From NCBI GenBank assembly GCA_012522835.1, contig JAAYJR010000538.1, positions 1-51,963 of the forward strand: a DNA stretch of 51,963 nt, given 5' to 3'. The position numbers and the translations under genes were made by a program. This DNA comes from Bacteroidales bacterium (GTDB taxonomy: Bacteria; Bacteroidota; Bacteroidia; Bacteroidales; Prolixibacteraceae). Positions 1 to 51,963 of this stretch are shown here, piece by piece (the first letter of the stretch is position 1; every line of letters begins with the position of its first letter). A model generated the notes under the pieces. The model saw only the letters and a list, made by a program, of their open reading frames with translations, made no database searches and was not told the DNA's origin.

Positions 1-1878
1 AATTCATGGTCGAAAAATGTAATGCATGAATGTACCATTACTAATCCAAAAACAGTCTATAATCTGGCAAATACAGGCATATGGGGAGAAGCTGTGCGGC
101 AGCGAAGGGAGATTCTTGTTAACGATTTTCATGCGCCCCATCCTCTGAAAAAAGGTTATCCCAAAGGACATGCAGCTTTGTATAAGTTTCTTACAGTACC
201 TGTTTTAAATGATAATAAGATCGTAGCTGTTATAGGAGTTGCAATTAAAGAGACAAACTATGATATTAATGATGTAGTACAGCTAAGGCTTCTGTTAGAC
301 GGAGTGTGGAAAGAGGTAGAGAGAAAAAAAAGCAGGGATGCTCTGTTACAGTCAGAACAAAACTTTAAAACTTCTATTGCATACTCCCCATTGGGCATAA
401 GAATTCTGGATAAAAAAGGAAAAACCGTTTTCGTGAATAAAAAATTCCTGGAACTGTATGAATATACTAATCTGGATGAATATAATTCAATTTCGGCAAA
501 AGAAAGGTATACTGAAGAGAGTTACCTGCAACGCGAGGAACGGAAAAAAATAAGACAAAAAGGGGATGAGGTCAATGATTATGAAATAGGAATAAAAACT
601 AAAAATAACGAAATCAGAAATCTTAAGGTTATCCGCAAAAATGTCCAATGGAACGGCACCAGCCATTACCAGGTTATATATCAGGATATTACTGAGCAGA
701 AAAAATTAACTACTGAATTACTGAAGGCAAAAGAGAAAGCAGAAGAAAGCGACAGGCTGAAATCTGCATTCCTTGCCAATATGAGCCACGAAATACGCAC
801 TCCCATGAATGGAATAATGGGTTTTGCCGAGCTGCTGAAGGAAAGTGAGAATATTGATAAAAACACGAGGCAACAATATATAAACCTCATCGAAAAAAGC
901 GGACAACGTATGCTCAATATCATTAATGATATTATTGATATTTCAAAAATTGAAGCCGGACAAATGAAAATTAATATTAAAAGTTCAAATGTCAATAAGC
1001 AGATCAAATATCTCTATAAATTTTTCAAACCTGAGGTCGAGGATAAAGGCATGCAACTTTTCTTTATTAATAATCTTCCTGATAAAGAAGCCGTTATAAA
1101 TACAGACAGTGAAAAATTCTATGCAATACTGGCAAACCTCATTAAAAATGCCATTAAATATTCACAGAAAGGATTTATAAAATTTGGCTACAAAAAAAAG
1201 GGAAACTATCTTGAGTTTTTTGTCAAAGATACGGGTATCGGGATTCCTGAAGAGAGGCAGAAAGCTATATTTGAAAGGTTTATACAGGCTGATATTGACA
1301 ATAAGATGGCACTTCATGGTGCCGGGCTGGGCCTGTCTATCTCAAAAGCATACGCCGAAATGCTCGGTGGTGAAATTTGGGTAGAGAGCAAGGAAGGCAT
1401 TGGTTCAACATTCTATTTTAATCTTCCCTATAATACGGAAACACAACTAAAAACTAAAAGAAAAAAAGATATTCATTCAGAAAACAGGCAATTTAATTTC
1501 GAAAAACTAAAAATACTGATAACTGAAGATGATGAAATCTCATTCATCCTTCTTAACTATATAATCAAAGAATTCGGTAAAGAAATTATTAATGCAAAAA
1601 CCGGCTATGAAGCTGTTGACGAATGCCGTAACAATCCCGATATTGACCTGATACTTATGGATATTCAGATTCCTGAAATGGACGGACTGGAAACAACAAG
1701 GAGGATTCGTGAATTTAATAAGGATGTTGTTATTATTGCCCAGACTGCATACGGGCTGACAGGTGACCGGGAAAAATGTCTGGAGGCTGGCTGCAACGAT
1801 TATATAGTCAAGCCTGTCAATAAAAATAACTTATTGAAATTATTACAAAAATACTTTGAAAATAATGGAAGTAATTGA
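1..1878 (+). CDS. Hybrid sensor histidine kinase/response regulator (GAF-PAS-HisKA-HATPase_c-REC); 5' end probably lies outside the window
   Basis: ORF 22..1878, but the frame stays open back to nt 1 (NSWSKNV precedes the first Met). H-box SHEIRTPMNGIMGF, N-box LIKNAIKYS, G1 DTGIGI, G2 GAGLGLSISK. C-terminal receiver ILITEDD...LILMDIQIPEMDG...VKP. Confidence 0.85.
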   Translation, partial: NSWSKNVMHECTITNPKTVYNLANTGIWGEAVRQRREILVNDFHAPHPLKKGYPKGHAALYKFLTVPVLNDNKIVAVIGVAIKETNYDINDVVQLRLLLDGVWKEVERKKSRDALLQSEQNFKTSIAYSPLGIRILDKKGKTVFVNKKFLELYEYTNLDEYNSISAKERYTEESYLQREERKKIRQKGDEVNDYEIGIKTKNNEIRNLKVIRKNVQWNGTSHYQVIYQDITEQKKLTTELLKAKEKAEESDRLKSAFLANMSHEIRTPMNGIMGFAELLKESENIDKNTRQQYINLIEKSGQRMLNIINDIIDISKIEAGQMKINIKSSNVNKQIKYLYKFFKPEVEDKGMQLFFINNLPDKEAVINTDSEKFYAILANLIKNAIKYSQKGFIKFGYKKKGNYLEFFVKDTGIGIPEERQKAIFERFIQADIDNKMALHGAGLGLSISKAYAEMLGGEIWVESKEGIGSTFYFNLPYNTETQLKTKRKKDIHSENRQFNFEKLKILITEDDEISFILLNYIIKEFGKEIINAKTGYEAVDECRNNPDIDLILMDIQIPEMDGLETTRRIREFNKDVVIIAQTAYGLTGDREKCLEAGCNDYIVKPVNKNNLLKLLQKYFENNGSN

Positions 1879-1919
1879 AGTCAATTAATTATCTGTCCTT
1901 CACTAAGGACAATTGACTT
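1878..1919. terminator. Compound hairpin at the junction of two convergent genes; candidate bidirectional terminator
   Basis: AAGTCAATT (1878-1886) pairs with AATTGACTT (1911-1919). An inner stem GTCCTT-CACT-AAGGAC lies at 1895-1910. The structure starts at the last base of the kinase stop codon and lies inside the 3' end of the ABC ATPase CDS. Confidence 0.3.
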
Positions 1920-2531
1920 TGTGGCATATTTGGCTGCCGCTCCGGGATTGTGAGATACCAGGATCACTGCTTTGCCGCCCTTATGAAATTCCCCTATAAG
2001 TGACAGTATTACCTCACTGTTAACAGGGTCAAGGTTACCGGTAGGTTCATCGGCGAGTAAAATATCGGGACTGGTAATTATTGCACGAATAAATGCTGTT
2101 CTCTGTTTTTCACCTACGCTCAGTTCTGAAGGATATTTATTTTCTAATGGAAGAATTGAACACTTCTCCATATACTCATTTATTTTTCTTCTGTTTACCG
2201 GCTTCGGACAAACCATTTTAATATTCTCAAAAACAGTTAAATATGGAAGAAGATGAAACTGCTGAAATACAAATCCTACATTCCTCTTGCGATATAACTC
2301 CAATTCTTTGCCGGTAAATAAATTTATATTCTTCCCTTTAAATAATACCTGTCCGGAATCAGGACGGATCAATCCGCCAATTGTATGCAGCAGTGTCGAT
2401 TTCCCGCTGCCACTGGGACCGTTAACAACAATAAAATCACCTTCATCAACCTTGAAAGAAACCTCATTAAGAGCTGTAAATATGTTATTATTCTTTGTAT
2501 ACTTCTTGGTTAATTTAACAATATCCAACAT
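1881..2531 (-). CDS. ABC transporter ATP-binding protein, MacB/LolD-type
   Basis: Walker A GPSGSGKSTLL, ABC signature LSVGEKQRTAFIRAI, Walker B ILLADEPTGNLD, H-loop VSHN. ATG start. Sits downstream of an FtsX permease gene. Confidence 0.9.
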   Translation of the reverse strand: MLDIVKLTKKYTKNNNIFTALNEVSFKVDEGDFIVVNGPSGSGKSTLLHTIGGLIRPDSGQVLFKGKNINLFTGKELELYRKRNVGFVFQQFHLLPYLTVFENIKMVCPKPVNRRKINEYMEKCSILPLENKYPSELSVGEKQRTAFIRAIITSPDILLADEPTGNLDPVNSEVILSLIGEFHKGGKAVILVSHNPGAAAKYATKSIVLSEGQIIN

Positions 2532-2602
2532 TGCAGAATTTTTAATTTATTAAGCAGAAAATTTATTAAAGATTTTATGTTGATCACTGTAGATATTTTA
2601 GT

Positions 2603-3769
2603 TCATTCTGAGCTCAGGGTCCTGGCAGCATCTACCTGGGTAGCCATTAAAGCGGGGATCCAGCCTGAAAGTGTCCACAAAACAGGAAATATAAAAATGA
2701 CATAACCCAATACATTCCAAAGCGGTTCAATATCCTGAGCTGTAAACCTGAAAATCTCTCTTCCGAAATACTCTGCTATTGCGGTTCCTGCAAAAAAGCC
2801 TATAATGGTCCCTGCAAGTCCAAGTAAAAATGCTTTCATCATAATTATAAGCAAAATATAATATTTACTCTTACCTGTTGCTATCATTATCCCAATCTCC
2901 CGGCGACGCGTAACTACATTAGAATAAAACAGAAGTCCGGATATCAATAATGCAGAAAGAATTACGAAAGGGATAATGAATGAACCATATTTATTCATCA
3001 TCAACCTCTGGTTCTCACGTGCATCTGCGATACTTCCAATCTCAGCAACCTCAAGGTCAGAGAATATAGCCTGAACCTGGCTTCTGGCATTTTTAATCCT
3101 TCCGTCGTGGCAGACACACCCCAGAGCTTCAATCTTATTAATCTGACCCTCCATTCCCAGGACCTGCTGAAGGTCTTCAAGATAGAATGCCACTCCCTGA
3201 TCCAGCATTCCTTTTCCCTCCTCTAACCTCTTGGTAATTGGAAATTCATATATTTTCCCATTCTTTCCCCTGATTTTGAACAGATCTCCTTCAGGGATAT
3301 TTGTTGAAATCAGAGAACCTACATGAACAGTTCCTTTAGGAACATCAAATCCCATAGTCTCCTGTCCCGGCAGATACCGCTGAACTGCTTCATCCTTATA
3401 GCCGGCTACAAGTATCTGATGTCGTGATCCGTTAGGGTCGGTCCAGTCAGGATATTTAAGCTGCAAAATACCAGTAAGGTGTCTGACTGCATCAAATGTT
3501 TTGGATTCTGCCAGAACATCAACATAATTTTCAGGAAACACAGGTGTATTGTTGACAGAATAAAAATCTATCAGGTTTGTGCCTTTTGGGTAAATATAGA
3601 GGTTAAGTCCCTGTTCTCTCATTATTTTGCGGGTTTCATTCTCACTGGCCCTGCTTAGGGAATATATTGCTACAGAAACAGTACCTGCTACAATAACTGT
3701 CAGTAAAATAATGAAGGAATTCACCTTCCGGTAAAATATCTCTTTTATTACCAGTATTACGGCGTTCAT
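2603..3769 (-). CDS. ABC transporter permease, FtsX/MacB family (4 TM segments with a large extracytoplasmic domain)
   Basis: N-terminal TM, then roughly 220 aa of soluble domain, then three C-terminal TMs. FtsX-type motif RRREIGIMIATGKS...AFLLGLAGTIIGFFAG. C-terminal PALMATQVDAARTL. Confidence 0.85.
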   Translation of the reverse strand: MNAVILVIKEIFYRKVNSFIILLTVIVAGTVSVAIYSLSRASENETRKIMREQGLNLYIYPKGTNLIDFYSVNNTPVFPENYVDVLAESKTFDAVRHLTGILQLKYPDWTDPNGSRHQILVAGYKDEAVQRYLPGQETMGFDVPKGTVHVGSLISTNIPEGDLFKIRGKNGKIYEFPITKRLEEGKGMLDQGVAFYLEDLQQVLGMEGQINKIEALGCVCHDGRIKNARSQVQAIFSDLEVAEIGSIADARENQRLMMNKYGSFIIPFVILSALLISGLLFYSNVVTRRREIGIMIATGKSKYYILLIIMMKAFLLGLAGTIIGFFAGTAIAEYFGREIFRFTAQDIEPLWNVLGYVIFIFPVLWTLSGWIPALMATQVDAARTLSSE

Positions 3770-3770
3770 A

Positions 3771-3992
3771 TTACAATCTTTTTTTATTCCGGTAAAAAAA
3801 ATAAACAGTTAACACCACCACAGTAATAACAATAATAATTCCTGTAATGACAATAGAAATCTGCAGAGAGTTATCATCTTTCATCTCAAACACTTCCGGT
3901 TGATATGTGTTGAGCCCGTCCCTCTGGTCAGTGAGCCATTTAGGCAATGGCCGTGTACTAAGTGAATCATATATTGCAGAATCCTGGTTCAT
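3771..3992 (-). CDS. Small single-pass membrane protein (73 aa), unknown function
   Basis: ATG start immediately follows the stop of the upstream gene. Its own stop lies 1 nt before the permease ATG. C-terminal hydrophobic helix ISIVITGIIIVITVVVLTVYFFY is followed by RNKKRL. I recognise no family. Confidence 0.55.
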   Translation of the reverse strand: MNQDSAIYDSLSTRPLPKWLTDQRDGLNTYQPEVFEMKDDNSLQISIVITGIIIVITVVVLTVYFFYRNKKRL

Positions 3993-4781
3993 CTATCTGT
4001 GTAATAGAGAAGGATTGGCATCCAGAATAACATTGACAAGGGCAGGTGAAGGTCTTTCCCAGTCAGCCTTACAAAGGATACTTACTCCCGGGAGGTTATC
4101 CTTTATGAGACAGCTGCAATCAGCTGTAAGAAAATCAATCAACAATTTAATATTATCTTCTGTTATGCCTCTTCCCAAAAGCGGTTCAAGCGCCCTGAAC
4201 CTTCCGAAAACCCCGAACAGCATTGGCTCATCTATCTCTTTAAGGTCACTTTCAACATTAAGCAGCAGCGAGACAAGATGCTTTTCGGTCGTGCTGCCCC
4301 TGTCTATTTCAATCAAAGTGATTATTTCACTGAATGGGGAGGAATCAAGACTTTTCTTTATTACCTGCAAACCCTGATTATCTTTTTCACTGTTTCCACT
4401 TTTCAGATATAGCATAACACAAAGTTTTCCAGCCAAAAGCTCTTCGACAACCTTATCTCTCACCGGGGAGGTATTGATGCTTTTAACTGAGCTGGAATCA
4501 TCATATTCACCAAAAAGCCTGTTGCCATAGTATAACGCATAATAAGGGTCACTAACAGCTTGCTTAACCTCTGATTTAAATACTATATTTGTTGTTTCCG
4601 ACCATCTTTCCAGCTCCTTATGTTGGGTTACTACTTCCGTAGCCTGATCACCTTTATGATAATAAACCAGCCTGTACTTATCAGCAAATGAATTCAGTAA
4701 TACCCACTCAGAAACTTTAGTGGTGCATGCCATACTTATGATAGCTGCAATTAATAATGTTTTCAGGTAAACAGGCTTCAT
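3993..4781 (-). CDS. Uncharacterised lipoprotein (262 aa) with a C-terminal CSC motif
   Basis: Signal peptide with a lipobox-like IISMAC. Conserved-looking C-terminal block EPMLFGVFGRFRALEPLLGRGITEDNIKLLIDFLTADCSCLIKDNLPGVSILCKADWE. I cannot assign a characterised family from memory. Confidence 0.6.
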   Translation of the reverse strand: MKPVYLKTLLIAAIISMACTTKVSEWVLLNSFADKYRLVYYHKGDQATEVVTQHKELERWSETTNIVFKSEVKQAVSDPYYALYYGNRLFGEYDDSSSVKSINTSPVRDKVVEELLAGKLCVMLYLKSGNSEKDNQGLQVIKKSLDSSPFSEIITLIEIDRGSTTEKHLVSLLLNVESDLKEIDEPMLFGVFGRFRALEPLLGRGITEDNIKLLIDFLTADCSCLIKDNLPGVSILCKADWERPSPALVNVILDANPSLLHR

Positions 4782-4787
4782 GTTTAA

Positions 4788-7700
4788 TTATTTTTGTGAT
4801 AAATTTTCCTGAACCAGTTCAATTCCGCATATCAGGGTCTTACCTGCCCGCGGGATTAACTCAACCTTAATACTGCTGCCGGCTTTTATACCATGAAACG
4901 ATTTAACAATCTCCTTATCCGGCTTACCGGCCTCCTTTACAATATCAAATTCTTCAGCCACAATTTCTCCCTGTATTTTTATATCAAACATCCTTTCTCC
5001 CTGCTTTTTATCCTCCAGCTCAGAGAAATAGAGCCTCACAGTATACGACGATTCAGGAATATTATTGTCATCAGCCAACCCAATTTCAAAATTTTTAATT
5101 CCTACAAGAGCGCTTGAGCTGATCCAGGGAGTATTTTCAGATATTATAGAAAATGGCTCTTTCCTGATCTTAAGAATATCGATTGTATCAATAGTAACGG
5201 GAATTTCCGGCGGTGCTCCTGAAACATAAGGAAACTCGAACCACAAGACATTATCATCCGAACTTCTGTCGCCCGGCGCATTGAAATTCAGTCCCAGCTG
5301 TTTTACCGGGTTACCGTTCCATTTATAATTACTGTTTGTCCAGTAAGACATCCACGGCATATTTATAAGAGCCAGCGATGTCTGGTTCTGGTAAGCACAC
5401 TGACAAGTCCTGGTATAGTCGGGAGAATTCAATACACCATCGGCAACTATCAGGTTGGTTGAGCAGCCGGGCTTCCAGCCACCCAGACTTCCTGTCCCTT
5501 CAAAAGCTTCAAGGTTAATAAAACCTGCTGAAGCTGACCTGAAGGTGAGAAGGTACTCGCTTGCAGCCACATAACCGCAGCCATATTCACGCTTATAACT
5601 CCATTTCAGATCTTCGCCGGTTACCGGATCTCTCTCTGTAAGAGGCTCCCCTGTTAAAAGGTGGAATCCTTCTCCACTGGTATATATTTTGTCGTTATGT
5701 ATTATCGGCGGATTACCATATTTAACGGCTTTATCCCATATTTTCTCCTTAGTTACTGCATTATATGCTATCATTCTGTTACCCTCCTCACCGTTCAGCA
5801 TATCCCGTGAAGGCCTTGTTGCCTGCAAAAGCAGCTTATGTTCAGAAGAATACCCAAGCCAAGTCCCGAATATATCATCAGTCTTTTCATATAATTTTTC
5901 ACCTGTTCTTATATCGAGATAAACCAACCTCGATCCTTCAGGAAGGGGTTCTCCCCTCCTTCTCAGTTTTGTTTCAAGGTATTGCGGAAGTTTATCAAGG
6001 CAATACAGAACATCGTCTCCTGCTATCACTGAATTGTGTAAAAATCCGTGATTGGCATTGGTGCTCCATAACCTCTTTCCTGTAAAACGATCCAAAACTA
6101 TCAGTTCTCTGCTGGCAGTGAGATCGTAGTTAGTAAATTTTGGATTTTTGATTCTTATAGAATCATTTTCAAGTCCTGTAAATTCTGAAAAATTATTTCC
6201 CAGGATCAGCAGATCTTCATAAACTCCGATATATCCCAGCTCCTTTGTGTTGTCAGACCCTGTATCAAAGACTTTTACCGTCTCACCGTTTGTTATATCG
6301 ATTAAGCTGCATTTATTGCCCTCTATCAGATAGACAAACTCTTTTGTTGCAATAAAATTTGTTCCCCTTGCATTTGCTCCCGGAAGATGTACCTGGTTAT
6401 ACTTTGGATCGAGCGGATTCTCTTCATCATAAGTCTCATCATAAAATACCAGCCAGTTATCCTCTTTTAGTTGTTCCGATTCTCTTTTCCACAGAACCCT
6501 TCCTGTATATACATCACGGGCACTAATGCAATCTACTCCCTGAATGATCAGTCTTCCATCTATTACCTGTTCACCGGGTCCGTGTCCATGTCTGGGTAAT
6601 ACATCCAGGTTGGAATTCCCGCCAAACCATAAAATTCCAAGTGGCGCTTTTACCAGTTTATCATCTGACTTGACCGTGTTGGCAATATCTCCGTAGTTAT
6701 GGGTCCATGGAGAAGCGCCAGGAAGGGAGCCTTCTTTTATTAACATGGGTAATCCACTTTCCCTTACTGTAACGCCCTGAATATTAAGTGCAATAAAATT
6801 TTCAATTATCCTGTCTCTTTCCGAACCTCTGAAACCCAACACAATTTTTCCGCCATAAGGGCGTGTTATTTCATATATCTGTTCAAGGAGGTCATCATCA
6901 TTATAGTTAATATAAAAAGGATCATTTATAATAGTGAGGTTTGAGATATATTTTGGCAATGCCGGAAATTGATCTTTGTACTGAAGAAAACTAATACGTT
7001 CGGCTATGATTCCCGCCTCATCATAATATTCACGAAGGGAGTTAACTCTCCCTTTATCCTTTTCATAAACAATAATATTAAGGTCAGTACCCGAAAGCAA
7101 ACCATTCAGCAACTTTGTGTCCTCTCCGCCGAATACCAGGCAGTATCCTTCAGACACCCCTGACTGCCGGATTATTTTCCGGGCTTTCGAAGACCCCCTT
7201 TTCAGTCCCGTCTTATCTTTGCCTAATCTGGTAATCTCTTGTACCGGAGTATCACCAAATGTCATTATATCCCCATTTTCCGTTACAGCAATAAGCTTTC
7301 CGTTTGCTGCAACAAGCCGTTCAATCTTCACATCAGAATCAAAACTCCATATAACTTCAGGCACTTTACCAGGAGTAATCCTTACTGCTGTAATCCCCTC
7401 CCTACCGCCGGCATAAAGACAATCACCGGCTTTTATAAGGTCGCCTGATGCATCTGCATTAATACTCCACAATGAATCGAGAGTCTTATCGTCGTTCAGT
7501 CTCGATGCCCTAATTTTATTTCCTGAGAAATAGATATTATTTCCGTCAATAACAGGATACTCTCCGGCATCTTTAGTAAGTCTCTCACCCGTTTCCGCAT
7601 CATACATCCAGGTCTCTCTCCATCTGTGATGGTTAAAAAACACCTTATCGTTCGCACAAGTAAAAGCACCTCCTGTCTTCCCGCTGGCAGCAAGTCTGTA

Positions 7701-8495
7701 ATAAATTTTCTCTCCTGATTTTTTATCAAATGCTGCAGGAACAGAACGGCCTCCGGCAACTAGTAATTTATCACCGCTGATAGTGAAAGTACCCTGTGGC
7801 GCCACATCTGCAAATGCCGGAGAGTTATGAGGCTGTAATATATAATTACTTCCGGTACCTTCATTTTTCCAGATGATATCCCCGGTTTCAGCATCCAGCG
7901 CATAAATAAAAGTCCCCATAAGCGGAAAGATGCTTGCAGCAGTATAAATGATATCGTCTTCAAGTACTATACCTCCCCTTGCGGGCCACATTGAGATCAG
8001 TCGTTTATTGCCAAGAAGTTTATTTTCTGCAGGAGCCAGAAACCTTTTCCATATAATTGAACCGTCTGATGTATTAAGGCAATAGCAGTAACCGTCATCT
8101 CCTGTAAACACTATTTTGCCGTTATAAATTGTGAGTGGCAGCCTTACAGGGCCGTCAGCATAAAAATGCCATATCTCTTTGCCTGTATTAATATCCATAG
8201 CCACGACCTTATCCTGATCGTTGAACCCGACAAAAATTTTATTATCTGCCACAACAGGCTCCAGTATCCTGTCGAATTGCATTAAGTTCCGGTTAAGGGG
8301 ATCATCCCAAACGGGTATTCTTACAGAAAATTTTGCCTGCCACTGAAGGTAAAGTTCATCAGCCAGTTTTCCGGATGTGGAAGCTGACCTGTTTTTATCA
8401 TAACGCCACATTGGCCAGTCATTACCAGCCTTTAATGGATGATAACTGTTCAGAAAAAATATTATCCATAAAAAAATAAATATTTTCAGCTTCAT
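4788..8495 (-). CDS. Giant secreted protein: two PQQ/BamB-like beta-propellers, a central Rossmann/methyltransferase-like insert and a C-terminal malectin-like domain
   Basis: The track ORF starts at a TTG (8519). I prefer the ATG at 8495, which gives MKLKIFIFLWIIFFLNS as a signal peptide. WPMWRYDKNRS plus repeated propeller-blade patterns (G..IW.., DG..Y.LD..TG). Central GYCLVFGGEDTKLL...IIVYEKD. C-terminus YTVRLYFSELEDKKQGERMFDIKIQGE is malectin-like. Confidence 0.7.
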   Translation of the reverse strand: MKLKIFIFLWIIFFLNSYHPLKAGNDWPMWRYDKNRSASTSGKLADELYLQWQAKFSVRIPVWDDPLNRNLMQFDRILEPVVADNKIFVGFNDQDKVVAMDINTGKEIWHFYADGPVRLPLTIYNGKIVFTGDDGYCYCLNTSDGSIIWKRFLAPAENKLLGNKRLISMWPARGGIVLEDDIIYTAASIFPLMGTFIYALDAETGDIIWKNEGTGSNYILQPHNSPAFADVAPQGTFTISGDKLLVAGGRSVPAAFDKKSGEKIYYRLAASGKTGGAFTCANDKVFFNHHRWRETWMYDAETGERLTKDAGEYPVIDGNNIYFSGNKIRASRLNDDKTLDSLWSINADASGDLIKAGDCLYAGGREGITAVRITPGKVPEVIWSFDSDVKIERLVAANGKLIAVTENGDIMTFGDTPVQEITRLGKDKTGLKRGSSKARKIIRQSGVSEGYCLVFGGEDTKLLNGLLSGTDLNIIVYEKDKGRVNSLREYYDEAGIIAERISFLQYKDQFPALPKYISNLTIINDPFYINYNDDDLLEQIYEITRPYGGKIVLGFRGSERDRIIENFIALNIQGVTVRESGLPMLIKEGSLPGASPWTHNYGDIANTVKSDDKLVKAPLGILWFGGNSNLDVLPRHGHGPGEQVIDGRLIIQGVDCISARDVYTGRVLWKRESEQLKEDNWLVFYDETYDEENPLDPKYNQVHLPGANARGTNFIATKEFVYLIEGNKCSLIDITNGETVKVFDTGSDNTKELGYIGVYEDLLILGNNFSEFTGLENDSIRIKNPKFTNYDLTASRELIVLDRFTGKRLWSTNANHGFLHNSVIAGDDVLYCLDKLPQYLETKLRRRGEPLPEGSRLVYLDIRTGEKLYEKTDDIFGTWLGYSSEHKLLLQATRPSRDMLNGEEGNRMIAYNAVTKEKIWDKAVKYGNPPIIHNDKIYTSGEGFHLLTGEPLTERDPVTGEDLKWSYKREYGCGYVAASEYLLTFRSASAGFINLEAFEGTGSLGGWKPGCSTNLIVADGVLNSPDYTRTCQCAYQNQTSLALINMPWMSYWTNSNYKWNGNPVKQLGLNFNAPGDRSSDDNVLWFEFPYVSGAPPEIPVTIDTIDILKIRKEPFSIISENTPWISSSALVGIKNFEIGLADDNNIPESSYTVRLYFSELEDKKQGERMFDIKIQGEIVAEEFDIVKEAGKPDKEIVKSFHGIKAGSSIKVELIPRAGKTLICGIELVQENLSQK

Positions 8496-8523
8496 GACAA
8501 ATAAATTAGAATTCCGCAATCAG

Positions 8524-9978
8524 TTACTTTATACTAACAGTATATTTTTGAAGTTCAGTTTTAAGTTCTGACAATTTTTCACGGGATGAATGGTCATTAA
8601 TAATATTTTTCAATTCATAAGGATCCGACTTCAGGTCATACATCTCATCCATACCTTCGAGATCCGTGTAATGTATATATTTAAACCTTTGGGTCCTAAC
8701 GGCTTTATAACCCATATTTCTAACTCTGGGAAATACAATATCACTATAGTATTCAATCAGGAATGAAGTACGCCAGCTATCCGGTTTTATACCTTTAAGC
8801 AACGGCACCAGGCTGCAGCCATCCATTTCAGGCCGGGAATCAATTCCTGCCAGCTCTATAACTGTAGGGGCCAGGTCTGTTCCAAGTACCATTTCATCAA
8901 TAACACCCCCAGGTTTAATTATTTTCGGGTATTGAATAAGCAGGGGTATCCTGGCGGACTCTTCATATGCCAGTCTTCTTTCAACGCTAAGGCCATGTTC
9001 TCCATACCAGTATCCCTCATCACTGGTAAAAATGAACACTGTATTTTCAAGATGCCCTGTTTCTTCAATGGCAGTCATGATATCACCTATCCCCTCGTCC
9101 ACTGCAACAAGCATTCTCTGACGGCCTCTTATGGTTTCATCAGAGGATCCTGTTTCAGGCCCCAAAGGGGGCAGGTCATCAATTTTCCTTTGCAGAGCAG
9201 GTTTACCCGACAGATCATCATAATAATTAAGCCGTCTGGGTATCGGATCATTTTTGTACCAGTCATTATGCCTTTCGGCAGGCATAAACTTAGATGCTGA
9301 AGGATCAGAGATAGTTCCGTCATCAAACTGCACTGTTTCCGGATGCAGTGCTTTATGAGCTAAGTAAAGGCAGAAAGGTTTTTCGTGCTTTTTTCTGATG
9401 AAGTTAACTGCCTTTTCGTTCAATATATCTGTTGTATAGCCTGTATACTGTTTCCTTATCCCATTTTCATTAATTTCGGGATCAAATGATGTACCCTGGC
9501 CTTTCAGGCTAATCCAGTGGTCAAATCCAGGCCTTGCGGTGTCATCATTGCCCATGTGCCATTTGCCAATAAATGCTGTTTCGTAACCCGAGTCATGGAG
9601 CAGCCAGGGAAAGGTAACTAGTCTGTGGCTTTGGTCACTGCGGTCTGTATTATCAATAATCCCATGATTATGTGCATACTGCCCTGTTAAAATAGAAGCA
9701 CGGCTAGGTGAACACAAGGGGGTGGTAACAAAAGCATTCCTGAACCTTACACCCTTACAGGCAATCTTATCAATATTTATGGTCTTTGCGAAAGGATGGC
9801 CCATATAGCCTAACTCATCCCACCTGAGATCATCAACCACCACCATAACAACATTAGGATGCCCGGTTCCGGTAACAGGGCATCCTGAAATCTTGTCAAC
9901 AACCGGAGATGTAATAATTAACCCGCTTAATAAGCCGATGAACTTGCTAACAGAAGGTATTTGAATTATTCTATTCAC
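8524..9978 (-). CDS. Sulfatase (S1 family), N-acetylglucosamine-6-sulfatase-like
   Basis: Formylglycine signature PLCSPSRASILTGQYAHNHG (C-x-P-x-R), which resembles GNS-type GlcNAc-6-sulfatases. VVMVVVDDLRWDE metal-site region. Signal peptide with a possible lipobox ISGC. Only a GTG start is available. Confidence 0.85.
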   Translation of the reverse strand: MNRIIQIPSVSKFIGLLSGLIITSPVVDKISGCPVTGTGHPNVVMVVVDDLRWDELGYMGHPFAKTINIDKIACKGVRFRNAFVTTPLCSPSRASILTGQYAHNHGIIDNTDRSDQSHRLVTFPWLLHDSGYETAFIGKWHMGNDDTARPGFDHWISLKGQGTSFDPEINENGIRKQYTGYTTDILNEKAVNFIRKKHEKPFCLYLAHKALHPETVQFDDGTISDPSASKFMPAERHNDWYKNDPIPRRLNYYDDLSGKPALQRKIDDLPPLGPETGSSDETIRGRQRMLVAVDEGIGDIMTAIEETGHLENTVFIFTSDEGYWYGEHGLSVERRLAYEESARIPLLIQYPKIIKPGGVIDEMVLGTDLAPTVIELAGIDSRPEMDGCSLVPLLKGIKPDSWRTSFLIEYYSDIVFPRVRNMGYKAVRTQRFKYIHYTDLEGMDEMYDLKSDPYELKNIINDHSSREKLSELKTELQKYTVSIK

Positions 9979-10017
9979 CTTAGTAGACCTTGTTAATCAA
10001 TAAATATGATATATATC

Positions 10018-10785
10018 CTAAATCAGCGATGCTGAGGCTTTGTCAAGGAAAAGTACTGTGTCGGGATGTTTGCGTAAAATAGTTGCCGGACATGCAGTGG
10101 AAATTTCCTGGTTCAATGTGTTATAGACAGCTTGTGCTTTTCTTTCGTCGGGTACAACACAACTAATTGTTTTGCAATTCATAATTGCAGTGATTGTAAG
10201 TGAAAGAGCGTGAGTAGGAACGTCATCAAAAGTCGGGAACCAGCCTTCACCGAGTTGCTGTGTGCGACAATCATCATCAAGTTCTACAACTTTAACAAGA
10301 TGAGGGTCATTAAAATCTGCTACCGGAGGATCATTAAATGCTATATGGCCATTCTCTCCAATTCCAATGCATGCAACATCAACCGGATGACTTTTTAACA
10401 AATCCTCATAACGTTTAATTTCAGCATCGATATCAGCGGCATCCCCTTCAAGATAATGCACCTCTTTTGGTTTAACAATATCAAGAATTCTCTCTTTCAA
10501 ATATTTACGAAAACTTGCCGGATGAGTTTCAGGCAATCCTTTATATTCATCAAGATGAAAAACTGTAATTTTTTTCCAGTCAACGTCCAGTTTCTGAAAA
10601 TTCTGGATAAATGCATATTGTGATGCACCGGTAGCCAGTATCAAATTTGCCGAACCTTTCTCAGCAATAACTGCTTTTAACTGATCTGCCACAAAATTGG
10701 CAGCAGCTATACCCATTTCCTCTGTTTCGTTATAAACTTTTACTTTAAGATTATCCTTTTTAAAAGATTTAATTTCTTGTACCAT
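10018..10785 (-). CDS. nagB: Glucosamine-6-phosphate deaminase
   Basis: LILATGASQ and GIGENGHIAFNDPP motifs of the NagB/6-phosphogluconolactonase fold. 255 aa, no signal peptide. Confidence 0.8.
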   Translation of the reverse strand: MVQEIKSFKKDNLKVKVYNETEEMGIAAANFVADQLKAVIAEKGSANLILATGASQYAFIQNFQKLDVDWKKITVFHLDEYKGLPETHPASFRKYLKERILDIVKPKEVHYLEGDAADIDAEIKRYEDLLKSHPVDVACIGIGENGHIAFNDPPVADFNDPHLVKVVELDDDCRTQQLGEGWFPTFDDVPTHALSLTITAIMNCKTISCVVPDERKAQAVYNTLNQEISTACPATILRKHPDTVLFLDKASASLI

Positions 10786-10816
10786 GATAAATATATTTTA
10801 TTAAACTTATTGTAAA

Positions 10817-12058
10817 TTACATAAATAGCTCACTTATAGCAAAATAGGTTGTCAGGAATGAAAAAAACACAACTGCCCAGATTCCAATATTTTCACGCGT
10901 CCCTGCTTTATTCATTCCCATAAGGTTTGACCTGTTGATAAGTATAAGGATCGGAATGGCAACGGCAGGCAGAATACAAGCCTGAAATGCCTGTGAAAAT
11001 ACCATAAGGGCAGGAGGCCGCTGTTTTAGGAAAACTGATCCAAATGCAAATAACATAGCAAATAAAATCAGTAACTTCGATTGCGTAGAGTGTATATTTC
11101 TCGGCTTACCCGAATAGTCAGAAATCAGCCATGGAGCAATCAACACAATAGGAAAAATAGTTGATAGTCCGGCCCCCACTATACCAAGAATAAGGATAAA
11201 AGCTGCTGCCTTTCCTCCTATCGGCTGAAAAAGCTGAATCATTTCAACAGTATTTTCCAGTTTTAATCCCATAATATGAAGAGTACCTGCAGCCACAGCC
11301 ATTATAACCCCACTTAACAGGAGCATCATAGTTGCAGAAACGAATGCATCCTTTTTTTCATCTTTCAGGTTTTTTATGGTCCAGCCCTTTTCAGCCACAA
11401 CCGTACTTCGCATAATGAAGACCGCAGCTGAACAAGTAGTCCCTGCAATTGCTGCAACCAATCCGAAAGCTCCTTTTGTGTCAGGAATTCCGGGGATCAG
11501 CCCACTGGCAATTGATGAAAAATCGGGTTTAACCATAAAAAATACTATGATAAAAGAGAGCCCCATAAAAATAACGAAAACAGTCAATACTTTTTCAAAT
11601 GTTTTGTATTGTCCAACCCATAACAGTATATACATAGCAACTGCCAAAACAAGTATTATCCAGAACCGTGGAATCATCGTCTCATTAAACAGCAGCCTGA
11701 TAGCCTCCTGCACCAGGTCAGCGACAATTCCCATTACACCCATAAGTGCAAGCAGCTCTCCAATTATCAGGGCAATAAGAATATATAACGCTAAAATCCA
11801 GCCGTGTTTAAATTCATTTTTTATATTAAACAGGGCAGTATTCCCGGTCACCAGTGTTACCTTACCATAGGCAACCATCAGTACGAAGGTAAATATACAC
11901 GATAGTACAAGTGCCCAAAAAAGTTCCATCCCGTGCTCGGCTCCTACTTTGGCCATTGTAGTAACACTGCCTGTACCAATGTTATATCCTATCAGGAAAA
12001 GGCCGGGTCCCACTGCTGCAAGAGAAATCAGTATTTTCTTGATTAAACTGTTTTTCAT
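10817..12058 (-). CDS. NRAMP-family-like transporter lacking the canonical metal-binding motifs
   Basis: About 11 TMs. N-terminal AAVGPGLFLIGYNIGTGS and MELFWALVLS resemble NRAMP TM1/TM2. The track start at 12091 is a TTG; I prefer the ATG at 12058 (MKNSLIKK). Confidence 0.6.
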   Translation of the reverse strand: MKNSLIKKILISLAAVGPGLFLIGYNIGTGSVTTMAKVGAEHGMELFWALVLSCIFTFVLMVAYGKVTLVTGNTALFNIKNEFKHGWILALYILIALIIGELLALMGVMGIVADLVQEAIRLLFNETMIPRFWIILVLAVAMYILLWVGQYKTFEKVLTVFVIFMGLSFIIVFFMVKPDFSSIASGLIPGIPDTKGAFGLVAAIAGTTCSAAVFIMRSTVVAEKGWTIKNLKDEKKDAFVSATMMLLLSGVIMAVAAGTLHIMGLKLENTVEMIQLFQPIGGKAAAFILILGIVGAGLSTIFPIVLIAPWLISDYSGKPRNIHSTQSKLLILFAMLFAFGSVFLKQRPPALMVFSQAFQACILPAVAIPILILINRSNLMGMNKAGTRENIGIWAVVFFSFLTTYFAISELFM

Positions 12059-12184
12059 ATGATTAGAAATATTTATTTTAAAAAGTTGCAAATTTAACTC
12101 GCATATGTTATAATCACACCCCCGGGTCCTGACTTTAATCGGGATGTTAGTTTCATATGACTCGAATATAACTTAATTCATTAA

Positions 12185-13429
12185 TTATTTAGCCTGATAA
12201 ACTAACACACCATTCACAAAGGTTTTCTTTATATTAACCTTATAATCATCAAGAGTGAACAATATCAGGTCAGCCCGCCTGCCGGGCAATAACTCTCCAC
12301 GATCATCCAGTCCGTATAATTTAGAAGGATTGGTACTGGCCATTTGCACTGCCTCCGCCAGGGAGCAGCCTGTTACCTTCATAACATGCCCTACTCCTTT
12401 AGTAATAGGAGATGCTGAACCATAAAGTACATTCTGGGCAGGATAGCGCAGCATTCCTTCTTTGGTTAATTCAATTGTTTCGCCCGTTTCTGTTTTATAT
12501 TCCCCCGGTTCAAGGGCTGCGTAGCTGGTTACGTCGGATGTAATTATTGTATTATTAACTCCTTTAACTTTATAAAAAACCCTGATCTCCTCGGGCAGAA
12601 GATGAAAACTGTCGCAGATAATGCTGATCATATACCTGTCGTCCGACAGCTGTGACCAAAAAGGATTATTATGCCTGTTGATCATATTTGCCGCACCATT
12701 TCCAAGATGTGTTGCTATCTTTGCACCTCTGCTGATTGCGGCTTCTACAGTAGCAGCCGGAGCGTTATGGTGTCCAAGGGCAACAACTATTCCTTTATTG
12801 CTGCAGTTAGTAATAAAATCGAGCCCCCCCTCCATTTCCGGAGCTACAGTAACCTGCATAATCTTTCCATCAGCTGCTTCATACATTTTCATAAACTCAT
12901 TCCAGTCGGGAAGTTTTACATACCTCTTTGGATGAGCCCCGCGATAACCATCTTCGGGATTTATATAGGGCCCTTCAAGATGAAATCCGGGTATCGACCC
13001 CAGCAACTTTTTATTATCAACTGCTTTAGCAAGAATAGAAAAATTTCTGATCAGCACATCCATGCTGTTAGTGGTTAAAGTGGGCAAATAGGTAGTAACA
13101 CCGAATTTCCAGAGTTCACTAGTGGCTTTTTCTACTCCCTCGCTGTCTAGATCACTGTCACCAAAGGCAAACGAAATACCCGCAAAGCCGTTTACCTGGT
13201 TATCGAAGAAACCTGGTGAAATATAAACCGGATCTTTGCCGGCAGGCTGATCAGTTTCTTTTATATCGATAATTTTTCCATTATCAATTGTAACTTCCAC
13301 CGGATTTCCGGTATAATAATGTATTCCACTGACTACTTGTTGAGCATTTATTAAACCTGCCATTATAAGCAAAAAACAGGTAAAAAGTGACCTTATTATA
13401 ACTCCATAATATATCTTATTTTTATTCAT
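12185..13429 (-). CDS. nagA: N-acetylglucosamine-6-phosphate deacetylase-like amidohydrolase with an N-terminal signal peptide
   Basis: SPGFFDNQVNGFAG, HLEGPYI, GHHNA and THLGNG motifs of NagA. A 31-aa N-terminal extension MNKNKIYYGVIIRSLFTCFLLIMAGLINA/QQ looks like a Sec signal. Confidence 0.75.
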   Translation of the reverse strand: MNKNKIYYGVIIRSLFTCFLLIMAGLINAQQVVSGIHYYTGNPVEVTIDNGKIIDIKETDQPAGKDPVYISPGFFDNQVNGFAGISFAFGDSDLDSEGVEKATSELWKFGVTTYLPTLTTNSMDVLIRNFSILAKAVDNKKLLGSIPGFHLEGPYINPEDGYRGAHPKRYVKLPDWNEFMKMYEAADGKIMQVTVAPEMEGGLDFITNCSNKGIVVALGHHNAPAATVEAAISRGAKIATHLGNGAANMINRHNNPFWSQLSDDRYMISIICDSFHLLPEEIRVFYKVKGVNNTIITSDVTSYAALEPGEYKTETGETIELTKEGMLRYPAQNVLYGSASPITKGVGHVMKVTGCSLAEAVQMASTNPSKLYGLDDRGELLPGRRADLILFTLDDYKVNIKKTFVNGVLVYQAK

Positions 13430-13445
13430 AATAAATTGATTTTAA

Positions 13446-14798
13446 TTATAATTTCATCTCCCAGCCTTTTTCGTATCGCCGTGACCACAATTTTTTAGCA
13501 TCTTTATCACCGATTATATGTCCGTCAGACGGATCTATCTCCAGTGAATGGCCAACCTGTTGAGCAATATTTCCAAGCTGTACAAGCAAAGTACTTTTAT
13601 GTCCTGAATCAATGTCTGCAACCAGTTTTTCTCCAGAAATAATATTATTGAAGAAATTACGTATATGAAGCGCATCGAGATGGCTTGACGGATTTGCCGT
13701 ATCCCTGGGATCAATAGCTACAGTATCTTTTCCCTCTTTAACGATATTATTTTTAAGATCGAAGACAGTATAGCTGTTTCCTCCGGTAATTAATAAGCTT
13801 CCCTTTTCACCATAGAAGATAGCTCCCACAGCTGCACCTTCAACATGTTTGCCATTGCAGCTCCGGCCTTCCCATGTCATTGAAACACCCTCTTTAAAAT
13901 CCATGTTTATAACCTGGGTGTCGGGAGTTTCCCAATCATCATCATAGCAAAATCTTCCACCGTTCGAACTAACTTTTACCGGATAATCAACTCCAAAACC
14001 CCATCGCAAAATATCTACCATGTGCGTACCGTTATTCAGTGCCTCACCGGTTCCCCAGTGCCAAAACCAGTGCCAGTTATAATGCACTATATTATCCATG
14101 TACTCTCTCCTGGGTGCAGGTCCCTGCCACAGGTCCCAGTTAAGCCAGCCCGGAACAGGGGCCACTTTGCCAACACCAATTGGACCGCGGTTACTTGAAT
14201 ACCATCCTTTACCAAAATACGGACGGCCAATTATACCTTCTTTTAATTCATTGATACCTTTGATTATATTTGGCCATGACCTGCGCTGGTTACCCATCTG
14301 CACAGATTTCCCATACCTTAAAGCAGCTTTTACAAGCATCTCGCCTTCATTAGGATTGTGACTGCATGGTTTTTCAAGATATACATGCTTGCCTGCCTGC
14401 ATTGCCAGAAGTGCAGCAGGTGCATGCCAGTGGTCAGGTGTTGCTATGACCATAAGGTCAACATCCTTACTTTCGAGTGATTTTCTGAAATCTTCAAAAC
14501 CAGCCGGTGTATGATCCTGAACCTTTTTTACATTAGCTGAACACTTATCAATCGCCCGCGAATCAACATCACAAAGGTGAATTACATCACAGTTTTTTTG
14601 AAAGGCAAAATTCTGTGCCAGTGCATTACCACGCGAATTGACGCCCATCACAGATGCACGCAATTTATCATTTGCACCTGGAATTCTTTTATAACTGGCA
14701 GCACTAAAACCCGGAAGAATGCCCCCTGCCATAATCGCAGCAGATACTCCGGCAGATTTTTTAATAAACTCCCTTCTGCTATTATTGTCTTTTCCCAT
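13446..14798 (-). CDS. Gfo/Idh/MocA-family oxidoreductase with a Tat signal (periplasmic)
   Basis: Twin-arginine motif SRREFIKKSAGVSAAIMAG. Rossmann GVNSRG. EKP motif YLEKPCSHN. C-terminal NWHWFWHWGTGEALNNGTH. Confidence 0.8.
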   Translation of the reverse strand: MGKDNNSRREFIKKSAGVSAAIMAGGILPGFSAASYKRIPGANDKLRASVMGVNSRGNALAQNFAFQKNCDVIHLCDVDSRAIDKCSANVKKVQDHTPAGFEDFRKSLESKDVDLMVIATPDHWHAPAALLAMQAGKHVYLEKPCSHNPNEGEMLVKAALRYGKSVQMGNQRRSWPNIIKGINELKEGIIGRPYFGKGWYSSNRGPIGVGKVAPVPGWLNWDLWQGPAPRREYMDNIVHYNWHWFWHWGTGEALNNGTHMVDILRWGFGVDYPVKVSSNGGRFCYDDDWETPDTQVINMDFKEGVSMTWEGRSCNGKHVEGAAVGAIFYGEKGSLLITGGNSYTVFDLKNNIVKEGKDTVAIDPRDTANPSSHLDALHIRNFFNNIISGEKLVADIDSGHKSTLLVQLGNIAQQVGHSLEIDPSDGHIIGDKDAKKLWSRRYEKGWEMKL

Positions 14799-14858
14799 CT
14801 TATTATTTTTTAATATTTACAAAACTATCTAAATGATTATCAAATAAAAAACAAAAAT

Positions 14859-14904
14859 GTGTACGTACACGAAATTTAAATTTAACCAATTTAAATTTAA
14901 ATTA
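14859..14904. promoter_or_regulatory. Perfect 12-bp palindrome plus duplicated AT-palindromic repeat upstream of the minus-strand operon; candidate operator
   Basis: GTGTACGTACAC (14859-14870) is its own reverse complement. It is followed directly by AAATTTAAATTTAA-CC-AATTTAAATTTAAATT (14872-14903). The site lies 61-106 nt upstream of the oxidoreductase ATG (14798, minus strand). Confidence 0.3.
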
Positions 14905-15025
14905 TATTGACATGATTAACAGGATTATAAAAAAATAATTATTCAATAAAATCTGCTGTAAAACATATCAGTAAAAAATTCATAATATTAGTGTTCAGGC
15001 CGGTTTTTCTTTTATTCATTGCCTG

Positions 15026-16348
15026 TCACTTACCTGCAATTCCTATCACATTCCCTGCCATGACCCTGATCCCTGTTTCTATTGTATTTTGATAATCAGG
15101 ATTAAGAAAAGGCGAATGCAGGGGAAACGGCTCTTTTCCTTCTGCTCTAAGACTTGCCATTAATTCCGGATTGGTGCTTCCGAGCCATATGAGGCATATT
15201 GGTACCCTCTCCGGCGTCCTGCCGTATTTCCCGAAATCCTCGCCCACCATGGCAGGTGAAACTTCCTCAATACTGTCTTCTCCAATAATCCTTGCAGCAA
15301 AATCATTGATCTTTCCGCTTAACTCAGGATCATTGAGCACCGGGGGTGTTTCAACCGGTGAAACAACAACGTCAGGCAACAATTCCTCATCAAGTCCGGC
15401 CATTACAGCAGCAGCATCACTGATTCTTTTAATTGCACTAATTACTTTTTCTATCACTTCATCTTTATAATAGCGAAGTGTCAGTTTCATTTTAACCTGG
15501 TCAGGAATAATATTGGCCTGTGTGCCACCATGGATTGAACCGACAGTGACAACAACAGGATCCAGGGGACTTACCTCCCTGCTTACAATTGTTTGCAGGT
15601 TAAGGACTATACGCGACGCAATCACAACCGGATCTATACACTTTTCAGGATAAGCGCCATGTCCCCCCTTCCCGTAGACTGTAATTTCAACGCTTTTAAC
15701 ACCGGCAAAAACAGGTCCTTTAACCAAACCTATTTTCCCTGCTTCTAATTCAGGATTGATATGATAGGCCATTGCATAATCCGGTACCGGGAATTTTCTG
15801 AATAGCCCTGCTTCTATAGCCTCCCCTGCCCCTCCGCTGAACTCCTCTGCCTGCTGGGCTATAACCACAAGAGTGCCTTTCCAATAATCTTTCAGGGTGG
15901 CTAATGTCCGGATAGTACCGGTCCAAACAGACATGTGAATATCGTGGCCGCAGGCATGCATTACAGAAACCTCATTACCGTCCTTGTCTGTTGATGTTTT
16001 ATCACTGCTGAAATCAAGCCCTGTTTTCTCTTTCACCGGCAGGGCATCCATGTCTGTACGTAATAATATGACTGGCCCCTCACCATTTTTTAAAACTCCC
16101 ACAACGCTGTTGCCTGAAAAATTTTTGGTCACTTCAAACCCGGCTTTGCCTAACTCTGCAGCCATCCGGGCAGCTGTCTCAATTTCCTGGAATGAAAGCT
16201 CAGGATTCTGATGAAGATCTTTACACAATTCATAAGCATATTCAGTCTGTTTATGGGCTTCAATGTTAATCATGTCTGATATCTGAGCAAAAAGTGTAGT
16301 ATAACCAGCCATTATAATAAAAATTAAAATGAGTTTTTTAACCATCAT
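15026..16348 (-). CDS. Peptidase M20D-family amidohydrolase (aminoacylase/hippurate hydrolase-like), secreted
   Basis: MHACGHDIH metal-ligand motif, 440 aa, signal peptide MMVKKLILIFIIMAGYTTLFAQ. Confidence 0.75.
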   Translation of the reverse strand: MMVKKLILIFIIMAGYTTLFAQISDMINIEAHKQTEYAYELCKDLHQNPELSFQEIETAARMAAELGKAGFEVTKNFSGNSVVGVLKNGEGPVILLRTDMDALPVKEKTGLDFSSDKTSTDKDGNEVSVMHACGHDIHMSVWTGTIRTLATLKDYWKGTLVVIAQQAEEFSGGAGEAIEAGLFRKFPVPDYAMAYHINPELEAGKIGLVKGPVFAGVKSVEITVYGKGGHGAYPEKCIDPVVIASRIVLNLQTIVSREVSPLDPVVVTVGSIHGGTQANIIPDQVKMKLTLRYYKDEVIEKVISAIKRISDAAAVMAGLDEELLPDVVVSPVETPPVLNDPELSGKINDFAARIIGEDSIEEVSPAMVGEDFGKYGRTPERVPICLIWLGSTNPELMASLRAEGKEPFPLHSPFLNPDYQNTIETGIRVMAGNVIGIAGK

Positions 16349-16457
16349 ATATTAATTATTGTATTTAGAATTCATGACATCTGTCCTGTCTGAAATTAGT
16401 TATGCCTTACCGGTTAATAAGGCAATCTCAAAATTTGTACCATGAACTTGTCTGTAA

Positions 16458-20264
<3,807 letters not shown>

Positions 20265-20274
20265 TTTTGATATT

Positions 20275-21435
20275 TTAAAATAATTTTTTTGCACCGTCAC
20301 TTATCTCAGCTACGTAAAATTCAGGTTTTAAACCGGATTTCATGGTATAATTTTTACCGACCTCTTCAATAAACGTATCAACAGCTTCCTCTTTAACCAG
20401 GCTTACCGTACAACCGCCAAATCCTCCTCCTGTCATTCTTGAACCGATAACTCCTTCTATTTTATAAGCCTCTTCGACCATCGTGTCAAGCTCCGGTCCT
20501 GTTACCTCATAATCGTCTCGCAACGACGAATGAGATTCATTCATGAGGATGCCGAAGCGCTCTATATTATTATTTTTAAGCTGGCTGACAGCTTCTTTAG
20601 TCCTGGCAATTTCACTGATCACATGCCTTGCCCGGCGCATAACCACCTTATCAACAAATTTTTCCTCAATCGCCTTAAACTCTTCCATTGTGCAGTCTGC
20701 AAGCATCTGTACAGGTTTATACCTGCTAATCTCTATAACGGCAGCTTTGCATTCTGATACTCTCTGGTTATAAACTCCCGAATCGAGTTTATGGGGACTA
20801 TTGGTATTTGATATAACGATTTTGACACCATTCAGCTTAACCGGAACAAGCTCATATTCAAGAGTATCACAATTCAGATATATTGCATGGTCCGATTTAC
20901 CCATCCCTGAAGCAAACTGGTCCATGATCCCACACATCACACCGGCAAACTCATGTTCAGCTTTCTGTGCCATCTTTATCAGCTCCAGCATCTCTATCCC
21001 AAGGTTCCATGTATCATTTATAGCCACTGCTGATGCCATTTCGAGTGAAGCTGAGGAGGACAATCCGGCCCCGTTTGGCACATTTCCGTATATTAATATA
21101 TCCGCTCCTTCATTAAATTTAACCCCTCGTTTCAAAAACTGGGCAAAAACTCCGATGGGATAATTGACCCACTCCCTGCCAACAGGCCTGTCTAAATCCT
21201 TAATATCTACAACTGCCTCAAAACCGAGGTTTACAGAAGCCAATCTGACAGATTTCCTCTCAGTTTTTCTGATTAGACAGAAGGTTCCGAAGCTAATGGC
21301 ACAGGGAAAAACAAAACCTCCGTTATAATCGGTATGTTCACCTATAAGGTTAACCCTGCCGGGAGCAAAATAACAATGCAACTCACCCTTTCCGTACTTT
21401 TCGTTAAACTTTCTTTTTAGCTGGTCAATATTCAT
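20275..21435 (-). CDS. galK: Galactokinase
   Basis: Galactokinase signature GRVNLIGEHTDYNGG and GHMP motif PNGAGLSSSAS. Confidence 0.9.
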   Translation of the reverse strand: MNIDQLKRKFNEKYGKGELHCYFAPGRVNLIGEHTDYNGGFVFPCAISFGTFCLIRKTERKSVRLASVNLGFEAVVDIKDLDRPVGREWVNYPIGVFAQFLKRGVKFNEGADILIYGNVPNGAGLSSSASLEMASAVAINDTWNLGIEMLELIKMAQKAEHEFAGVMCGIMDQFASGMGKSDHAIYLNCDTLEYELVPVKLNGVKIVISNTNSPHKLDSGVYNQRVSECKAAVIEISRYKPVQMLADCTMEEFKAIEEKFVDKVVMRRARHVISEIARTKEAVSQLKNNNIERFGILMNESHSSLRDDYEVTGPELDTMVEEAYKIEGVIGSRMTGGGFGGCTVSLVKEEAVDTFIEEVGKNYTMKSGLKPEFYVAEISDGAKKLF

Positions 21436-21638
21436 AATAACTGATTTTTTACTAAAGCGTCAATTGTTTGAGTAATCACGCCCGGGTATGAACAAAAAAT
21501 GTGCATAGCACATATCATACTTATAAACAACTTATATTATGAGAGATAAAACTCCCGGAATTTTTAGTTAACAAATGTATAAAAAATTCCAAAACAGATT
21601 AAGATTTTCTCTTAAATCGGATTATTGCCATTTTTTTA

Positions 21639-21646
21639 TACATTTG
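21639..21646 (+). promoter_or_regulatory. Candidate -7 promoter box (TAnnTTTG)
   Basis: TACATTTG lies 83 nt upstream of the GTG start at 21729. Confidence 0.25.
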
Positions 21647-21728
21647 GACAAAAATCGTATCAAATATCATAAAAAATTCAGATTACGATTTACATATGAT
21701 ACTTTTTAAATAACCAATTTATAATCAT

Positions 21729-23633
21729 GTGAAGACAATAATCGAACTTTTTGAAACAACAGTCGCCAACTATCCCGACAATGTATATCTATGGGAAAAA
21801 AAAGAGGGAATATACAAAGGCACAACCTATAAGGAGACAAGAGTACAGGTACTGAAACTTGCAGCAGGGCTGATTTCAATCGGATTAAACAAAGGAGAAA
21901 GATCAGGATTGATCGCAGACGGGTGCAATAACTGGATTATAAGTGAACTTGGAATTCTGTATGCAGGTGGCATAAATGTTCCGTTGTCCATAAGATTACA
22001 AGAGAATGACCTTATTTTCAGACTTAAACACAGTGACGCTAAATATATTTTTGTGTCTGCCCCCTATGTGGCAAAAGTGGAGGCGATCAGGGAAAGCCTG
22101 CCCGGGTTAAAAAAAGTAATTTTTATAGATGGCAGTAAAAATCCCGGAAGGGACGGTATCAGCCTTGATGAACTGTTGGCTGCCGGAGAAGAATATCTCA
22201 AAACTTCCCCCGGAGAGGTCGATAAGGTATGGAAAAGTATTCAACCCGATGACCTGGCAAATATAAGTTACACCTCTGGGACAACAGCCGACCCTAAAGG
22301 TATAATGCTGTCTCATCTCAACTATGCTGCCAATGTGGTTCAGTCAAATACACTAATGGAATTGCAACCTGAATGGAAGACACTGGCTATTTTACCCTGG
22401 GATCATGCTTTTGCACACACCTGCTGCCTGTATGCATTTATGTATAAGGGTGCAAGTATTGCATCAGTCGAAGTTGGCAGGTCCCCGCTCGAAACGCTTA
22501 AGAATATTCCCATGAATATTAAGGAGGTCAAACCAACCTTAATGATGAGTGTGCCGGCATTCTCCAAAAAATTCAGACAAAACATTGAAGGACAGATCCG
22601 TAAAAAAGGCAAGACTATCAACGGACTTTTCAGGTTTGCCCTGAAAACAGGCTATGTATATAACAACATGGGATATAACAGGGGAAAAGGCTGGAGATTC
22701 CTCCTGAAGCCACTGTTATGGCTGTTTGATGTGATCCTGTTCAAAAAGATCAGGGAAGGATTTGGAGGTGAGCTGAAGTTCTTCATAGGTGGGGGCGCAC
22801 TGCTCGATATAGAGTTACAACGATTCTTTTATACTATAGGTATGCCTGTATGCCAGGGTTACGGACTTACAGAATCATCTCCGGTTATCTCCTCCAATGC
22901 CTTGCATGCAATTAAGTTCGGTTCTTCGGGACGGCTTGTTAAATATCTCGAGCTTAAGATACTTGACGAAAACGGAAATGAAATGCCTGTCGGACAAAAA
23001 GGTGAAATCGTTGTTAAAGGTGATAATGTAATGGTTGGATACTGGAATAATCCTGTTGCTACTGCTGAGACAATAAAAGACGGATGGCTTTATACCGGTG
23101 ATATGGGCTATATGGATAAAGACGGTTTCTTATATGTACTGGGGCGTTTTAAAAGCCTGCTGATAGGTGATGACGGAGAAAAATACAGCCCTGAGGGGAT
23201 AGAGGAAGCAATACTGGAAAAATCAACTTTCATCCAGCAGATGATCCTCTACAATAATCAATCCCCTTATACTTCTGCAATGATCGTCCCTGAAATTGAC
23301 CAGATAAATAAAAAACTGAATCAATGCGGTATGGAACCCGGAGGTGAGGAGGGCAACAGAGAAACTGTCCGTTTAATTGCCGAAGAGATCAATGCCTTTA
23401 AAAAAGGCGGACAGTATGAAAATATGTTTCCTGAGAGATGGCTTCCGGCAACATTTGTAATCCTGCCGGAATCTTTTAACCAGGAGAACAGATTGTTAAA
23501 CACTACTATGAAAGTGGTAAGAGGTAAAACATACGAATATTTTAGCGAAGAGCTAAAATTCTTATATACACCTGCCGCGAAAAAGACAGAGAATGAGATG
23601 AATCTTTCTGCTGTTAAAAAATGGAATTCATAA
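21729..23633 (+). CDS. AMP-dependent synthetase/ligase, long-chain acyl-CoA synthetase-like
   Basis: YTSGTTADPKG (AMP-binding core), QGYGLTE, GWLYTGDMGYMDKDGFLYVLGRFK. GTG start, with no in-frame ATG nearby. Confidence 0.8.
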   Translation: MKTIIELFETTVANYPDNVYLWEKKEGIYKGTTYKETRVQVLKLAAGLISIGLNKGERSGLIADGCNNWIISELGILYAGGINVPLSIRLQENDLIFRLKHSDAKYIFVSAPYVAKVEAIRESLPGLKKVIFIDGSKNPGRDGISLDELLAAGEEYLKTSPGEVDKVWKSIQPDDLANISYTSGTTADPKGIMLSHLNYAANVVQSNTLMELQPEWKTLAILPWDHAFAHTCCLYAFMYKGASIASVEVGRSPLETLKNIPMNIKEVKPTLMMSVPAFSKKFRQNIEGQIRKKGKTINGLFRFALKTGYVYNNMGYNRGKGWRFLLKPLLWLFDVILFKKIREGFGGELKFFIGGGALLDIELQRFFYTIGMPVCQGYGLTESSPVISSNALHAIKFGSSGRLVKYLELKILDENGNEMPVGQKGEIVVKGDNVMVGYWNNPVATAETIKDGWLYTGDMGYMDKDGFLYVLGRFKSLLIGDDGEKYSPEGIEEAILEKSTFIQQMILYNNQSPYTSAMIVPEIDQINKKLNQCGMEPGGEEGNRETVRLIAEEINAFKKGGQYENMFPERWLPATFVILPESFNQENRLLNTTMKVVRGKTYEYFSEELKFLYTPAAKKTENEMNLSAVKKWNS

Positions 23634-23651
23634 AAATCACTTCTGCTATTT

Positions 23652-24665
23652 ATGATAATCGAAACTTTTTGTTACCCGCGTGCTGCTTTAATTGGAAATC
23701 CGTCGGACGGCTATTTCGGAAAAACCATTGCCTTTCTGTTTTCTAATTCACAGGCAAGGGTACAACTTTACCATACACCTGAGCTCGACATACAACCTCA
23801 AAGGCTTGACAAAACAAGGTTTAACAGTATCAGAGAACTGGTAGAAAATGTAAATCACTCCGGTTATTATGGTGGAATCAGATTACTTAAGGCGACTATC
23901 AAAGTATTTTACGATTATTGTAAAGGGAATAATATTTCGATAGACAATCGTAATTTCACGATCAGGTATGAGTCAAATATTCCACTAAGACTCGGATTAG
24001 CAGGCAGCAGCGCAATAATTACTGCGTGCATGAAAGCACTGATAACATTTTACGGGGTGTCAATTCCAAAGCCAATTTTAGCAAATCTTGTCCTTAACGT
24101 TGAAGATAAGGAACTGGGCATAGCTGCCGGGTTGCAGGACCGGGTGGTACAGGCTTACGGACAGCCTGTATATATGGATTTCAACAGGGAAGTAATGAAA
24201 AAACAGGGATTTGGATTTTATGAGGAGCTTGACGCATCTCTTTTCCCTGATATATATATTGCTTACAGAAAAAATCTGTCGGAGGGAACCGAAGTCCTGC
24301 ATAATAACCTTCGTGCACGTTTTAATATTGGTGAAAATGCGGTGGTGGATGCAATGAAGAAATGGGCCGGGTACACAGACCTGTTCAGGGAAGCGTTGAA
24401 AAATAAGGATTATCAGGCAATGCATGACCTTATTAATGCAAATTTTGATCTGCGAAGAAGCCTTATCCCTATCACACAGGGAAATATTGAGATGGTTGAG
24501 ACAGCCAGATCTACAGGGGCTTCAGCCAAATTCACCGGATCGGGAGGAGCCATAATAGGCACCTATAAAGATGAGTATATGTTCCTTAAACTGAAAAAAG
24601 TTTTGGGAGAAAAAGGTATTGAAGTAATAAAACCAAACATAGTAAATTGTTATAAAGATGATTAA
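23652..24665 (+). CDS. GHMP-family sugar-1-kinase, glucuronokinase-like
   Basis: IGNPSDGYFGKTI, GYYGGIRLL, GHMP motif LGLAGSSAIITA, ELGIAAGLQDRVVQAYG and KFTGSGGA. As I recall them, these blocks match plant-type glucuronokinase (EC 2.7.1.43). Confidence 0.6.
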   Translation: MIIETFCYPRAALIGNPSDGYFGKTIAFLFSNSQARVQLYHTPELDIQPQRLDKTRFNSIRELVENVNHSGYYGGIRLLKATIKVFYDYCKGNNISIDNRNFTIRYESNIPLRLGLAGSSAIITACMKALITFYGVSIPKPILANLVLNVEDKELGIAAGLQDRVVQAYGQPVYMDFNREVMKKQGFGFYEELDASLFPDIYIAYRKNLSEGTEVLHNNLRARFNIGENAVVDAMKKWAGYTDLFREALKNKDYQAMHDLINANFDLRRSLIPITQGNIEMVETARSTGASAKFTGSGGAIIGTYKDEYMFLKLKKVLGEKGIEVIKPNIVNCYKDD

Positions 24666-25527
24666 AAAAGCTGTAATTCCAGCTGCCGGCTGGGGAACGA
24701 GATTTCTTCCCATTACCAAATCACAGCCGAAAGAGATGATCCCTATTGTTGACACACCTGTTATACAATATGTTGTAGAGGAAGCTGTATCAAGCGGCAT
24801 TACCGATATTTTGATGATCATCGGAAAAGGGAAAAGGGCTATTGAAGAACACTTCGACAGAAGCCCGGTACTTGAGGAGTCATTGTTGGCAAAACAGCAA
24901 TATGACCTTCTAGAACAGATAAAAAAGATATCCAATCTTGCCAATATATATTTTATCTGGCAAAAGGAGATGAACGGATTAGGCGATGCAATCCGCTATG
25001 CCCGTGACCATGTCGGCAACGAACCTTTTGCTGTACTGCTCGGAGATACTCTTATAAGCGGTGAAGGAGAACCTATAACCAAACAACTTATTGATGTCTA
25101 TGAGAGATATAAAAGTTCAGTAGTTGCGCTGGAAGAAGTATCAATGGAAAATGTTCACAAATACGGAATTATTAAAGGTAAACAGCTGGAAAAAAATGTC
25201 CTTATTGCAGAAGATTTTATTGAAAAACCTTCCATTGGAGAAGCTCCTTCAAACCTTGCCATTGCGAGCCGGTATGTTTTTACACCGGAAATTTTTGATT
25301 ACCTGGATAATACAAAACCCGGTAAGAATAATGAAATTCAGCTTACTGATGCCATGAAGGAGATGGTCAAAAAATATGCTATGTACGGACTAAAGTTCAA
25401 GGGTACAAGGTACGATATCGGAAATAAGCTGGATTTTCTCAAGACCAATATTATTTACGGACTTGTACACGAGGAGGTAGGCGAGCCACTTCGTGAATGG
25501 CTTAAAGATTTTATAAAGGAACTGTGA
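24658..25527 (+). CDS. galU: UTP--glucose-1-phosphate uridylyltransferase family (UDP-sugar pyrophosphorylase)
   Basis: KAVIPAAGWGTRFLPITKSQPKEMIPIVD N-terminal signature. Its ATG overlaps the 3' end of the kinase gene by 8 nt (GATGATTAA). Confidence 0.85.
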   Translation: MIKKAVIPAAGWGTRFLPITKSQPKEMIPIVDTPVIQYVVEEAVSSGITDILMIIGKGKRAIEEHFDRSPVLEESLLAKQQYDLLEQIKKISNLANIYFIWQKEMNGLGDAIRYARDHVGNEPFAVLLGDTLISGEGEPITKQLIDVYERYKSSVVALEEVSMENVHKYGIIKGKQLEKNVLIAEDFIEKPSIGEAPSNLAIASRYVFTPEIFDYLDNTKPGKNNEIQLTDAMKEMVKKYAMYGLKFKGTRYDIGNKLDFLKTNIIYGLVHEEVGEPLREWLKDFIKEL

Positions 25528-25574
25528 TTGGGGAGATGGATCTGTTAACAACCTGTTTTTATCAGAAAGGGATA

Positions 25575-26279
25575 TTATTCATGCAGGCCGCACTCTTTAC
25601 CTGAATTTTGTTCCCACCACCAGCGCCCGGCACGAAAATTTTCACCGGGCTTCACGGCTCTTGTACATGGTTCACATCCTATGCTTACAAAACCTTTGTC
25701 GTGTAAAACATTATATGGCACATTGTGCTGTCTGATATATTGCCTTACCTCCTCCAGACTCCATTCCAGCAAAGGGTTAAATTTAATGATCCCGTTACTG
25801 CTATCCCACTCAATTTCATTTAAACTGCTGCGATTTTCCGATTGAGCTGCCCTCAGTCCCGTGATCCATATCATATTATCTTTCAATGCTCTCTTCAGAG
25901 GAATAACCTTCCTTATATAGCAGCACTCTTTTCTGTTCTCCAACGATTCATAGAAACTGAAAGGCCCCTTCTCGTTCAATAACTTTTCGACCCTGTCCTG
26001 AGGAGGGAAACAGGCAGTTATTGTCTTGTTGTATCTTTCAAGAGTAGACCTCCACACTTTATAAGTCTCCTCAAAAAGTCGCCCGGTATCGAGTGTGGCA
26101 ACTTTAACAGACAGGTCATTTTTAAATATCATATCTGTAATCACCTGATCTTCAAAGCCAAAACTTGTAGTAAAAATTACTTTACCGGGATATTCATCAG
26201 TAAGGTAACTAATTTTTTGAATGATATCCCTGCCCTGCAAAACAGAAATTAAATTATTTGCTAAATCTTCTCCTCTCAT
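25575..26279 (-). CDS. cysH: Adenylyl-sulfate/phosphoadenylyl-sulfate reductase (thioredoxin-dependent), Fe-S (APS) type
   Basis: C-terminal catalytic ECGLHE. Cys-pair motifs CCYIRKVIPL (CCxxRKxxPL) and SIGCEPCT (SxGCxxCT), which are diagnostic of [4Fe-4S] APS reductases. Confidence 0.85.
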   Translation of the reverse strand: MRGEDLANNLISVLQGRDIIQKISYLTDEYPGKVIFTTSFGFEDQVITDMIFKNDLSVKVATLDTGRLFEETYKVWRSTLERYNKTITACFPPQDRVEKLLNEKGPFSFYESLENRKECCYIRKVIPLKRALKDNMIWITGLRAAQSENRSSLNEIEWDSSNGIIKFNPLLEWSLEEVRQYIRQHNVPYNVLHDKGFVSIGCEPCTRAVKPGENFRAGRWWWEQNSGKECGLHE

Positions 26280-26305
26280 AAATATAAATTTCAGGGTTTA
26301 TCCTG

Positions 26306-26902
26306 TCAAACATTATTTGAAGTCTTAAAAAAGCTCTCATAAATTTTAAGGGCCACCCATGCATCTGTGGCGGCATATATTTTTTGTGCATCACTTAGTT
26401 CATGAGATTCCCAGTTGGAAAGCTGCTGTGATTTAGAAATCCTGAACCCTAAAACTATAGCAGCAAGCTTTTTAAGGCTGAAATTCTTAATCCCGAACTC
26501 TTTAGCATAATTCTGCAATTCAATAAATCCATCAGGATTAAACCTTTTCATTTGCTGCAGCCCTTTTATATCATCCCTGATAGCGACACCAGGTTTTACA
26601 ATTTTCGCACTGGACAATATCTTCTTTATCTCTGAGGGGAGTCCGAGTCTGTTAATCCGGAATAAAAACGCATGACTGGAAGCAGACAATTGTAATAGTG
26701 CAACCTTATTCAGGTTACCTTTTTGAAATGATGGCTTAGTCTCGGTATCAAAGCCAAGTACCGGAAATTCAGAAAGAAATTCAGCAGCACTTTTTACCTG
26801 CCGTGAATGTTCAACTACAATAATCTCTCCTTCAAACCACCGGAGTGGCATATCTGCGAGCTCCTCTTTTGTAATACTTTCTTTATAAATCATTTGCATC
26901 AT
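26306..26902 (-). CDS. 3'-5' exonuclease domain protein (DEDD, RNase D/WRN-exo-like)
   Basis: LGFDTETKP (ExoI), KVALLQLS, VKPGVAIRDDIKGL (ExoII), YAATDAWVALKIY (ExoIII). Three possible ATG starts (26902, 26899, 26893), all overlapping the upstream gene. Confidence 0.8.
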   Translation of the reverse strand: MMQMIYKESITKEELADMPLRWFEGEIIVVEHSRQVKSAAEFLSEFPVLGFDTETKPSFQKGNLNKVALLQLSASSHAFLFRINRLGLPSEIKKILSSAKIVKPGVAIRDDIKGLQQMKRFNPDGFIELQNYAKEFGIKNFSLKKLAAIVLGFRISKSQQLSNWESHELSDAQKIYAATDAWVALKIYESFFKTSNNV

Positions 26903-27518
26903 CCTTGGAATGGGAATCCCAAAATTTATCCAACCACTCAGATCTCACTTTCAACGGATGATTATCAGGTTCATTCTCCGTGCCGGGATCCGATTTGCCG
27001 GTCATTATCATATGTACAGCCCTTAAAACATTCACCAGGCGCTGTCCCCAGAAATCTTCAAAATGGTATTCACAATCATATAGTGCATCATTCATTATTT
27101 CTTCATTGCCAATACTATATGCAATAATAAAATCTTTCAGGTCCTGGTATATGTCTGTCAAACTCTCAGAAATACTTGCGGTAACTGGTTCTCCGCTAAA
27201 CTGCAGGTCCGGATCAAAGACTTCATAATAACTGTCATTTTCACCCAGCAGGTCAAGCCATCTTTGCTGGACTACATTGTAATCCATTTCGCTGATATAT
27301 TTTTCCAGCTCATTCTCCAATATCTTTTCTGTCTTCGGTAGCATTGATGCTTTAAGATAGAGAAGAGGCAGCATCCGCTGCATCTTATGCATATTCTCTT
27401 TAAATTCAAAGTTCCGGACATTCTCCATAAGGCTGCAGAATTCACTTGCAACGGTAACAAATTCAACCGTATTTTTAGAATATACTAAAGAATGTAAAAT
27501 GTCATTTTCCATTTTCAT
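26883..27518 (-). CDS. Conserved hypothetical protein (DUF5063-like)
   Basis: 211-aa acidic soluble protein whose stop overlaps the exonuclease start. The DUF5063 assignment is from memory of Bacteroidales synteny and is not verified. Confidence 0.5.
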   Translation of the reverse strand: MKMENDILHSLVYSKNTVEFVTVASEFCSLMENVRNFEFKENMHKMQRMLPLLYLKASMLPKTEKILENELEKYISEMDYNVVQQRWLDLLGENDSYYEVFDPDLQFSGEPVTASISESLTDIYQDLKDFIIAYSIGNEEIMNDALYDCEYHFEDFWGQRLVNVLRAVHMIMTGKSDPGTENEPDNHPLKVRSEWLDKFWDSHSKDDANDL

Positions 27519-27628
27519 CTTATTAAAATTGTTTATTTATATGGTATAAGATGGAACTCGCACATGTTTTAATTATACTCTTTTGTTATTTTACAATCTT
27601 GCTCGTTTCAATGTAATTCAAACAGATG

Positions 27629-27636
27629 CAAAAGTA
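27629..27636 (-). promoter_or_regulatory. Candidate -7 promoter box (TAnnTTTG) for the DUF5063-like/exonuclease pair
   Basis: The minus strand reads TACTTTTG, about 110 nt upstream of the ATG at 27518. Confidence 0.25.
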
Positions 27637-27724
27637 AAAAAGATTTCCAAGAATTTTATCCGTAATCTTTTTTGTTAAAGTGTTCCGGCCAAAACGGCCA
27701 TATACACATAAGCAGGGAAGACAG

Positions 27725-29632
27725 TCACAGATCCTGATGCCACTCCAGTTTTCTGTCTATACGAAAAACAATTTTATTATTATCAACCAGCCACTTAACA
27801 ACTTCAACACTCCTTTCCCTGTCGCCCGGCAATTTAAAAATCAACTCCTCATATGAACAGGGTGTACTTAAAATTTGTTTTGCCTGTTCACTGATATTAT
27901 TAAATTCTGCAGAGCTTAATCCTTTATCTTTCATTGACTGGCATACATCGCAGCTGCCGCATTCTGATGCATCTGTCTCTCCAAAATACCGGAGCAGCAT
28001 TCGGCTCCTGCATACTGAACTGTTTGTTGCATAGTTAATAACTGCTTCTGTGCGTTCTGTGTAATCTTTTTTCCGGAGGTCATAATTCTCTTCTGACAGC
28101 CTGATCCGGTCAATTTTCAGACGCTCCTTGCTAAAGTATATGTAGGGAGTAGTTTTCCTGGGAATGTAATCGATAATTTTTGATTTCCTCAGGTATTTTA
28201 AAAATTTATAGATCGTCTCACTGTCGAGCCCCGATCTTTTTCCCAGAACCTCCTCATCTATGTGCACATAATTATTGAAAAGCCCGGTGTAAGATCTGAG
28301 GATTAATTTTATAAACTGGTCAAATTCTGCATTTGCTACCTGGAACTTATAGAGATCATCACGTGAAACTGTAAAAAATATACGTGAAGGGGTGTCAATT
28401 TCTCCTGTAAACTCAAGATATCCTTCCCTCTGCAATATTTTCAGGCTGTTAAAAACCATAGTTTGTCCGATGTTATATAACCTGGAAAAATTCTGAAGGT
28501 TAAATTCATAAACCTGGCCCTTGCCAAAACCCTCAGCAATCTGATAATAGTTACACAGAGCCTGATATACCCTTTTTATTTTATCCGGTTCAGGAAAGGC
28601 AGCTGCGACATGTTTTTTCAGCCTGGTTTTATCTGCATTATTAAAAAGCAGAACAGCAACAGCTTTTTTTCCATCCCTCCCTGCCCTTCCGGCTTCCTGA
28701 AAATATGCCTCGAGCGAATCGGGGGGATCAAAATGTACAACAAACCTTACATCAGGTTTATCAATTCCCATTCCGAAAGCATTTGTGGCAATGATAATAC
28801 GCAACTTTCCCGATAACCACTCATCCTGTTTTTTATTACGGACACTGTTTTTTAACCCTGCATGATAATAGTCGGCTGAAATCCCCTTTTTTCGCAGTTT
28901 CCCGGCAATTTCCTTTGTCGCCTTTCTGCTTCTGACATAGACTATTCCTGATCCTTTTACAGCTTTAAGTGTTTCCATGAGATAATCAGCCTTATTCTCG
29001 CGCAATCGCACCAGATAGTTCAGATTTTCCCTCTGAAAAGACATTTTTATTACATTAGGCTTTTTAAACCCCAGTTTATTCTGAATATCAGCCGCAACTT
29101 TGGGAGTGGCAGTGGCAGTAAGTGCCAGGAACCTGACAGATGGTAACAACTCTCTCAGCTGAACAATATTCATGTAGCTGGGCCTGAAATCGTAGCCCCA
29201 TTGTGAAATACAATGTGCTTCATCAACTGTTACCAGGTTGACATTCATACCTGAAAGCCGTTGTCTGAATTTATCTGAGTTCAACCGTTCAGGAGCTAAG
29301 TAAAGAAATTTATAATCGCCCCACACTGCGTTATCAAGAGCTATATTTATTTCGCGGGCCGACATACCGCTATGTATCTGCAATGCCCTGATACCTTTGC
29401 GGTGCAGGTTCTCAACCTGGTCTTTCATCAGCGCTATCAAAGGGGTAATAACAATACACAGGCCTTCCCGGGACAGTGAATATACCTGGAAAGTAATGGA
29501 TTTACCACCACCTGTAGGCATTAATCCCAAAGTATCATTACCCGATGCAACTGAATTGATAATATCTAACTGCAGCGGGCGAAAATCAGGATAACCCCAG
29601 TATTTTTGAAGAATTTTTCTGAAACCATCCAT
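27725..29632 (-). CDS. recQ: ATP-dependent DNA helicase RecQ
   Basis: LMPTGGGKS (motif I), TVDEAHCISQWGYDFRPSY (DEAH box), ATNAFGMGIDKPDVRFV, QEAGRAGRDG, and Zn-binding CRSRMLLRYFGE...CGSCDVC. Confidence 0.9.
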   Translation of the reverse strand: MDGFRKILQKYWGYPDFRPLQLDIINSVASGNDTLGLMPTGGGKSITFQVYSLSREGLCIVITPLIALMKDQVENLHRKGIRALQIHSGMSAREINIALDNAVWGDYKFLYLAPERLNSDKFRQRLSGMNVNLVTVDEAHCISQWGYDFRPSYMNIVQLRELLPSVRFLALTATATPKVAADIQNKLGFKKPNVIKMSFQRENLNYLVRLRENKADYLMETLKAVKGSGIVYVRSRKATKEIAGKLRKKGISADYYHAGLKNSVRNKKQDEWLSGKLRIIIATNAFGMGIDKPDVRFVVHFDPPDSLEAYFQEAGRAGRDGKKAVAVLLFNNADKTRLKKHVAAAFPEPDKIKRVYQALCNYYQIAEGFGKGQVYEFNLQNFSRLYNIGQTMVFNSLKILQREGYLEFTGEIDTPSRIFFTVSRDDLYKFQVANAEFDQFIKLILRSYTGLFNNYVHIDEEVLGKRSGLDSETIYKFLKYLRKSKIIDYIPRKTTPYIYFSKERLKIDRIRLSEENYDLRKKDYTERTEAVINYATNSSVCRSRMLLRYFGETDASECGSCDVCQSMKDKGLSSAEFNNISEQAKQILSTPCSYEELIFKLPGDRERSVEVVKWLVDNNKIVFRIDRKLEWHQDL

Positions 29633-29826
29633 ACTTAACCTGTTTAGAATATTAACTTTTTATCACCGAATTGCTTTAAAATTCAGGTATTCTTCCGAAA
29701 AAATTCAATTATTGCTCTTGTGCTGCGTAAGATGTAAAAATAATATTTCCCTTTCGTTTAACAATTTTTATCGTTCTAAACACTTTCAATAACAATATAT
29801 TTAAATAGCCTTATTCTATTTTTTTG

Positions 29827-29834
29827 TAGTTTTG
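29827..29834 (+). promoter_or_regulatory. Candidate -7 promoter box (TAnnTTTG) for guaB
   Basis: TAGTTTTG lies 31 nt upstream of the guaB ATG. Confidence 0.35.
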
Positions 29835-29864
29835 CGGTCTAAAGTATAATTTAAACAGCGGCCC

Positions 29865-31337
29865 ATGTCATTTTATTCAGAAAAAATATTGTTTGAAGGT
29901 TTAACTTTTGATGATGTCCTTCTTGTACCTTTGTATTCTGAAGTTTTACCTGTTGATGTAAATCTAACATCACGGTTTTCGAGGTCCATAACTATTAATG
30001 CACCTATCGTAACAGCTGCAATGGACACAGTAACTGAACACAAAATGGCGATTGCCATTGCCAGGGAAGGTGGCATTGGTGTTATCCATAAAAACATGGA
30101 CATTGACGAACAGGCGCACCAGGTAACAACGGTCAAAAGGGCTGAAAACGGGATGATATATGATCCTGTGACCATCACAAGGGAGAAGAAAGTTCAAGAT
30201 GCCATTGATATTATGTCAAAATTTAAAATTGGCGGTATCCCTGTAGTTGACAGTCAGGGCCATTTGGTAGGAATAGTTACTAATCGTGACCTCCGGTTTG
30301 AAAAAGACATGAACAGGCCTATTGAGGAGATAATGACAAAAGAAAACCTTGTCTCCACAACTGAATCAACAAACCTGGAGAAAGCTGCAGAAATTCTGCA
30401 ATATCATAAAATTGAAAAGTTGCCAGTTGTCGATAAAAACAATAAACTGATCGGACTGGTAACTTATAAGGACATAACCAAAGCCAAAGATAAACCTCTG
30501 GCCTGCAAAGATGAAAAAGGCAGGTTAAGAGTGGCTGCCGGCATAGGCATTGCATATAATACAATGGACAGGGTAGATGAACTATTTAATGCCCAGGTTG
30601 ATGCACTGGTTATTGACACAGCACACGCCCACTCAAAAGGGGTGATGGAAATGCTTAAGAAGATAAAATCCAAATATCCGGAAAAAGAGGTAATAGTTGG
30701 CAACATAGGCACTGCTGAAGCTGCAAAGGCACTTGTAAAAGCAGGTGCAGATGCCGTAAAAGTAGGAATAGGTCCCGGATCAATATGTACCACCAGGATA
30801 ATAGCAGGTGTCGGTATTCCTCAGCTTTCGGCTATTTATAGTGTATCACAGGCAATTAAGGGTAGTGGCATTCCTGTAATTGCCGATGGTGGTATCAGGT
30901 ACTCTGGTGATATTGTAAAAGCTATTGCTGCTGGTGCAAACTCGGTTATGGCAGGCGGACTTTTTGCAGGAGTTGAAGAATCTCCGGGGGAGACAATATT
31001 ATACCAGGGACGTAAGTTTAAATCATACAGGGGAATGGGATCGATCGAGGCAATGCAGAAAGGTTCGAAAGACCGGTATTTTCAGGATATGGAAGAAGAT
31101 ATTAAAAAACTTGTCCCTGAAGGTATTACTGCACGGGTTCCCTATAAAGGGACATTGTATGAGGTACTCTACCAACTCATGGGCGGACTCAGGGCAGGAA
31201 TGGGGTATTGCGGAGCCCGGAATATAGAAATGCTGCAGCAGGCAAAATTTACTAAAATTACTAATGCCGGCGTACAGGAAAGTCATCCCCATGACGTATC
31301 TATCACAAGGGAAGCTCCAAATTACAGCTCCCGCTGA
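29865..31337 (+). CDS. guaB: IMP dehydrogenase
   Basis: Catalytic loop [12 protein letters not shown], a CBS pair (IGGIPVVD / IEKLPVVD) and [10 protein letters not shown]. Confidence 0.95.
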
Positions 31338-31366
31338 TTAATACTGTATTGTCGTATGGAAATGGA

Positions 31367-32233
31367 ATGTTAAATCTTAAAAATACATATAAACTTGTTA
31401 TTGTATCCATGGCCTTTATAGCGGGCTGCATTAACAGTAAAACCCCGGAAGATAAATTGGTTGCAAGGGTTGGCACTATTTCATTGTACCAGTCCGAGAT
31501 CTCTTCCGTGATTCCGCATGATATAAGTCCGGCTGACAGTGCTGTTATGGCCGAAGATTATATTAAAAAATGGGTCAAACAGGAGTTAATGCTTCAAAAA
31601 GCCCAGGAGAACCTGTCACCCGAACAAAAAAATGTCACGCGGGAATTGCAGGATTACAGAAATTCACTTCTTATCTACCGGTTTAAAAATGAGCTGGTGG
31701 CCCAGCGCATGGATACTACGGTTACAGAAGCGGAGATACTGGACTTCTATACAAACAATGCTGACAATTTTAAGCTGAACAATAATATAGTTAAAGCAAT
31801 CTTTATTAAAACACCTAACGAACTTGCTAATCCTGAAGAACTCCGTCAGTTATCTGGTAACAGCAGCGCAGAGGGGATAATTGAATTGCGGGATTACTGC
31901 CTTCGCTATGCAAAAAACTATGAAATTATAACTGACCGCTGGGTGAATTTCGACCTGATTGCAAATAATATCCCCGAATCAATTGAGAAACCAGAACAGT
32001 TCCTGAGACAAAATGATATTTACGAAATGAGCGATTCTACATATTATTATTTTATCTCTATCCATGATTATAAATTAAAAAATGAACTGGCTCCTTTGGA
32101 ATATGTAAAAGATAACATTAAAAACTTAATTTTAAACCGCAGAAAAATTGAATTCCTTAAACAGGTTGAAAATAGTGTATATACCGAAGGAATAAGAAAT
32201 AACACTTTTAAAATTTTTAATTCTGAAAAATAA
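31367..32233 (+). CDS. SurA-N-domain-like periplasmic chaperone lipoprotein (no obvious parvulin domain)
   Basis: The track start at 31349 is a TTG. The in-frame ATG at 31367 gives MLNLKNTYKLVIVSMAFIAGC, a lipoprotein signal. Sits upstream of surA and overlaps it by 1 nt. Confidence 0.55.
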   Translation: MLNLKNTYKLVIVSMAFIAGCINSKTPEDKLVARVGTISLYQSEISSVIPHDISPADSAVMAEDYIKKWVKQELMLQKAQENLSPEQKNVTRELQDYRNSLLIYRFKNELVAQRMDTTVTEAEILDFYTNNADNFKLNNNIVKAIFIKTPNELANPEELRQLSGNSSAEGIIELRDYCLRYAKNYEIITDRWVNFDLIANNIPESIEKPEQFLRQNDIYEMSDSTYYYFISIHDYKLKNELAPLEYVKDNIKNLILNRRKIEFLKQVENSVYTEGIRNNTFKIFNSEK

Positions 32234-33588
32234 TGAAGAATAACTTGAATATAAAAACGGGGTTAATAATTATTCTGTTGCTGGCCATGGGTACAATGCA
32301 TGCACAGGACAGGGTGATTGATCAGATAGTTGCAGTTGTTGGCAGCAATATCATCCTGAAATCAGACATTGAAAAAATGTTTATTGACCAGCAGGCCCAG
32401 GGGATCACAACCGATGGTGACATGAAGTGTGAAATACTGGAAAACTTTTTAATCGACAGGCTCCTGATAGCTGAGGCTGAACTGGACACCCTGATTGAAG
32501 TAACCGATAGTCAGGTTAACCAGCAGATGGACGGGCAGTTACAAATGTATGTTGCCCATTTTGGGTCAGAAAGCGCTGTGGAAAATTATTTTAAAAAGCC
32601 TATTGCAGACATCAGGGCAGAGATGCAGCAGGTTATCAAAAATCAGTTGCTGAGTTCTCAGATGAGAAATAAAATAGTAAAAGACGTTACAATAACTCCC
32701 TCGGAGGTAAGACAGTTTTTCAGGAATCTCTCTGAGGAGGAAATTCCGACTATCCCTCAACAATATGAATATGCACAGATTACCATGAAACCTGCAATAG
32801 ATATTGATGAAGAGAACAGGGTAAAGGCGGAATTGCGTGATCTGAAGAGGAAAATTGAGGAGGGATCAAGTTTTGCAGCAATGGCCGTTATGTACTCTGA
32901 AGGGCCATCAGCTGGTAACGGAGGGGAAATCGGCTATCAGGGCCGTGCCCAGCTTGATCCCGAGTATGCAGCTGTTGCATTTAACCTGAGAGGGGATAAA
33001 ATATCAAATGTTGTGGAAACTGAATTTGGATTTCACATTATTCAGCTAATTGACAGGCAGGGAGAAAAAGTTAATACAAGGCATATCCTGATGAAACCAA
33101 AAGTTACTGCTGAAGCAAAAGAACAGGCGTTTAACCGTCTCGACAGCCTGGCAAATATGATCAGAAAAGAAGAGATCTCATTTGCTGAGGCAGCAAGGTT
33201 ATTCTCCTCTGATAAAAACACAAGAAATAATGGAGGAATAGCTATCAGCCAGTACTCCATGTCTTCCAAATTTACCATCGAAGAGCTTGACGGAGATGTT
33301 AGCAAAATACTTCCCTCCCTAAAAATCAACGAATTATCAGATCCATTTGAAACCCTTGATCCCGAAAGCAGGCAAACTGTTTTTAAAATTGTTAAGCTTA
33401 TAGAAAAAACGGAGGCACATAAAGCAAATCTGCAAAAAGACTACCAGCAACTTGCTGATATGTTCCTGGAACAAAAAAAGGAGAAAGTATTGGAACAATG
33501 GATAAGTGACAAACAGGCACAAACATACATAAGAATTGATCCTACATATGCTAACTGCAATTTTGAATTCAACAACTGGGTCAAGTAA
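32233..33588 (+). CDS. surA: Peptidyl-prolyl cis-trans isomerase, SurA-like (parvulin domains)
   Basis: Signal peptide. SurA-N-like VDQIVAVVGSNIILKSD. Parvulin block GGEIGYQGRAQLDPEYAAVAF...TEFGFHIIQL. Confidence 0.8.
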   Translation: MKNNLNIKTGLIIILLLAMGTMHAQDRVIDQIVAVVGSNIILKSDIEKMFIDQQAQGITTDGDMKCEILENFLIDRLLIAEAELDTLIEVTDSQVNQQMDGQLQMYVAHFGSESAVENYFKKPIADIRAEMQQVIKNQLLSSQMRNKIVKDVTITPSEVRQFFRNLSEEEIPTIPQQYEYAQITMKPAIDIDEENRVKAELRDLKRKIEEGSSFAAMAVMYSEGPSAGNGGEIGYQGRAQLDPEYAAVAFNLRGDKISNVVETEFGFHIIQLIDRQGEKVNTRHILMKPKVTAEAKEQAFNRLDSLANMIRKEEISFAEAARLFSSDKNTRNNGGIAISQYSMSSKFTIEELDGDVSKILPSLKINELSDPFETLDPESRQTVFKIVKLIEKTEAHKANLQKDYQQLADMFLEQKKEKVLEQWISDKQAQTYIRIDPTYANCNFEFNNWVK

Positions 33589-33600
33589 GAATTAGTAATC

Positions 33601-34563
33601 ATGAAGCTTAAAAATGACGTTGAAGCGCTGGATGCCCTGCGCGATAAATTTCAAAATCTACTGGATGAAATCACCACAGTGATCTACGGACAGGATAAAG
33701 TGATCACGGAGGTGCTTGTATCACTCTTCAGCAGGGGGCATGTGCTTCTTATCGGGGTACCCGGACTGGCAAAGACACTAATGGTAACGACCATTGCTAA
33801 AATTCTTGGACTGAAATATAACCGGATACAATTCACTCCCGACCTGATGCCTTCTGACATAATAGGTACTGAAATTTTGGATAAAGAGAGACAGTTCAGG
33901 TTTGTCAAAGGTCCCCTTTTTGCTAATATTATCCTTGCCGATGAGATAAACCGTACCCCTCCTAAAACCCAGTCGGCACTTCTGGAAGCAATGCAGGAAC
34001 AGGCTGTCACATCAGCAGGACAACGCTTTGAACTGGAAAGTCCTTTTTTTGTACTGGCAACTCAAAATCCTATTGAACAGGAAGGCACATACCCACTTCC
34101 CGAAGCCCAGCTCGACAGGTTTATGTTTTCTGTGTGGCTCGACTACCCAAGGTATGAAGATGAGATTATAATTGTTAAAAATACAACTTCTAACCTGCTG
34201 TTTGAACTTAAACCGGTAATTACCGGACAAGAAATAATTTTTTACCAGCAACTTATCAGGAAGATCCCTATTAATGATAATGTACTGAATTATGCTGTTA
34301 CCCTGGCTGCAAAGACAAGGCCCGGAAACGGAATGGCAGCCGGAATTGCAGAACAGTACCTTAAATGGGGCGCAGGTCCCAGGGCTTCACAATACCTGGT
34401 GATTGGAGCAAAAACTCATGCTGCTCTCCATGGAAAATATTCTCCTGACATTGAAGATGTTAAAGCTGTAGCACCGTCAATTCTAAGACACAGGATTATC
34501 AAAAACTACAAAGCTGAAGCTGAAAATATTTCGGTAGAACAAATAATTGAAGAACTAATTTAA
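33601..34563 (+). CDS. moxR: MoxR-family AAA+ ATPase
   Basis: Walker A GVPGLAKT, Walker B ILADEINRTPPKTQSALLEAMQE, and LATQNPIEQEGTYPLPEAQLDRF. Confidence 0.9.
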   Translation: MKLKNDVEALDALRDKFQNLLDEITTVIYGQDKVITEVLVSLFSRGHVLLIGVPGLAKTLMVTTIAKILGLKYNRIQFTPDLMPSDIIGTEILDKERQFRFVKGPLFANIILADEINRTPPKTQSALLEAMQEQAVTSAGQRFELESPFFVLATQNPIEQEGTYPLPEAQLDRFMFSVWLDYPRYEDEIIIVKNTTSNLLFELKPVITGQEIIFYQQLIRKIPINDNVLNYAVTLAAKTRPGNGMAAGIAEQYLKWGAGPRASQYLVIGAKTHAALHGKYSPDIEDVKAVAPSILRHRIIKNYKAEAENISVEQIIEELI

Positions 34564-36137
34564 TGTTTTTACTGATGGTCAATAAGGAGTTAGCCGGCCT
34601 CCTTACCCGGTTTTCCCTGGTAATGATACTCCTTTTGGCCTTTTCCCCAACATTCTCCCAGACAAAAAAAAGGGTAGATATTGAACAGGCTGATTACCTG
34701 GAATCAAGTGAACACATAGCTGCTAATGCACAGAGGCTTTTAGGGAATGTAAGAATCAGGCATCAGGATATTCTCATGTGGTGCGACAGCGCTTATACAT
34801 ACACAGGCACAAACAGAGTTGATGCGTTCGGGAATGTCCGTATAAACCAGGGTGATACAATTGATCTGTATGCAAATACAATATTCTATGACGGAGACAT
34901 CAGTTTTGCCAGGGCATCCGGCAATGTTAAACTACTTAATAAATCAACTACCCTCTTCTGTGACACTCTTGAATATGATATCGAATCAAATATTGGCTAT
35001 TATGATACAGGTGGTAAAATTGTTGACAGCACAAATATTTTAACAAGCATTATTGCAAGGTATTATTTAGATCTGGACATGATCTATTTCTATGAAGATG
35101 TAAATGCCTATAATGATGACTATACCCTTGAAAATGATACTCTTATATATAACACTAATTCAGGGTTATATCTTATAAAAGGACCGACAACAATTCGTGA
35201 CTCAGCGTATACTCTCTATGCAGAAGACGGTTGGTATAATTCAAAGACCGGAGAAGCTGAACTTACAGAGCACGCGCGCGTTTTTGATGAAAAGCAGGAA
35301 CTGAGGGCAGATTACATAAGATATAATGAAACTGACGGGAAAGGGAAAGCTCTGGGGAATGTACATATTCAGGATTATGAAAATAAAATTATAGTAACCG
35401 GTGAAACTGCGGCTTATTCAGATGAATTTGAAATTGCCACTGTTACAGACTCTGCCCTGTTTCAAATGTATTCAGAGGAAGACACTCTTTTTCTTCATGC
35501 CGATACATTGCGGACTGTACCTGATACTATCGAAGGAGAAAAGCTTGTCATGGCCTTCTATGGAACCCGATTTTTTCGTACAGATCTTCAGGGTGTCTGC
35601 GATTCCCTGGTCTATTTCTCTAAAGACTCCGTAGTTGAACTTCATCATAATCCGGTAATATGGTCTGAAATACATCAGTTAAGTGCTGACATGATAAATA
35701 TGAAACAAAATACCGGCGCCCCCGACGAGATTCATTTATTAAACAACAGCTTTATAATCTCAAAATTAGATTCAGGCAGGTTCGACCAGATAAAAGGGAG
35801 GGAAATGGTTGGATTTATAACCGATAACAAACTCTCAAAAATAGATGTTAATGGAAGTGGACAGACACTCTATTATGCAAGGGAGGATACAACGATTATA
35901 GGACTAAACAAAGCTGAAAGCAGCAGAATAGCAATACAATTCAGGGAAGAAAAAATTTATAGGATCTCATTTCTTCAGTCTCCGCTGGGAACATTAAAAC
36001 CTCTTTTTGATGTAACCGAGGAGGAGAAAAAACTCAGCGGCTTCGATTGGAAAATTTCCCTTCGCCCGATGTCAAAGGAGGACCTGTTTATACATAATGC
36101 CCGGGAGCCAGATAAAATAAACAACATTCAACCCTGA
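34563..36137 (+). CDS. OstA/LptA-like beta-jellyroll repeat protein (LPS-transport-related), secreted
   Basis: Signal peptide. Repeated OstA_N-like segments (GNVRIRHQD..., GNVRINQGD..., GNVKLLNKS..., GNVHIQD...). The ATG overlaps the moxR stop (TAATG). Confidence 0.6.
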   Translation: MFLLMVNKELAGLLTRFSLVMILLLAFSPTFSQTKKRVDIEQADYLESSEHIAANAQRLLGNVRIRHQDILMWCDSAYTYTGTNRVDAFGNVRINQGDTIDLYANTIFYDGDISFARASGNVKLLNKSTTLFCDTLEYDIESNIGYYDTGGKIVDSTNILTSIIARYYLDLDMIYFYEDVNAYNDDYTLENDTLIYNTNSGLYLIKGPTTIRDSAYTLYAEDGWYNSKTGEAELTEHARVFDEKQELRADYIRYNETDGKGKALGNVHIQDYENKIIVTGETAAYSDEFEIATVTDSALFQMYSEEDTLFLHADTLRTVPDTIEGEKLVMAFYGTRFFRTDLQGVCDSLVYFSKDSVVELHHNPVIWSEIHQLSADMINMKQNTGAPDEIHLLNNSFIISKLDSGRFDQIKGREMVGFITDNKLSKIDVNGSGQTLYYAREDTTIIGLNKAESSRIAIQFREEKIYRISFLQSPLGTLKPLFDVTEEEKKLSGFDWKISLRPMSKEDLFIHNAREPDKINNIQP

Positions 36138-36307
36138 ATCTGTATAAAACCTGAATATTATTGTAGCATCCCGTCCGGATGTTGACCTGTTAATTTTTGA
36201 TTAAAATAACATTAAATGTTAATTCTGTTATTAATTTTATTCAATAATTATCATCAACTTCTTTTCATTTAAAAAAATATTTTAATATTTGCATCAGAAC
36301 ATAAAAA

Positions 36308-36379
36308 ATGAAGTTAATAAGTAACATATCAATTCTCAGCCTTATTATTGGCATTATTCTTCTAGACAAGAATAAATGA
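36308..36379 (+). CDS. Leader peptide of the leu/ilv-type operon (23 aa, 7 Ile + 5 Leu)
   Basis: ATG AAG TTA ATA AGT AAC ATA TCA ATT CTC AGC CTT ATT ATT GGC ATT ATT CTT CTA GAC AAG AAT AAA TGA translates to MKLISNISILSLIIGIILLDKNK. It is followed directly by alternative hairpins and a U-tract terminator, 110 nt upstream of leuA. Confidence 0.7.
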   Translation: MKLISNISILSLIIGIILLDKNK

Positions 36380-36449
36380 GAATGGTATGTAGTTAATCTT
36401 ATAAAAAAACAAGAGTAAGCCATTCTCATAAAAAGAGGATGGCTTTTTT
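36354..36449 (+). promoter_or_regulatory. Transcription attenuator with mutually exclusive antiterminator and terminator helices
   Basis: Helix 1:2 pairs TTATTCTT (36354-61) with AAGAATAA (36368-75). The antiterminator pairs ATGAGAATGG (36376-85) with CCATTCTCAT (36420-29), 10 perfect bp. The terminator pairs AGCCATTCTC (36418-27) with GAGGATGGCT (36435-44, one G-U) and runs into TTTTTT (36444-49). Confidence 0.7.
36418..36449 (+). terminator. Intrinsic terminator of the leu leader
   Basis: 10-bp stem, 7-nt loop (ATAAAAA) and a 6-T tract that ends 40 nt before the leuA ATG. Confidence 0.7.
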
Positions 36450-36488
36450 CGTAAAATAAACAGGATATAATTAAACATTTATAAAACG

Positions 36489-37994
36489 ATGAGTGATAAA
36501 CTTTATATTTTTGATACCACCCTGCGCGACGGCGAGCAGGTTCCCGGATGTCAGTTGAACACAGTGGAAAAAATTGAAGTTGCCAAAGCTCTGCAGGAAC
36601 TGGGAGTTGATATAATTGAAGCAGGATTTCCAATTTCCAGTCCGGGTGACTTTGAATCAGTGGTTGAGATTTCTAAAGCGGTAACCTGGCCTACGATTTG
36701 TGCCCTGACCCGCGCAGTTCAAAAAGATATTGATGTGGCTGCCGAATCCCTGAAATATGCAAAAAAAGGCAGAATTCACACCGGTATCGGCACCTCTTAT
36801 TATCATATCTACAAAAAGCTGAATTCTAATCCGGAGGCTATTATTGAGCGGGCTGTTGAAGCTGTTAAATATGCAAAAAAATATGTTGAGGATGTAGAGT
36901 TTTATGCAGAGGACGCAGGCCGGACAGATAATGAATATCTTGCAAAAGTTGTGGAAGCTGTTATTAAAGCAGGTGCGACAGTCGTTAACATTCCTGATAC
37001 TACAGGGTACTGCCTGCCTCAGGAATTTGGAGAGAAGATAAAATACCTTCACGAAAATGTAAGTGGCATACATAAGGCAATAATCTCTACACATTGTCAT
37101 AATGACCTGGGTATGGCAACTGCCAACACTGTTTCAGGAATAATAAATGGTGCACGACAAGCTGAGGTGACTATCAACGGAATTGGGGAACGTGCAGGCA
37201 ATACCTCACTTGAAGAGGTGGTTATGATCATGAAGAGCCGTTATAAGGTCCTCGGTATCAAAACAGGCATAAACACGAAAAATATTTACCGCACCAGCAG
37301 ACTGGTTTCTACTCTGATGAATATGCCGGTACAGCCCAATAAGGCAATAGTCGGACGAAATGCTTTTGCCCACTCTTCAGGTATCCACCAGGACGGGGTA
37401 TTGAAGCATCGCGAAAATTATGAGATCATGGATCCTGTCGATGTGGGAATCAATGAGTCAGTTATCTTGCTGACAGCACGCAGCGGACGGGCTGCACTAA
37501 AACACCGTCTTGAAATAATGGGGTATAAACTCAGTAAAGAGAAGCTGGATGAGATATATGAGGAATTTTTGAAACTTGCTGATAAGAAAAAAGATATCCG
37601 TGACGACGATATAGCTCTGCTGGCAGGTGATGCACGACGTAAAGAGCATCGAATTAAACTGGATTTCTTACAGGTACTGACAGGAAAAAATATTGTGCCT
37701 GCTGCTATTGTCAGACTGGATATAGCAGGAGAAAAATTTGATGCAACATCAACGGGTAACGGTCCTGTAGATGCTGCAATAAAGGCAGTTAAGCAGATAA
37801 TTCGCAGACAGGTCTCAATTGAAGAGTTCCTCGTTCAGGCTATCACCCGGGGTAGCGATGATATTGGAAAAGTACATATGCAAATACAATATAATGACTC
37901 AATATATAACGGATTTGGTGCACATACAGATATTGTAACTGCTTCAGTAGAAGCGTTTCTGGATGCAGTAAATAAATTTCCGGTTAGTCAGTAA
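36489..37994 (+). CDS. leuA: 2-isopropylmalate synthase
   Basis: [23 protein letters not shown], and a C-terminal LeuA allosteric domain. Confidence 0.9.
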
Positions 37995-38010
37995 TATAAA
38001 AATAAGATCA

Positions 38011-39411
38011 ATGACAGCAAAAACATTATTTGATAAAATATGGGATTCACACATAGTGAAATCAGTCAAAGGGGGGCCTGATGTTTTATATATCGACCGC
38101 CATCTGATTCATGAAGTAACAAGCCCTGTGGCTTTTCTGGGACTTAAACAGCGGGGATTAAAGGTTTTCAGGCCTGATCAGACCACTGCTACTCCTGATC
38201 ATAATGTACCAACTGAAAACCAGCATCTTACAATATTGGATGAATTATCACGCCACCAGGTGGAGATGCTTAGGAAAAATTGTAACGAACATGGTATTAA
38301 ATATCATGACCTTCAGACAGAAGGACATGGCATAGTGCATATTATCGGACCTGAAATGGGACTAACACAACCAGGAATGACAATTGTGTGTGGTGACAGC
38401 CATACGTCAACTCATGGTGCATTTGGTGCTATCGCCTTTGGAATCGGTACCAGCGAGGTGGAGATGGTACTGGCCAGCCAGTGTATTATGCAGCCCAAAC
38501 CAAAAAAAATGAGGATAACGGTTACAGGCCAGCTCAGGAAAGGTGTTACTGCTAAAGATATTGCCCTGTATATAATATCACAAATTTCCACAAGTGGTGG
38601 CACCGGCCATTTTATTGAGTATGAAGGCAGTGCAATCACCGGACTGTCGATGGAGGGCAGAATGACCCTGTGTAACCTTAGCATTGAGAGCGGTGCCAGG
38701 GGCGGTATGATAGCGCCCGATGAGACCACTGTAAACTATATTAAAGGAAGAGAATATGCACCGAAAGGAAGCGACTGGGAGAAAGCATTAGTATCCTGGA
38801 GTGAGCTGAAATCAGACGAAGGTGCACAGTTCGATATGGAGTATACTTTCAACGCTGATGATATAGAGCCGATGATTACATATGGCACTAACCCGGGGAT
38901 GGGAATCGGAATAACAGGATCTATTCCCACTACAGAAAATATGACTGACAATGACAAAAATAACTTCACTAAGTCATTGAATTATATGGGATATTCAGAG
39001 GGTGAAACTATGCTTGGCAAAAAAGTAGATTATGTTTTTCTGGGCAGCTGTACCAATGGAAGGATTGAGGACTTCAGGGCGTTTGCTTATTTTGTGAAAG
39101 GGAAGAAAAAATCACCTGAGGTCACAGCCTGGCTTGTACCCGGATCACGACAGGTTGAAAAGCAGATTCGGGAAGAGGGACTTACAGAAATTCTGGAAGC
39201 AGCTGGATTTCAGTTACGTCAGCCGGGGTGTTCAGCTTGCCTGGCTATGAATGATGACAAAATACCGGAAGGCAAATATGCAGTCTCTACAACAAACAGA
39301 AATTTCGAAGGACGTCAGGGACCCGGTGCAAGAACATTACTTGCCAGTCCGCTGACAGCAGCAGCAGCAGCTTTGACCGGAGTGATAACTGATCCCAGAA
39401 AATTCCTATAA
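38011..39411 (+). CDS. leuC: 3-isopropylmalate dehydratase large subunit
   Basis: Aconitase-family motifs VCGDSHT and [12 protein letters not shown], plus NRNFEGRQG. Confidence 0.95.
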
Positions 39412-39430
39412 TATTTTAATATTCAACAAT

Positions 39431-40021
39431 ATGGCTTACGATAAATTTTCAAAGATAATCTCCCCGGCGGTACCCTTACAAGCCGAGAATGTAGACACAG
39501 ACCAGATAATTCCGGCAAGATTTTTAAAAGCAACAGAACGGAAAGGATTCGGAGATAACCTTTTTCGCGACTGGAGATATAATAAAGACGGAAGTCCTAA
39601 AGCCGGGTTCCCTCTTAATGAGGATAAATATTCAGGAAAGATATTGGTCGCAGGTAAAAATTTCGGTAGCGGATCAAGCCGCGAACATGCCGCCTGGGCT
39701 ATCTATGACTACGGATTCAGAGTCGTGGTCTCCAGCTTCTTTGCTGATATATTCAAAAATAACGCAATCAATAACGGCTTGTTACCGATTGTTGTTTCAC
39801 CGGATTTTTTGCAAAAGATTTTTATTTCAATTGATAAAGATCCCCAAGCAAAATTTATGGCAGACCTAGATAAACAACAATTTACAATCCTTGATACCAA
39901 CGAATCAGAGTATTTCGAAATCAATGCATATAAAAAGCATTGTTTAAAAAACGGACTTGACGATATCGACTATCTCGTGGCAATGAAAAAGGAGATAGCA
40001 GATTTCGAAAAAGCAAAGTAA
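39431..40021 (+). CDS. leuD: 3-isopropylmalate dehydratase small subunit
   Basis: NFGSGSSREHAAWA swivel-domain motif. 196 aa, directly after leuC. Confidence 0.9.
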   Translation: MAYDKFSKIISPAVPLQAENVDTDQIIPARFLKATERKGFGDNLFRDWRYNKDGSPKAGFPLNEDKYSGKILVAGKNFGSGSSREHAAWAIYDYGFRVVVSSFFADIFKNNAINNGLLPIVVSPDFLQKIFISIDKDPQAKFMADLDKQQFTILDTNESEYFEINAYKKHCLKNGLDDIDYLVAMKKEIADFEKAK

Positions 40022-40032
40022 AATTTATTACC

Positions 40033-41616
40033 ATGACAGGCAAATCGGTTGAAACAGAAAACAGTAACCTAACCATAATGGATACCACCCTGCGCGACGG
40101 GGAGCAGACAACAGGTGTCTCATTCAGCGATGCTGAAAAGCTCACTGTGGCTAAAGTGCTCCTGGACGATGTAAGGGTTGACCGCATTGAAATCGCTTCA
40201 GCGAGGGTATCTGATGGTGAATTTAAAGGAGCCCGGAAAGTATTGCAGTGGGCTTCTGAAAAAGGATACCTCGATAAAATTGAAATATTGGGTTTTGTTG
40301 ATGGTAAAATTTCACTGCAATGGATTGCTGATGCAGGAGGTAAAGTAGTGAACCTGTTGTGCAAAGGGTCATTGAAACATGTTTCTGAACAGCTCCGGAA
40401 GACTCCCGAACAGCACCTGAATGATATTAAAAAGGTTATTCAATATGCCGAAGAGATGGGTATAACGGTAAATATATATCTTGAGGACTGGTCTAACGGA
40501 ATGAGAAATTCAAGAGAGTATGTTCATTTTATGATATCCTCCCTGAAAAAAGAAAAGGTAAACAGAATAATGCTGCCCGACACACTGGGTATACTGAACC
40601 CTGATGAAACTTATGATTTCTGCAGAGAGATGATAGAAACCTATCCCGGTGTGAAGTTCGATTACCATGCACATAATGATTATGATCTTGCTATTGCCAA
40701 TGTTTTCCATGCAATAAAAGCAGGCATACGGTGTGTTCATACAACTGTAAACGGATTAGGAGAAAGAGCAGGTAATGCCCCTCTTTCAAGTGTTATCGCC
40801 ACCATCAAAGATCACCTGAAAATGACAACGCATGTAAATGAAAGCAGGCTGAATAAAATTTCCAGGCTGGTGGAATCGTTTTCAGGGATCCGTATACCTA
40901 CTAATAAACCCCTGATCGGTGAATATGTTTTTACCCAGTGCAGCGGTATACATGCTGACGGTGATAATAAAAACAATCTCTATTTTAACGACCTGTTGCC
41001 TGAGCGATTCGGACGGATAAGAAAATATGCACTGGGAAAGACATCAGGAAAGGCAAATATAAAGAGAAACCTTCAGGAACTGGGCATAGAGCTGGATGAT
41101 GAATCATTGAAGAAAGTTACCAGGCGCATAATTGAACTGGGCGACAAAAAAGAGACTGTTACATCAGACGAACTGCCCTATATTGTTGCAGATGCCCTGC
41201 AGAATGATCTTATCGAACAGAAGATAAAGGTGGTTAACTACTCTGTTAGCCATACGATGGGATTACGCCCTGTTGCCAATGTGAGTATTGAAATCGACGG
41301 GGAACAGTATGCAGAGATCAGTGACGGTGACGGACAATACGATGCTTTTGTTAAAGCGGTCAGAAAAATATATAAAAAACTGGGTAAGTCATTCCCCTCA
41401 CTCATCGATTATGTAGTAACAATTCCACCAGGGGGAAAGACTGATGCATTGGTTGAAACTGTAATAACATGGAAAAATTCAAGGGAATTTAAAACCAAAG
41501 GCCTTGACCCTGATCAAAGTGCTGCAGCTATAAAAGCTACAATACGGATGTTGAATATTATAGAAAATGAGATTAAGCCTGGATTTTTGGAAAAAATTAT
41601 TGACAGTATTTCATAA
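40033..41616 (+). CDS. cimA: 2-isopropylmalate synthase-family paralog, probably (R)-citramalate synthase
   Basis: [11 protein letters not shown] and HAHNDYDLAIAN, with a C-terminal LeuA-dimer regulatory domain. A second paralog lying between leuD and leuB is the usual position of cimA in Bacteroidales as I recall it. Confidence 0.65.
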   Translation: MTGKSVETENSNLTIMDTTLRDGEQTTGVSFSDAEKLTVAKVLLDDVRVDRIEIASARVSDGEFKGARKVLQWASEKGYLDKIEILGFVDGKISLQWIADAGGKVVNLLCKGSLKHVSEQLRKTPEQHLNDIKKVIQYAEEMGITVNIYLEDWSNGMRNSREYVHFMISSLKKEKVNRIMLPDTLGILNPDETYDFCREMIETYPGVKFDYHAHNDYDLAIANVFHAIKAGIRCVHTTVNGLGERAGNAPLSSVIATIKDHLKMTTHVNESRLNKISRLVESFSGIRIPTNKPLIGEYVFTQCSGIHADGDNKNNLYFNDLLPERFGRIRKYALGKTSGKANIKRNLQELGIELDDESLKKVTRRIIELGDKKETVTSDELPYIVADALQNDLIEQKIKVVNYSVSHTMGLRPVANVSIEIDGEQYAEISDGDGQYDAFVKAVRKIYKKLGKSFPSLIDYVVTIPPGGKTDALVETVITWKNSREFKTKGLDPDQSAAAIKATIRMLNIIENEIKPGFLEKIIDSIS

Positions 41617-41664
41617 GAGAGGTTATTGTTTATGGCTGTTTTAAATAATATATCTAATTTTGAT

Positions 41665-41757
41665 CCGTCGGATAAAGCCGACGGCAAGGGAAAAGGCACA
41701 GATAATAGCAGCCTGTTGGTTCAAATCATTATCCATTGCCGTTCGCTTAAGCGAACG
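41665..41757 (+). other. Two GC-rich hairpins in the 230-nt cimA-leuB spacer
   Basis: CCGTCGG-ATAAAG-CCGACGG (41665-41684) and the perfect 18-nt palindrome CGTTCGCTTAAGCGAACG (41740-41757). Neither is followed by a T-tract. Confidence 0.3.
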
Positions 41758-41846
41758 AACAGCCTGATTAACTAAAAATAAAGATACCATTTTGGGCCAC
41801 ACCCATTAACAACTAATTGACAATTAATAAATAAAATTAAATTCGG

Positions 41847-42911
41847 ATGAAGCTAAAGTTAGCAATTCTTCCCGGCGACGGGATAGGGCCTGAGATAATT
41901 GAACAGGCTATGAAAGCAGTAACAGTTATCGCAGAAAAATTTAATCATGATCTAAGTTATGAATATGGATTAACCGGCGCAACTGCCATAGACCAGGTAG
42001 GTGATCCCTATCCGGATTCAACCCACAGCTTGTGCATGAACTCAGATGCAGTCCTCTTTGGTGCCATAGGTGATCCTAAGTTCGATAATAATCCAAAGGC
42101 TACTGTCAGGCCGGAACAGGGATTACTGGCTATGAGAAAAAAACTTGGTTTATATGCCAATATACGGCCAGTAACAACTTTTCAGTCATTACTGCACAAA
42201 TCACCACTTCGCCGGGAACTGATAGAGGGAGCTGACTTTTTATGCATCAGGGAACTTACCGGTGGTATCTACTTTGGTGAAAAAGGAAGAAAAGATAATG
42301 GCAATACAGCATATGACACTAACACATACACCCGTGAAGAGATAGTACGTATCCTGAAACTGGCTTATGAATTTGCCGGTAAACGCCGGAAAAAACTAAC
42401 AGTAGTCGACAAAGCCAATGTCCTTGAAAGCTCACGGCTCTGGCGCGAAGTAGCACAGGAAATGGCGGTAAATTACCCGGATATAAAAACTGAGTATATG
42501 TTTGTCGACAATGCTGCAATGCAGATAATACAATGGCCCAGGAACTTCGATGTAATGGTAACTGAAAATATGTTTGGGGATATTCTTACAGACGAAGCAA
42601 GTGTCATTACAGGGTCACTCGGGTTACTGCCATCAGCTTCTATAGGAATTCATACATCGGTCTTTGAACCTATCCACGGCTCCTATCCGCAGGCTGCCGG
42701 AAAAGATATAGCCAATCCTGTAGCAACTATATTATCTGCAGCAATGATGTTTGAATATGCCTTTAACCTTCAGGAGGAAGCTAAAGCAATCCGCGATGCT
42801 GTAACCGCATCTATGGAACAGGGATTTGTTACCGAAGATATAGCTGACGGACAGGCATATAAAACATCAGAGGCAGGAAACTGGATTGCTGATTATATTG
42901 AAAAACATTAA
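41847..42911 (+). CDS. leuB: 3-isopropylmalate dehydrogenase
   Basis: [11 protein letters not shown]-terminus, [12 protein letters not shown] and [10 protein letters not shown] motifs. Confidence 0.95.
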
Positions 42912-44221
42912 AACAGGTAGTTGAGCCCTATATATAGACCTGAATCACCGTCACGCTTATCAGCAGCCATTCCATAGTCTACTGCAACTATGAAGTTTTG
43001 GTTCATCACTATTCGTATGCCGGCGCCGTAAGAATAATGCATTTTTTCGGCGCCTTCGTCAAAATAGGCCTCTTCCTGAGGTAAAAATGCCGTTTTGGGA
43101 TCAACATCTATCTTTTTGGTCACCTGCCCAAAATCTAGAAATCCGTTTAATCCCAGATAAAAATTATTATTTATAAACCGGAAACGGGCAAATTTCCACC
43201 GTGCTTCAGCATTACCATAAAAAATCCCATCGCCGACAATTCTGTTCCTCCGTATTCCCCGAAGCGAGATAGCGCCTCCCAGTCCTTCGGAAAAATATCT
43301 CTTCATAACCGAAGTTATCAGCTGAGTCTGATAATAAAAAGGGACATGGCCTCCTATGGTAGATTGATATCCTAACCGGTAAACGAATGATAAGTCATCC
43401 GGCACGATTGTAAAATATTGTCTGTGAGTAAGGCTCAACTTTGCAAATGAACTTTCACTTCCCAAGAAATCAGGAGCTCCCAATATTACAGCTTCAGTCC
43501 ATAAACCCTTCATGGGATTCGGCTTGTTGTCACGACTGTCATAAACCAGTCCTGCTTTAAATGTCGGAACGAAGCCACCATCTGCCTCCTCTTCAGAAAT
43601 AATTCCCCAGTCCTGATATTTCTTATACAAACCGTCTATTTCAGGGAGCAGTTCATCTCCCTCTTTCCCTTTGTTGAGTTTGTCGAGATTGACCTCTCCT
43701 ATCTTGAAATTTAAAAGATTGAAACCTGCCACCCATCGCAAATGTTCACCCGAAAATTTTCCCTGCAGGTCCAATTTGAACCGGAACATCTTACGGTCGT
43801 ATTTGTAATACATCCGGCTTAAATAGGCCGGACTCTGATCATCAAAAAAATCAGGGTTAACATAGGCATCAAAACCATTAAACCCATAAAAATCCTATGC
43901 TATGTCAGAAAGGTAACTAATATCGACCGATGTCTGCAATCCCCTGATCAGCCGGTCTGAATCATAATAAAACCTGTTAATACCGCTGCCTTTGGTAAAC
44001 CTTGACACCTCAAAGTAGAGTGAATGGTTGTAAGATGGATACCTGCTGCCATCGCCATAATTATAGAGATTAATCAGGGCTCCGTACTGAAACCCGAGGT
44101 CAGTATCGAATGCAACCGAGGGAAGTGCACCAAAATTCCAGCCCGTTTTAGTCAGCTCTTCCTGGGAATTTGCTTTTATGATAAATATCAAAAAGAGTAA
44201 GGAGAGATAAAATTTCTTCAT
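42908..44221 (-). pseudogene. Omp85/BamA-family (bacterial surface antigen) beta-barrel outer-membrane protein without POTRA domains, interrupted by one in-frame TAG
   Basis: ORFs 43895..44221 (signal peptide MKKFYLSLLFLIFIIKANSQ) and 42908..43813 are in the same frame (408 nt apart). The 27 codons between them (DFYGFNGFDAYVNPDFFDDQSPAYLSR) contain no stop, so the only break is the TAG at 43895-43897. C-terminus GLNYLF and LGGAISLRGIRRNR are typical of Omp85 barrels. Confidence 0.7.
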
Positions 44222-44462
44222 TCTGTAAGATTAAATAAGCGAATATAGAAAAAAATACAATGTCATTACACTATCTAAAACGAGTATAAAAAATTTCAAT
44301 CCAATTAATTATATTTTTAATAATATCCAGGCTGCTCTTACCCATGATCCATCTGTTATAATTAAAATTTAATAAATATCATCAGTTTAAATCAAGGATT
44401 TATTTATTAATTTGTAATTTTAAAAGCTTATCATAAGTAATTAATATCAAAAGTTATATAAA

Positions 44463-45932
44463 ATGAAGACAGACAGGAGAAGATTTTTTCAGATTGCCGG
44501 AGCAGCCGGGGCCGGTTTAATGACATCAGGATTGTCATCATGCAAACAACAAACTTCATCGGTTCAGGATACCTCAAATCTTGCTGACATCAAAGAAGCA
44601 GTGATGACTGCGCACCCTCAAAAATTCAATATGAGCGGATATGCAGCGCCTAAGATTGATGTAGTGAGGATAGGATTCATCGGACTGGGCAACAGGGGCC
44701 CGGGAGCAGTCGAACGCATGTCAAATATTGAAGGAGTTGAAATAAAAGCTCTGTGTGATAAAGACATGGAACGTATTGCAAGAGGACAAAAAATACTTGC
44801 CAAACACGGATTGCCTGCTGCAAAAGAGTATGGCGGCACTGAAGATGCCTGGAAAGAGATGTGCGAAAGTCCTGATATAGACCTGGTTTATATCTGCACA
44901 CCATGGAGTCTTCATACTCCAATGGCTGTATATGCAATGGAGTGCGGCAAACATGCTGCCTCAGAAGTTCCTGCAGCCCTCACAGTAGATGAGTCATGGC
45001 AGTTGGTAGAAGCTTCCGAGAAAAACAAAAAACACTGCATGATGCTCGAAAACTGTTGCTACGACTTCTTCGAACTTCTCACACTAAACATGGCGCGGCA
45101 GGGATTCTTCGGTGAAGTGTTACATGCCGAAGGTGCATATATCCATGATCTGCTCAATCCGAATTTTGAAAAAGGACAATACTCAGATATGTGGAGGCTG
45201 AAAGAGAGCCAGAAGAGAAACGGTAATCTCTATCCTACTCACGGACTGGGACCAGTATGCCAGATTTTGAATATTAACAGGGGCGATAAGATGGATTATC
45301 TTACATCTATGTCGACCAAAGATTTTCAGATGGGGCCAATGGCCGCCAAACTGGCCGAAAGTGATCCATTTTACGAAGAATTCATTTCTGACAAATACCG
45401 TGGCAATATGAACACTTCCCTGGTTCGCACTAATAAAGGAAAAACTATCATGATCCAGCACGATGTTACAACCCCACGCCCATACTCCAGAATACACCTG
45501 GTAAGCGGCACTGAAGGAGTTGCTCAAAAATATCCACTGCCGGGAAGGATTGCCAAAGGCCACAGCTGGTTTGACCAGGATGAGATGGAAGTTCTTGAAG
45601 AACAATATACTCCAAAAATTGTGAAGCTTGTCGGCGAGATGGCTAAAAAGGTTGGCGGTCATGGTGGCATGGACTTCCTTATGGACTGGAGGCTAATTGA
45701 CTGTCTGAGAAATGGTATTGAACTTGACCAGGATGTTTATGATGCTGCATTGTGGAGCGTAATAGGCCCCTTAAGTGAATGGTCAGTTGCAAACCGTTCT
45801 AATTCTATTGATGTGCCTGACTTCACAAACGGTTCATGGGAAACAAATAAACCTGTGGATATAACCCTGTCAAAAGGAGCAACCACAACTGTACGTGAAA
45901 CAGTTAAGGCAGAAAGCCAGTTAAATATTTAA
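44463..45932 (+). CDS. Tat-secreted Gfo/Idh/MocA-fold enzyme, GH109-like (NAD-dependent alpha-N-acetylgalactosaminidase family)
   Basis: Twin-arginine signal DRRRFFQIAGAAGAGLM. Rossmann RIGFIGLGNRG. ICTPWSLH...ASEVPAA...MLENCCYD blocks resemble GH109 as I recall the family. Confidence 0.65.
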   Translation: MKTDRRRFFQIAGAAGAGLMTSGLSSCKQQTSSVQDTSNLADIKEAVMTAHPQKFNMSGYAAPKIDVVRIGFIGLGNRGPGAVERMSNIEGVEIKALCDKDMERIARGQKILAKHGLPAAKEYGGTEDAWKEMCESPDIDLVYICTPWSLHTPMAVYAMECGKHAASEVPAALTVDESWQLVEASEKNKKHCMMLENCCYDFFELLTLNMARQGFFGEVLHAEGAYIHDLLNPNFEKGQYSDMWRLKESQKRNGNLYPTHGLGPVCQILNINRGDKMDYLTSMSTKDFQMGPMAAKLAESDPFYEEFISDKYRGNMNTSLVRTNKGKTIMIQHDVTTPRPYSRIHLVSGTEGVAQKYPLPGRIAKGHSWFDQDEMEVLEEQYTPKIVKLVGEMAKKVGGHGGMDFLMDWRLIDCLRNGIELDQDVYDAALWSVIGPLSEWSVANRSNSIDVPDFTNGSWETNKPVDITLSKGATTTVRETVKAESQLNI

Positions 45933-46015
45933 CTTTTTTTCAGCCGTGGCTCTTTTCAGGAATTCAGGGTAATAACCCTGGTTGATTATTATTTTATTAA
46001 TTAAATTATATACAA

Positions 46016-47491
46016 ATGAAGACTTCAAAGGTTGTCCTGGTATTTTTGTTGTCTGCCATAATATTATTTACCGGCAATGTTTATGCAGACGTAACTCTCC
46101 CTAAGATTTTCAGTTCCAATATGGTTTTACAAAAGGGAATTGATATTCCCATTTGGGGTTGGGCTGATAAAAGAGAAAGGGTTACTGTGGTCTTTAATGA
46201 TAAAGTCGTTAAAACCAGGGCAGACAAAGAGGGTAAATGGATTGTCAAATTACCGCCGTCTGAATATGGCGGGCCTCATAAATTGGTTGTCAAAGGCAAA
46301 AACATAATTGAGCTGAATAATGTTATGATTGGTGAGGTCTGGGTATGCTCCGGACAGTCAAATATGCAGTGGAGAGTTGAACAAAGCAATAACGCAAAAG
46401 AAGAAATAGTTGCTGCTGATCTCCCGGGAATACGTCTTTTTTCAGTACCAAGAAAAGTTGCCCAATTTCCCCAGGAGGATATAACTGATGGAGAATGGTT
46501 GGAGTGTTCCCCGGAAACCGTACCTGGTTTTTCTGCTGTTGCATTCTTCTTCGGACGGGAATTGCATAGAGATCTGAATGTACCGGTTGGATTGATTCAT
46601 ACATCATGGGGAGGTACAGTAGCTGAAACCTGGGCAAGCGCCGAAACAATCAAAGAAGATCCCGATTTCAGAGATAAGCTTGCCGAACTTCAGCAGATGG
46701 ACCTTGATAATTCTGATAAACCCAATCCTGAAAAAATTAATGAGATACTCAAACCAAACTCATACCCTACCCTTCTGTTCAATGCAATGTTAAATCCGAT
46801 TATTCCATACGGTATTAAGGGTGCTATCTGGTACCAGGGTGAATCAAACGCCAGCCGTGCAAAGCAGTATCAAAGAATTTTCCCAAATATGATCAAAGAC
46901 TGGAGGATGCACTGGCAACAGGGAGAATTCCCTTTTCTGTTCGTTTCCCTGGCTAACTACAGACAGCCGGTAACAGAACCTTCTGAAAGCGAATGGGCAG
47001 AACTGCGCGAAGCACAGACTAAAACGCTGGAACTGACAAATACAGGAATGGCAATGGCTATCGACATAGGCGAAGCCAATGATATTCATCCAAAAAACAA
47101 GCAGGATGTTGGCAAACGGCTTGCCCTGAATGCCCTTAAAATCGGGTACGGCAAAGACATAGTTCATTCAGGTCCATTGTTTAGCTCAGTTGAGTTTAAA
47201 AATGGGAAAGCATATATAACCTTCAGGGAAACGGGCACAGGACTGACTGTTAAAGATAAATATGGTTACCTGAAAGGATTTACAATTGCCGGAAGCGATA
47301 AAAAATTTCATTGGGCTAAATCAGATATCGTAGATGATAAAACGATAGTTGTATATTCAGAAAAAGTAAAACACCCGATGTCAGTAAGATATGGCTGGGC
47401 TGATAATCCTGATGATGTCAATCTTTACAATAAAGAAGGGCTTCCTGCAAATCCGTTCCGTACAGACAACTGGCCGGGTATTACAAAATAG
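46016..47491 (+). CDS. Sialate O-acetylesterase (SASA/SGNH-type carbohydrate esterase)
   Basis: Signal peptide. GEVWVCSGQSNMQW catalytic GQSNM motif, IWYQGESN, and DIHPKNKQDVGKRLA. Confidence 0.8.
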   Translation: MKTSKVVLVFLLSAIILFTGNVYADVTLPKIFSSNMVLQKGIDIPIWGWADKRERVTVVFNDKVVKTRADKEGKWIVKLPPSEYGGPHKLVVKGKNIIELNNVMIGEVWVCSGQSNMQWRVEQSNNAKEEIVAADLPGIRLFSVPRKVAQFPQEDITDGEWLECSPETVPGFSAVAFFFGRELHRDLNVPVGLIHTSWGGTVAETWASAETIKEDPDFRDKLAELQQMDLDNSDKPNPEKINEILKPNSYPTLLFNAMLNPIIPYGIKGAIWYQGESNASRAKQYQRIFPNMIKDWRMHWQQGEFPFLFVSLANYRQPVTEPSESEWAELREAQTKTLELTNTGMAMAIDIGEANDIHPKNKQDVGKRLALNALKIGYGKDIVHSGPLFSSVEFKNGKAYITFRETGTGLTVKDKYGYLKGFTIAGSDKKFHWAKSDIVDDKTIVVYSEKVKHPMSVRYGWADNPDDVNLYNKEGLPANPFRTDNWPGITK

Positions 47492-47548
47492 CACAGCCCC
47501 CTCACACAATTAATTAATCAAAATAAAGTTAATTAAAAATTGTATAGT

Positions 47549-47556
47549 TAGTTTTG
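47549..47556 (+). promoter_or_regulatory. Candidate -7 promoter box (TAnnTTTG) abutting the receptor start codon
   Basis: TAGTTTTG ends 6 nt before the ATG at 47562. Confidence 0.25.
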
Positions 47557-47561
47557 TGCTG

Positions 47562-49973
47562 ATGAAGAGATTTATTGCCTTATACATACTTATTTCACTG
47601 TTAAATTTCTCACTCTACTCCCAGAGTAATAATGCTACACTCAGAGGTATTGTCAGGGATCAGGCGGGCAATCCTGTAGACCTGGTTAATATAGGCTTAC
47701 AGAATTACTCCATTGGCACCAGCTCAAACAGGGATGGTAAGTTCCTGCTTCGTATTCCTGCAGGTAAAGAGATAATCATCATTTTCCGGTCACTTGGTTA
47801 TGAGACAGTATCAGATACTGTCAATGCTGCCAGTGAAGAAGATATACTGCTTGAAGTAACCATGAAAACAGCAGACATCCATCTGTCTGAAATTACAGTC
47901 ACTGAAATACAAAAAAATTCAGGTAATGTAAAACGTATAGATCCTAAATTTTTAAATGTATTACCCGATGCTGCCTCCGGAGGAGTCGAGACACTGATAA
48001 AAACGCTTCCGGGGGTATCCTCCAATAATGAGCTTAGCTCACAATATACAGTCCGCGGTGGTAATTTCGATGAAAATATGGTTTATGTAAATGATATTGA
48101 GATTTACAGGCCTTTTCTGGTAAGAGCAGGACAACAGGAGGGATTGAGCTTCATTAACAGCGATCTTGTATCGACAATTGATTTTTCTGCAGGTGGATTT
48201 GATGCAAGGTATGGTGATAAGATGTCGTCAGTTCTGGATATAAAATACAGAAGGCCCAGTGTTTTCAGGGGATCGGCCTCAATGAGCCTGCTCGGGGCAA
48301 CTGCTCATTTCGAAGATGTGGCATTGAAGGGGAAGCTGGCACATATTACCGGAATTCGTTATAAAACAAACAGATATATGCTGGGCGGATTGGATGAGAA
48401 GGGGGAATACAATCCTAATTTTATTGATATTCAAACATATATAACCTACCGGCTTTCAGATAAATTTGACGTTTCTTTTCTGGGTAATATTGCCCGGAAC
48501 AAATATCAGTTTGTACCTCAAACCCGTTCAACAACTTTTGGAACATGGGACACGCCCATGAATACAACGATCTATTTTAACGGCCAGGAGGTTGACAATT
48601 TTAAAACTACCCTTGGTGCTCTGTCTGCTAACTATCACCCGAATATTGACCTGAACCTTAAATTCATAGCGTCAGCATTTATAACCACTGAACAAGAGAC
48701 CTATGATATCATGGGACAATATTACCTGAATCAGCTTGAACGGGATATGTCGACCGAAGAATTCGGAGACAGTATTCTTAACCTTGGTGTCGGAACATTT
48801 TTAAACCATGCAAGAAACCATCTTGAGGCAACAGTATACAATTTTTCTCACAGAGGCGCTTTCAATTCAGAAAACCACCTTGTTAACTGGGGATTCAAAT
48901 TACAGCACGAGTCAATCGAAGATAAAATAAACGAATGGGTTTACCGCGATTCTACTGGCTATTCCATCCCTTACTCCGACTCTGAAGTGCTTCTGTATTA
49001 TACCCTGAAAAGCAAAAATCAAATAAACTCAAACCGTATAACAGGCTTTATCCAGGATACCTGGAGTTTACCCGTAAGTACCGGTAGTTTTTATGCGACA
49101 GGGGGAATCCGGTTTAATTACTGGGATTTCAATGATGAACTTCTGGTAAGTCCAAGGATATCATTTAGTTACTTTCCCGAATGGAAAGAAAAAATTTCCT
49201 TCAGCCTTTCTGGTGGCATGTACCACCAGTCTCCATTTTTCAAAGAGTTAAAAAAGCGTGACGGCACTATAAACTACGACATTCAAGCCCAGCGCTCGTA
49301 CCAGGTAGTTTTGGGAAGCGACTATATCCTGACAGCATGGAACAGGCCGTTCCGGTTTACTGCTGAAGCATATTATAAATGGATGAACCACCTGATACCT
49401 TATAATATTGACAATGTGAGAATCCGTTATATTTCCGAACAGGAAGCTGCCGGTTATGCAGCCGGGATTGACCTTAACATTAATGGTGAATTTGTAAGTG
49501 GCGTACAATCATGGGCCAGCCTCTCACTAATGCAGACTAAAGAGGATATCAAGGGCGACGGATATGGATATATCCCCCGCCCTACCGACCAGTGGTTGAA
49601 TTTCAGCCTTTTCTTTCAGGATTATTTTCCGGGCAACCCCTCATACAAAATGCAGCTTTCAGGATTTTACGGGTCACGGCTTCCCACAGGACCTCCCTAT
49701 TCAGAAAGATACCAGAATGTTTTCAGAATGCCCTCTTACCGGCGAATCGACCTTGGTTTATCAAAAATAATTATAAGTCCTGCCAATAAATCAGATCTCA
49801 GGCTTGCACGACATATTAATGATATGTGGCTCAGCCTGGAAGTTTTTAACTTGCTAAATATCAACAATACAATCTCGTATTTTTGGGTATCAAGTATTTA
49901 TGGTGACCAGTTTGCAGTACCCAACTATCTGACTAACAGAAAATTGAATCTTAAATTAACTATTAAATTTTAG
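47562..49973 (+). CDS. TonB-dependent receptor with an N-terminal carboxypeptidase-regulatory-like domain
   Basis: ATLRGIVRDQAGNPVDLVNIGL (CarboxypepD_reg). Plug VRGGNFDENMVYVNDIEIY. C-terminal barrel ends in KLTIKF. The track start at 47556 is a GTG; I prefer the ATG at 47562. No SusD-like gene follows. Confidence 0.8.
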   Translation: MKRFIALYILISLLNFSLYSQSNNATLRGIVRDQAGNPVDLVNIGLQNYSIGTSSNRDGKFLLRIPAGKEIIIIFRSLGYETVSDTVNAASEEDILLEVTMKTADIHLSEITVTEIQKNSGNVKRIDPKFLNVLPDAASGGVETLIKTLPGVSSNNELSSQYTVRGGNFDENMVYVNDIEIYRPFLVRAGQQEGLSFINSDLVSTIDFSAGGFDARYGDKMSSVLDIKYRRPSVFRGSASMSLLGATAHFEDVALKGKLAHITGIRYKTNRYMLGGLDEKGEYNPNFIDIQTYITYRLSDKFDVSFLGNIARNKYQFVPQTRSTTFGTWDTPMNTTIYFNGQEVDNFKTTLGALSANYHPNIDLNLKFIASAFITTEQETYDIMGQYYLNQLERDMSTEEFGDSILNLGVGTFLNHARNHLEATVYNFSHRGAFNSENHLVNWGFKLQHESIEDKINEWVYRDSTGYSIPYSDSEVLLYYTLKSKNQINSNRITGFIQDTWSLPVSTGSFYATGGIRFNYWDFNDELLVSPRISFSYFPEWKEKISFSLSGGMYHQSPFFKELKKRDGTINYDIQAQRSYQVVLGSDYILTAWNRPFRFTAEAYYKWMNHLIPYNIDNVRIRYISEQEAAGYAAGIDLNINGEFVSGVQSWASLSLMQTKEDIKGDGYGYIPRPTDQWLNFSLFFQDYFPGNPSYKMQLSGFYGSRLPTGPPYSERYQNVFRMPSYRRIDLGLSKIIISPANKSDLRLARHINDMWLSLEVFNLLNINNTISYFWVSSIYGDQFAVPNYLTNRKLNLKLTIKF

Positions 49974-49989
49974 CAGTCTGAAAAATGCC

Positions 49990-51396
49990 TCAAAGGAAAA
50001 TGAAGGAACCTGTAAGCAGGAAGATAAAATAAATTGCTCCAAATATCGCACCCATTCCCCACCATCTGCTTTGAGAGATATACCCCGCACCGTACCAGAT
50101 AGGTGAAGGGCCTGTGGCATATGGAGTTAAAATTCCCATGATACCAAGGCTTCCGGCTAATAAAATCAAAAAGGGAATTAATTGCCCTGGTTCCAGAACA
50201 TTTACTGCAACAGCGACAAAGAGAGGCATAAGAGCAGTAGTATGGGCAGTTGTACTGGCAAAGAAATAGTGCAAAACATAAAACAGCAGTAACATTGAAA
50301 TTATCAGAAGCACAGGAGACATATTTGTCAAAGCAGCTTCTGAATTAGTTCCAATCCATGATAATATGCCCACCTTTTCAAGTCCGGAGGCCATTGCCAC
50401 GAGTGAAGCAAACCAGATCAAAATATTGAATGCTTCCTTTTTTGAAATAACATCCTCCCATGTAATAACATTAAACAGTACCATAACAGCAACTACTGAA
50501 ATAGCTGTTGTGGTAGCATGTATACCAATTCGTTCTCCAAAGATCCATAATATAAGCGCAATTCCGGCAAGTGAGGCCATCATAACCTCTTTTTTTGTCA
50601 CCCGTCCTAACGACTTCAACTCTTTGTCGGCCCATTCAGGTGCTTCAGGAGAATACTTCTGGCCAGGAGGATAGATAATATATACCAGCCATGGGGTCAG
50701 CAAAAAGGCCGGCAACATCAAAGGAAACATTATAGTTGCCCATTCAACCCATGAAACAAGATGCCCTGTACCACCGGAAATGAACTCAACCGCAAGCAGG
50801 TTAGGGGCAAGTGCTGTAAGGAACATTGAACTGGTAACGCAGGTTGAGGATATACCCACCCACATCAGGTAAGATCCCAGCTTTCGCGGTTGATGGTCAG
50901 GTGTGGAATTGAATACCAAAGGAATATTTATGGCCACAGGATAAATAGTACCGGCACTTCTTGCTGTATTAGAAGGCATAAAAGGCGCCAGCAGCAAATC
51001 CGAAAAAGCAACAGCATATCCCAGTCCCAGAGAGCTTTTACCCATATATTTTATCATGATCAGTGATATCCTCTTTCCAAGGCCTGTTTTCTGATATCCC
51101 AGGGCAAACATAAATGCAGCAAAGATCAGCCAGATCAATGTATTAGAAAATCCAGAAAGAGCCCATGTAATGCTCTCTTTAGGGTTACCGGTTAGTTGAA
51201 GGATCGCCACAAGAGACACTCCGGCAAATCCCACCAGGGCTGAAGGAACCGGTTCAAGAATCAAGCCGGTGACCACAGCCATAAAAATTGCCATAAAATG
51301 CCAGCCTTCGATTGTCAATCCTGACGGAACAGGGATCAGCCACATGATGACCAATACAGTAAAGGGAATTATTGCTTTTAAGACTTTTCCTGACAT
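49990..51396 (-). CDS. DASS/SLC13-family anion transporter (divalent anion:Na+ symporter-like)
   Basis: 468-aa polytopic protein. It carries hairpin-type SNT motifs at PFMPSNTARSAG and a second at FFASTTAHTTALMP. The family call is from overall look and the substrate is unknown. Confidence 0.6.
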   Translation of the reverse strand: MSGKVLKAIIPFTVLVIMWLIPVPSGLTIEGWHFMAIFMAVVTGLILEPVPSALVGFAGVSLVAILQLTGNPKESITWALSGFSNTLIWLIFAAFMFALGYQKTGLGKRISLIMIKYMGKSSLGLGYAVAFSDLLLAPFMPSNTARSAGTIYPVAINIPLVFNSTPDHQPRKLGSYLMWVGISSTCVTSSMFLTALAPNLLAVEFISGGTGHLVSWVEWATIMFPLMLPAFLLTPWLVYIIYPPGQKYSPEAPEWADKELKSLGRVTKKEVMMASLAGIALILWIFGERIGIHATTTAISVVAVMVLFNVITWEDVISKKEAFNILIWFASLVAMASGLEKVGILSWIGTNSEAALTNMSPVLLIISMLLLFYVLHYFFASTTAHTTALMPLFVAVAVNVLEPGQLIPFLILLAGSLGIMGILTPYATGPSPIWYGAGYISQSRWWGMGAIFGAIYFIFLLTGSFIFL

Positions 51397-51569
51397 CTTC
51401 TTTTTATTAGGCGATACATTTAGTTCTCATAATTTTACAAATAAACCCTATCTCCAAAAATCATATATTTGAAATGAAAATTGATTGATATCCTAATTTT
51501 TTAACAAATTTGCAGAAAAAATATCTCTACTCAATAAAAATTGATATTTAATAAAAATATTTTACCGGC

Positions 51570-51963
51570 ATGTTAAAAAAAATTGTTTACCCTGTGCTGA
51601 CCTTAGCTGTTGTAGCCCAGGGATGCACATCAAAACAAAACGAACGGAAACCAAATGTAATAATTATATACACTGATGATGTGGGTTATGGCGATATCGG
51701 CTGTTATGGCAGTGATGAGGTCTCAACACCTAACATCGACCGGCTGGCTGACCAGGGAATCCGCTTTACCAATGCATATGCCTGCGCCTCAACCTGCACT
51801 CCGTCGAGGTATGCCCTGCTGACAGGTGAATATCACTGGAGAAAACCTCCCGGATGGAGCGTGGGAAAAATAAAGGGTGTCAGCATAGCTCCCGGTGCTG
51901 CAGGCATACTCATTGACCCTGCAAAGCCAACCCATCCCTTTCTCCATAAAAGTTCAGGATACA
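51570..51963 (+). CDS. Sulfatase (S1 family), 3'-truncated by the window end
   Basis: This ORF is not in the supplied track because it has no stop in the window. My own translation is MLKKIVYPVLTLAVVAQGCTSK... (lipoprotein signal), NVIIIYTDDVGYGDIGCYG, and formylglycine signature CTPSRYALLTGEY. Confidence 0.85.
   Translation, partial: MLKKIVYPVLTLAVVAQGCTSKQNERKPNVIIIYTDDVGYGDIGCYGSDEVSTPNIDRLADQGIRFTNAYACASTCTPSRYALLTGEYHWRKPPGWSVGKIKGVSIAPGAAGILIDPAKPTHPFLHKSSGY

Follow-up and report, generated by a model that had tools for sequence, protein, structure and literature searches.

A run of five minus-strand genes in the 51,963-nucleotide stretch of Bacteroidales DNA analysed here (the window), encoding an ABC ATPase, an FtsX-type permease, a 73-aa single-pass protein, a 262-aa secreted protein and a giant propeller protein, forms a real, conserved functional unit, as synteny across relatives revealed and as the first-pass annotation had proposed. 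The unit, present in several bacterial phyla, is apparently undescribed, with no described counterpart found in the literature. Judging from sequence, we tentatively read it as a relay of periplasmic cysteines, powered by ATP, that would pass on a thiophilic cargo, probably a metal, a reading whose likelihood we would set somewhat short of even.

Gene content and conserved order

Six minus-strand genes were re-found among the open reading frames of the window between 1881 and 9978, exactly where they had been reported, and the recomputed gaps from the ABC gene to the sulfatase gene (71, 1, 0, 6 and 4/28 nt) equal those given earlier, the last being 28 nt with the propeller ATG start and 4 nt with the TTG start. 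Pfam matches upheld the domain calls made at the outset (ABC_tran, FtsX C-terminal domain, PQQ_2 plus Malectin, and Sulfatase plus SGSH_C), the neighbourhood holds no gene for a membrane-fusion protein (MFP), TolC or substrate-binding protein, as had also been claimed, and no convincing minus-strand terminators were found in the window sequence between the six genes. Close gene packing is by itself commonplace in bacteria, and it is the order conserved across relatives, not the packing, that makes the five-gene unit more than chance.

The co-occurrence check suggested in the first-pass annotation found the 262-aa-protein homologues, FtsX, ABC and propeller strictly syntenic in Bacteroidales and clustered again in distant loci. 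The order propeller, 262-aa, 73-aa, FtsX, ABC was kept in 79 of 79 Bacteroidales genome loci, judged in each where its contig was long enough. The distant set comprised 82 loci, two from contig look-ups and 80 from a metagenome scan, and the distant phyla are known from named family proteins, not from these loci themselves. FtsX lay directly downstream of the 262-aa-protein homologue in 38 of the 57 distant loci with enough sequence, and of the 18 that were well flanked, 10 held FtsX, 10 the giant propeller and 9 ABC.

The ABC ATPase (216 aa; 1881..2531, minus strand; PF00005, E 2.6e-32) belongs to the LolD/FtsE/MacB (type VII) clade, shows Walker A (GPSGSGKST), signature (LSVGEKQR) and Walker B (ILLADEP) motifs in its translation, and stays encoded downstream of FtsX across Bacteroidales loci. 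Its best NCBIfam matches were FtsE and LolD, both under their cut-offs, and its best PDB sequence matches were the pneumococcal MacB-like 5xu1, LolD, FtsE, BceA and YtrE. The FtsX-type permease (388 aa; 2603..3769, minus strand; PF02687, E 1.6e-11) is the cassette's most conserved protein in Bacteroidales (66-88% in full-length matches), with a hydropathy profile of TM1 at ~21-39, a periplasmic domain at ~40-267 and TM2-4 at ~268-368. The periplasmic domain carries Cys218-x-Cys220 (codons 3110-3118), and neither cysteine varies when 18 homologues (25-31% identity) taken from distant metagenome loci are aligned with it. Together, ATPase and permease have the sequence features and topology of type VII ABC systems, which counts in favour of the relay.

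The propeller gene (4788-8495 from ATG or 4788..8519 from TTG, minus strand; Pfam PQQ_2 and Malectin) encodes a secreted protein of 1,235 aa from the ATG, and this start at 8495, with its 28-nt gap, is supported because a 1,235-aa database protein (P0406) is 100% identical to it. The protein comprises, in order, a signal peptide, an 8-bladed PQQ_2/BamB-like propeller, a Rossmann domain, a second propeller-like region and a malectin domain; the Rossmann domain is class-I methyltransferase-like, and homologues from distant loci give weak Methyltransf_25 matches. Modelled with AF2 over residues 30-1110, the protein matched BamB, PQQ dehydrogenases and tetrathionate hydrolase in Foldseek and PDB profile searches, and full-length homologues at 30-45% identity adjoin Trx/FtsX/ABC genes in metagenome loci. 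An alignment of 15 sequences revealed 131 invariant positions, among them R643-H644 and four cysteines (C981, C1019, C1039 and C1041, the last two in T-C-Q-C; codons 5397-5579). The Cys/His-rich conserved segments have pLDDT < 35 in the AF2 model, which counts against the relay, and the four cysteines may lie clustered or may instead form disulfides.

The 262-aa protein and its putative anchor

The 262-aa protein (3993..4781, minus strand) had been called a lipoprotein of no nameable family, and it indeed matches no Pfam or NCBIfam family, but its AF2 model (pLDDT 77) and Foldseek comparison revealed two tandem thioredoxin-like domains that lack CxxC, and its lipidation is uncertain. The best Foldseek matches were PDI-family b-b' domains, ERp27 and calsequestrin, at only 9-19% sequence identity to PDI-family structures, while phmmer gave no match among PDB sequences, and neither this nor the 73-aa protein matched anything in Pfam, NCBIfam, PDB sequences or PADLOC. 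The protein did not prove to be an MFP or LolA/LolB-like, the outcome that the first-pass annotation had named as refuting its proposal. There are 662 close homologues, nearly all ~262 aa, within a large unnamed superfamily of 2,557 clusters at 50% identity by profile search; a distant family aligned to the 262-aa protein with an hhalign probability of 100% (E 4e-55), and the named members of that family belong to Planctomycetota, Verrucomicrobiota and Armatimonadota.

The mature protein begins with an invariant Cys19 (CTTKVSEW, codon 4725-4727), and its tail carries an invariant D-C222-S-C224-L-I-K-D motif (codons 4110-4118). The N-terminal Cys and a C-[ST]-C-x-[IV]-K tail occur together in 351 of 372 full-length family members, and both Cys-bearing regions are low-confidence and flexible in the AF2 model. 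The S-[LM]-A-C site could be read either as a lipobox or as a signal peptidase I site, whereas the distant family has A-x-A↓C and a bulky or charged residue at position -2, which favours cleavage by signal peptidase I and an N-terminal Cys left free.

Directly downstream, the 73-aa protein (3771..3992, minus strand) has one hydrophobic segment, a TM helix at ~45-63, which follows a conserved periplasmic segment (RPLPKWLTDQRDGLN..MKED) and precedes a Lys/Arg-rich cytoplasmic tail. It is present in 74 related loci, with a strongly conserved N-terminal segment. Because distant relatives of the 262-aa protein hold the thioredoxin-like domains and a C-terminal membrane anchor (linker, TM helix and basic tail) within one polypeptide, the architecture suggests that the 73-aa protein probably represents this anchor, now separate from the 262-aa protein, with no sequence similarity between it and the relatives' tails seen on reading.

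A candidate cysteine relay and its rivals

In the relay that we propose, the five proteins of the genes at 1881-8519 would make up an envelope machine with a type VII (MacB/FtsX-type) ABC engine at its core, in which the cytoplasmic ATPase would drive shape changes in FtsX's large periplasmic domain, acting by mechanotransmission with no transport across the bilayer. This domain, with its invariant Cys-x-Cys, would work with the double-thioredoxin protein, which would offer three further invariant thiols (the first mature residue and the C-S-C tail) and be held at the membrane here by the 73-aa protein, by lipidation or by both, and in other phyla by its own C-terminal TM helix. The giant double-propeller/malectin protein, with C-x-C and two further cysteines, would be the client or partner; the matching thiol sites could then form a ligand-exchange relay in which a thiophilic cargo, with a metal or metal-derived species as the likeliest case, passes between propeller and membrane complex, with ATP hydrolysis setting its direction, by a logic like that of NosDFY and NosL loading copper into the propeller enzyme NosZ. 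An invariant CxC is found in all three proteins (FtsX periplasmic domain, thioredoxin-fold protein and propeller). CxC motifs may also serve in redox chemistry or as ligands of structural zinc, which counts against the relay, and the MacB-type systems described so far are, to our knowledge, exporters or mechanical actuators, none of them a metal-relay device.

The genes adjacent to the putative relay, a dedicated TonB receptor in most Bacteroidales and a ModABC-type molybdate/tungstate importer with a MoaD/MoeB sulfur-carrier pair in many of the distant loci, lead us to assign it to a route by which a trace element is acquired or matured. A 739-aa TonB-dependent receptor occurs in 26 of 36 well-flanked Bacteroidales loci and immediately adjoins the cassette in 36 of the 41 loci possessing it; this window has none beside its cassette, which counts against the relay. 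Distant loci encode a double ModA-like substrate-binding protein that scores above the modA model's cut-off and whose closest PDB sequences are all ModA, and ModB, a ModC/WtpC-like ATPase, MoaD and MoeB appear in 6-8 of the 18 well-flanked ones in several arrangements. One protein (P0202) is a natural fusion of the Trx-CSC protein with a ModA-like domain. The thioredoxin fold, the CxC invariance in three proteins, the TonB-receptor partner and the ModABC/MoaD/MoeB linkage were all out of reach of the first-pass annotation. Also weighing against the relay, no ModABC, MoaD or MoeB gene lies in the window or within 10 kb in any Bacteroidales locus. Likewise against it, neither a riboswitch nor a known metal-regulator site turned up, Rfam gave no match in the window and 14 loci, and Fur-box-like sequences lie upstream in only 4 loci.

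A less probable account, though one of some weight, is an FtsEX-type actuator in which ABC/FtsX moves no cargo and instead mechanically switches, positions or releases the propeller/malectin protein, itself a glycan-binding or glycan-cleaving enzyme, with the thioredoxin-fold protein as an adaptor (like EnvC for FtsEX or TesA for YbbAP) and the cysteines structural (zinc or disulfide) or a redox switch. Control of periplasmic partners is typical of type VII ABC systems (FtsEX-EnvC, LolCDE-LolA, YbbAP-TesA; PMC12646458, PMC11491553), and the propeller, strictly syntenic with the cassette, has a carbohydrate-binding malectin domain. The Trx domains look like the b-b' domains of PDI, which bind substrate but are not catalytic, and amino-sugar genes lie within 10 kb in ~12 Bacteroidales loci and the window. 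An actuator leaves unexplained, however, why the same invariant CxC recurs in three different proteins across phyla, as well as the recurrent TonB receptor, the ModABC/MoaD/MoeB linkage and the ModA-like fusion, and at some distant loci (L102, L115 and L144) the Trx gene stands beside ModABC without FtsX.

Detoxification or efflux seems improbable: here a MacB-like exporter would clear the periplasm or outer leaflet of a thiol-reactive toxic species such as Cu(I), As(III), Hg, Cd or a metal-chelate complex, with the Trx-CSC protein as a periplasmic scavenger or adaptor in place of an MFP. Soft metals and metalloids are classically bound at three-thiol sites (ArsR, ArsD, CCS), and the ATPase is nearest to MacB-like, LolD and BceA NBDs. 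Most MacB-family systems are exporters, and the split MacB PA4064/PA4065 is a proposed cobalt-pyochelin exporter (PMC11481552). Yet no MFP or outer-membrane factor recurs among roughly 160 loci, the recurring partners are uptake components (TonB receptor, ModABC) and not resistance genes, and the most faithful partner is a 1,235-aa propeller without an obvious efflux role.

Known systems and the neighbouring sulfatase

The cassette shares with type VII ABC systems (MacAB-TolC, LolCDE-LolA, FtsEX-EnvC, YbbAP-TesA) an FtsX-type permease of the same layout (TM1, large periplasmic domain, TM2-4) and a separate LolD/FtsE-like ATPase; these systems act on periplasmic partners, and mechanotransmission to such a partner would be expected (PMC12646458). 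It differs in having no MFP, TolC, LolA or EnvC-type partner, and in an FtsX periplasmic domain with an invariant CxC and no sequence match to MacB_PCD. The Cys double-thioredoxin protein, mini-TM protein and giant propeller are undescribed as partners in the superfamily, and curated family models all score far under cut-off.

With NosDFY-NosL-NosZ the parallel is one of logic, not homology. In both, an ABC ATPase and its permease partner a periplasmic chaperone tethered to the membrane, in the window a putative one, and the same cluster encodes a secreted beta-propeller client, likewise putative in the window, NosL being a lipoprotein Cu chaperone that partners the ABC complex NosDFY, and periplasmic hand-over of cargo by ligand exchange (PMC8457098, PMC6530538) is only proposed for the window system. 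NosY, however, is an ABC-2-type permease whereas the window has FtsX, no NosD beta-helix protein is present, the thioredoxin-fold protein has no similarity to NosL, and the propeller does not resemble NosZ and lacks a His-rich CuZ site. The Zur-regulated PA4063-PA4066 of P. aeruginosa, a split MacB-type system tied to metal homeostasis (PMC11481552), likewise has NBD and FtsX permease as separate genes, two small accessory envelope proteins (likened by description only) and no MFP or TolC encoded alongside, but it lacks a giant propeller and its proposed role is cobalt-pyochelin export.

The resemblance to B. subtilis YknWXYZ drawn earlier reduces to a count of four components, including an FtsX permease and ABC ATPase. 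Neither the MFP YknX nor the multi-pass Yip1-type protein YknW has a counterpart of its kind in the window cassette. The 262-aa protein is PDI b-b'-like in its tandem thioredoxin folds without CxxC and CCS-like in its flexible C-terminal CxC tail, as in CCS domain 3, whose tail delivers Cu to SOD1; it differs from both in being bacterial and extracytoplasmic, in starting its mature form with an invariant Cys and in being paired with an ABC engine.

The S1-family sulfatase (484 aa; 8524..9978, minus strand; PF00884, E 4e-53, plus SGSH_C), with a C-S-P-S-R active-site motif in its translation, is a neighbour only and lies outside the conserved system. The first-pass annotation had included this GlcNAc-6-sulfatase-like enzyme in the unit and suggested the propeller protein or a sulfated-glycan product as what the pump handles or installs. 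In favour of this, the window does hold a 28-nt sulfatase-propeller gap, sulfatase, nagB, nagA and GFO genes upstream, and the malectin domain. Beyond the window, however, only its closest relative, L073, has the sulfatase upstream of the propeller (1/79 related genome loci); in the next relatives, L004 and L005, it is absent and nagB directly abuts the propeller, and although sulfatases lie near 7 distant loci, their position is not fixed in the gene-order listing. Because the gene is missing from all loci except the window and L073, the sulfated-glycan product lacks comparative support, and we regard this account as very improbable and already largely refuted by comparative genomics. As a separate observation, the malectin domain and the amino-sugar genes nagA, nagB and GFO near some loci would fit a glycan-related role instead of a relay.

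Gene content and conservation of the cassette

ORF coordinates and Pfam/NCBIfam searches confirmed the six minus-strand genes, the gaps and the domain calls of the first-pass annotation. An ABC ATPase (1881-2531; ABC_tran), an FtsX permease (2603-3769; FtsX domain), a 73-aa protein (3771-3992), a 262-aa protein (3993-4781), a propeller protein (4788-8519 from a TTG start or 4788-8495 from an ATG start; PQQ_2 repeats and Malectin) and a sulfatase (8524-9978; Sulfatase and SGSH_C) follow one another on the minus strand with intergenic gaps of 71, 1, 0, 6 and either 4 or 28 nt. The ATG start of the propeller gene is the one on record, as database protein P0406 is 100% identical and 1,235 aa long. 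A terminator scan revealed no convincing minus-strand terminator between the six genes, and a promoter scan was likewise uninformative.

Scanning 185,579 species representatives with the 262-aa protein yielded 90 stretches, of which 79 loci were kept; their titles name Prolixibacteraceae, Mariniphaga, Draconibacterium, Maribellus and 'Rikenellaceae' MAGs, and all are Bacteroidales but one MAG labelled Chloroflexota. The Chloroflexota-labelled contig (L069) carries a full Bacteroidales-type cassette and was probably mis-binned. Searches of these loci with the window proteins (tblastn) revealed the order propeller, 262-aa, 73-aa, FtsX, ABC on one strand in every sufficiently long locus, and ORF clustering of the close loci gave the same five-gene order. 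The real unit is five genes rather than six, such that the envelope system proposed in the first-pass annotation survives as a conserved, undescribed unit, while the sulfatase, and with it the idea of a sulfated-glycan substrate, drops out.

The sulfatase was ruled out as a system member by synteny: besides the window, it occurs among the 79 loci only in the closest relative, L073. In the two loci L004 and L005, whose 262-aa proteins share 78% and 73% identity with that of the window, nagB directly abuts the propeller gene, and in all loci other than these two, the window and L073 the upstream genes are unrelated. The gene itself is a clear S1 sulfatase (PF00884, E 4e-53) with a C/S-x-P-x-R formylglycine motif readable as 'LCSPSRAS', but because it is not a conserved member we regard a pump for sulfated glycans as barely credible. 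Its presence or absence between nagB and the propeller gene looks like an insertion or a loss confined to this lineage. A further oddity of this neighborhood is an Nramp-family transporter (10817-12091) between nagB (10018-10785) and a nagA-like amidohydrolase (12185-13429), 90-95% identical in L004, L005 and L073, which places a metal-transporter family within an amino-sugar cluster.

The ABC engine and its known relatives

The permease matches the C-terminal transmembrane (TM) domain of FtsX (PF02687, E 1.6e-11; score 44.8 bits, cut-off 25.5), and hydropathy places its TM helices at about residues 21-39, 268-286, 305-323 and 350-368, so that the first two are separated by about 228 aa. This arrangement, four TM helices of which TM1 and TM2 flank a large extracytoplasmic domain, is the topology of type VII ABC permeases. 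For a periplasmic domain of the Porter/Sabre type (MacB_PCD, PF12704), the window FtsX had no match and a homologue in L084, a Verrucomicrobiales MAG contig, had a weak one (E 3.7e-4). The ATPase, in whose translation Walker A, Walker B and signature motifs can be read, had FtsE and LolD as its top NCBIfam matches and 5xu1, LolD, FtsE and BceA as its top PDB matches, and by sequence it belongs with LolD, FtsE, MacB and BceA. Judged by its predicted architecture, then, the engine is a type VII ABC system. Few such systems are known, and each has revealed a new envelope process, namely efflux, lipoprotein sorting, control of cell-wall hydrolases in division, or lipid extraction. What is known here is the type VII engine, and what is undescribed is its accessory proteins and its client.

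The engine is not MacAB-TolC, LolCDE, FtsEX or YknWXYZ. Every curated NCBIfam equivalog model fell far below its cut-off for the engine proteins, and solved YtrF, MacB and FtsX chains show no more than marginal similarity to the TM domain of the permease. In MacAB-TolC the nucleotide-binding domain is fused to the N-terminus of the permease, whereas here the two are encoded separately, with 71 nt between their genes. HlyD/MFP and OEP domains were absent from Pfam scans of the window genes, genes for an MFP, TolC or a binding protein are missing near the cassette in the window, and no MFP or outer-membrane factor was seen among the annotated neighbor families of related loci. A detoxifying efflux device strikes us as improbable.

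LolCDE has two permease paralogues whereas the window cassette has a single permease gene, and the window proteins scored 24 bits against 362 for lolCE (TIGR02212) and 176 against 308 for LolD. The likeness to YknWXYZ suggested in the first-pass annotation did not hold up. Among the YknWXYZ accessories, YknX is an MFP and YknW a Yip1-like multi-pass protein, whereas the window cassette has no MFP domain and no multi-pass counterpart, the 262-aa protein having a thioredoxin fold and the 73-aa protein a single TM pass.

Against the models of the FtsEX cell-division complex, scores were low (FtsE 178 bits, cut-off 265; FtsX models at most 23 bits, cut-offs 225-250), and FtsEX works with a coiled-coil partner of the EnvC/PcsB type, whereas the cassette partners are thioredoxin-fold and propeller proteins. 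A rival reading is an actuator resembling FtsEX in its action, with a propeller/malectin enzyme active on glycans under its control. We consider this actuator unlikely, if a more serious contender than efflux.

The alignment of the permease with 18 distant-locus homologues left only 32 invariant positions, among which are C218 and C220, within 'A-L-x-C-x-C' in the periplasmic domain. An apparent Trx-FtsX fusion of 986 aa in distant locus L138 proved to be an out-of-frame ORF-calling artefact in high-GC DNA.

Accessory proteins with conserved cysteines

The 262-aa protein has 662 close homologues, nearly all about 262 aa long, 56-78% identical and all annotated 'hypothetical', and neither it nor the 73-aa protein had a match in Pfam, NCBIfam, PADLOC or the PDB-sequence library. 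Its AF2 model (pLDDT 77) shows two tandem thioredoxin-like domains, each beta-alpha-beta-alpha-beta-beta-alpha, whose best Foldseek matches were non-catalytic b-b' domains of the PDI family, ERp27 and calsequestrin (probability 1.00 against PDILT, ERp27 and PDI bb'). On the strength of this model, the protein is predicted to have the thioredoxin fold of the Thioredoxin/PDI superfamily. The catalytic CxxC at the start of helix 1 is absent, as is any other CxxC from the 262 residues; the cysteines present are C19, C222, C224 and C239 together with C122, which varies within the family. Invariant are C19, within 'CTTKVSEW' directly after the signal peptide, and the segment 'A-D-C-S-C-x-I-K-D-x-L-P-G' near the C-terminus, and both invariant cysteine sites fall in low-confidence, presumably flexible, regions of the model.

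Profile searching of 1.84 billion cluster representatives expanded this family to 2,557 relatives, counted as clusters at 50% identity, 1,948 of them at E <1e-10. The distant relatives are 300-550 aa long and built alike. Their signal peptide is followed by C-x-x-P-V-[YF]-x-[YW], then by the two thioredoxin-like domains and C-[ST]-C-x-[IV]-K, after which a low-complexity linker leads to a C-terminal TM helix with a basic tail. Profile-profile comparison joined the 262-aa and distant groups with a probability of 100% (E 4e-55) over an alignment running from the N-terminal cysteine to beyond the CSC motif, and both cysteine motifs are present in 351 of 372 full-length family members. Where an organism is named, the distant proteins come from Gemmataceae, Planctomycetaceae, Symmachiella dynata, Verrucomicrobiales and Armatimonadetes.

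Residues preceding the cysteine bear on how the protein is processed. The distant family has A/V at -3, W/S/Q/R at -2 and A at -1, a pattern that favors signal peptidase I and would leave a free N-terminal cysteine, while the Bacteroidales S-[LM]-A-C is compatible with the PROSITE lipobox rule and with the -3/-1 site of signal peptidase I alike. For these reasons the label 'lipoprotein' appears doubtful. The first-pass description of a lipoprotein of no nameable family agrees with the lack of library matches, and has to be amended by the predicted fold and as to the lipid anchor.

The 73-aa protein consists of a strongly conserved N-terminal segment of 45 residues, one TM helix and a Lys/Arg tail. 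Because this topology is that of the C-terminal anchor of the long distant Trx proteins, the Bacteroidales 262-aa and 73-aa pair is probably a split version of the single-chain protein, a reading based on architecture, as we saw no sequence similarity on reading the 73-aa protein against the linker and anchor regions of the long proteins. JGI names one member of the 73-aa family 'heme/copper-type cytochrome/quinol oxidase subunit 2', a name that was almost certainly transferred in error on account of the single TM helix.

Across the propeller protein and 14 distant-locus homologues, 131 positions are invariant, including C981, C1019 and C1039-Q-C1041 as well as an R-H pair within the highly conserved 'LPRHGHGP' segment. 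The AF2 model of residues 30-1110 is confident for the first propeller and a Rossmann-type domain. The two most conserved segments, residues 600-719 and 974-1087, are Cys/His-rich and have pLDDT <35, so that the model makes no statement on spatial clustering of the four propeller cysteines; AlphaFold modelled the most conserved segments worst and the less conserved propeller and Rossmann domain well. Fold and profile searches returned only generic 8-bladed propellers (BamB, PQQ dehydrogenases, tetrathionate hydrolase), and scores against PQQ_enz_alc_DH (40 bits, cut-off 480) and BamB TIGR03300 (56 bits, cut-off 285) were far too low for membership, such that the generic fold is all that the window propeller has in common with PQQ dehydrogenases and BamB. 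The fold of its methyltransferase-like domain is supported, and because the glycine-rich and NPPY-type motifs are not conserved we claim no catalytic activity for it. One distant homologue (L090, 11208-16295; 1,695 aa) has PAS domains ahead of malectin, which is unusual for a secreted protein.

Genomic linkage and a candidate thiol relay

Beyond the 79 close loci, we analyzed 82 distant loci (2 from contig look-ups for distant-family proteins and 80 from a metagenome scan) by ORF clustering and tblastn. In 38 of the 57 distant loci with enough sequence, the gene directly following Trx is FtsX. Among the 18 well-flanked loci, with at least 6 kb upstream and at least 8 kb downstream, FtsX was found in 10, a MacB-type ABC in 9, a propeller of about 1,230 aa in 10, ModA and ModB in 8, MoeB in 8 and MoaD in 6. 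The protein of about 1,230 aa, present in 36 distant loci by clustering, is homologous to the window propeller along its full length (30-45% identity across about 1,240 aa) and shares its layout of PQQ_2, weak Methyltransf_25, PQQ_2 and Malectin. The 5-Mb metagenome contig L083 carries, in order, the thioredoxin-fold gene (Trx-CSC), FtsX, ABC, a ModA-like double substrate-binding protein (SBP), a ModB-like permease, ABC, MoaD-like and MoeB-like genes, while L084 carries Trx-CSC, FtsX, ABC, an 81-aa ORF and a PQQ_2 propeller. A 687-aa gene upstream in the planctomycete locus L083 was considered as a propeller homologue and rejected, having no similarity.

These arrangements vary, with the propeller before or after the other genes, Mod genes on either strand, and in some loci the Trx gene adjoining ModABC without FtsX, which argues against simple inherited synteny. 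Reading the linked importer as one for sulfate/thiosulfate was set aside, since its SBP exceeds the cut-off of the modA model and has ModA proteins alone as its closest solved relatives. In P0202, a distant Trx-CSC relative of 643 aa, a ModA-like (SBP_bac_11) domain separates the Trx-CSC module from the C-terminal TM anchor, the one fusion of this kind among 10 distant proteins scanned with Pfam. No Mod, MoaD or MoeB gene occurs within 10 kb in the window or any Bacteroidales locus. Genomic support of any kind exists for molybdenum/tungsten alone, and the Bacteroidales loci do not provide it.

The Bacteroidales cassettes have other neighbors. A 739-aa TonB-dependent receptor (CarboxypepD_reg and Plug domains) is present in 41 loci (L010, L012, L017, L024 and 37 others), immediately adjoining the cassette in 36 of these 41. 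Of the 36 loci that have 3 kb or more to either side, 26 contain the receptor. The window is without it; its only TonB-type gene (47556-49973, 805 aa) lies 40 kb away, and the product resembles the receptor only in the N-terminal domain. In L011, L024, L040, L050, L055, L065 and L066 an ECF sigma factor of the Bacteroidetes type and a FecR-like anti-sigma factor stand beside the TonB receptor/cassette, which suggests trans-envelope signalling. Good Fur/Zur-type 7-1-7 matches lie upstream of the propeller gene in 4 of 46 loci, about tenfold over background. Near-consensus Fur-box-like sequences (TGATAATCATTTTCA) occur about 118 nt upstream of the ORF in L020 and L035, within the divergent TonB-receptor/propeller intergenic region, and weaker matches in L039 and L082. 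Given so few loci and the AT-rich intergenic DNA, a putative operator is a weak lead. Rfam yielded no riboswitch or other RNA clue to the cargo in the window or 14 loci. In one Bacteroidales subclade, 17 loci (L003, L020, L030, L035 and L046 among them) have HdrC/HdrB-like Fe-S/CCG genes and then purL directly after the cassette, on its downstream side; these genes were judged lineage synteny because of the fixed order ending in purL; despite this verdict, their thiol/disulfide chemistry deserves a second look.

We regard an ATP-powered periplasmic thiol relay as the best-supported reading and a real, if tentative, possibility. From the observed parts, with their conservation, folds, motifs and linkage, we infer contacts, a chemistry, a cargo and a direction of flow. 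The FtsX periplasmic domain, the tethered double-thioredoxin protein and the propeller would exchange thiophilic cargo, the matching thiol sites on the three would serve as exchange points, and mechanotransmission by the engine would give the relay its directionality. Donor and acceptor sites with a common motif are typical of metallochaperone hand-offs, as between Atx1 and its target ATPases or CCS and SOD1. The TonB receptor, the ModABC/MoaD/MoeB linkage and the ModA fusion would place such a relay in trace-element acquisition or cofactor maturation. Its overall logic parallels NosDFY-NosL, which loads the propeller enzyme NosZ (PMC8457098, PMC6530538). The likeness is one of analogy only: NosY is an ABC-2 permease whereas the cassette permease is FtsX-type, and the 262-aa protein had no family match in Pfam or NCBIfam to the beta-helix protein NosD or the chaperone NosL. 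In P. aeruginosa, metal homeostasis has been linked to a split MacB system (PMC11481552).

A more specific proposal, about as improbable in our estimate as the efflux device, is that the cassette forms the core of an unrecognized extracytoplasmic route for a thiophilic trace element. The propeller would capture or convert the element in a form that transporters cannot take up directly, the FtsX engine would pass it thiol-to-thiol via the double-thioredoxin protein, and its destination would be either the uptake machinery (ModA/ModBC where adjacent, with TonB-dependent entry in Bacteroidales) or the propeller itself, as a cofactor. This would be the first type VII ABC system acting as a metal relay and a candidate answer to how anaerobes acquire molybdenum where molybdate is scarce (compare PMC11484787).

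A full-text literature search found no description of this gene set, and databases give generic names throughout, calling the propeller 'BamB family' or 'PQQ-binding-like', the 262-aa and 73-aa proteins each 'hypothetical protein', and the permease 'FtsX-like permease'. The system is widespread, its Trx-fold component having named members in Bacteroidota, Planctomycetota, Verrucomicrobiota and Armatimonadota. The function that we infer for it would, if the relay idea holds, extend mechanotransmission to metal or cofactor trafficking and give a function to the giant "BamB-like/PQQ-like" propellers, a very large family. The system can be recognized by a testable signature, in that three of its proteins have invariant CxC motifs, its client is giant and secreted, and uptake genes accompany it; cultured hosts exist in Mariniphaga sediminis, Draconibacterium aestuarii, Maribellus comscasis and Symmachiella dynata.

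Follow-up and report, generated by a model that had tools for sequence, protein, structure and literature searches.

The window analysed here, a stretch of 51,963 nt from a Bacteroidales bacterium (GCA_012522835.1, JAAYJR010000538.1:1-51963), carries on its minus strand a gene for a 1,235-aa protein (hereafter the giant protein), which follows a run of amino-sugar and sulfatase genes after a gap of 28 nt and is itself followed by four tightly packed genes (gaps of 6, 0, 1 and 71 nt). The features discussed below are:

8524-9978, co-directional with the giant-protein gene: SGSH-type sulfatase, adjoining it at 28 nt
4788-8495, minus strand: giant-protein gene, 1,235 aa from the ATG at 8495, in a frame open over 4788-8519
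8427..8495, minus strand: Sec-type signal peptide, residues 1-23, MKLKIFIFLWIIFFLNSYHPLKA, without a lipobox (read from the translation)
7212..8426, minus strand: propeller 1, 8-bladed PQQ_2/BamB-type beta-propeller, residues 24-428 (Pfam, AF2, Foldseek)
6729..7196, minus strand: class I methyltransferase-fold insert, residues 434-589, SAM motifs degenerate in the Bacteroidales clade (AF2, Foldseek, motif tallies)
5316..6719, minus strand: propeller 2, diverged and PQQ_2-like, residues 593-1060, the most conserved part (PQQ_2 profile, column identity)
6579..6593, minus strand: RHGHG motif, R635-G639 (invariant columns, cross-phylum alignments)
5397..5405, minus strand: Cys-x-Cys, C1031-Q-C1033, inside a TRTCQCxYQNQTS block (alignments)
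4806..5300, minus strand: malectin-like (CBM57-type) beta-sandwich, residues 1066-1230 (Pfam Malectin, AF2, weak structure alignments)
3993..4781, minus strand: 262-aa lipoprotein with C222-S-C224, a conserved partner outside known families
3771..3992, minus strand: 73-aa tail-anchored micro-protein with a RPLPKWLTDQRDGLN motif and a C-terminal transmembrane helix (ORF search)
2603..3769, minus strand: MacB/FtsX-type permease with C218-V-C220 ahead of the FtsX domain (Pfam FtsX; NCBIfam ADOP, LolCE, FtsX)
1881..2531, minus strand: ABC ATPase of the FtsE/LolD type (Pfam ABC_tran)

The product of the giant-protein gene is identical to a recorded protein (P0002), and the alignment of its homologues begins at residue 1 of the ATG-8495 start. 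Given the 2,488 homologues among 8,000 candidates scored, and the at least 950 clusters at 50% identity (E ≤ 1e-30) found with propeller 2 alone, the reading frame is not a product of chance, and the giant protein is a member of a large unstudied family. From its N-terminal sequence (MKLKIFIFLWIIFFLNSYHPLKA/GNDW), the giant protein appears to have a Sec signal peptide without a lipobox Cys; being Sec-exported and non-lipidated, it is probably periplasmic. The initial annotation had described a genuine ORF with a signal peptide followed by a BamB/PQQ-like propeller (about residues 35-425), a Rossmann- or methyltransferase-like segment of about 150 aa (nt 6720-7200), a second, Cys-rich propeller and a C-terminal malectin-like module, and each of these elements was found where it had been placed, the last one extending further than the nt 4800-5220 originally assigned to it.

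The first propeller matches Pfam PQQ_2 at 3.8e-29, is confident in the AF2 model and was aligned by Foldseek with BamB (target TM about 0.7, E 1e-20), further matches being tetrathionate hydrolase and the PQQ alcohol dehydrogenases. Under closer inspection, this likeness resides in the blades: phmmer aligned the protein with tetrathionate hydrolase at E values of about 1e-17 to 5.6e-17, through repeated blade-level alignments only, and the matches to PQQ dehydrogenases covered two or three blades. When the whole protein was scored against NCBIfam, it reached 56.4 bits for BamB (TIGR03300; cut-off 285), 40.4 bits for the PQQ alcohol dehydrogenases (TIGR03075; cut-off 480) and 13.9 bits for the membrane PQQ dehydrogenases (TIGR03074; cut-off 833), in agreement with the initial annotation, which had taken it for neither a PQQ dehydrogenase nor a BamB. 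BamB, considered as a possible identity of the protein, was rejected on this score, on the absence of a lipobox Cys and on the disparity between 1,235 aa in four domains and a single-propeller lipoprotein of about 390 aa.

Between the two propellers lies the insert of about 155 aa, which AF2 modelled on its own with a pLDDT of 92.3 and with beta/alpha elements alternating in the strand order expected for a class I methyltransferase core. All of the top 50 Foldseek matches of this model are class I SAM methyltransferases, the closest structure being 3dlc (E 2.6e-9, query TM 0.74), and hhalign placed the insert in register with the exported methyltransferase domain of loci L070 and L074 from motif I through the KPGG/RPYGG motif. 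Pfam returned no match for the insert of the giant protein. Its SAM-binding residues were found to be largely replaced, with VFGGEDT in motif I instead of GxGxG and LQYKDQ in the region of motif III. The same holds for its clade, in which the second glycine of motif I is found in 5 of 70 loci and the third in none, while the glycine of motif III, likewise absent from all 70, gives way to Phe or Tyr. Retained is the acidic residue at the end of beta2 (the ribose ligand position; E478 in the window protein), which is Glu or Asp in 64 of 70 clade members and in 105 of 123 representatives of the wider family. Among the latter, the three glycines of motif I occur in 110, 61 and 80 sequences, respectively, and the Gly and Asp of motif III in 88 and 64; roughly half of this family keeps canonical SAM motifs, which are degenerate in the Bacteroidales clade. 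Since the Gly-rich SAM loop is lost in this clade, its methyltransferase domain is most probably a relic with a structural or ligand-binding role and not an active enzyme.

Propeller 2, which matches PQQ_2 at 1.6e-7 when scanned separately, is the most constrained region of the giant protein, with column identities of up to 0.91. In the RHGHG(P) motif, Arg, the two His and the final Gly do not vary across phyla, and G637 is found in at least 90% of sequences; the YGCG and GCSTN motifs are invariant as well. Both Cys of C1031-Q-C1033 are invariant in close relatives; for the first Cys this holds also across 32 diverse representatives, of which at least 90% keep the second. Altogether, nine His and Cys positions (H599, H636, H638, H703, H820, C973, C1011, C1031 and C1033) are either invariant or kept in no fewer than 90% of sequences. 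The giant protein has eight conserved Cys, which could simply form structural disulfides, a point that weighs against assigning them a part in a larger machinery. A profile search with propeller 2 found no relative in the PDB, and AF2 was confident for only part of it, with low pLDDT at residues 593-710 and 968-1054. As its conserved core stays below a pLDDT of 50, an active site or a Cys/His cluster is not visible in the model, which tempers any mechanistic reading of this domain.

The C-terminal residues 1066-1229 form a complete and confident all-beta domain (pLDDT 71-96 in 10-residue blocks of the AF2 model). Pfam Malectin (PF11721), matched over profile positions 74-123, scored 44.9 bits on the full-length protein and 48.4 bits on the isolated domain (cut-off 23), and the structures of malectin and of plant malectin-kinases gave weak sequence alignments (E 0.06-0.3), that of malectin covering 46 residues. 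In this 46-residue alignment, the invariant Glu E1161 seems to fall on Tyr89, which we take to be the sugar-binding aromatic residue of malectin, and the ligand specificity of malectin is not transferable to the domain of the giant protein. Of 32 diverse relatives, 31 possess the domain, and some carry additional CBM9, NPCBM or ConA-like (Laminin_G_3) modules, consistent with the carbohydrate-binding tail that the initial annotation had envisaged.

The gene neighbourhood was compared across 80 related loci. The lipoprotein, for which neither Pfam, NCBIfam nor the PDB returned a match, is present in 74-75 of them, the FtsX-type permease in 73 and the ABC ATPase in 64, the missing ATPases falling at contig ends; of all partner-gene absences, only one (L067) lies elsewhere. 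In most of 58 loci examined, the lipoprotein and FtsX genes are separated by a small ORF similar to the micro-protein gene. The Cys-x-Cys motifs of the permease and of the lipoprotein are both conserved at 95% or more, and we read the stretch of the permease that precedes the FtsX domain and bears this motif as a periplasmic loop. In the permease, Pfam FtsX is matched over its cut-off and NCBIfam ADOP, LolCE and FtsX under their curated cut-offs; in the ATPase, Pfam ABC_tran is matched over its cut-off, and the closest NCBIfam families, both under cut-off, are FtsE (177.7 bits; cut-off 264.85) and LolD (176.3 bits; cut-off 307.75). The genes recur in changed order in Acidobacteriota, KSB1 and Hydrogenedentota, and the pairing spans four or more phyla. 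The genes for the lipoprotein, the micro-protein, the permease and the ATPase constitute a conserved module with the giant-protein gene, and these partners suggest that it is a type VII ABC envelope module. Synteny alone is, however, no proof of a complex. In 40 of the 80 loci, a small, non-SusC TonB-dependent receptor directly adjoins the module, and the receptors of the module loci share one conserved Cys. Such a receptor is absent beside the module in the window, an observation that counts against the reading proposed below.

The initial annotation had interpreted the giant protein as a new carbohydrate-active enzyme for sulfated glycans, that is, a propeller-type lyase or hydrolase that would work with the adjacent sulfatase while the malectin domain targets the substrate. 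The near-universal malectin domain, the further CBM-type modules of some relatives, the co-directional sulfatase and amino-sugar run ending 28 nt upstream and the NagB- or NagA-like genes at a few of the 80 loci all fit this idea. The sulfatase does adjoin the gene as the annotation had noted, but a sulfatase homologue was found in the flanks of only one of the 80 loci, relaxed thresholds included, and the approximately 2.2 kb upstream of the two closest relatives (L001 and L002) contain NagB-like and Nramp-like homologues and no sulfatase homologue. The sulfatase is a lineage-specific neighbour, and its functional link to the giant protein gained no support. Neither a SusC/SusD pair nor a glycosidase is conserved near the module in the 80 loci. 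The 50 best Foldseek matches to the whole model, in which propeller 2 is poorly modelled, include neither lyases nor glycoside hydrolases, and the PDB profile searches gave no CAZy catalytic family. What stands of the proposal is the carbohydrate-binding tail and the distinction from PQQ dehydrogenases and BamB; the sulfatase partnership and a lyase or hydrolase fold gained no support from these comparisons, and the constant partners are an ABC motor and Cys-x-Cys proteins. Action on sulfated glycans is therefore supported only weakly, and we regard such an enzyme as rather improbable. Given the 28-nt spacing to the amino-sugar and sulfatase run and the 5-8 of 80 loci with NagB- or NagA-like genes close to the module, it may nevertheless be linked to amino-sugar use in some lineages. 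An ordinary propeller protein of a named family (a PQQ-dependent dehydrogenase, a BamB-type assembly factor or a tetrathionate hydrolase) would account for the PQQ_2 matches of propeller 1 and for its likeness to these proteins in sequence and fold, but has next to no chance of being correct in view of scores far under the NCBIfam cut-offs, a likeness confined to blades, a signal peptide without a lipobox, and a size three times that of the families with three additional domains.

An alternative centred on the insert would make it an active methyltransferase, and the module a device for the periplasmic methylation of a glycan or of a small molecule imported by the TonB receptor. The class I fold would suit this role, as would the frequent motif I, motif III and beta2 acidic residues among the 123 wider-family representatives, 8 of 32 distant relatives give a Methyltransf_25 match, and two Acidobacteriota loci have, next to the module, a TonB receptor with an exported Methyltransf_11 domain of its own that shows canonical motifs. 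Against it stand the loss of the Gly-rich loop and the replacement of the motif III Gly by Phe or Tyr in the window protein and its clade, the failure of Pfam to find a methyltransferase in the window protein, and the fact that we know of no supply of SAM to the periplasm, and we judge it highly improbable. Unlikely as well, though less so than the other alternatives, is a metalloenzyme or an enzyme handling metal or sulfur, in which the partners would load a Cys/His site in propeller 2 and the Cys-x-Cys motifs would relay a thiophilic metal or sulfur species. The precedent here would be the Nos system, in which the propeller enzyme NosZ is served by an ABC complex (NosDFY), a lipoprotein chaperone (NosL) and a TonB receptor (NosA). 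The nine conserved His and Cys of propeller 2, the Cys-x-Cys motif conserved in all three periplasm-exposed proteins, the small receptor adjoining half of the 80 loci and the failure of AF2 at the best-conserved segments, as is often seen with cofactor-bound loops, would all be in line with it. However, no likeness to NosZ, NosD, NosL or a known metal site was found in sequence or fold, the TonB receptors lack a conserved Cys/His/Met metal motif and share a single conserved Cys, the permease belongs to the FtsX type whereas NosY is of the ABC-2 type, and the Cys may form structural disulfides.

Since the constant partners of the giant protein are an ABC motor and Cys-x-Cys proteins and not a sulfatase, the locus probably encodes an undescribed cell-envelope machine rather than an enzyme for sulfated sugars. 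Specifically, we tentatively propose, at a little short of an even chance, that an undescribed ABC-driven, glycan-binding envelope module has the giant protein as its working subunit in the periplasm, with the active site in propeller 2. As in other type VII ABC systems, the ABC/FtsX pair would convert cytoplasmic ATP hydrolysis into movement of its periplasmic domain, which an adaptor made of the lipoprotein and the micro-protein would pass on to the giant protein. In this reading, coupling would take place at the three Cys-x-Cys motifs, through shared metal/thiolate sites or through disulfide exchange; the malectin domain would dock the giant protein on a glycan, and propeller 2 would be the seat of its chemistry. 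The recurrence of the lipoprotein (74 of 80 loci), the permease (73) and the ATPase (64) across at least four phyla speaks for this module, as do the tight packing of its genes in the window, the TonB receptor adjoining it in 40 of 80 loci and the conserved Cys-x-Cys motifs. The strong constraint on propeller 2 makes this domain the probable site of the function, and the near-universal malectin domain favours glycan binding.

Parts of this arrangement have counterparts in known systems. With BamB, tetrathionate hydrolase and the PQQ alcohol dehydrogenases, all 8-bladed PQQ_2/PQQ propellers, propeller 1 shares the fold and the blade motifs, whereas the giant protein misses every family cut-off tested by far and has no lipobox; its two- or three-blade matches to the PQQ enzymes give no sign of PQQ or Ca ligands, and for propeller 2 the sequence search finds no relative in the PDB. 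The insert has the fold of the class I SAM methyltransferases (Methyltransf_11/25 type, closest to 3dlc), but is exported, sits between two propellers and carries, in the clade, VFGGED for GxGxG and an aromatic residue for the motif III Gly. The malectin-like domain exceeds the Pfam gathering threshold of the Malectin/CBM57 family (ER malectin, plant malectin-like receptor kinases and the CBM57 of bacterial GH2 enzymes) and shares its Y-x-V-x-L-x-F-x-E ... R-x-F-D-I ... G motif, but seems to place the invariant Glu at the presumed Tyr89 position. The Nos system offers a similar cast of an exported propeller enzyme, an ABC motor, a lipoprotein and a TonB receptor, as an analogy only: no component pair is homologous, the permease belongs to a different class and the module lacks copper-site motifs. 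In organisation, the module resembles type VII ABC systems that have a dedicated periplasmic partner (such as FtsEX-EnvC, LolCDE-LolA and MacAB-TolC), which likewise combine in one operon an FtsE/LolD-like ATPase, an FtsX-fold permease with a large loop ahead of the FtsX domain and exported partners; in keeping with this, the module has neither a substrate-binding protein nor an importer-type permease. A Cys-x-Cys in the permease loop is no feature of these systems, in which, to our knowledge, coupling through such motifs is not known, and this foreignness speaks against the module as proposed. The module contains neither a coiled-coil EnvC-like protein nor a membrane fusion protein; it has as its presumed adaptor an unnamed Cys-x-Cys lipoprotein with a micro-protein, and as its partner a protein of 1,235 aa that joins two propellers to a methyltransferase-fold and a malectin domain, often with a TonB receptor alongside.

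The minus-strand frame at 4788-8519 is open, and translation from the ATG at 8495 yields a 1,235-aa protein (hereafter the giant protein) that is identical to the recorded protein P0002. A word-indexed search recovered 2,488 homologues among the 8,000 candidates scored; the best 120 share 65-83% identity with it, and nearly all of these measure 1,204-1,263 aa, a single one reaching 1,314 aa. The N-terminus (MKLKIFIFLWIIFFLNSYHPLKA/GNDWPMW) forms a Sec-type signal peptide that lacks a lipobox cysteine, and a C-terminal sorting domain is absent. We therefore place the mature protein, most likely as a soluble one, in the periplasm. The initial annotation had read four domains from the translation, namely a propeller, a methyltransferase-like insert, a second propeller and a malectin-like module, and all four are borne out by Pfam, AlphaFold2 and Foldseek. 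The AlphaFold2 model covers residues 30-1229 at a mean pLDDT of 75 and draws on an alignment of 58 sequences, including ten from other phyla at 45-49% identity. Propeller 1 (residues 30-425) is modelled confidently, and matches Pfam PQQ_2 at 3.8e-29 in three stretches. Its Foldseek matches include BamB, at E about 1e-20 with a target TM of about 0.7, as well as tetrathionate hydrolase and PQQ alcohol dehydrogenases. At the C-terminus, Pfam Malectin scores above threshold and residues 1066-1229 form a confident beta-sandwich, which indicates that the malectin-like domain is complete; its presence therefore stands, while its real extent is somewhat longer than first assigned.

Within the giant protein, conservation is highest in propeller 2 (residues 593-1060), where column identity reaches up to 0.91. 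Scanned alone, it matches PQQ_2 at 1.6e-7; its profile similarity to propeller 1 is weak (hhalign, E 4e-4), and a profile search against the PDB gave no match. In the two stretches where its conservation is strongest, 593-710 and 968-1054, the model falls below pLDDT 50, too low for active-site geometry or Cys/His clustering to be read from it. We judged residue conservation on three alignments, consisting of close relatives, relatives from other phyla, and 32 diverse cluster representatives. Fixed, or shared by at least 90% of sequences, are W597-T598-H599, R635-H636-G-H638-G-P, H703 and H820, together with the cysteines C973 (YGCG), C1011 (GCSTN) and C1031-x-C1033, the latter within TRTCxCxYQNQTS. 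Propeller 1 also has strongly conserved blocks (VWDDPLN, QPHxSPAFA and GGRSVPA).

When the propeller 2 profile was searched against 1.84 billion cluster representatives, it retrieved 2,645 clusters at E<=1e-3, 2,044 at E<=1e-10 and 950 at E<=1e-30, so that the family comprises at least 950 clusters at 50% identity; the best 150 matches are 451-1,909 aa long. The family extends over Bacteroidota, Acidobacteriota, KSB1 and Hydrogenedentota, and probably over further phyla, and giant proteins from different phyla share 45-49% identity over 1,235 residues. Its cultured carriers include Maribellus comscasis, Mariniphaga sediminis and Draconibacterium aestuarii. Because PQQ_2 occurs in all 32 diverse representatives and Malectin in 31 of them, the four-part core of the family is old and stable. 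The extra modules among these representatives (CBM9, NPCBM, Laminin_G_3, Calx-beta and WD40) are mostly of glycan-binding type, which supports glycan binding but no particular catalytic activity. Database labels for the family read only "PQQ-binding-like beta-propeller repeat protein" or "BamB", our literature searches on PQQ-like, malectin, FtsX and TonB proteins and on periplasmic methyltransferases found nothing on it, and no associated paper was found for PDB entry 9m2c, which bears a similar name.

The insert between the propellers (residues 434-589) has no Pfam or PDB sequence match. Modelled alone, it reaches a pLDDT of 92.3, with beta and alpha elements alternating as in a class I methyltransferase; its top 50 Foldseek matches consist entirely of class I SAM-dependent methyltransferases, led by 3dlc (E 2.6e-9, query TM 0.74). 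Against a bona fide exported methyltransferase domain it aligns in register but weakly (hhalign, E 0.009, probability 4.6%). A methyltransferase call at the sequence level was thus rejected, and the call rests instead on the fold and on Methyltransf_25 matches in relatives, found in 8 of the 32 representatives. To describe the SAM pocket, we counted its positions on an alignment of the insert.

Conservation of SAM-pocket positions in the insert (alignment of 203 family members, including 123 wider-family representatives and 70 Bacteroidales-clade loci)
Motif I, first Gly: wider family 110/123; Bacteroidales clade 70/70
Motif I, second Gly: wider family 61/123; Bacteroidales clade 5/70
Motif I, third Gly: wider family 80/123; Bacteroidales clade 0/70
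Acidic residue at the end of beta2: wider family 105/123; Bacteroidales clade 64/70
Motif III Gly: wider family 88/123; Bacteroidales clade 0/70 (Phe or Tyr instead)
Motif III Asp: wider family 64/123; Bacteroidales clade 24/70 (Asp or Glu 42)

These counts, together with the Methyltransf_25 matches, establish the insert as a true descendant of a SAM methyltransferase. As to whether the central domain retains SAM-binding residues, the answer divides: the motifs look canonical in about half of the family but are degenerate in the window protein (motif I VFGGEDT, motif III LQYKDQ) and its clade. That the giant protein is an active periplasmic methyltransferase is accordingly very unlikely for the Bacteroidales clade, and less so for the relatives with canonical motifs. 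In two related Acidobacteriota loci, L070 and L074, the adjacent TonB receptor consists of a signal peptide, a Methyltransf_11 domain (E 1.6e-13, with a canonical GIDLGGGPG ... VLKPGG) that replaces the usual N-terminal domain, and then plug and barrel.

TonB receptors with an exported methyltransferase domain
L070, 13668-16202: Methyltransf_11
L074, 13681-16299: Methyltransf_11

The giant-protein gene belongs to a module of five genes, whose intergenic gaps in the window are 6, 0, 1 and 71 nt.

The module and the co-directional run upstream of it
1881-2531, minus strand: ABC ATPase
2603-3769, minus strand: FtsX permease
3771-3992, minus strand: micro-protein of 73 aa
3993-4781, minus strand: lipoprotein of 262 aa
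4788-8495, minus strand: giant protein
8524-16348, minus strand: upstream run of sulfatase, NagB-like, Nramp-like, NagA-like, oxidoreductase and M20 peptidase genes

We compared 80 related loci drawn from species-representative genomes, which come from Prolixibacteraceae, Draconibacterium, Mariniphaga, Maribellus and contigs labelled Rikenellaceae or Bacteroidales, with further loci at 45-49% identity from Acidobacteriota, KSB1 and Hydrogenedentota. The lipoprotein accompanies the giant protein in 74-75 of the 80 loci, the permease in 73 and the ATPase in 64, and all but one of the absences lie at contig ends; other phyla have the same module genes in a different order. Two loci, L061 in a Chloroflexota bin (63% identical to the form in Bacteroidales) and L077 in an "archaeon" bin (45%), are probably binning errors and not true hosts.

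The upstream run encodes an SGSH-type sulfatase (8524-9978), a NagB-like Glucosamine_iso protein, an Nramp-like transporter, a NagA-like amidohydrolase, a GFO/IDH/MocA oxidoreductase and an M20 peptidase. From the carbohydrate-binding tail and the neighbouring sulfatase, the initial annotation had guessed that the giant protein is a carbohydrate-active enzyme that could act on sulfated glycans. Even at E 1e-4 and 30% coverage, a sulfatase homologue flanks only one of the 80 loci (L003), and we reject a sulfatase partnership on this synteny. The two closest relatives, L001 and L002, lack a sulfatase homologue in the ~2.2 kb upstream and have homologues of the NagB-like and Nramp-like genes there; overall, the NagB-like gene recurs beside the module in 8/80 loci, the NagA-like gene in 5/80, and the Nramp-like gene in the three closest relatives L001-L003 only. 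The sulfatase-linked reading thus fails on genomic context, and we consider a CAZyme for sulfated glycans improbable.

A TonB-dependent receptor of roughly 650-750 aa, of the CarboxypepD_reg plus Plug type and not SusC, is directly adjacent to the module in 40 of the 80 loci. The window's module has none beside it, and the only candidate in the window (47556-49973) shows just 29% identity over 116 aa. Judged by eye, 12-15 loci carry heterodisulfide-reductase-like genes after the module (for example L011:16884-21949, labelled Rikenellaceae), encoding Cys-rich HdrC/HdrB-like proteins and a flavoprotein; these may reflect lineage synteny or a link to thiol chemistry. In the window, a hybrid histidine kinase gene (22-1878, plus strand; GAF, PAS, HisKA, HATPase and receiver domains) converges on the ATPase gene, their stop codons lying 2 nt apart, and this kinase is conserved beside the module in 3/80 loci only.

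Among NCBIfam models, the ATPase best resembles FtsE and LolD, and the permease matches ADOP, LolCE and FtsX; all scores lie below the curated cut-offs and denote resemblance, not membership. On these similarities we assign the pair to the MacB/FtsX (type VII) class, whose members are known to pass force to periplasmic partners instead of moving substrates across the inner membrane. Searches of Pfam, NCBIfam and the PDB gave no relative for the lipoprotein. In alignments of 75 sequences from several phyla, at least 95% retain its C19 and C222-S-C224, and the same holds for C218-V-C220 of the permease, in a stretch before the FtsX domain that we take to be a periplasmic loop; with C1031-x-C1033 of the giant protein, three proteins thus each carry a conserved Cys-x-Cys. 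The micro-protein gene lies exactly between the lipoprotein and FtsX genes (gaps of 0 and 1 nt) and its product has a conserved RPLPKWLTDQRDGLN motif and, at the C-terminus, a transmembrane helix with basic residues after it. Most of the 58 related loci inspected contain a comparable small ORF. Lipoprotein homologues in other phyla run to about 400 aa, and their extra length may represent a fused micro-protein.

Given the observed architecture, conserved module, Cys-x-Cys motifs and degenerate SAM pocket of the Bacteroidales clade, we tentatively favour, with a little less than even confidence, a reading in which a type VII ABC module has the giant protein as its working subunit in the periplasm. 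The protein would be coupled to the FtsX loop through an adaptor formed by the lipoprotein and the micro-protein, and docked on a glycan by its malectin domain, with a putative active site in propeller 2. As this reading is generic, the others overlap with it in part. By analogy with the Nos system, the giant protein might be an enzyme that handles metal or sulfur and is loaded by its partner proteins; the adjacent TonB receptors, which share one conserved Cys only and no Cys/His/Met metal motif, speak against metal handling, and we regard this proposal as unlikely. Likewise unlikely is an ATP-coupled periplasmic modification machine, in which an exported enzyme made of the methyltransferase-fold domain and propeller would be held on a glycan by the lectin domain, the giant protein, its lipoprotein and the FtsX loop would share a Cys-x-Cys relay, and lineages that have kept the SAM motifs intact and possess fusions of a methyltransferase to the TonB receptor would carry out SAM-type methylation outside the cytoplasm, which to our knowledge is so far undescribed for the bacterial periplasm. 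The least credible option is that the giant protein is a standard member of the PQQ dehydrogenase, BamB or tetrathionate hydrolase families: NCBIfam scores fall far under the cut-offs for the first two, in keeping with the initial annotation's view that the protein is neither, and the similarity to tetrathionate hydrolase is at blade level only and was rejected as family membership.

The family is large and strongly conserved, yet without a paper that we could find and labelled by its propeller name only. It should not be called BamB, PQQ dehydrogenase or, from one neighbour, a sulfatase-linked CAZyme. The exported class I methyltransferase fold and the TonB-receptor fusions in some genomes pose a testable question, namely whether SAM-type chemistry takes place in the periplasm. 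There is a small but real chance that the module is something without precedent; at the level of class, it would belong with the type VII ABC systems that have a periplasmic partner. As the constant companion of a MacB/FtsX-type motor, the giant protein would be a new and very dissimilar addition to the few type VII ABC effectors known.

What the first reader, a model, noticed from the sequence alone, without database searches (positions are those of the whole stretch)
36308..36449. Ribosome-mediated attenuator: 23-codon Ile/Leu-rich leader ORF with overlapping antiterminator and terminator, upstream of leuA-leuC-leuD-cimA-leuB
All of the following is read directly from the sequence.
- The leader encodes MKLISNISILSLIIGIILLDKNK. 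Twelve of its 23 codons are Ile or Leu, and seven of the eight codons from 36341 to 36364 are.
- The stop codon (36377-36379) lies inside ATGAGAATGG (36376-85).
- That segment can pair perfectly over 10 bp with CCATTCTCAT (36420-29).
- The second segment overlaps AGCCATTCTC (36418-27), which pairs with GAGGATGGCT (36435-44) and is followed by T6, forming an intrinsic terminator.
- An additional 8-bp helix (36354-61 with 36368-75) lies within the last leader codons.

The predicted behaviour follows. A ribosome that reaches the stop codon would occlude the antiterminator strand, so the terminator forms. A ribosome stalled at the Ile/Leu codons would leave the antiterminator strand free, so transcription reads through.

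A near-match -7 box, TAATATTTG (36283-91), would start the transcript just upstream.

The mix of Ile and Leu codons fits an operon that contains both the leucine genes and a citramalate synthase. The citramalate route to isoleucine shares LeuCD and LeuB.

Leader-peptide attenuation is classically described in Proteobacteria. I believe candidates were predicted computationally in Bacteroidetes/Chlorobi, but I am not aware of experimental characterisation.
Basis: seen in the sequence. Interest (0 to 1): 0.65.

Follow-up and report, generated by a model that had tools for sequence, protein, structure and literature searches.

The report
Ile/Leu leader-peptide attenuator before leuA
A 23-codon mini-gene rich in isoleucine and leucine codons, followed by competing RNA hairpins and a terminator, lies in front of the leucine/isoleucine synthesis operon of a Prolixibacteraceae bacterium; it is a well-conserved example of the textbook ribosome-sensing attenuator, so it is real but ordinary.

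Summary

With it, the element is a complete four-segment attenuator.

Evidence from the sequence and its relatives:
- In a ribosome-masking fold model the antiterminator forms (p=0.99) with the A-site at codons 3-19. These include every Ile/Leu codon. It does not form at codons 22-stop, and reaches p=0.16 without a ribosome.
- A covariance model finds one copy in the window. It also finds one copy, directly upstream of leuA, in 64 related Prolixibacteraceae/Bacteroidales loci.
- Start codon, reading frame and the stop inside segment 2 are conserved.
- Distant clades carry re-designed but still complementary segments.
- Stand-alone leu-cimA operons have Ile+Leu leaders with almost no Val. Relatives with fused ilvD-ilvBN-ilvC-leu operons have homologous Ile/Leu/Val leaders, three of five in tandem.

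No Rfam family matches. Leader-peptide attenuators have already been predicted in Bacteroidota (Flavobacterium ilvE and hisG). I found no experimental study, and no usable RNA data for this organism.

Verdict: a new member of a known kind, of modest interest.

The parts
36262..36293 (+). Conserved promoter block. It holds TTTTCATTT (36262-70) and the -7-like box AATATTTG (36284-91). The transcription start is inferred a few bases downstream, at about 36296-36300.
   Evidence: the block TTTTCATTTTAAAAAAATATTTTCATATTTGCA is nearly identical upstream of the leader in most Prolixibacteraceae relatives. More distant Bacteroidales carry an exact TAnnTTTG 24-40 nt before the leader ATG. The transcription start itself is inferred, not mapped.
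36308..36379 (+). Leader ORF of 23 codons plus TGA: MKLISNISILSLIIGIILLDKNK. Ile/Leu codons are at positions 3, 4, 7, 9, 10, 12, 13, 14, 16, 17, 18 and 19. The stretch before the ATG is A-rich and has no Shine-Dalgarno sequence.
   Evidence: The ATG is invariant in 40 of 40 close relatives. Indels within the ORF are multiples of 3. The TGA lies inside segment 2 and is invariant.
36324..36338 (+). Segment 1, inside leader codons 6-11. It pairs with segment 2 and acts as the anti-antiterminator.
   Evidence: Minimum-free-energy pairs. Pair counts: the two sub-helices are 80% and 90% paired, and 10 of 14 pairs show changes on both sides.
36339..36375 (+). Two small inner hairpins enclosed by the 1:2 helix: GCC/GGC (36339-41/36350-52) and TTATTCTT/AAGAATAA (36354-61/36368-75).
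   Evidence: 88% and 73% of cells paired.
36376..36390 (+). Segment 2. It contains the leader stop codon and pairs either with segment 1 or with segment 3 (as the antiterminator, through 36376-86).
   Evidence: The 2:3 helix is 94-96% paired across relatives, against 38-55% when the partner columns are slid.
36417..36429 (+). Segment 3. It is the 5' arm of the terminator (36417-27) and the partner of segment 2 (36419-29).
   Evidence: GCCATTCTC is invariant in close relatives, while the 3' arm varies only by A/G changes opposite U.
36435..36449 (+). Segment 4, the 3' arm of the terminator (36435-45), and the U-tract (36444-49).
   Evidence: 11-bp stem, 7-nt loop, T run. (-15.2 kcal/mol). (99.7% of cells paired).
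36489..42911 (+). The regulated operon: leuA 36489-37994, leuC 38011-39411, leuD 39431-40021, cimA-like leuA paralogue 40033-41616 and leuB 41847-42911.
   Evidence: NCBIfam hits. leuA-leuC-leuD-cimA synteny holds in nearly all related loci long enough to show it.

Best explanation
This is a classical four-segment, ribosome-mediated transcription attenuator. It controls leuA-leuC-leuD-cimA(-like)-leuB.

How it most likely works:
1. Transcription starts a few bases after the -7-like box.
2. A ribosome loads on the A-rich, Shine-Dalgarno-free 5' end and translates the 23-codon leader while RNA polymerase transcribes ahead.
3. If charged tRNA-Ile and tRNA-Leu are plentiful, the ribosome runs to the TGA. 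It then covers segment 2 (36376-90). Segment 3 pairs with segment 4, the terminator forms, and transcription stops at about 36449.
4. If either amino acid is short, the ribosome stalls at one of the 12 Ile/Leu codons (codons 3-19). This melts or covers segment 1 and leaves segment 2 free.
5. Segment 2 then pairs with segment 3 before segment 4 is made, the terminator cannot form, and the operon is transcribed.
6. Without any translation, segment 1 pairs with segment 2 and the terminator forms.

What is shown: the ORF, all helices and their mutual exclusivity, their conservation and covariation, and the match between the regulatory codon set and the operon's gene content.

What is inferred: the transcription start, translation of the leader, coupling of ribosome and polymerase, termination in vivo, and the response to Ile or Leu.
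For: Anatomy:
- establish the ORF and the helices.
- Energies are -21.5 kcal/mol for the 1:2 domain, -14.3 for 2:3 and -15.2 for 3:4. As I recall the E. coli trp attenuator, its terminator is also more stable than its antiterminator.

Ribosome-mask model on the transcript cut just after segment 3:
- Antiterminator probability is 0.99 with the A-site at codons 3-19, 0.8 at codon 20, and about 0 at codons 22-stop.
- Without a ribosome it is 0.16.

The same test on 57 homologous leaders gives mean probabilities of 0.84 when stalled at Ile/Leu codons, 0.10 at the stop and 0.33 without a ribosome. Forty-four of the 57 exceed 0.7 when stalled and stay below 0.3 at the stop.

Conservation:
- Covariance model R1 hits once in the 52-kb window.
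- It also hits once, directly upstream of leuA, in 64 related loci.
- ATG, TGA and GCCATTCTC are invariant in close relatives.

Pair counts:
- In the terminated state 86.8% of cells are paired. Twenty-two of 36 pairs change on both sides, against 9.9 +/- 1.7 in shuffles (0 of 500 shuffles reach the observed value). Slid controls give 44-54%.
- The antiterminator is 94% paired, against 39-55% when slid.

Distant clades have different but still complementary segment 2/3 sequences. Examples are GGAGTGAGA:TCTCACTCC and TGTGGAAATGGG:CCCATTTCCACA. Cognate duplexes average -17.6 kcal/mol and non-cognate ones -12.3.

The last Ile/Leu codon lies 4-5 codons before the stop in 43 of 62 leaders.

The codon set tracks the pathway:
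- Sixty-one stand-alone leu-cimA leaders have 0 Val in 48, 1 in 12 and 3 in one.
- Seven leaders in front of fused ilvD-ilvBN-ilvC-leu operons have 1-6 Val (Mann-Whitney p=1.6e-7, not corrected for phylogeny).
Against: - There is no in vivo evidence. The metatranscriptome contigs that touch the region have depth 2-4, start upstream of the predicted promoter, and cannot show a transcription start or a premature 3' end.
- At equilibrium on the full leader RNA the terminator wins whatever the ribosome position. The switch therefore works only if it is kinetic, as is generally accepted for the classical attenuators, and that is assumed here.
- Transcription-translation coupling, and translation initiation on this Shine-Dalgarno-free leader, have not been shown in this phylum as far as I could find.
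- The pair counts come from an alignment fitted to the model. The sequences are also related, so the shuffle counts overstate significance.
- The identity of the cimA-like gene is inferred. It scores 671 bits against NCBIfam's CimA cut-off of 950.
Confidence: 0.88

Rival explanations
1. The element is a leader-peptide attenuator, but it responds to only one of the two amino acids. The other codons would be present because of RNA-structure or AU-composition constraints.
For: Many Ile/Leu codons lie in paired stretches: ATT CTC in segment 1, and ATT ATT CTT in the inner helix. Part of their conservation could therefore be structural. Leader codon choice is skewed. ATT makes up 79% of Ile codons, and CTA 29% of Leu codons against 6% in genes. 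That could reflect pairing needs.
Against: Both residues are kept at about 5 codons each across 62 leaders, even where the helices have been re-designed. Val, which is equally AU-compatible (GTT, GTA), is nearly absent here. It appears only where the ilv genes join the operon. The operon encodes both the Leu pathway and a citramalate-synthase-like enzyme.
Confidence: 0.08
2. The ORF encodes a functional small hydrophobic membrane peptide, and the hairpin is an ordinary leaky terminator or transcript-stabilising structure. There would be no amino-acid sensing.
For: The peptide motif ISILSLIIGIILL is conserved and would make a transmembrane-like helix.
Against: The conserved nucleotides are explained by pairing. 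The first two bases of the Ser and Gly codons are paired, while their third positions vary. Distant relatives keep the Ile/Leu richness and the helices but not the peptide sequence. The stop codon always lies inside the antiterminator strand. The element is always linked to leu or ilv operons, and its codon content follows theirs.
Confidence: 0.03
3. Antitermination is controlled by a trans factor (an RNA-binding protein, or uncharged tRNA as in T-boxes) that binds the leader, and the ORF is incidental.
For: Segment 2 (TGAGAATGGTATG) and segment 3 (GCCATTCTC) are unusually invariant in close relatives. The promoter block is also more conserved than a promoter needs to be.
Against: No T-box, PyrR-type or other Rfam family scores near its threshold; the best hit is 23 bits against a gathering score of 60. 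The invariance is expected for strands that each have two pairing partners. The ORF's start, frame and stop position are conserved over 60 or more loci, which an incidental ORF would not show.
Confidence: 0.02

Closest known systems
Enterobacterial leu operon attenuator (leuL leader peptide; Rfam Leu_leader RF00512)
   Same: It has a short leader ORF with regulatory Leu codons, alternative 1:2, 2:3 and 3:4 helices, and an intrinsic terminator just upstream of leuA. Rare CUA Leu codons are favoured in the leader. For the window's family this is; for E. coli it is from my own knowledge.
   Different: There is no sequence or structure homology: no Rfam hit at E up to 10. The sensor here mixes about equal numbers of Ile and Leu codons, spread over 17 codons, rather than four consecutive Leu codons. 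There is no Shine-Dalgarno sequence. The operon also carries a citramalate-synthase-like gene.
E. coli ilvGMEDA attenuator (ilvL), the multivalent Ile/Leu/Val attenuator
   Same: A single leader peptide senses more than one branched-chain amino acid. The codon set matches the products of the downstream enzymes.
   Different: ilvL includes Val codons. The window's leader has none, and its family almost none. Val appears only in the homologous leaders of fused ilv-leu operons. The two elements are not homologous in sequence.
Predicted leader-peptide attenuators of Flavobacterium psychrophilum (ilvE leader MRKFNIIPSIIIAIVIITTAKGML; hisG leader), PMC9723704 supplement
   Same: They are from the same phylum. 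Each is a short ORF rich in the relevant amino acid, inside a structured 5' region that was mapped by transcriptomics. TGGTATG follows the stop codon in the hisG leader, as it does here.
   Different: They belong to a different operon and a different class (Flavobacteriia). I did not test homology to the window's element. In that paper they are likewise predictions, without mutational tests.
Staphylococcus aureus ilvD leader (leucine-rich attenuator peptide), PMC5794164
   Same: It is a leader-peptide attenuator of a branched-chain amino-acid operon outside Proteobacteria. I know this from the title and abstract only.
   Different: It is from a Firmicute and acts together with CodY, per the title and abstract listed. 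The sequence and the operon are unrelated to the window's.

Membership tests
Classical ribosome-mediated (leader-peptide) transcription attenuators | A short ORF with a start codon, enriched in codons for the end products of the operon | tested here: met
   Twelve of 23 codons are Ile or Leu. Across 62 homologues the means are 5.3 Ile and 5.2 Leu. Such richness arises in 1.3% of random stop-free strings.
Classical ribosome-mediated (leader-peptide) transcription attenuators | An intrinsic terminator between the leader ORF and the first structural gene | tested here: met
   An 11-bp stem at 36417-45 with a T run to 36449, 39 nt before leuA. A hairpin plus T run was found after 57 of the 62 candidate leader ORFs. 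Covariance model R1 also matched four of the five where that scan found none.
Classical ribosome-mediated (leader-peptide) transcription attenuators | An antiterminator helix that uses the terminator's 5' arm, so the two are mutually exclusive | tested here: met
   36376-86 pairs with 36419-29. The helix is 94-96% paired in relatives. Distant clades carry re-designed complementary pairs.
Classical ribosome-mediated (leader-peptide) transcription attenuators | An anti-antiterminator (segment 1:2) that overlaps the leader coding region | tested here: met
   36324-38 pairs with 36377-90 over 14 bp. Ten of the 14 pairs change on both sides across 54 sequences.
Classical ribosome-mediated (leader-peptide) transcription attenuators | Geometry: a ribosome at the stop codon occludes segment 2, and a ribosome at the regulatory codons leaves it free | tested here: met
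   The TGA lies inside segment 2 and is invariant. Masking model: antiterminator p=0.99 at codons 3-19 and about 0 at codons 22-stop. Means over 57 relatives are 0.84 and 0.10.
Classical ribosome-mediated (leader-peptide) transcription attenuators | A premature 3' end in vivo, and read-through induced by starvation for the cognate amino acid | not testable with these tools
   Only sparse metatranscriptome contigs cover the region (depth 2-4). They are uninformative.
Classical ribosome-mediated (leader-peptide) transcription attenuators | The leader ORF is translated | not testable with these tools
   The only support is indirect: conserved ATG, frame-preserving indels and an A-rich upstream stretch.
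Rfam Leu_leader (RF00512), the enterobacterial leuL | A match to the family's covariance model | tested here: not met
   cmscan of 35900-36700 against all 4227 Rfam 15 families at E up to 10 lists no Leu_leader hit. The best hit of any family scores 23 bits against a gathering score of 60.
T-box leaders (tRNA-sensing antitermination) | Specifier loop and T-box sequence, detected by the Rfam T-box model | tested here: not met
   No T-box hit at E up to 10.

The most novel reading that the evidence does not exclude
The element may belong to a Bacteroidia-wide attenuator family that is not in Rfam. In that family the sensor-codon set would be re-tuned as the operon changes:
- Ile+Leu, with no Val, in front of stand-alone leuA-leuCD-cimA-leuB operons. 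This implies that the citramalate route supplies isoleucine.
- Ile+Leu+Val, often as two attenuators in tandem, where ilvD-ilvBN-ilvC is fused upstream.

The family would work without a Shine-Dalgarno sequence, which would make it a natural handle on transcription-translation coupling in Bacteroidota.
Probability: 0.55. Interest if true: 0.45.

Novelty: new member of a known kind. Interest (0 to 1): 0.3.

Why it matters
The mechanism is textbook, so the finding adds no new principle. It does three useful things.
- It gives a well-defined, widely conserved regulatory RNA family (a covariance model and about 70 members) for a phylum whose gene regulation is poorly charted and where Rfam has no entry for it.
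- The Ile+Leu-without-Val sensor is indirect evidence that the leuA paralogue in the operon is a citramalate synthase, and that LeuCD and LeuB serve isoleucine synthesis in these bacteria.
- The element needs a ribosome to follow RNA polymerase closely on an mRNA without a Shine-Dalgarno sequence. It is therefore a convenient reporter for testing translation initiation and transcription-translation coupling in Bacteroidota.

Tried and rejected
- **Equilibrium folding of the complete leader with a masked 5' part.** The terminator always wins (p about 0.95). This cannot test a kinetic switch, so I replaced it with folding of the transcript cut just after segment 3.
- **First version of the relatives test.** The script crashed, and it counted any pairing of segment 3. 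I rewrote it to count only pairing with the stop-codon zone.
- **RNA evidence.** The organism is known only from metagenomes. The RNA runs are Logan contigs at depth 2-4. One contig (X26, 36230-36460) ends 11 nt past the U-tract but starts upstream of the predicted promoter. I judged this inconclusive.
A scan of the 52-kb window for other amino-acid-biased mini-ORFs followed by T runs found no other credible candidate.
- **Literature.** I found no paper with experimental work on a Bacteroidota leu leader. I recall Vitreschak et al. 2004 as predicting attenuators in Bacteroidetes/Chlorobi, but it is not in the library, so this rests on memory. The B. thetaiotaomicron supplements list a predicted terminator labelled BT_1862, near the leu gene numbers. 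I could not tie it to a leader.
- **Rejected: the hairpin is the terminator of the upstream LptA/OstA-like gene.** That gene ends at 36137. A conserved promoter block lies in between, and the hairpin always travels with the leader ORF.
- **Rejected: some relatives have lost the leader.** Ten of the twelve loci with enough upstream sequence but no leader have an ilv-sized gene on the same strand ending 4-112 nt before leuA, which places leuA inside an ilvD-ilvBN(-ilvC)-leu operon. L062's printed gap of 379 is an artefact: its 348-aa ORF ends 18 nt before leuA. L074 is the exception (a minus-strand gene and a 317-nt gap); I did not follow it. In the five loci fetched, homologous attenuators lie upstream of ilvD.

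Full report
**1. The observation**

- An ATG-started ORF at 36308-36379 encodes MKLISNISILSLIIGIILLDKNK. Twelve of its 23 codons are Ile or Leu.
- The TGA stop lies inside ATGAGAATGG (36376-85), which is the perfect reverse complement of CCATTCTCAT (36420-29).
- The pattern scan calls a terminator-like hairpin at 36417-36445 followed by Ts up to 36449.
- A perfect 8-bp inner helix joins 36354-61 and 36368-75.

Two details need correcting. The six Ts are 36444-49 and the first two belong to the stem. The -7 box in proper register is the 8-mer AATATTTG (36284-91).

In the minimum-free-energy fold, 36324-38 (codons 6-11) pairs over 14 bp with 36377-90. This is the segment 1:2 pairing of classical attenuators.

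The region is far more structured than shuffles of it (z = -5.96, 0 of 200). A 10-nt perfect complement to the terminator arm arises in 0.1% of shuffles.

**2. Context**

The downstream genes are leuA, leuC, leuD, a leuA paralogue and leuB. The paralogue's best match is Leptospira-type citramalate synthase, at 671 bits against a curated cut-off of 950.

The upstream gene, an LptA/OstA-like ORF, ends at 36137. No Rfam family matches the leader. The best hit is 23 bits against a gathering score of 60, and there is no Leu_leader or T-box hit.

**3. Does the geometry work?**

The three alternative structures have energies of -21.5 kcal/mol (1:2 domain), -14.3 (2:3) and -15.2 (3:4).

At equilibrium on the full leader the terminator always wins. 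The switch must therefore be kinetic, as is generally accepted for the classical attenuators.

I folded the transcript as it exists just before segment 4 is made, forcing the part covered by a ribosome to stay unpaired. The antiterminator then has probability:
- 0.99 for an A-site at codons 3-19, which include all twelve Ile/Leu codons;
- 0.8 at codon 20;
- about 0 at codons 22-stop;
- 0.16 without a ribosome, where 1:2 forms instead.

The last Leu codon (36362-64) places the front edge of a stalled ribosome right at the start of segment 2.

**4. Relatives**

A scan of one genome per species with the LeuA protein returned 80 loci. They come from Prolixibacteraceae and other Bacteroidales-type genomes.
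- Sixty-two have an Ile/Leu-rich mini-ORF upstream of leuA.
- In the close relatives the motif is ISILSLIIGIILL. A hairpin plus T run was found after 57 of the 62 ORFs, ending roughly 50-85 nt (mostly about 60-70) past the stop.
- In an alignment of 40 close relatives, the ATG, the TGA and GCCATTCTC are invariant. All indels inside the ORF are multiples of three.
- The terminator's 3' arm varies only by A/G changes opposite U. That is the signature expected when the 5' arm has two partners.

I built covariance model R1 from this alignment.
- It hits once in the 52-kb window.
- It hits the plus strand once in each of 64 loci, always just upstream of leuA.
- These include loci my ORF or terminator scans had missed, one of which appears to start with GTG (L032).

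Pair counts on 54 sequences:
- For the terminated state, 86.8% of cells are paired. Twenty-two of 36 pairs change on both sides, against 9.9 +/- 1.7 in shuffles. Slid controls give 44-54%.
- The antiterminator is 94% paired, against 39-55% when slid.

These alignments are fitted to the model and the sequences are related, so the shuffle counts overstate significance. The slid controls and the next point are more telling.

Distant clades carry different sequences that are still complementary. Examples are GGAGTGAGA with TCTCACTCC, GGAAGTGAGA with TCTCACTTCC, and TGTGGAAATGGG with CCCATTTCCACA. Cognate segment 2/3 duplexes average -17.6 kcal/mol and non-cognate combinations -12.3.

Applied to 57 relatives, the ribosome-mask test gives mean antiterminator probabilities of 0.84 (stalled at Ile/Leu), 0.10 (at the stop) and 0.33 (no ribosome).

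**5. Codon set and operon content**

The 62 leaders average 5.3 Ile, 5.2 Leu and 0.26 Val codons. leuA-leuC-leuD-cimA synteny holds in nearly all loci long enough to show it.

Twelve loci with enough upstream sequence lack a leader directly before leuA. Ten of them have an ilv-sized gene on the same strand ending 4-112 nt before leuA, so leuA sits inside a larger operon. The three upstream ORF types I tested are ilvB, ilvN and ilvC, and L055 begins inside ilvD.

I fetched the regions upstream of ilvD for five of them. They contain elements that model R1 recognises, at E from 4e-10 to 0.04. Their leaders carry 1-6 Val codons besides Ile and Leu. In contrast, 48 of 61 stand-alone leaders have no Val (Mann-Whitney p = 1.6e-7, not corrected for phylogeny).

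Three of the five have two attenuators in tandem.

So the sensor codons follow the products of the operon. This is what amino-acid sensing predicts, and a structural RNA or a membrane peptide would not predict it.

**6. Promoter and translation start**

The 35 nt before the leader are strikingly conserved in Prolixibacteraceae (TTTTCATTTTAAAAAAATATTTTCATATTTGCA). More distant relatives have an exact Bacteroides-type TAnnTTTG box 24-40 nt before the leader ATG.

The 5' untranslated stretch would be only about 10-15 nt. It is A-rich and has no Shine-Dalgarno sequence. From my own knowledge, this fits translation initiation in this phylum. The transcription start is inferred.

**7. RNA data**

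The organism occurs in digester, landfill and bioreactor metagenomes.

The few RNA runs that hold the stretch are available only as low-depth contigs. They neither show nor exclude a transcription start or a premature 3' end.

**8. What is known**

- Leader-peptide attenuation has been proposed for Bacteroidota from transcriptome maps. Flavobacterium psychrophilum has an Ile-rich 25-aa leader before ilvE and a His-rich leader before hisG (PMC9723704).
- In Bacteroides thetaiotaomicron, long 5' UTRs with small ORFs were called reminiscent of leader peptides (PMC7366714).
- I recall an older comparative-genomics prediction for Bacteroidetes/Chlorobi (Vitreschak et al. 2004). I could not retrieve it.
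- I found no experimental dissection of such an element in this phylum.
- Earlier notes of this scan describe the same kind of leader before leuA or ilvD in other Bacteroidales genomes. I treated them as leads and re-derived the points I use.

**9. Verdict**

The element works like the enterobacterial leu and ilvGMEDA attenuators. It is not homologous to them and belongs to no Rfam family.

It is a new, well-populated member of a known kind.

Noticed in passing
L084:2430-2739, L086:2622-2978, L085:2493-2801: Relatives with a fused ilvD-ilvBN-ilvC-leuA-leuCD-cimA-leuB operon carry two leader-peptide attenuators in tandem upstream of ilvD. The first of each pair keeps the leu-type GCCATTCTC terminator arm (GCCATTTTC in L085). 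In L084 and L086 the second has a GCCTTTCTC arm; I did not inspect L085's second arm. The leaders contain Val as well as Ile and Leu. The first ORF in L085 looks degenerate.
   Followed up: partly
window 36262-36293: The promoter block TTTTCATTT...ATATTTGCA is almost identical across many Prolixibacteraceae genera, more than a -33/-7 promoter would seem to need. In relatives TTTTCAT occurs twice. It could hold a binding site for a second regulator.
   Followed up: partly
window 36383-36390: TGGTATG directly after the leader stop codon is kept even in clades where the rest of segment 2 has changed. It also follows the stop codon of the Flavobacterium psychrophilum hisG leader (PMC9723704 supplement). 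In the leu family it pairs with CATATC/CATAC in the leader ORF. Whether it also acts as a polymerase pause signal is open.
   Followed up: partly
window 36308-36379 and homologous leaders: Leu codon choice in the leaders is skewed against that of eight long genes of the window. CTA is 29% against 6%, CTC 21% against 11% and CTG 9% against 35%. ATT makes up 79% of Ile codons against 39%. I recall a similar use of rare Leu codons in the E. coli leu leader. RNA pairing could also explain the skew.
   Followed up: partly
L032:2790-2932: The leader homologue in this Draconibacterium MAG appears to start with GTG rather than ATG (GTG AAG TTA CAT ATC AAC ATA TCT ATT CTT ...).
   Followed up: no
window 40033-41616: The leuA paralogue called cimA scores best against NCBIfam's Leptospira-type (R)-citramalate synthase model (671 bits). 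That is below the curated cut-off of 950, so its substrate is inferred, not established.
   Followed up: no
window 41617-41846: A 230-nt gap separates the cimA-like gene from leuB, whereas the other junctions in the operon are 11-19 nt. Many relatives also show gaps there or between leuC, leuD and cimA. I did not examine it.
   Followed up: no
window 36230-36460: One metatranscriptome contig (run X26, 231 nt, 1 mismatch) spans the promoter and leader and ends 11 nt after the U-tract. Other low-depth contigs cover 36162-36332. This is either read-through from the upstream gene or DNA carry-over, and it is too sparse to interpret.
   Followed up: partly
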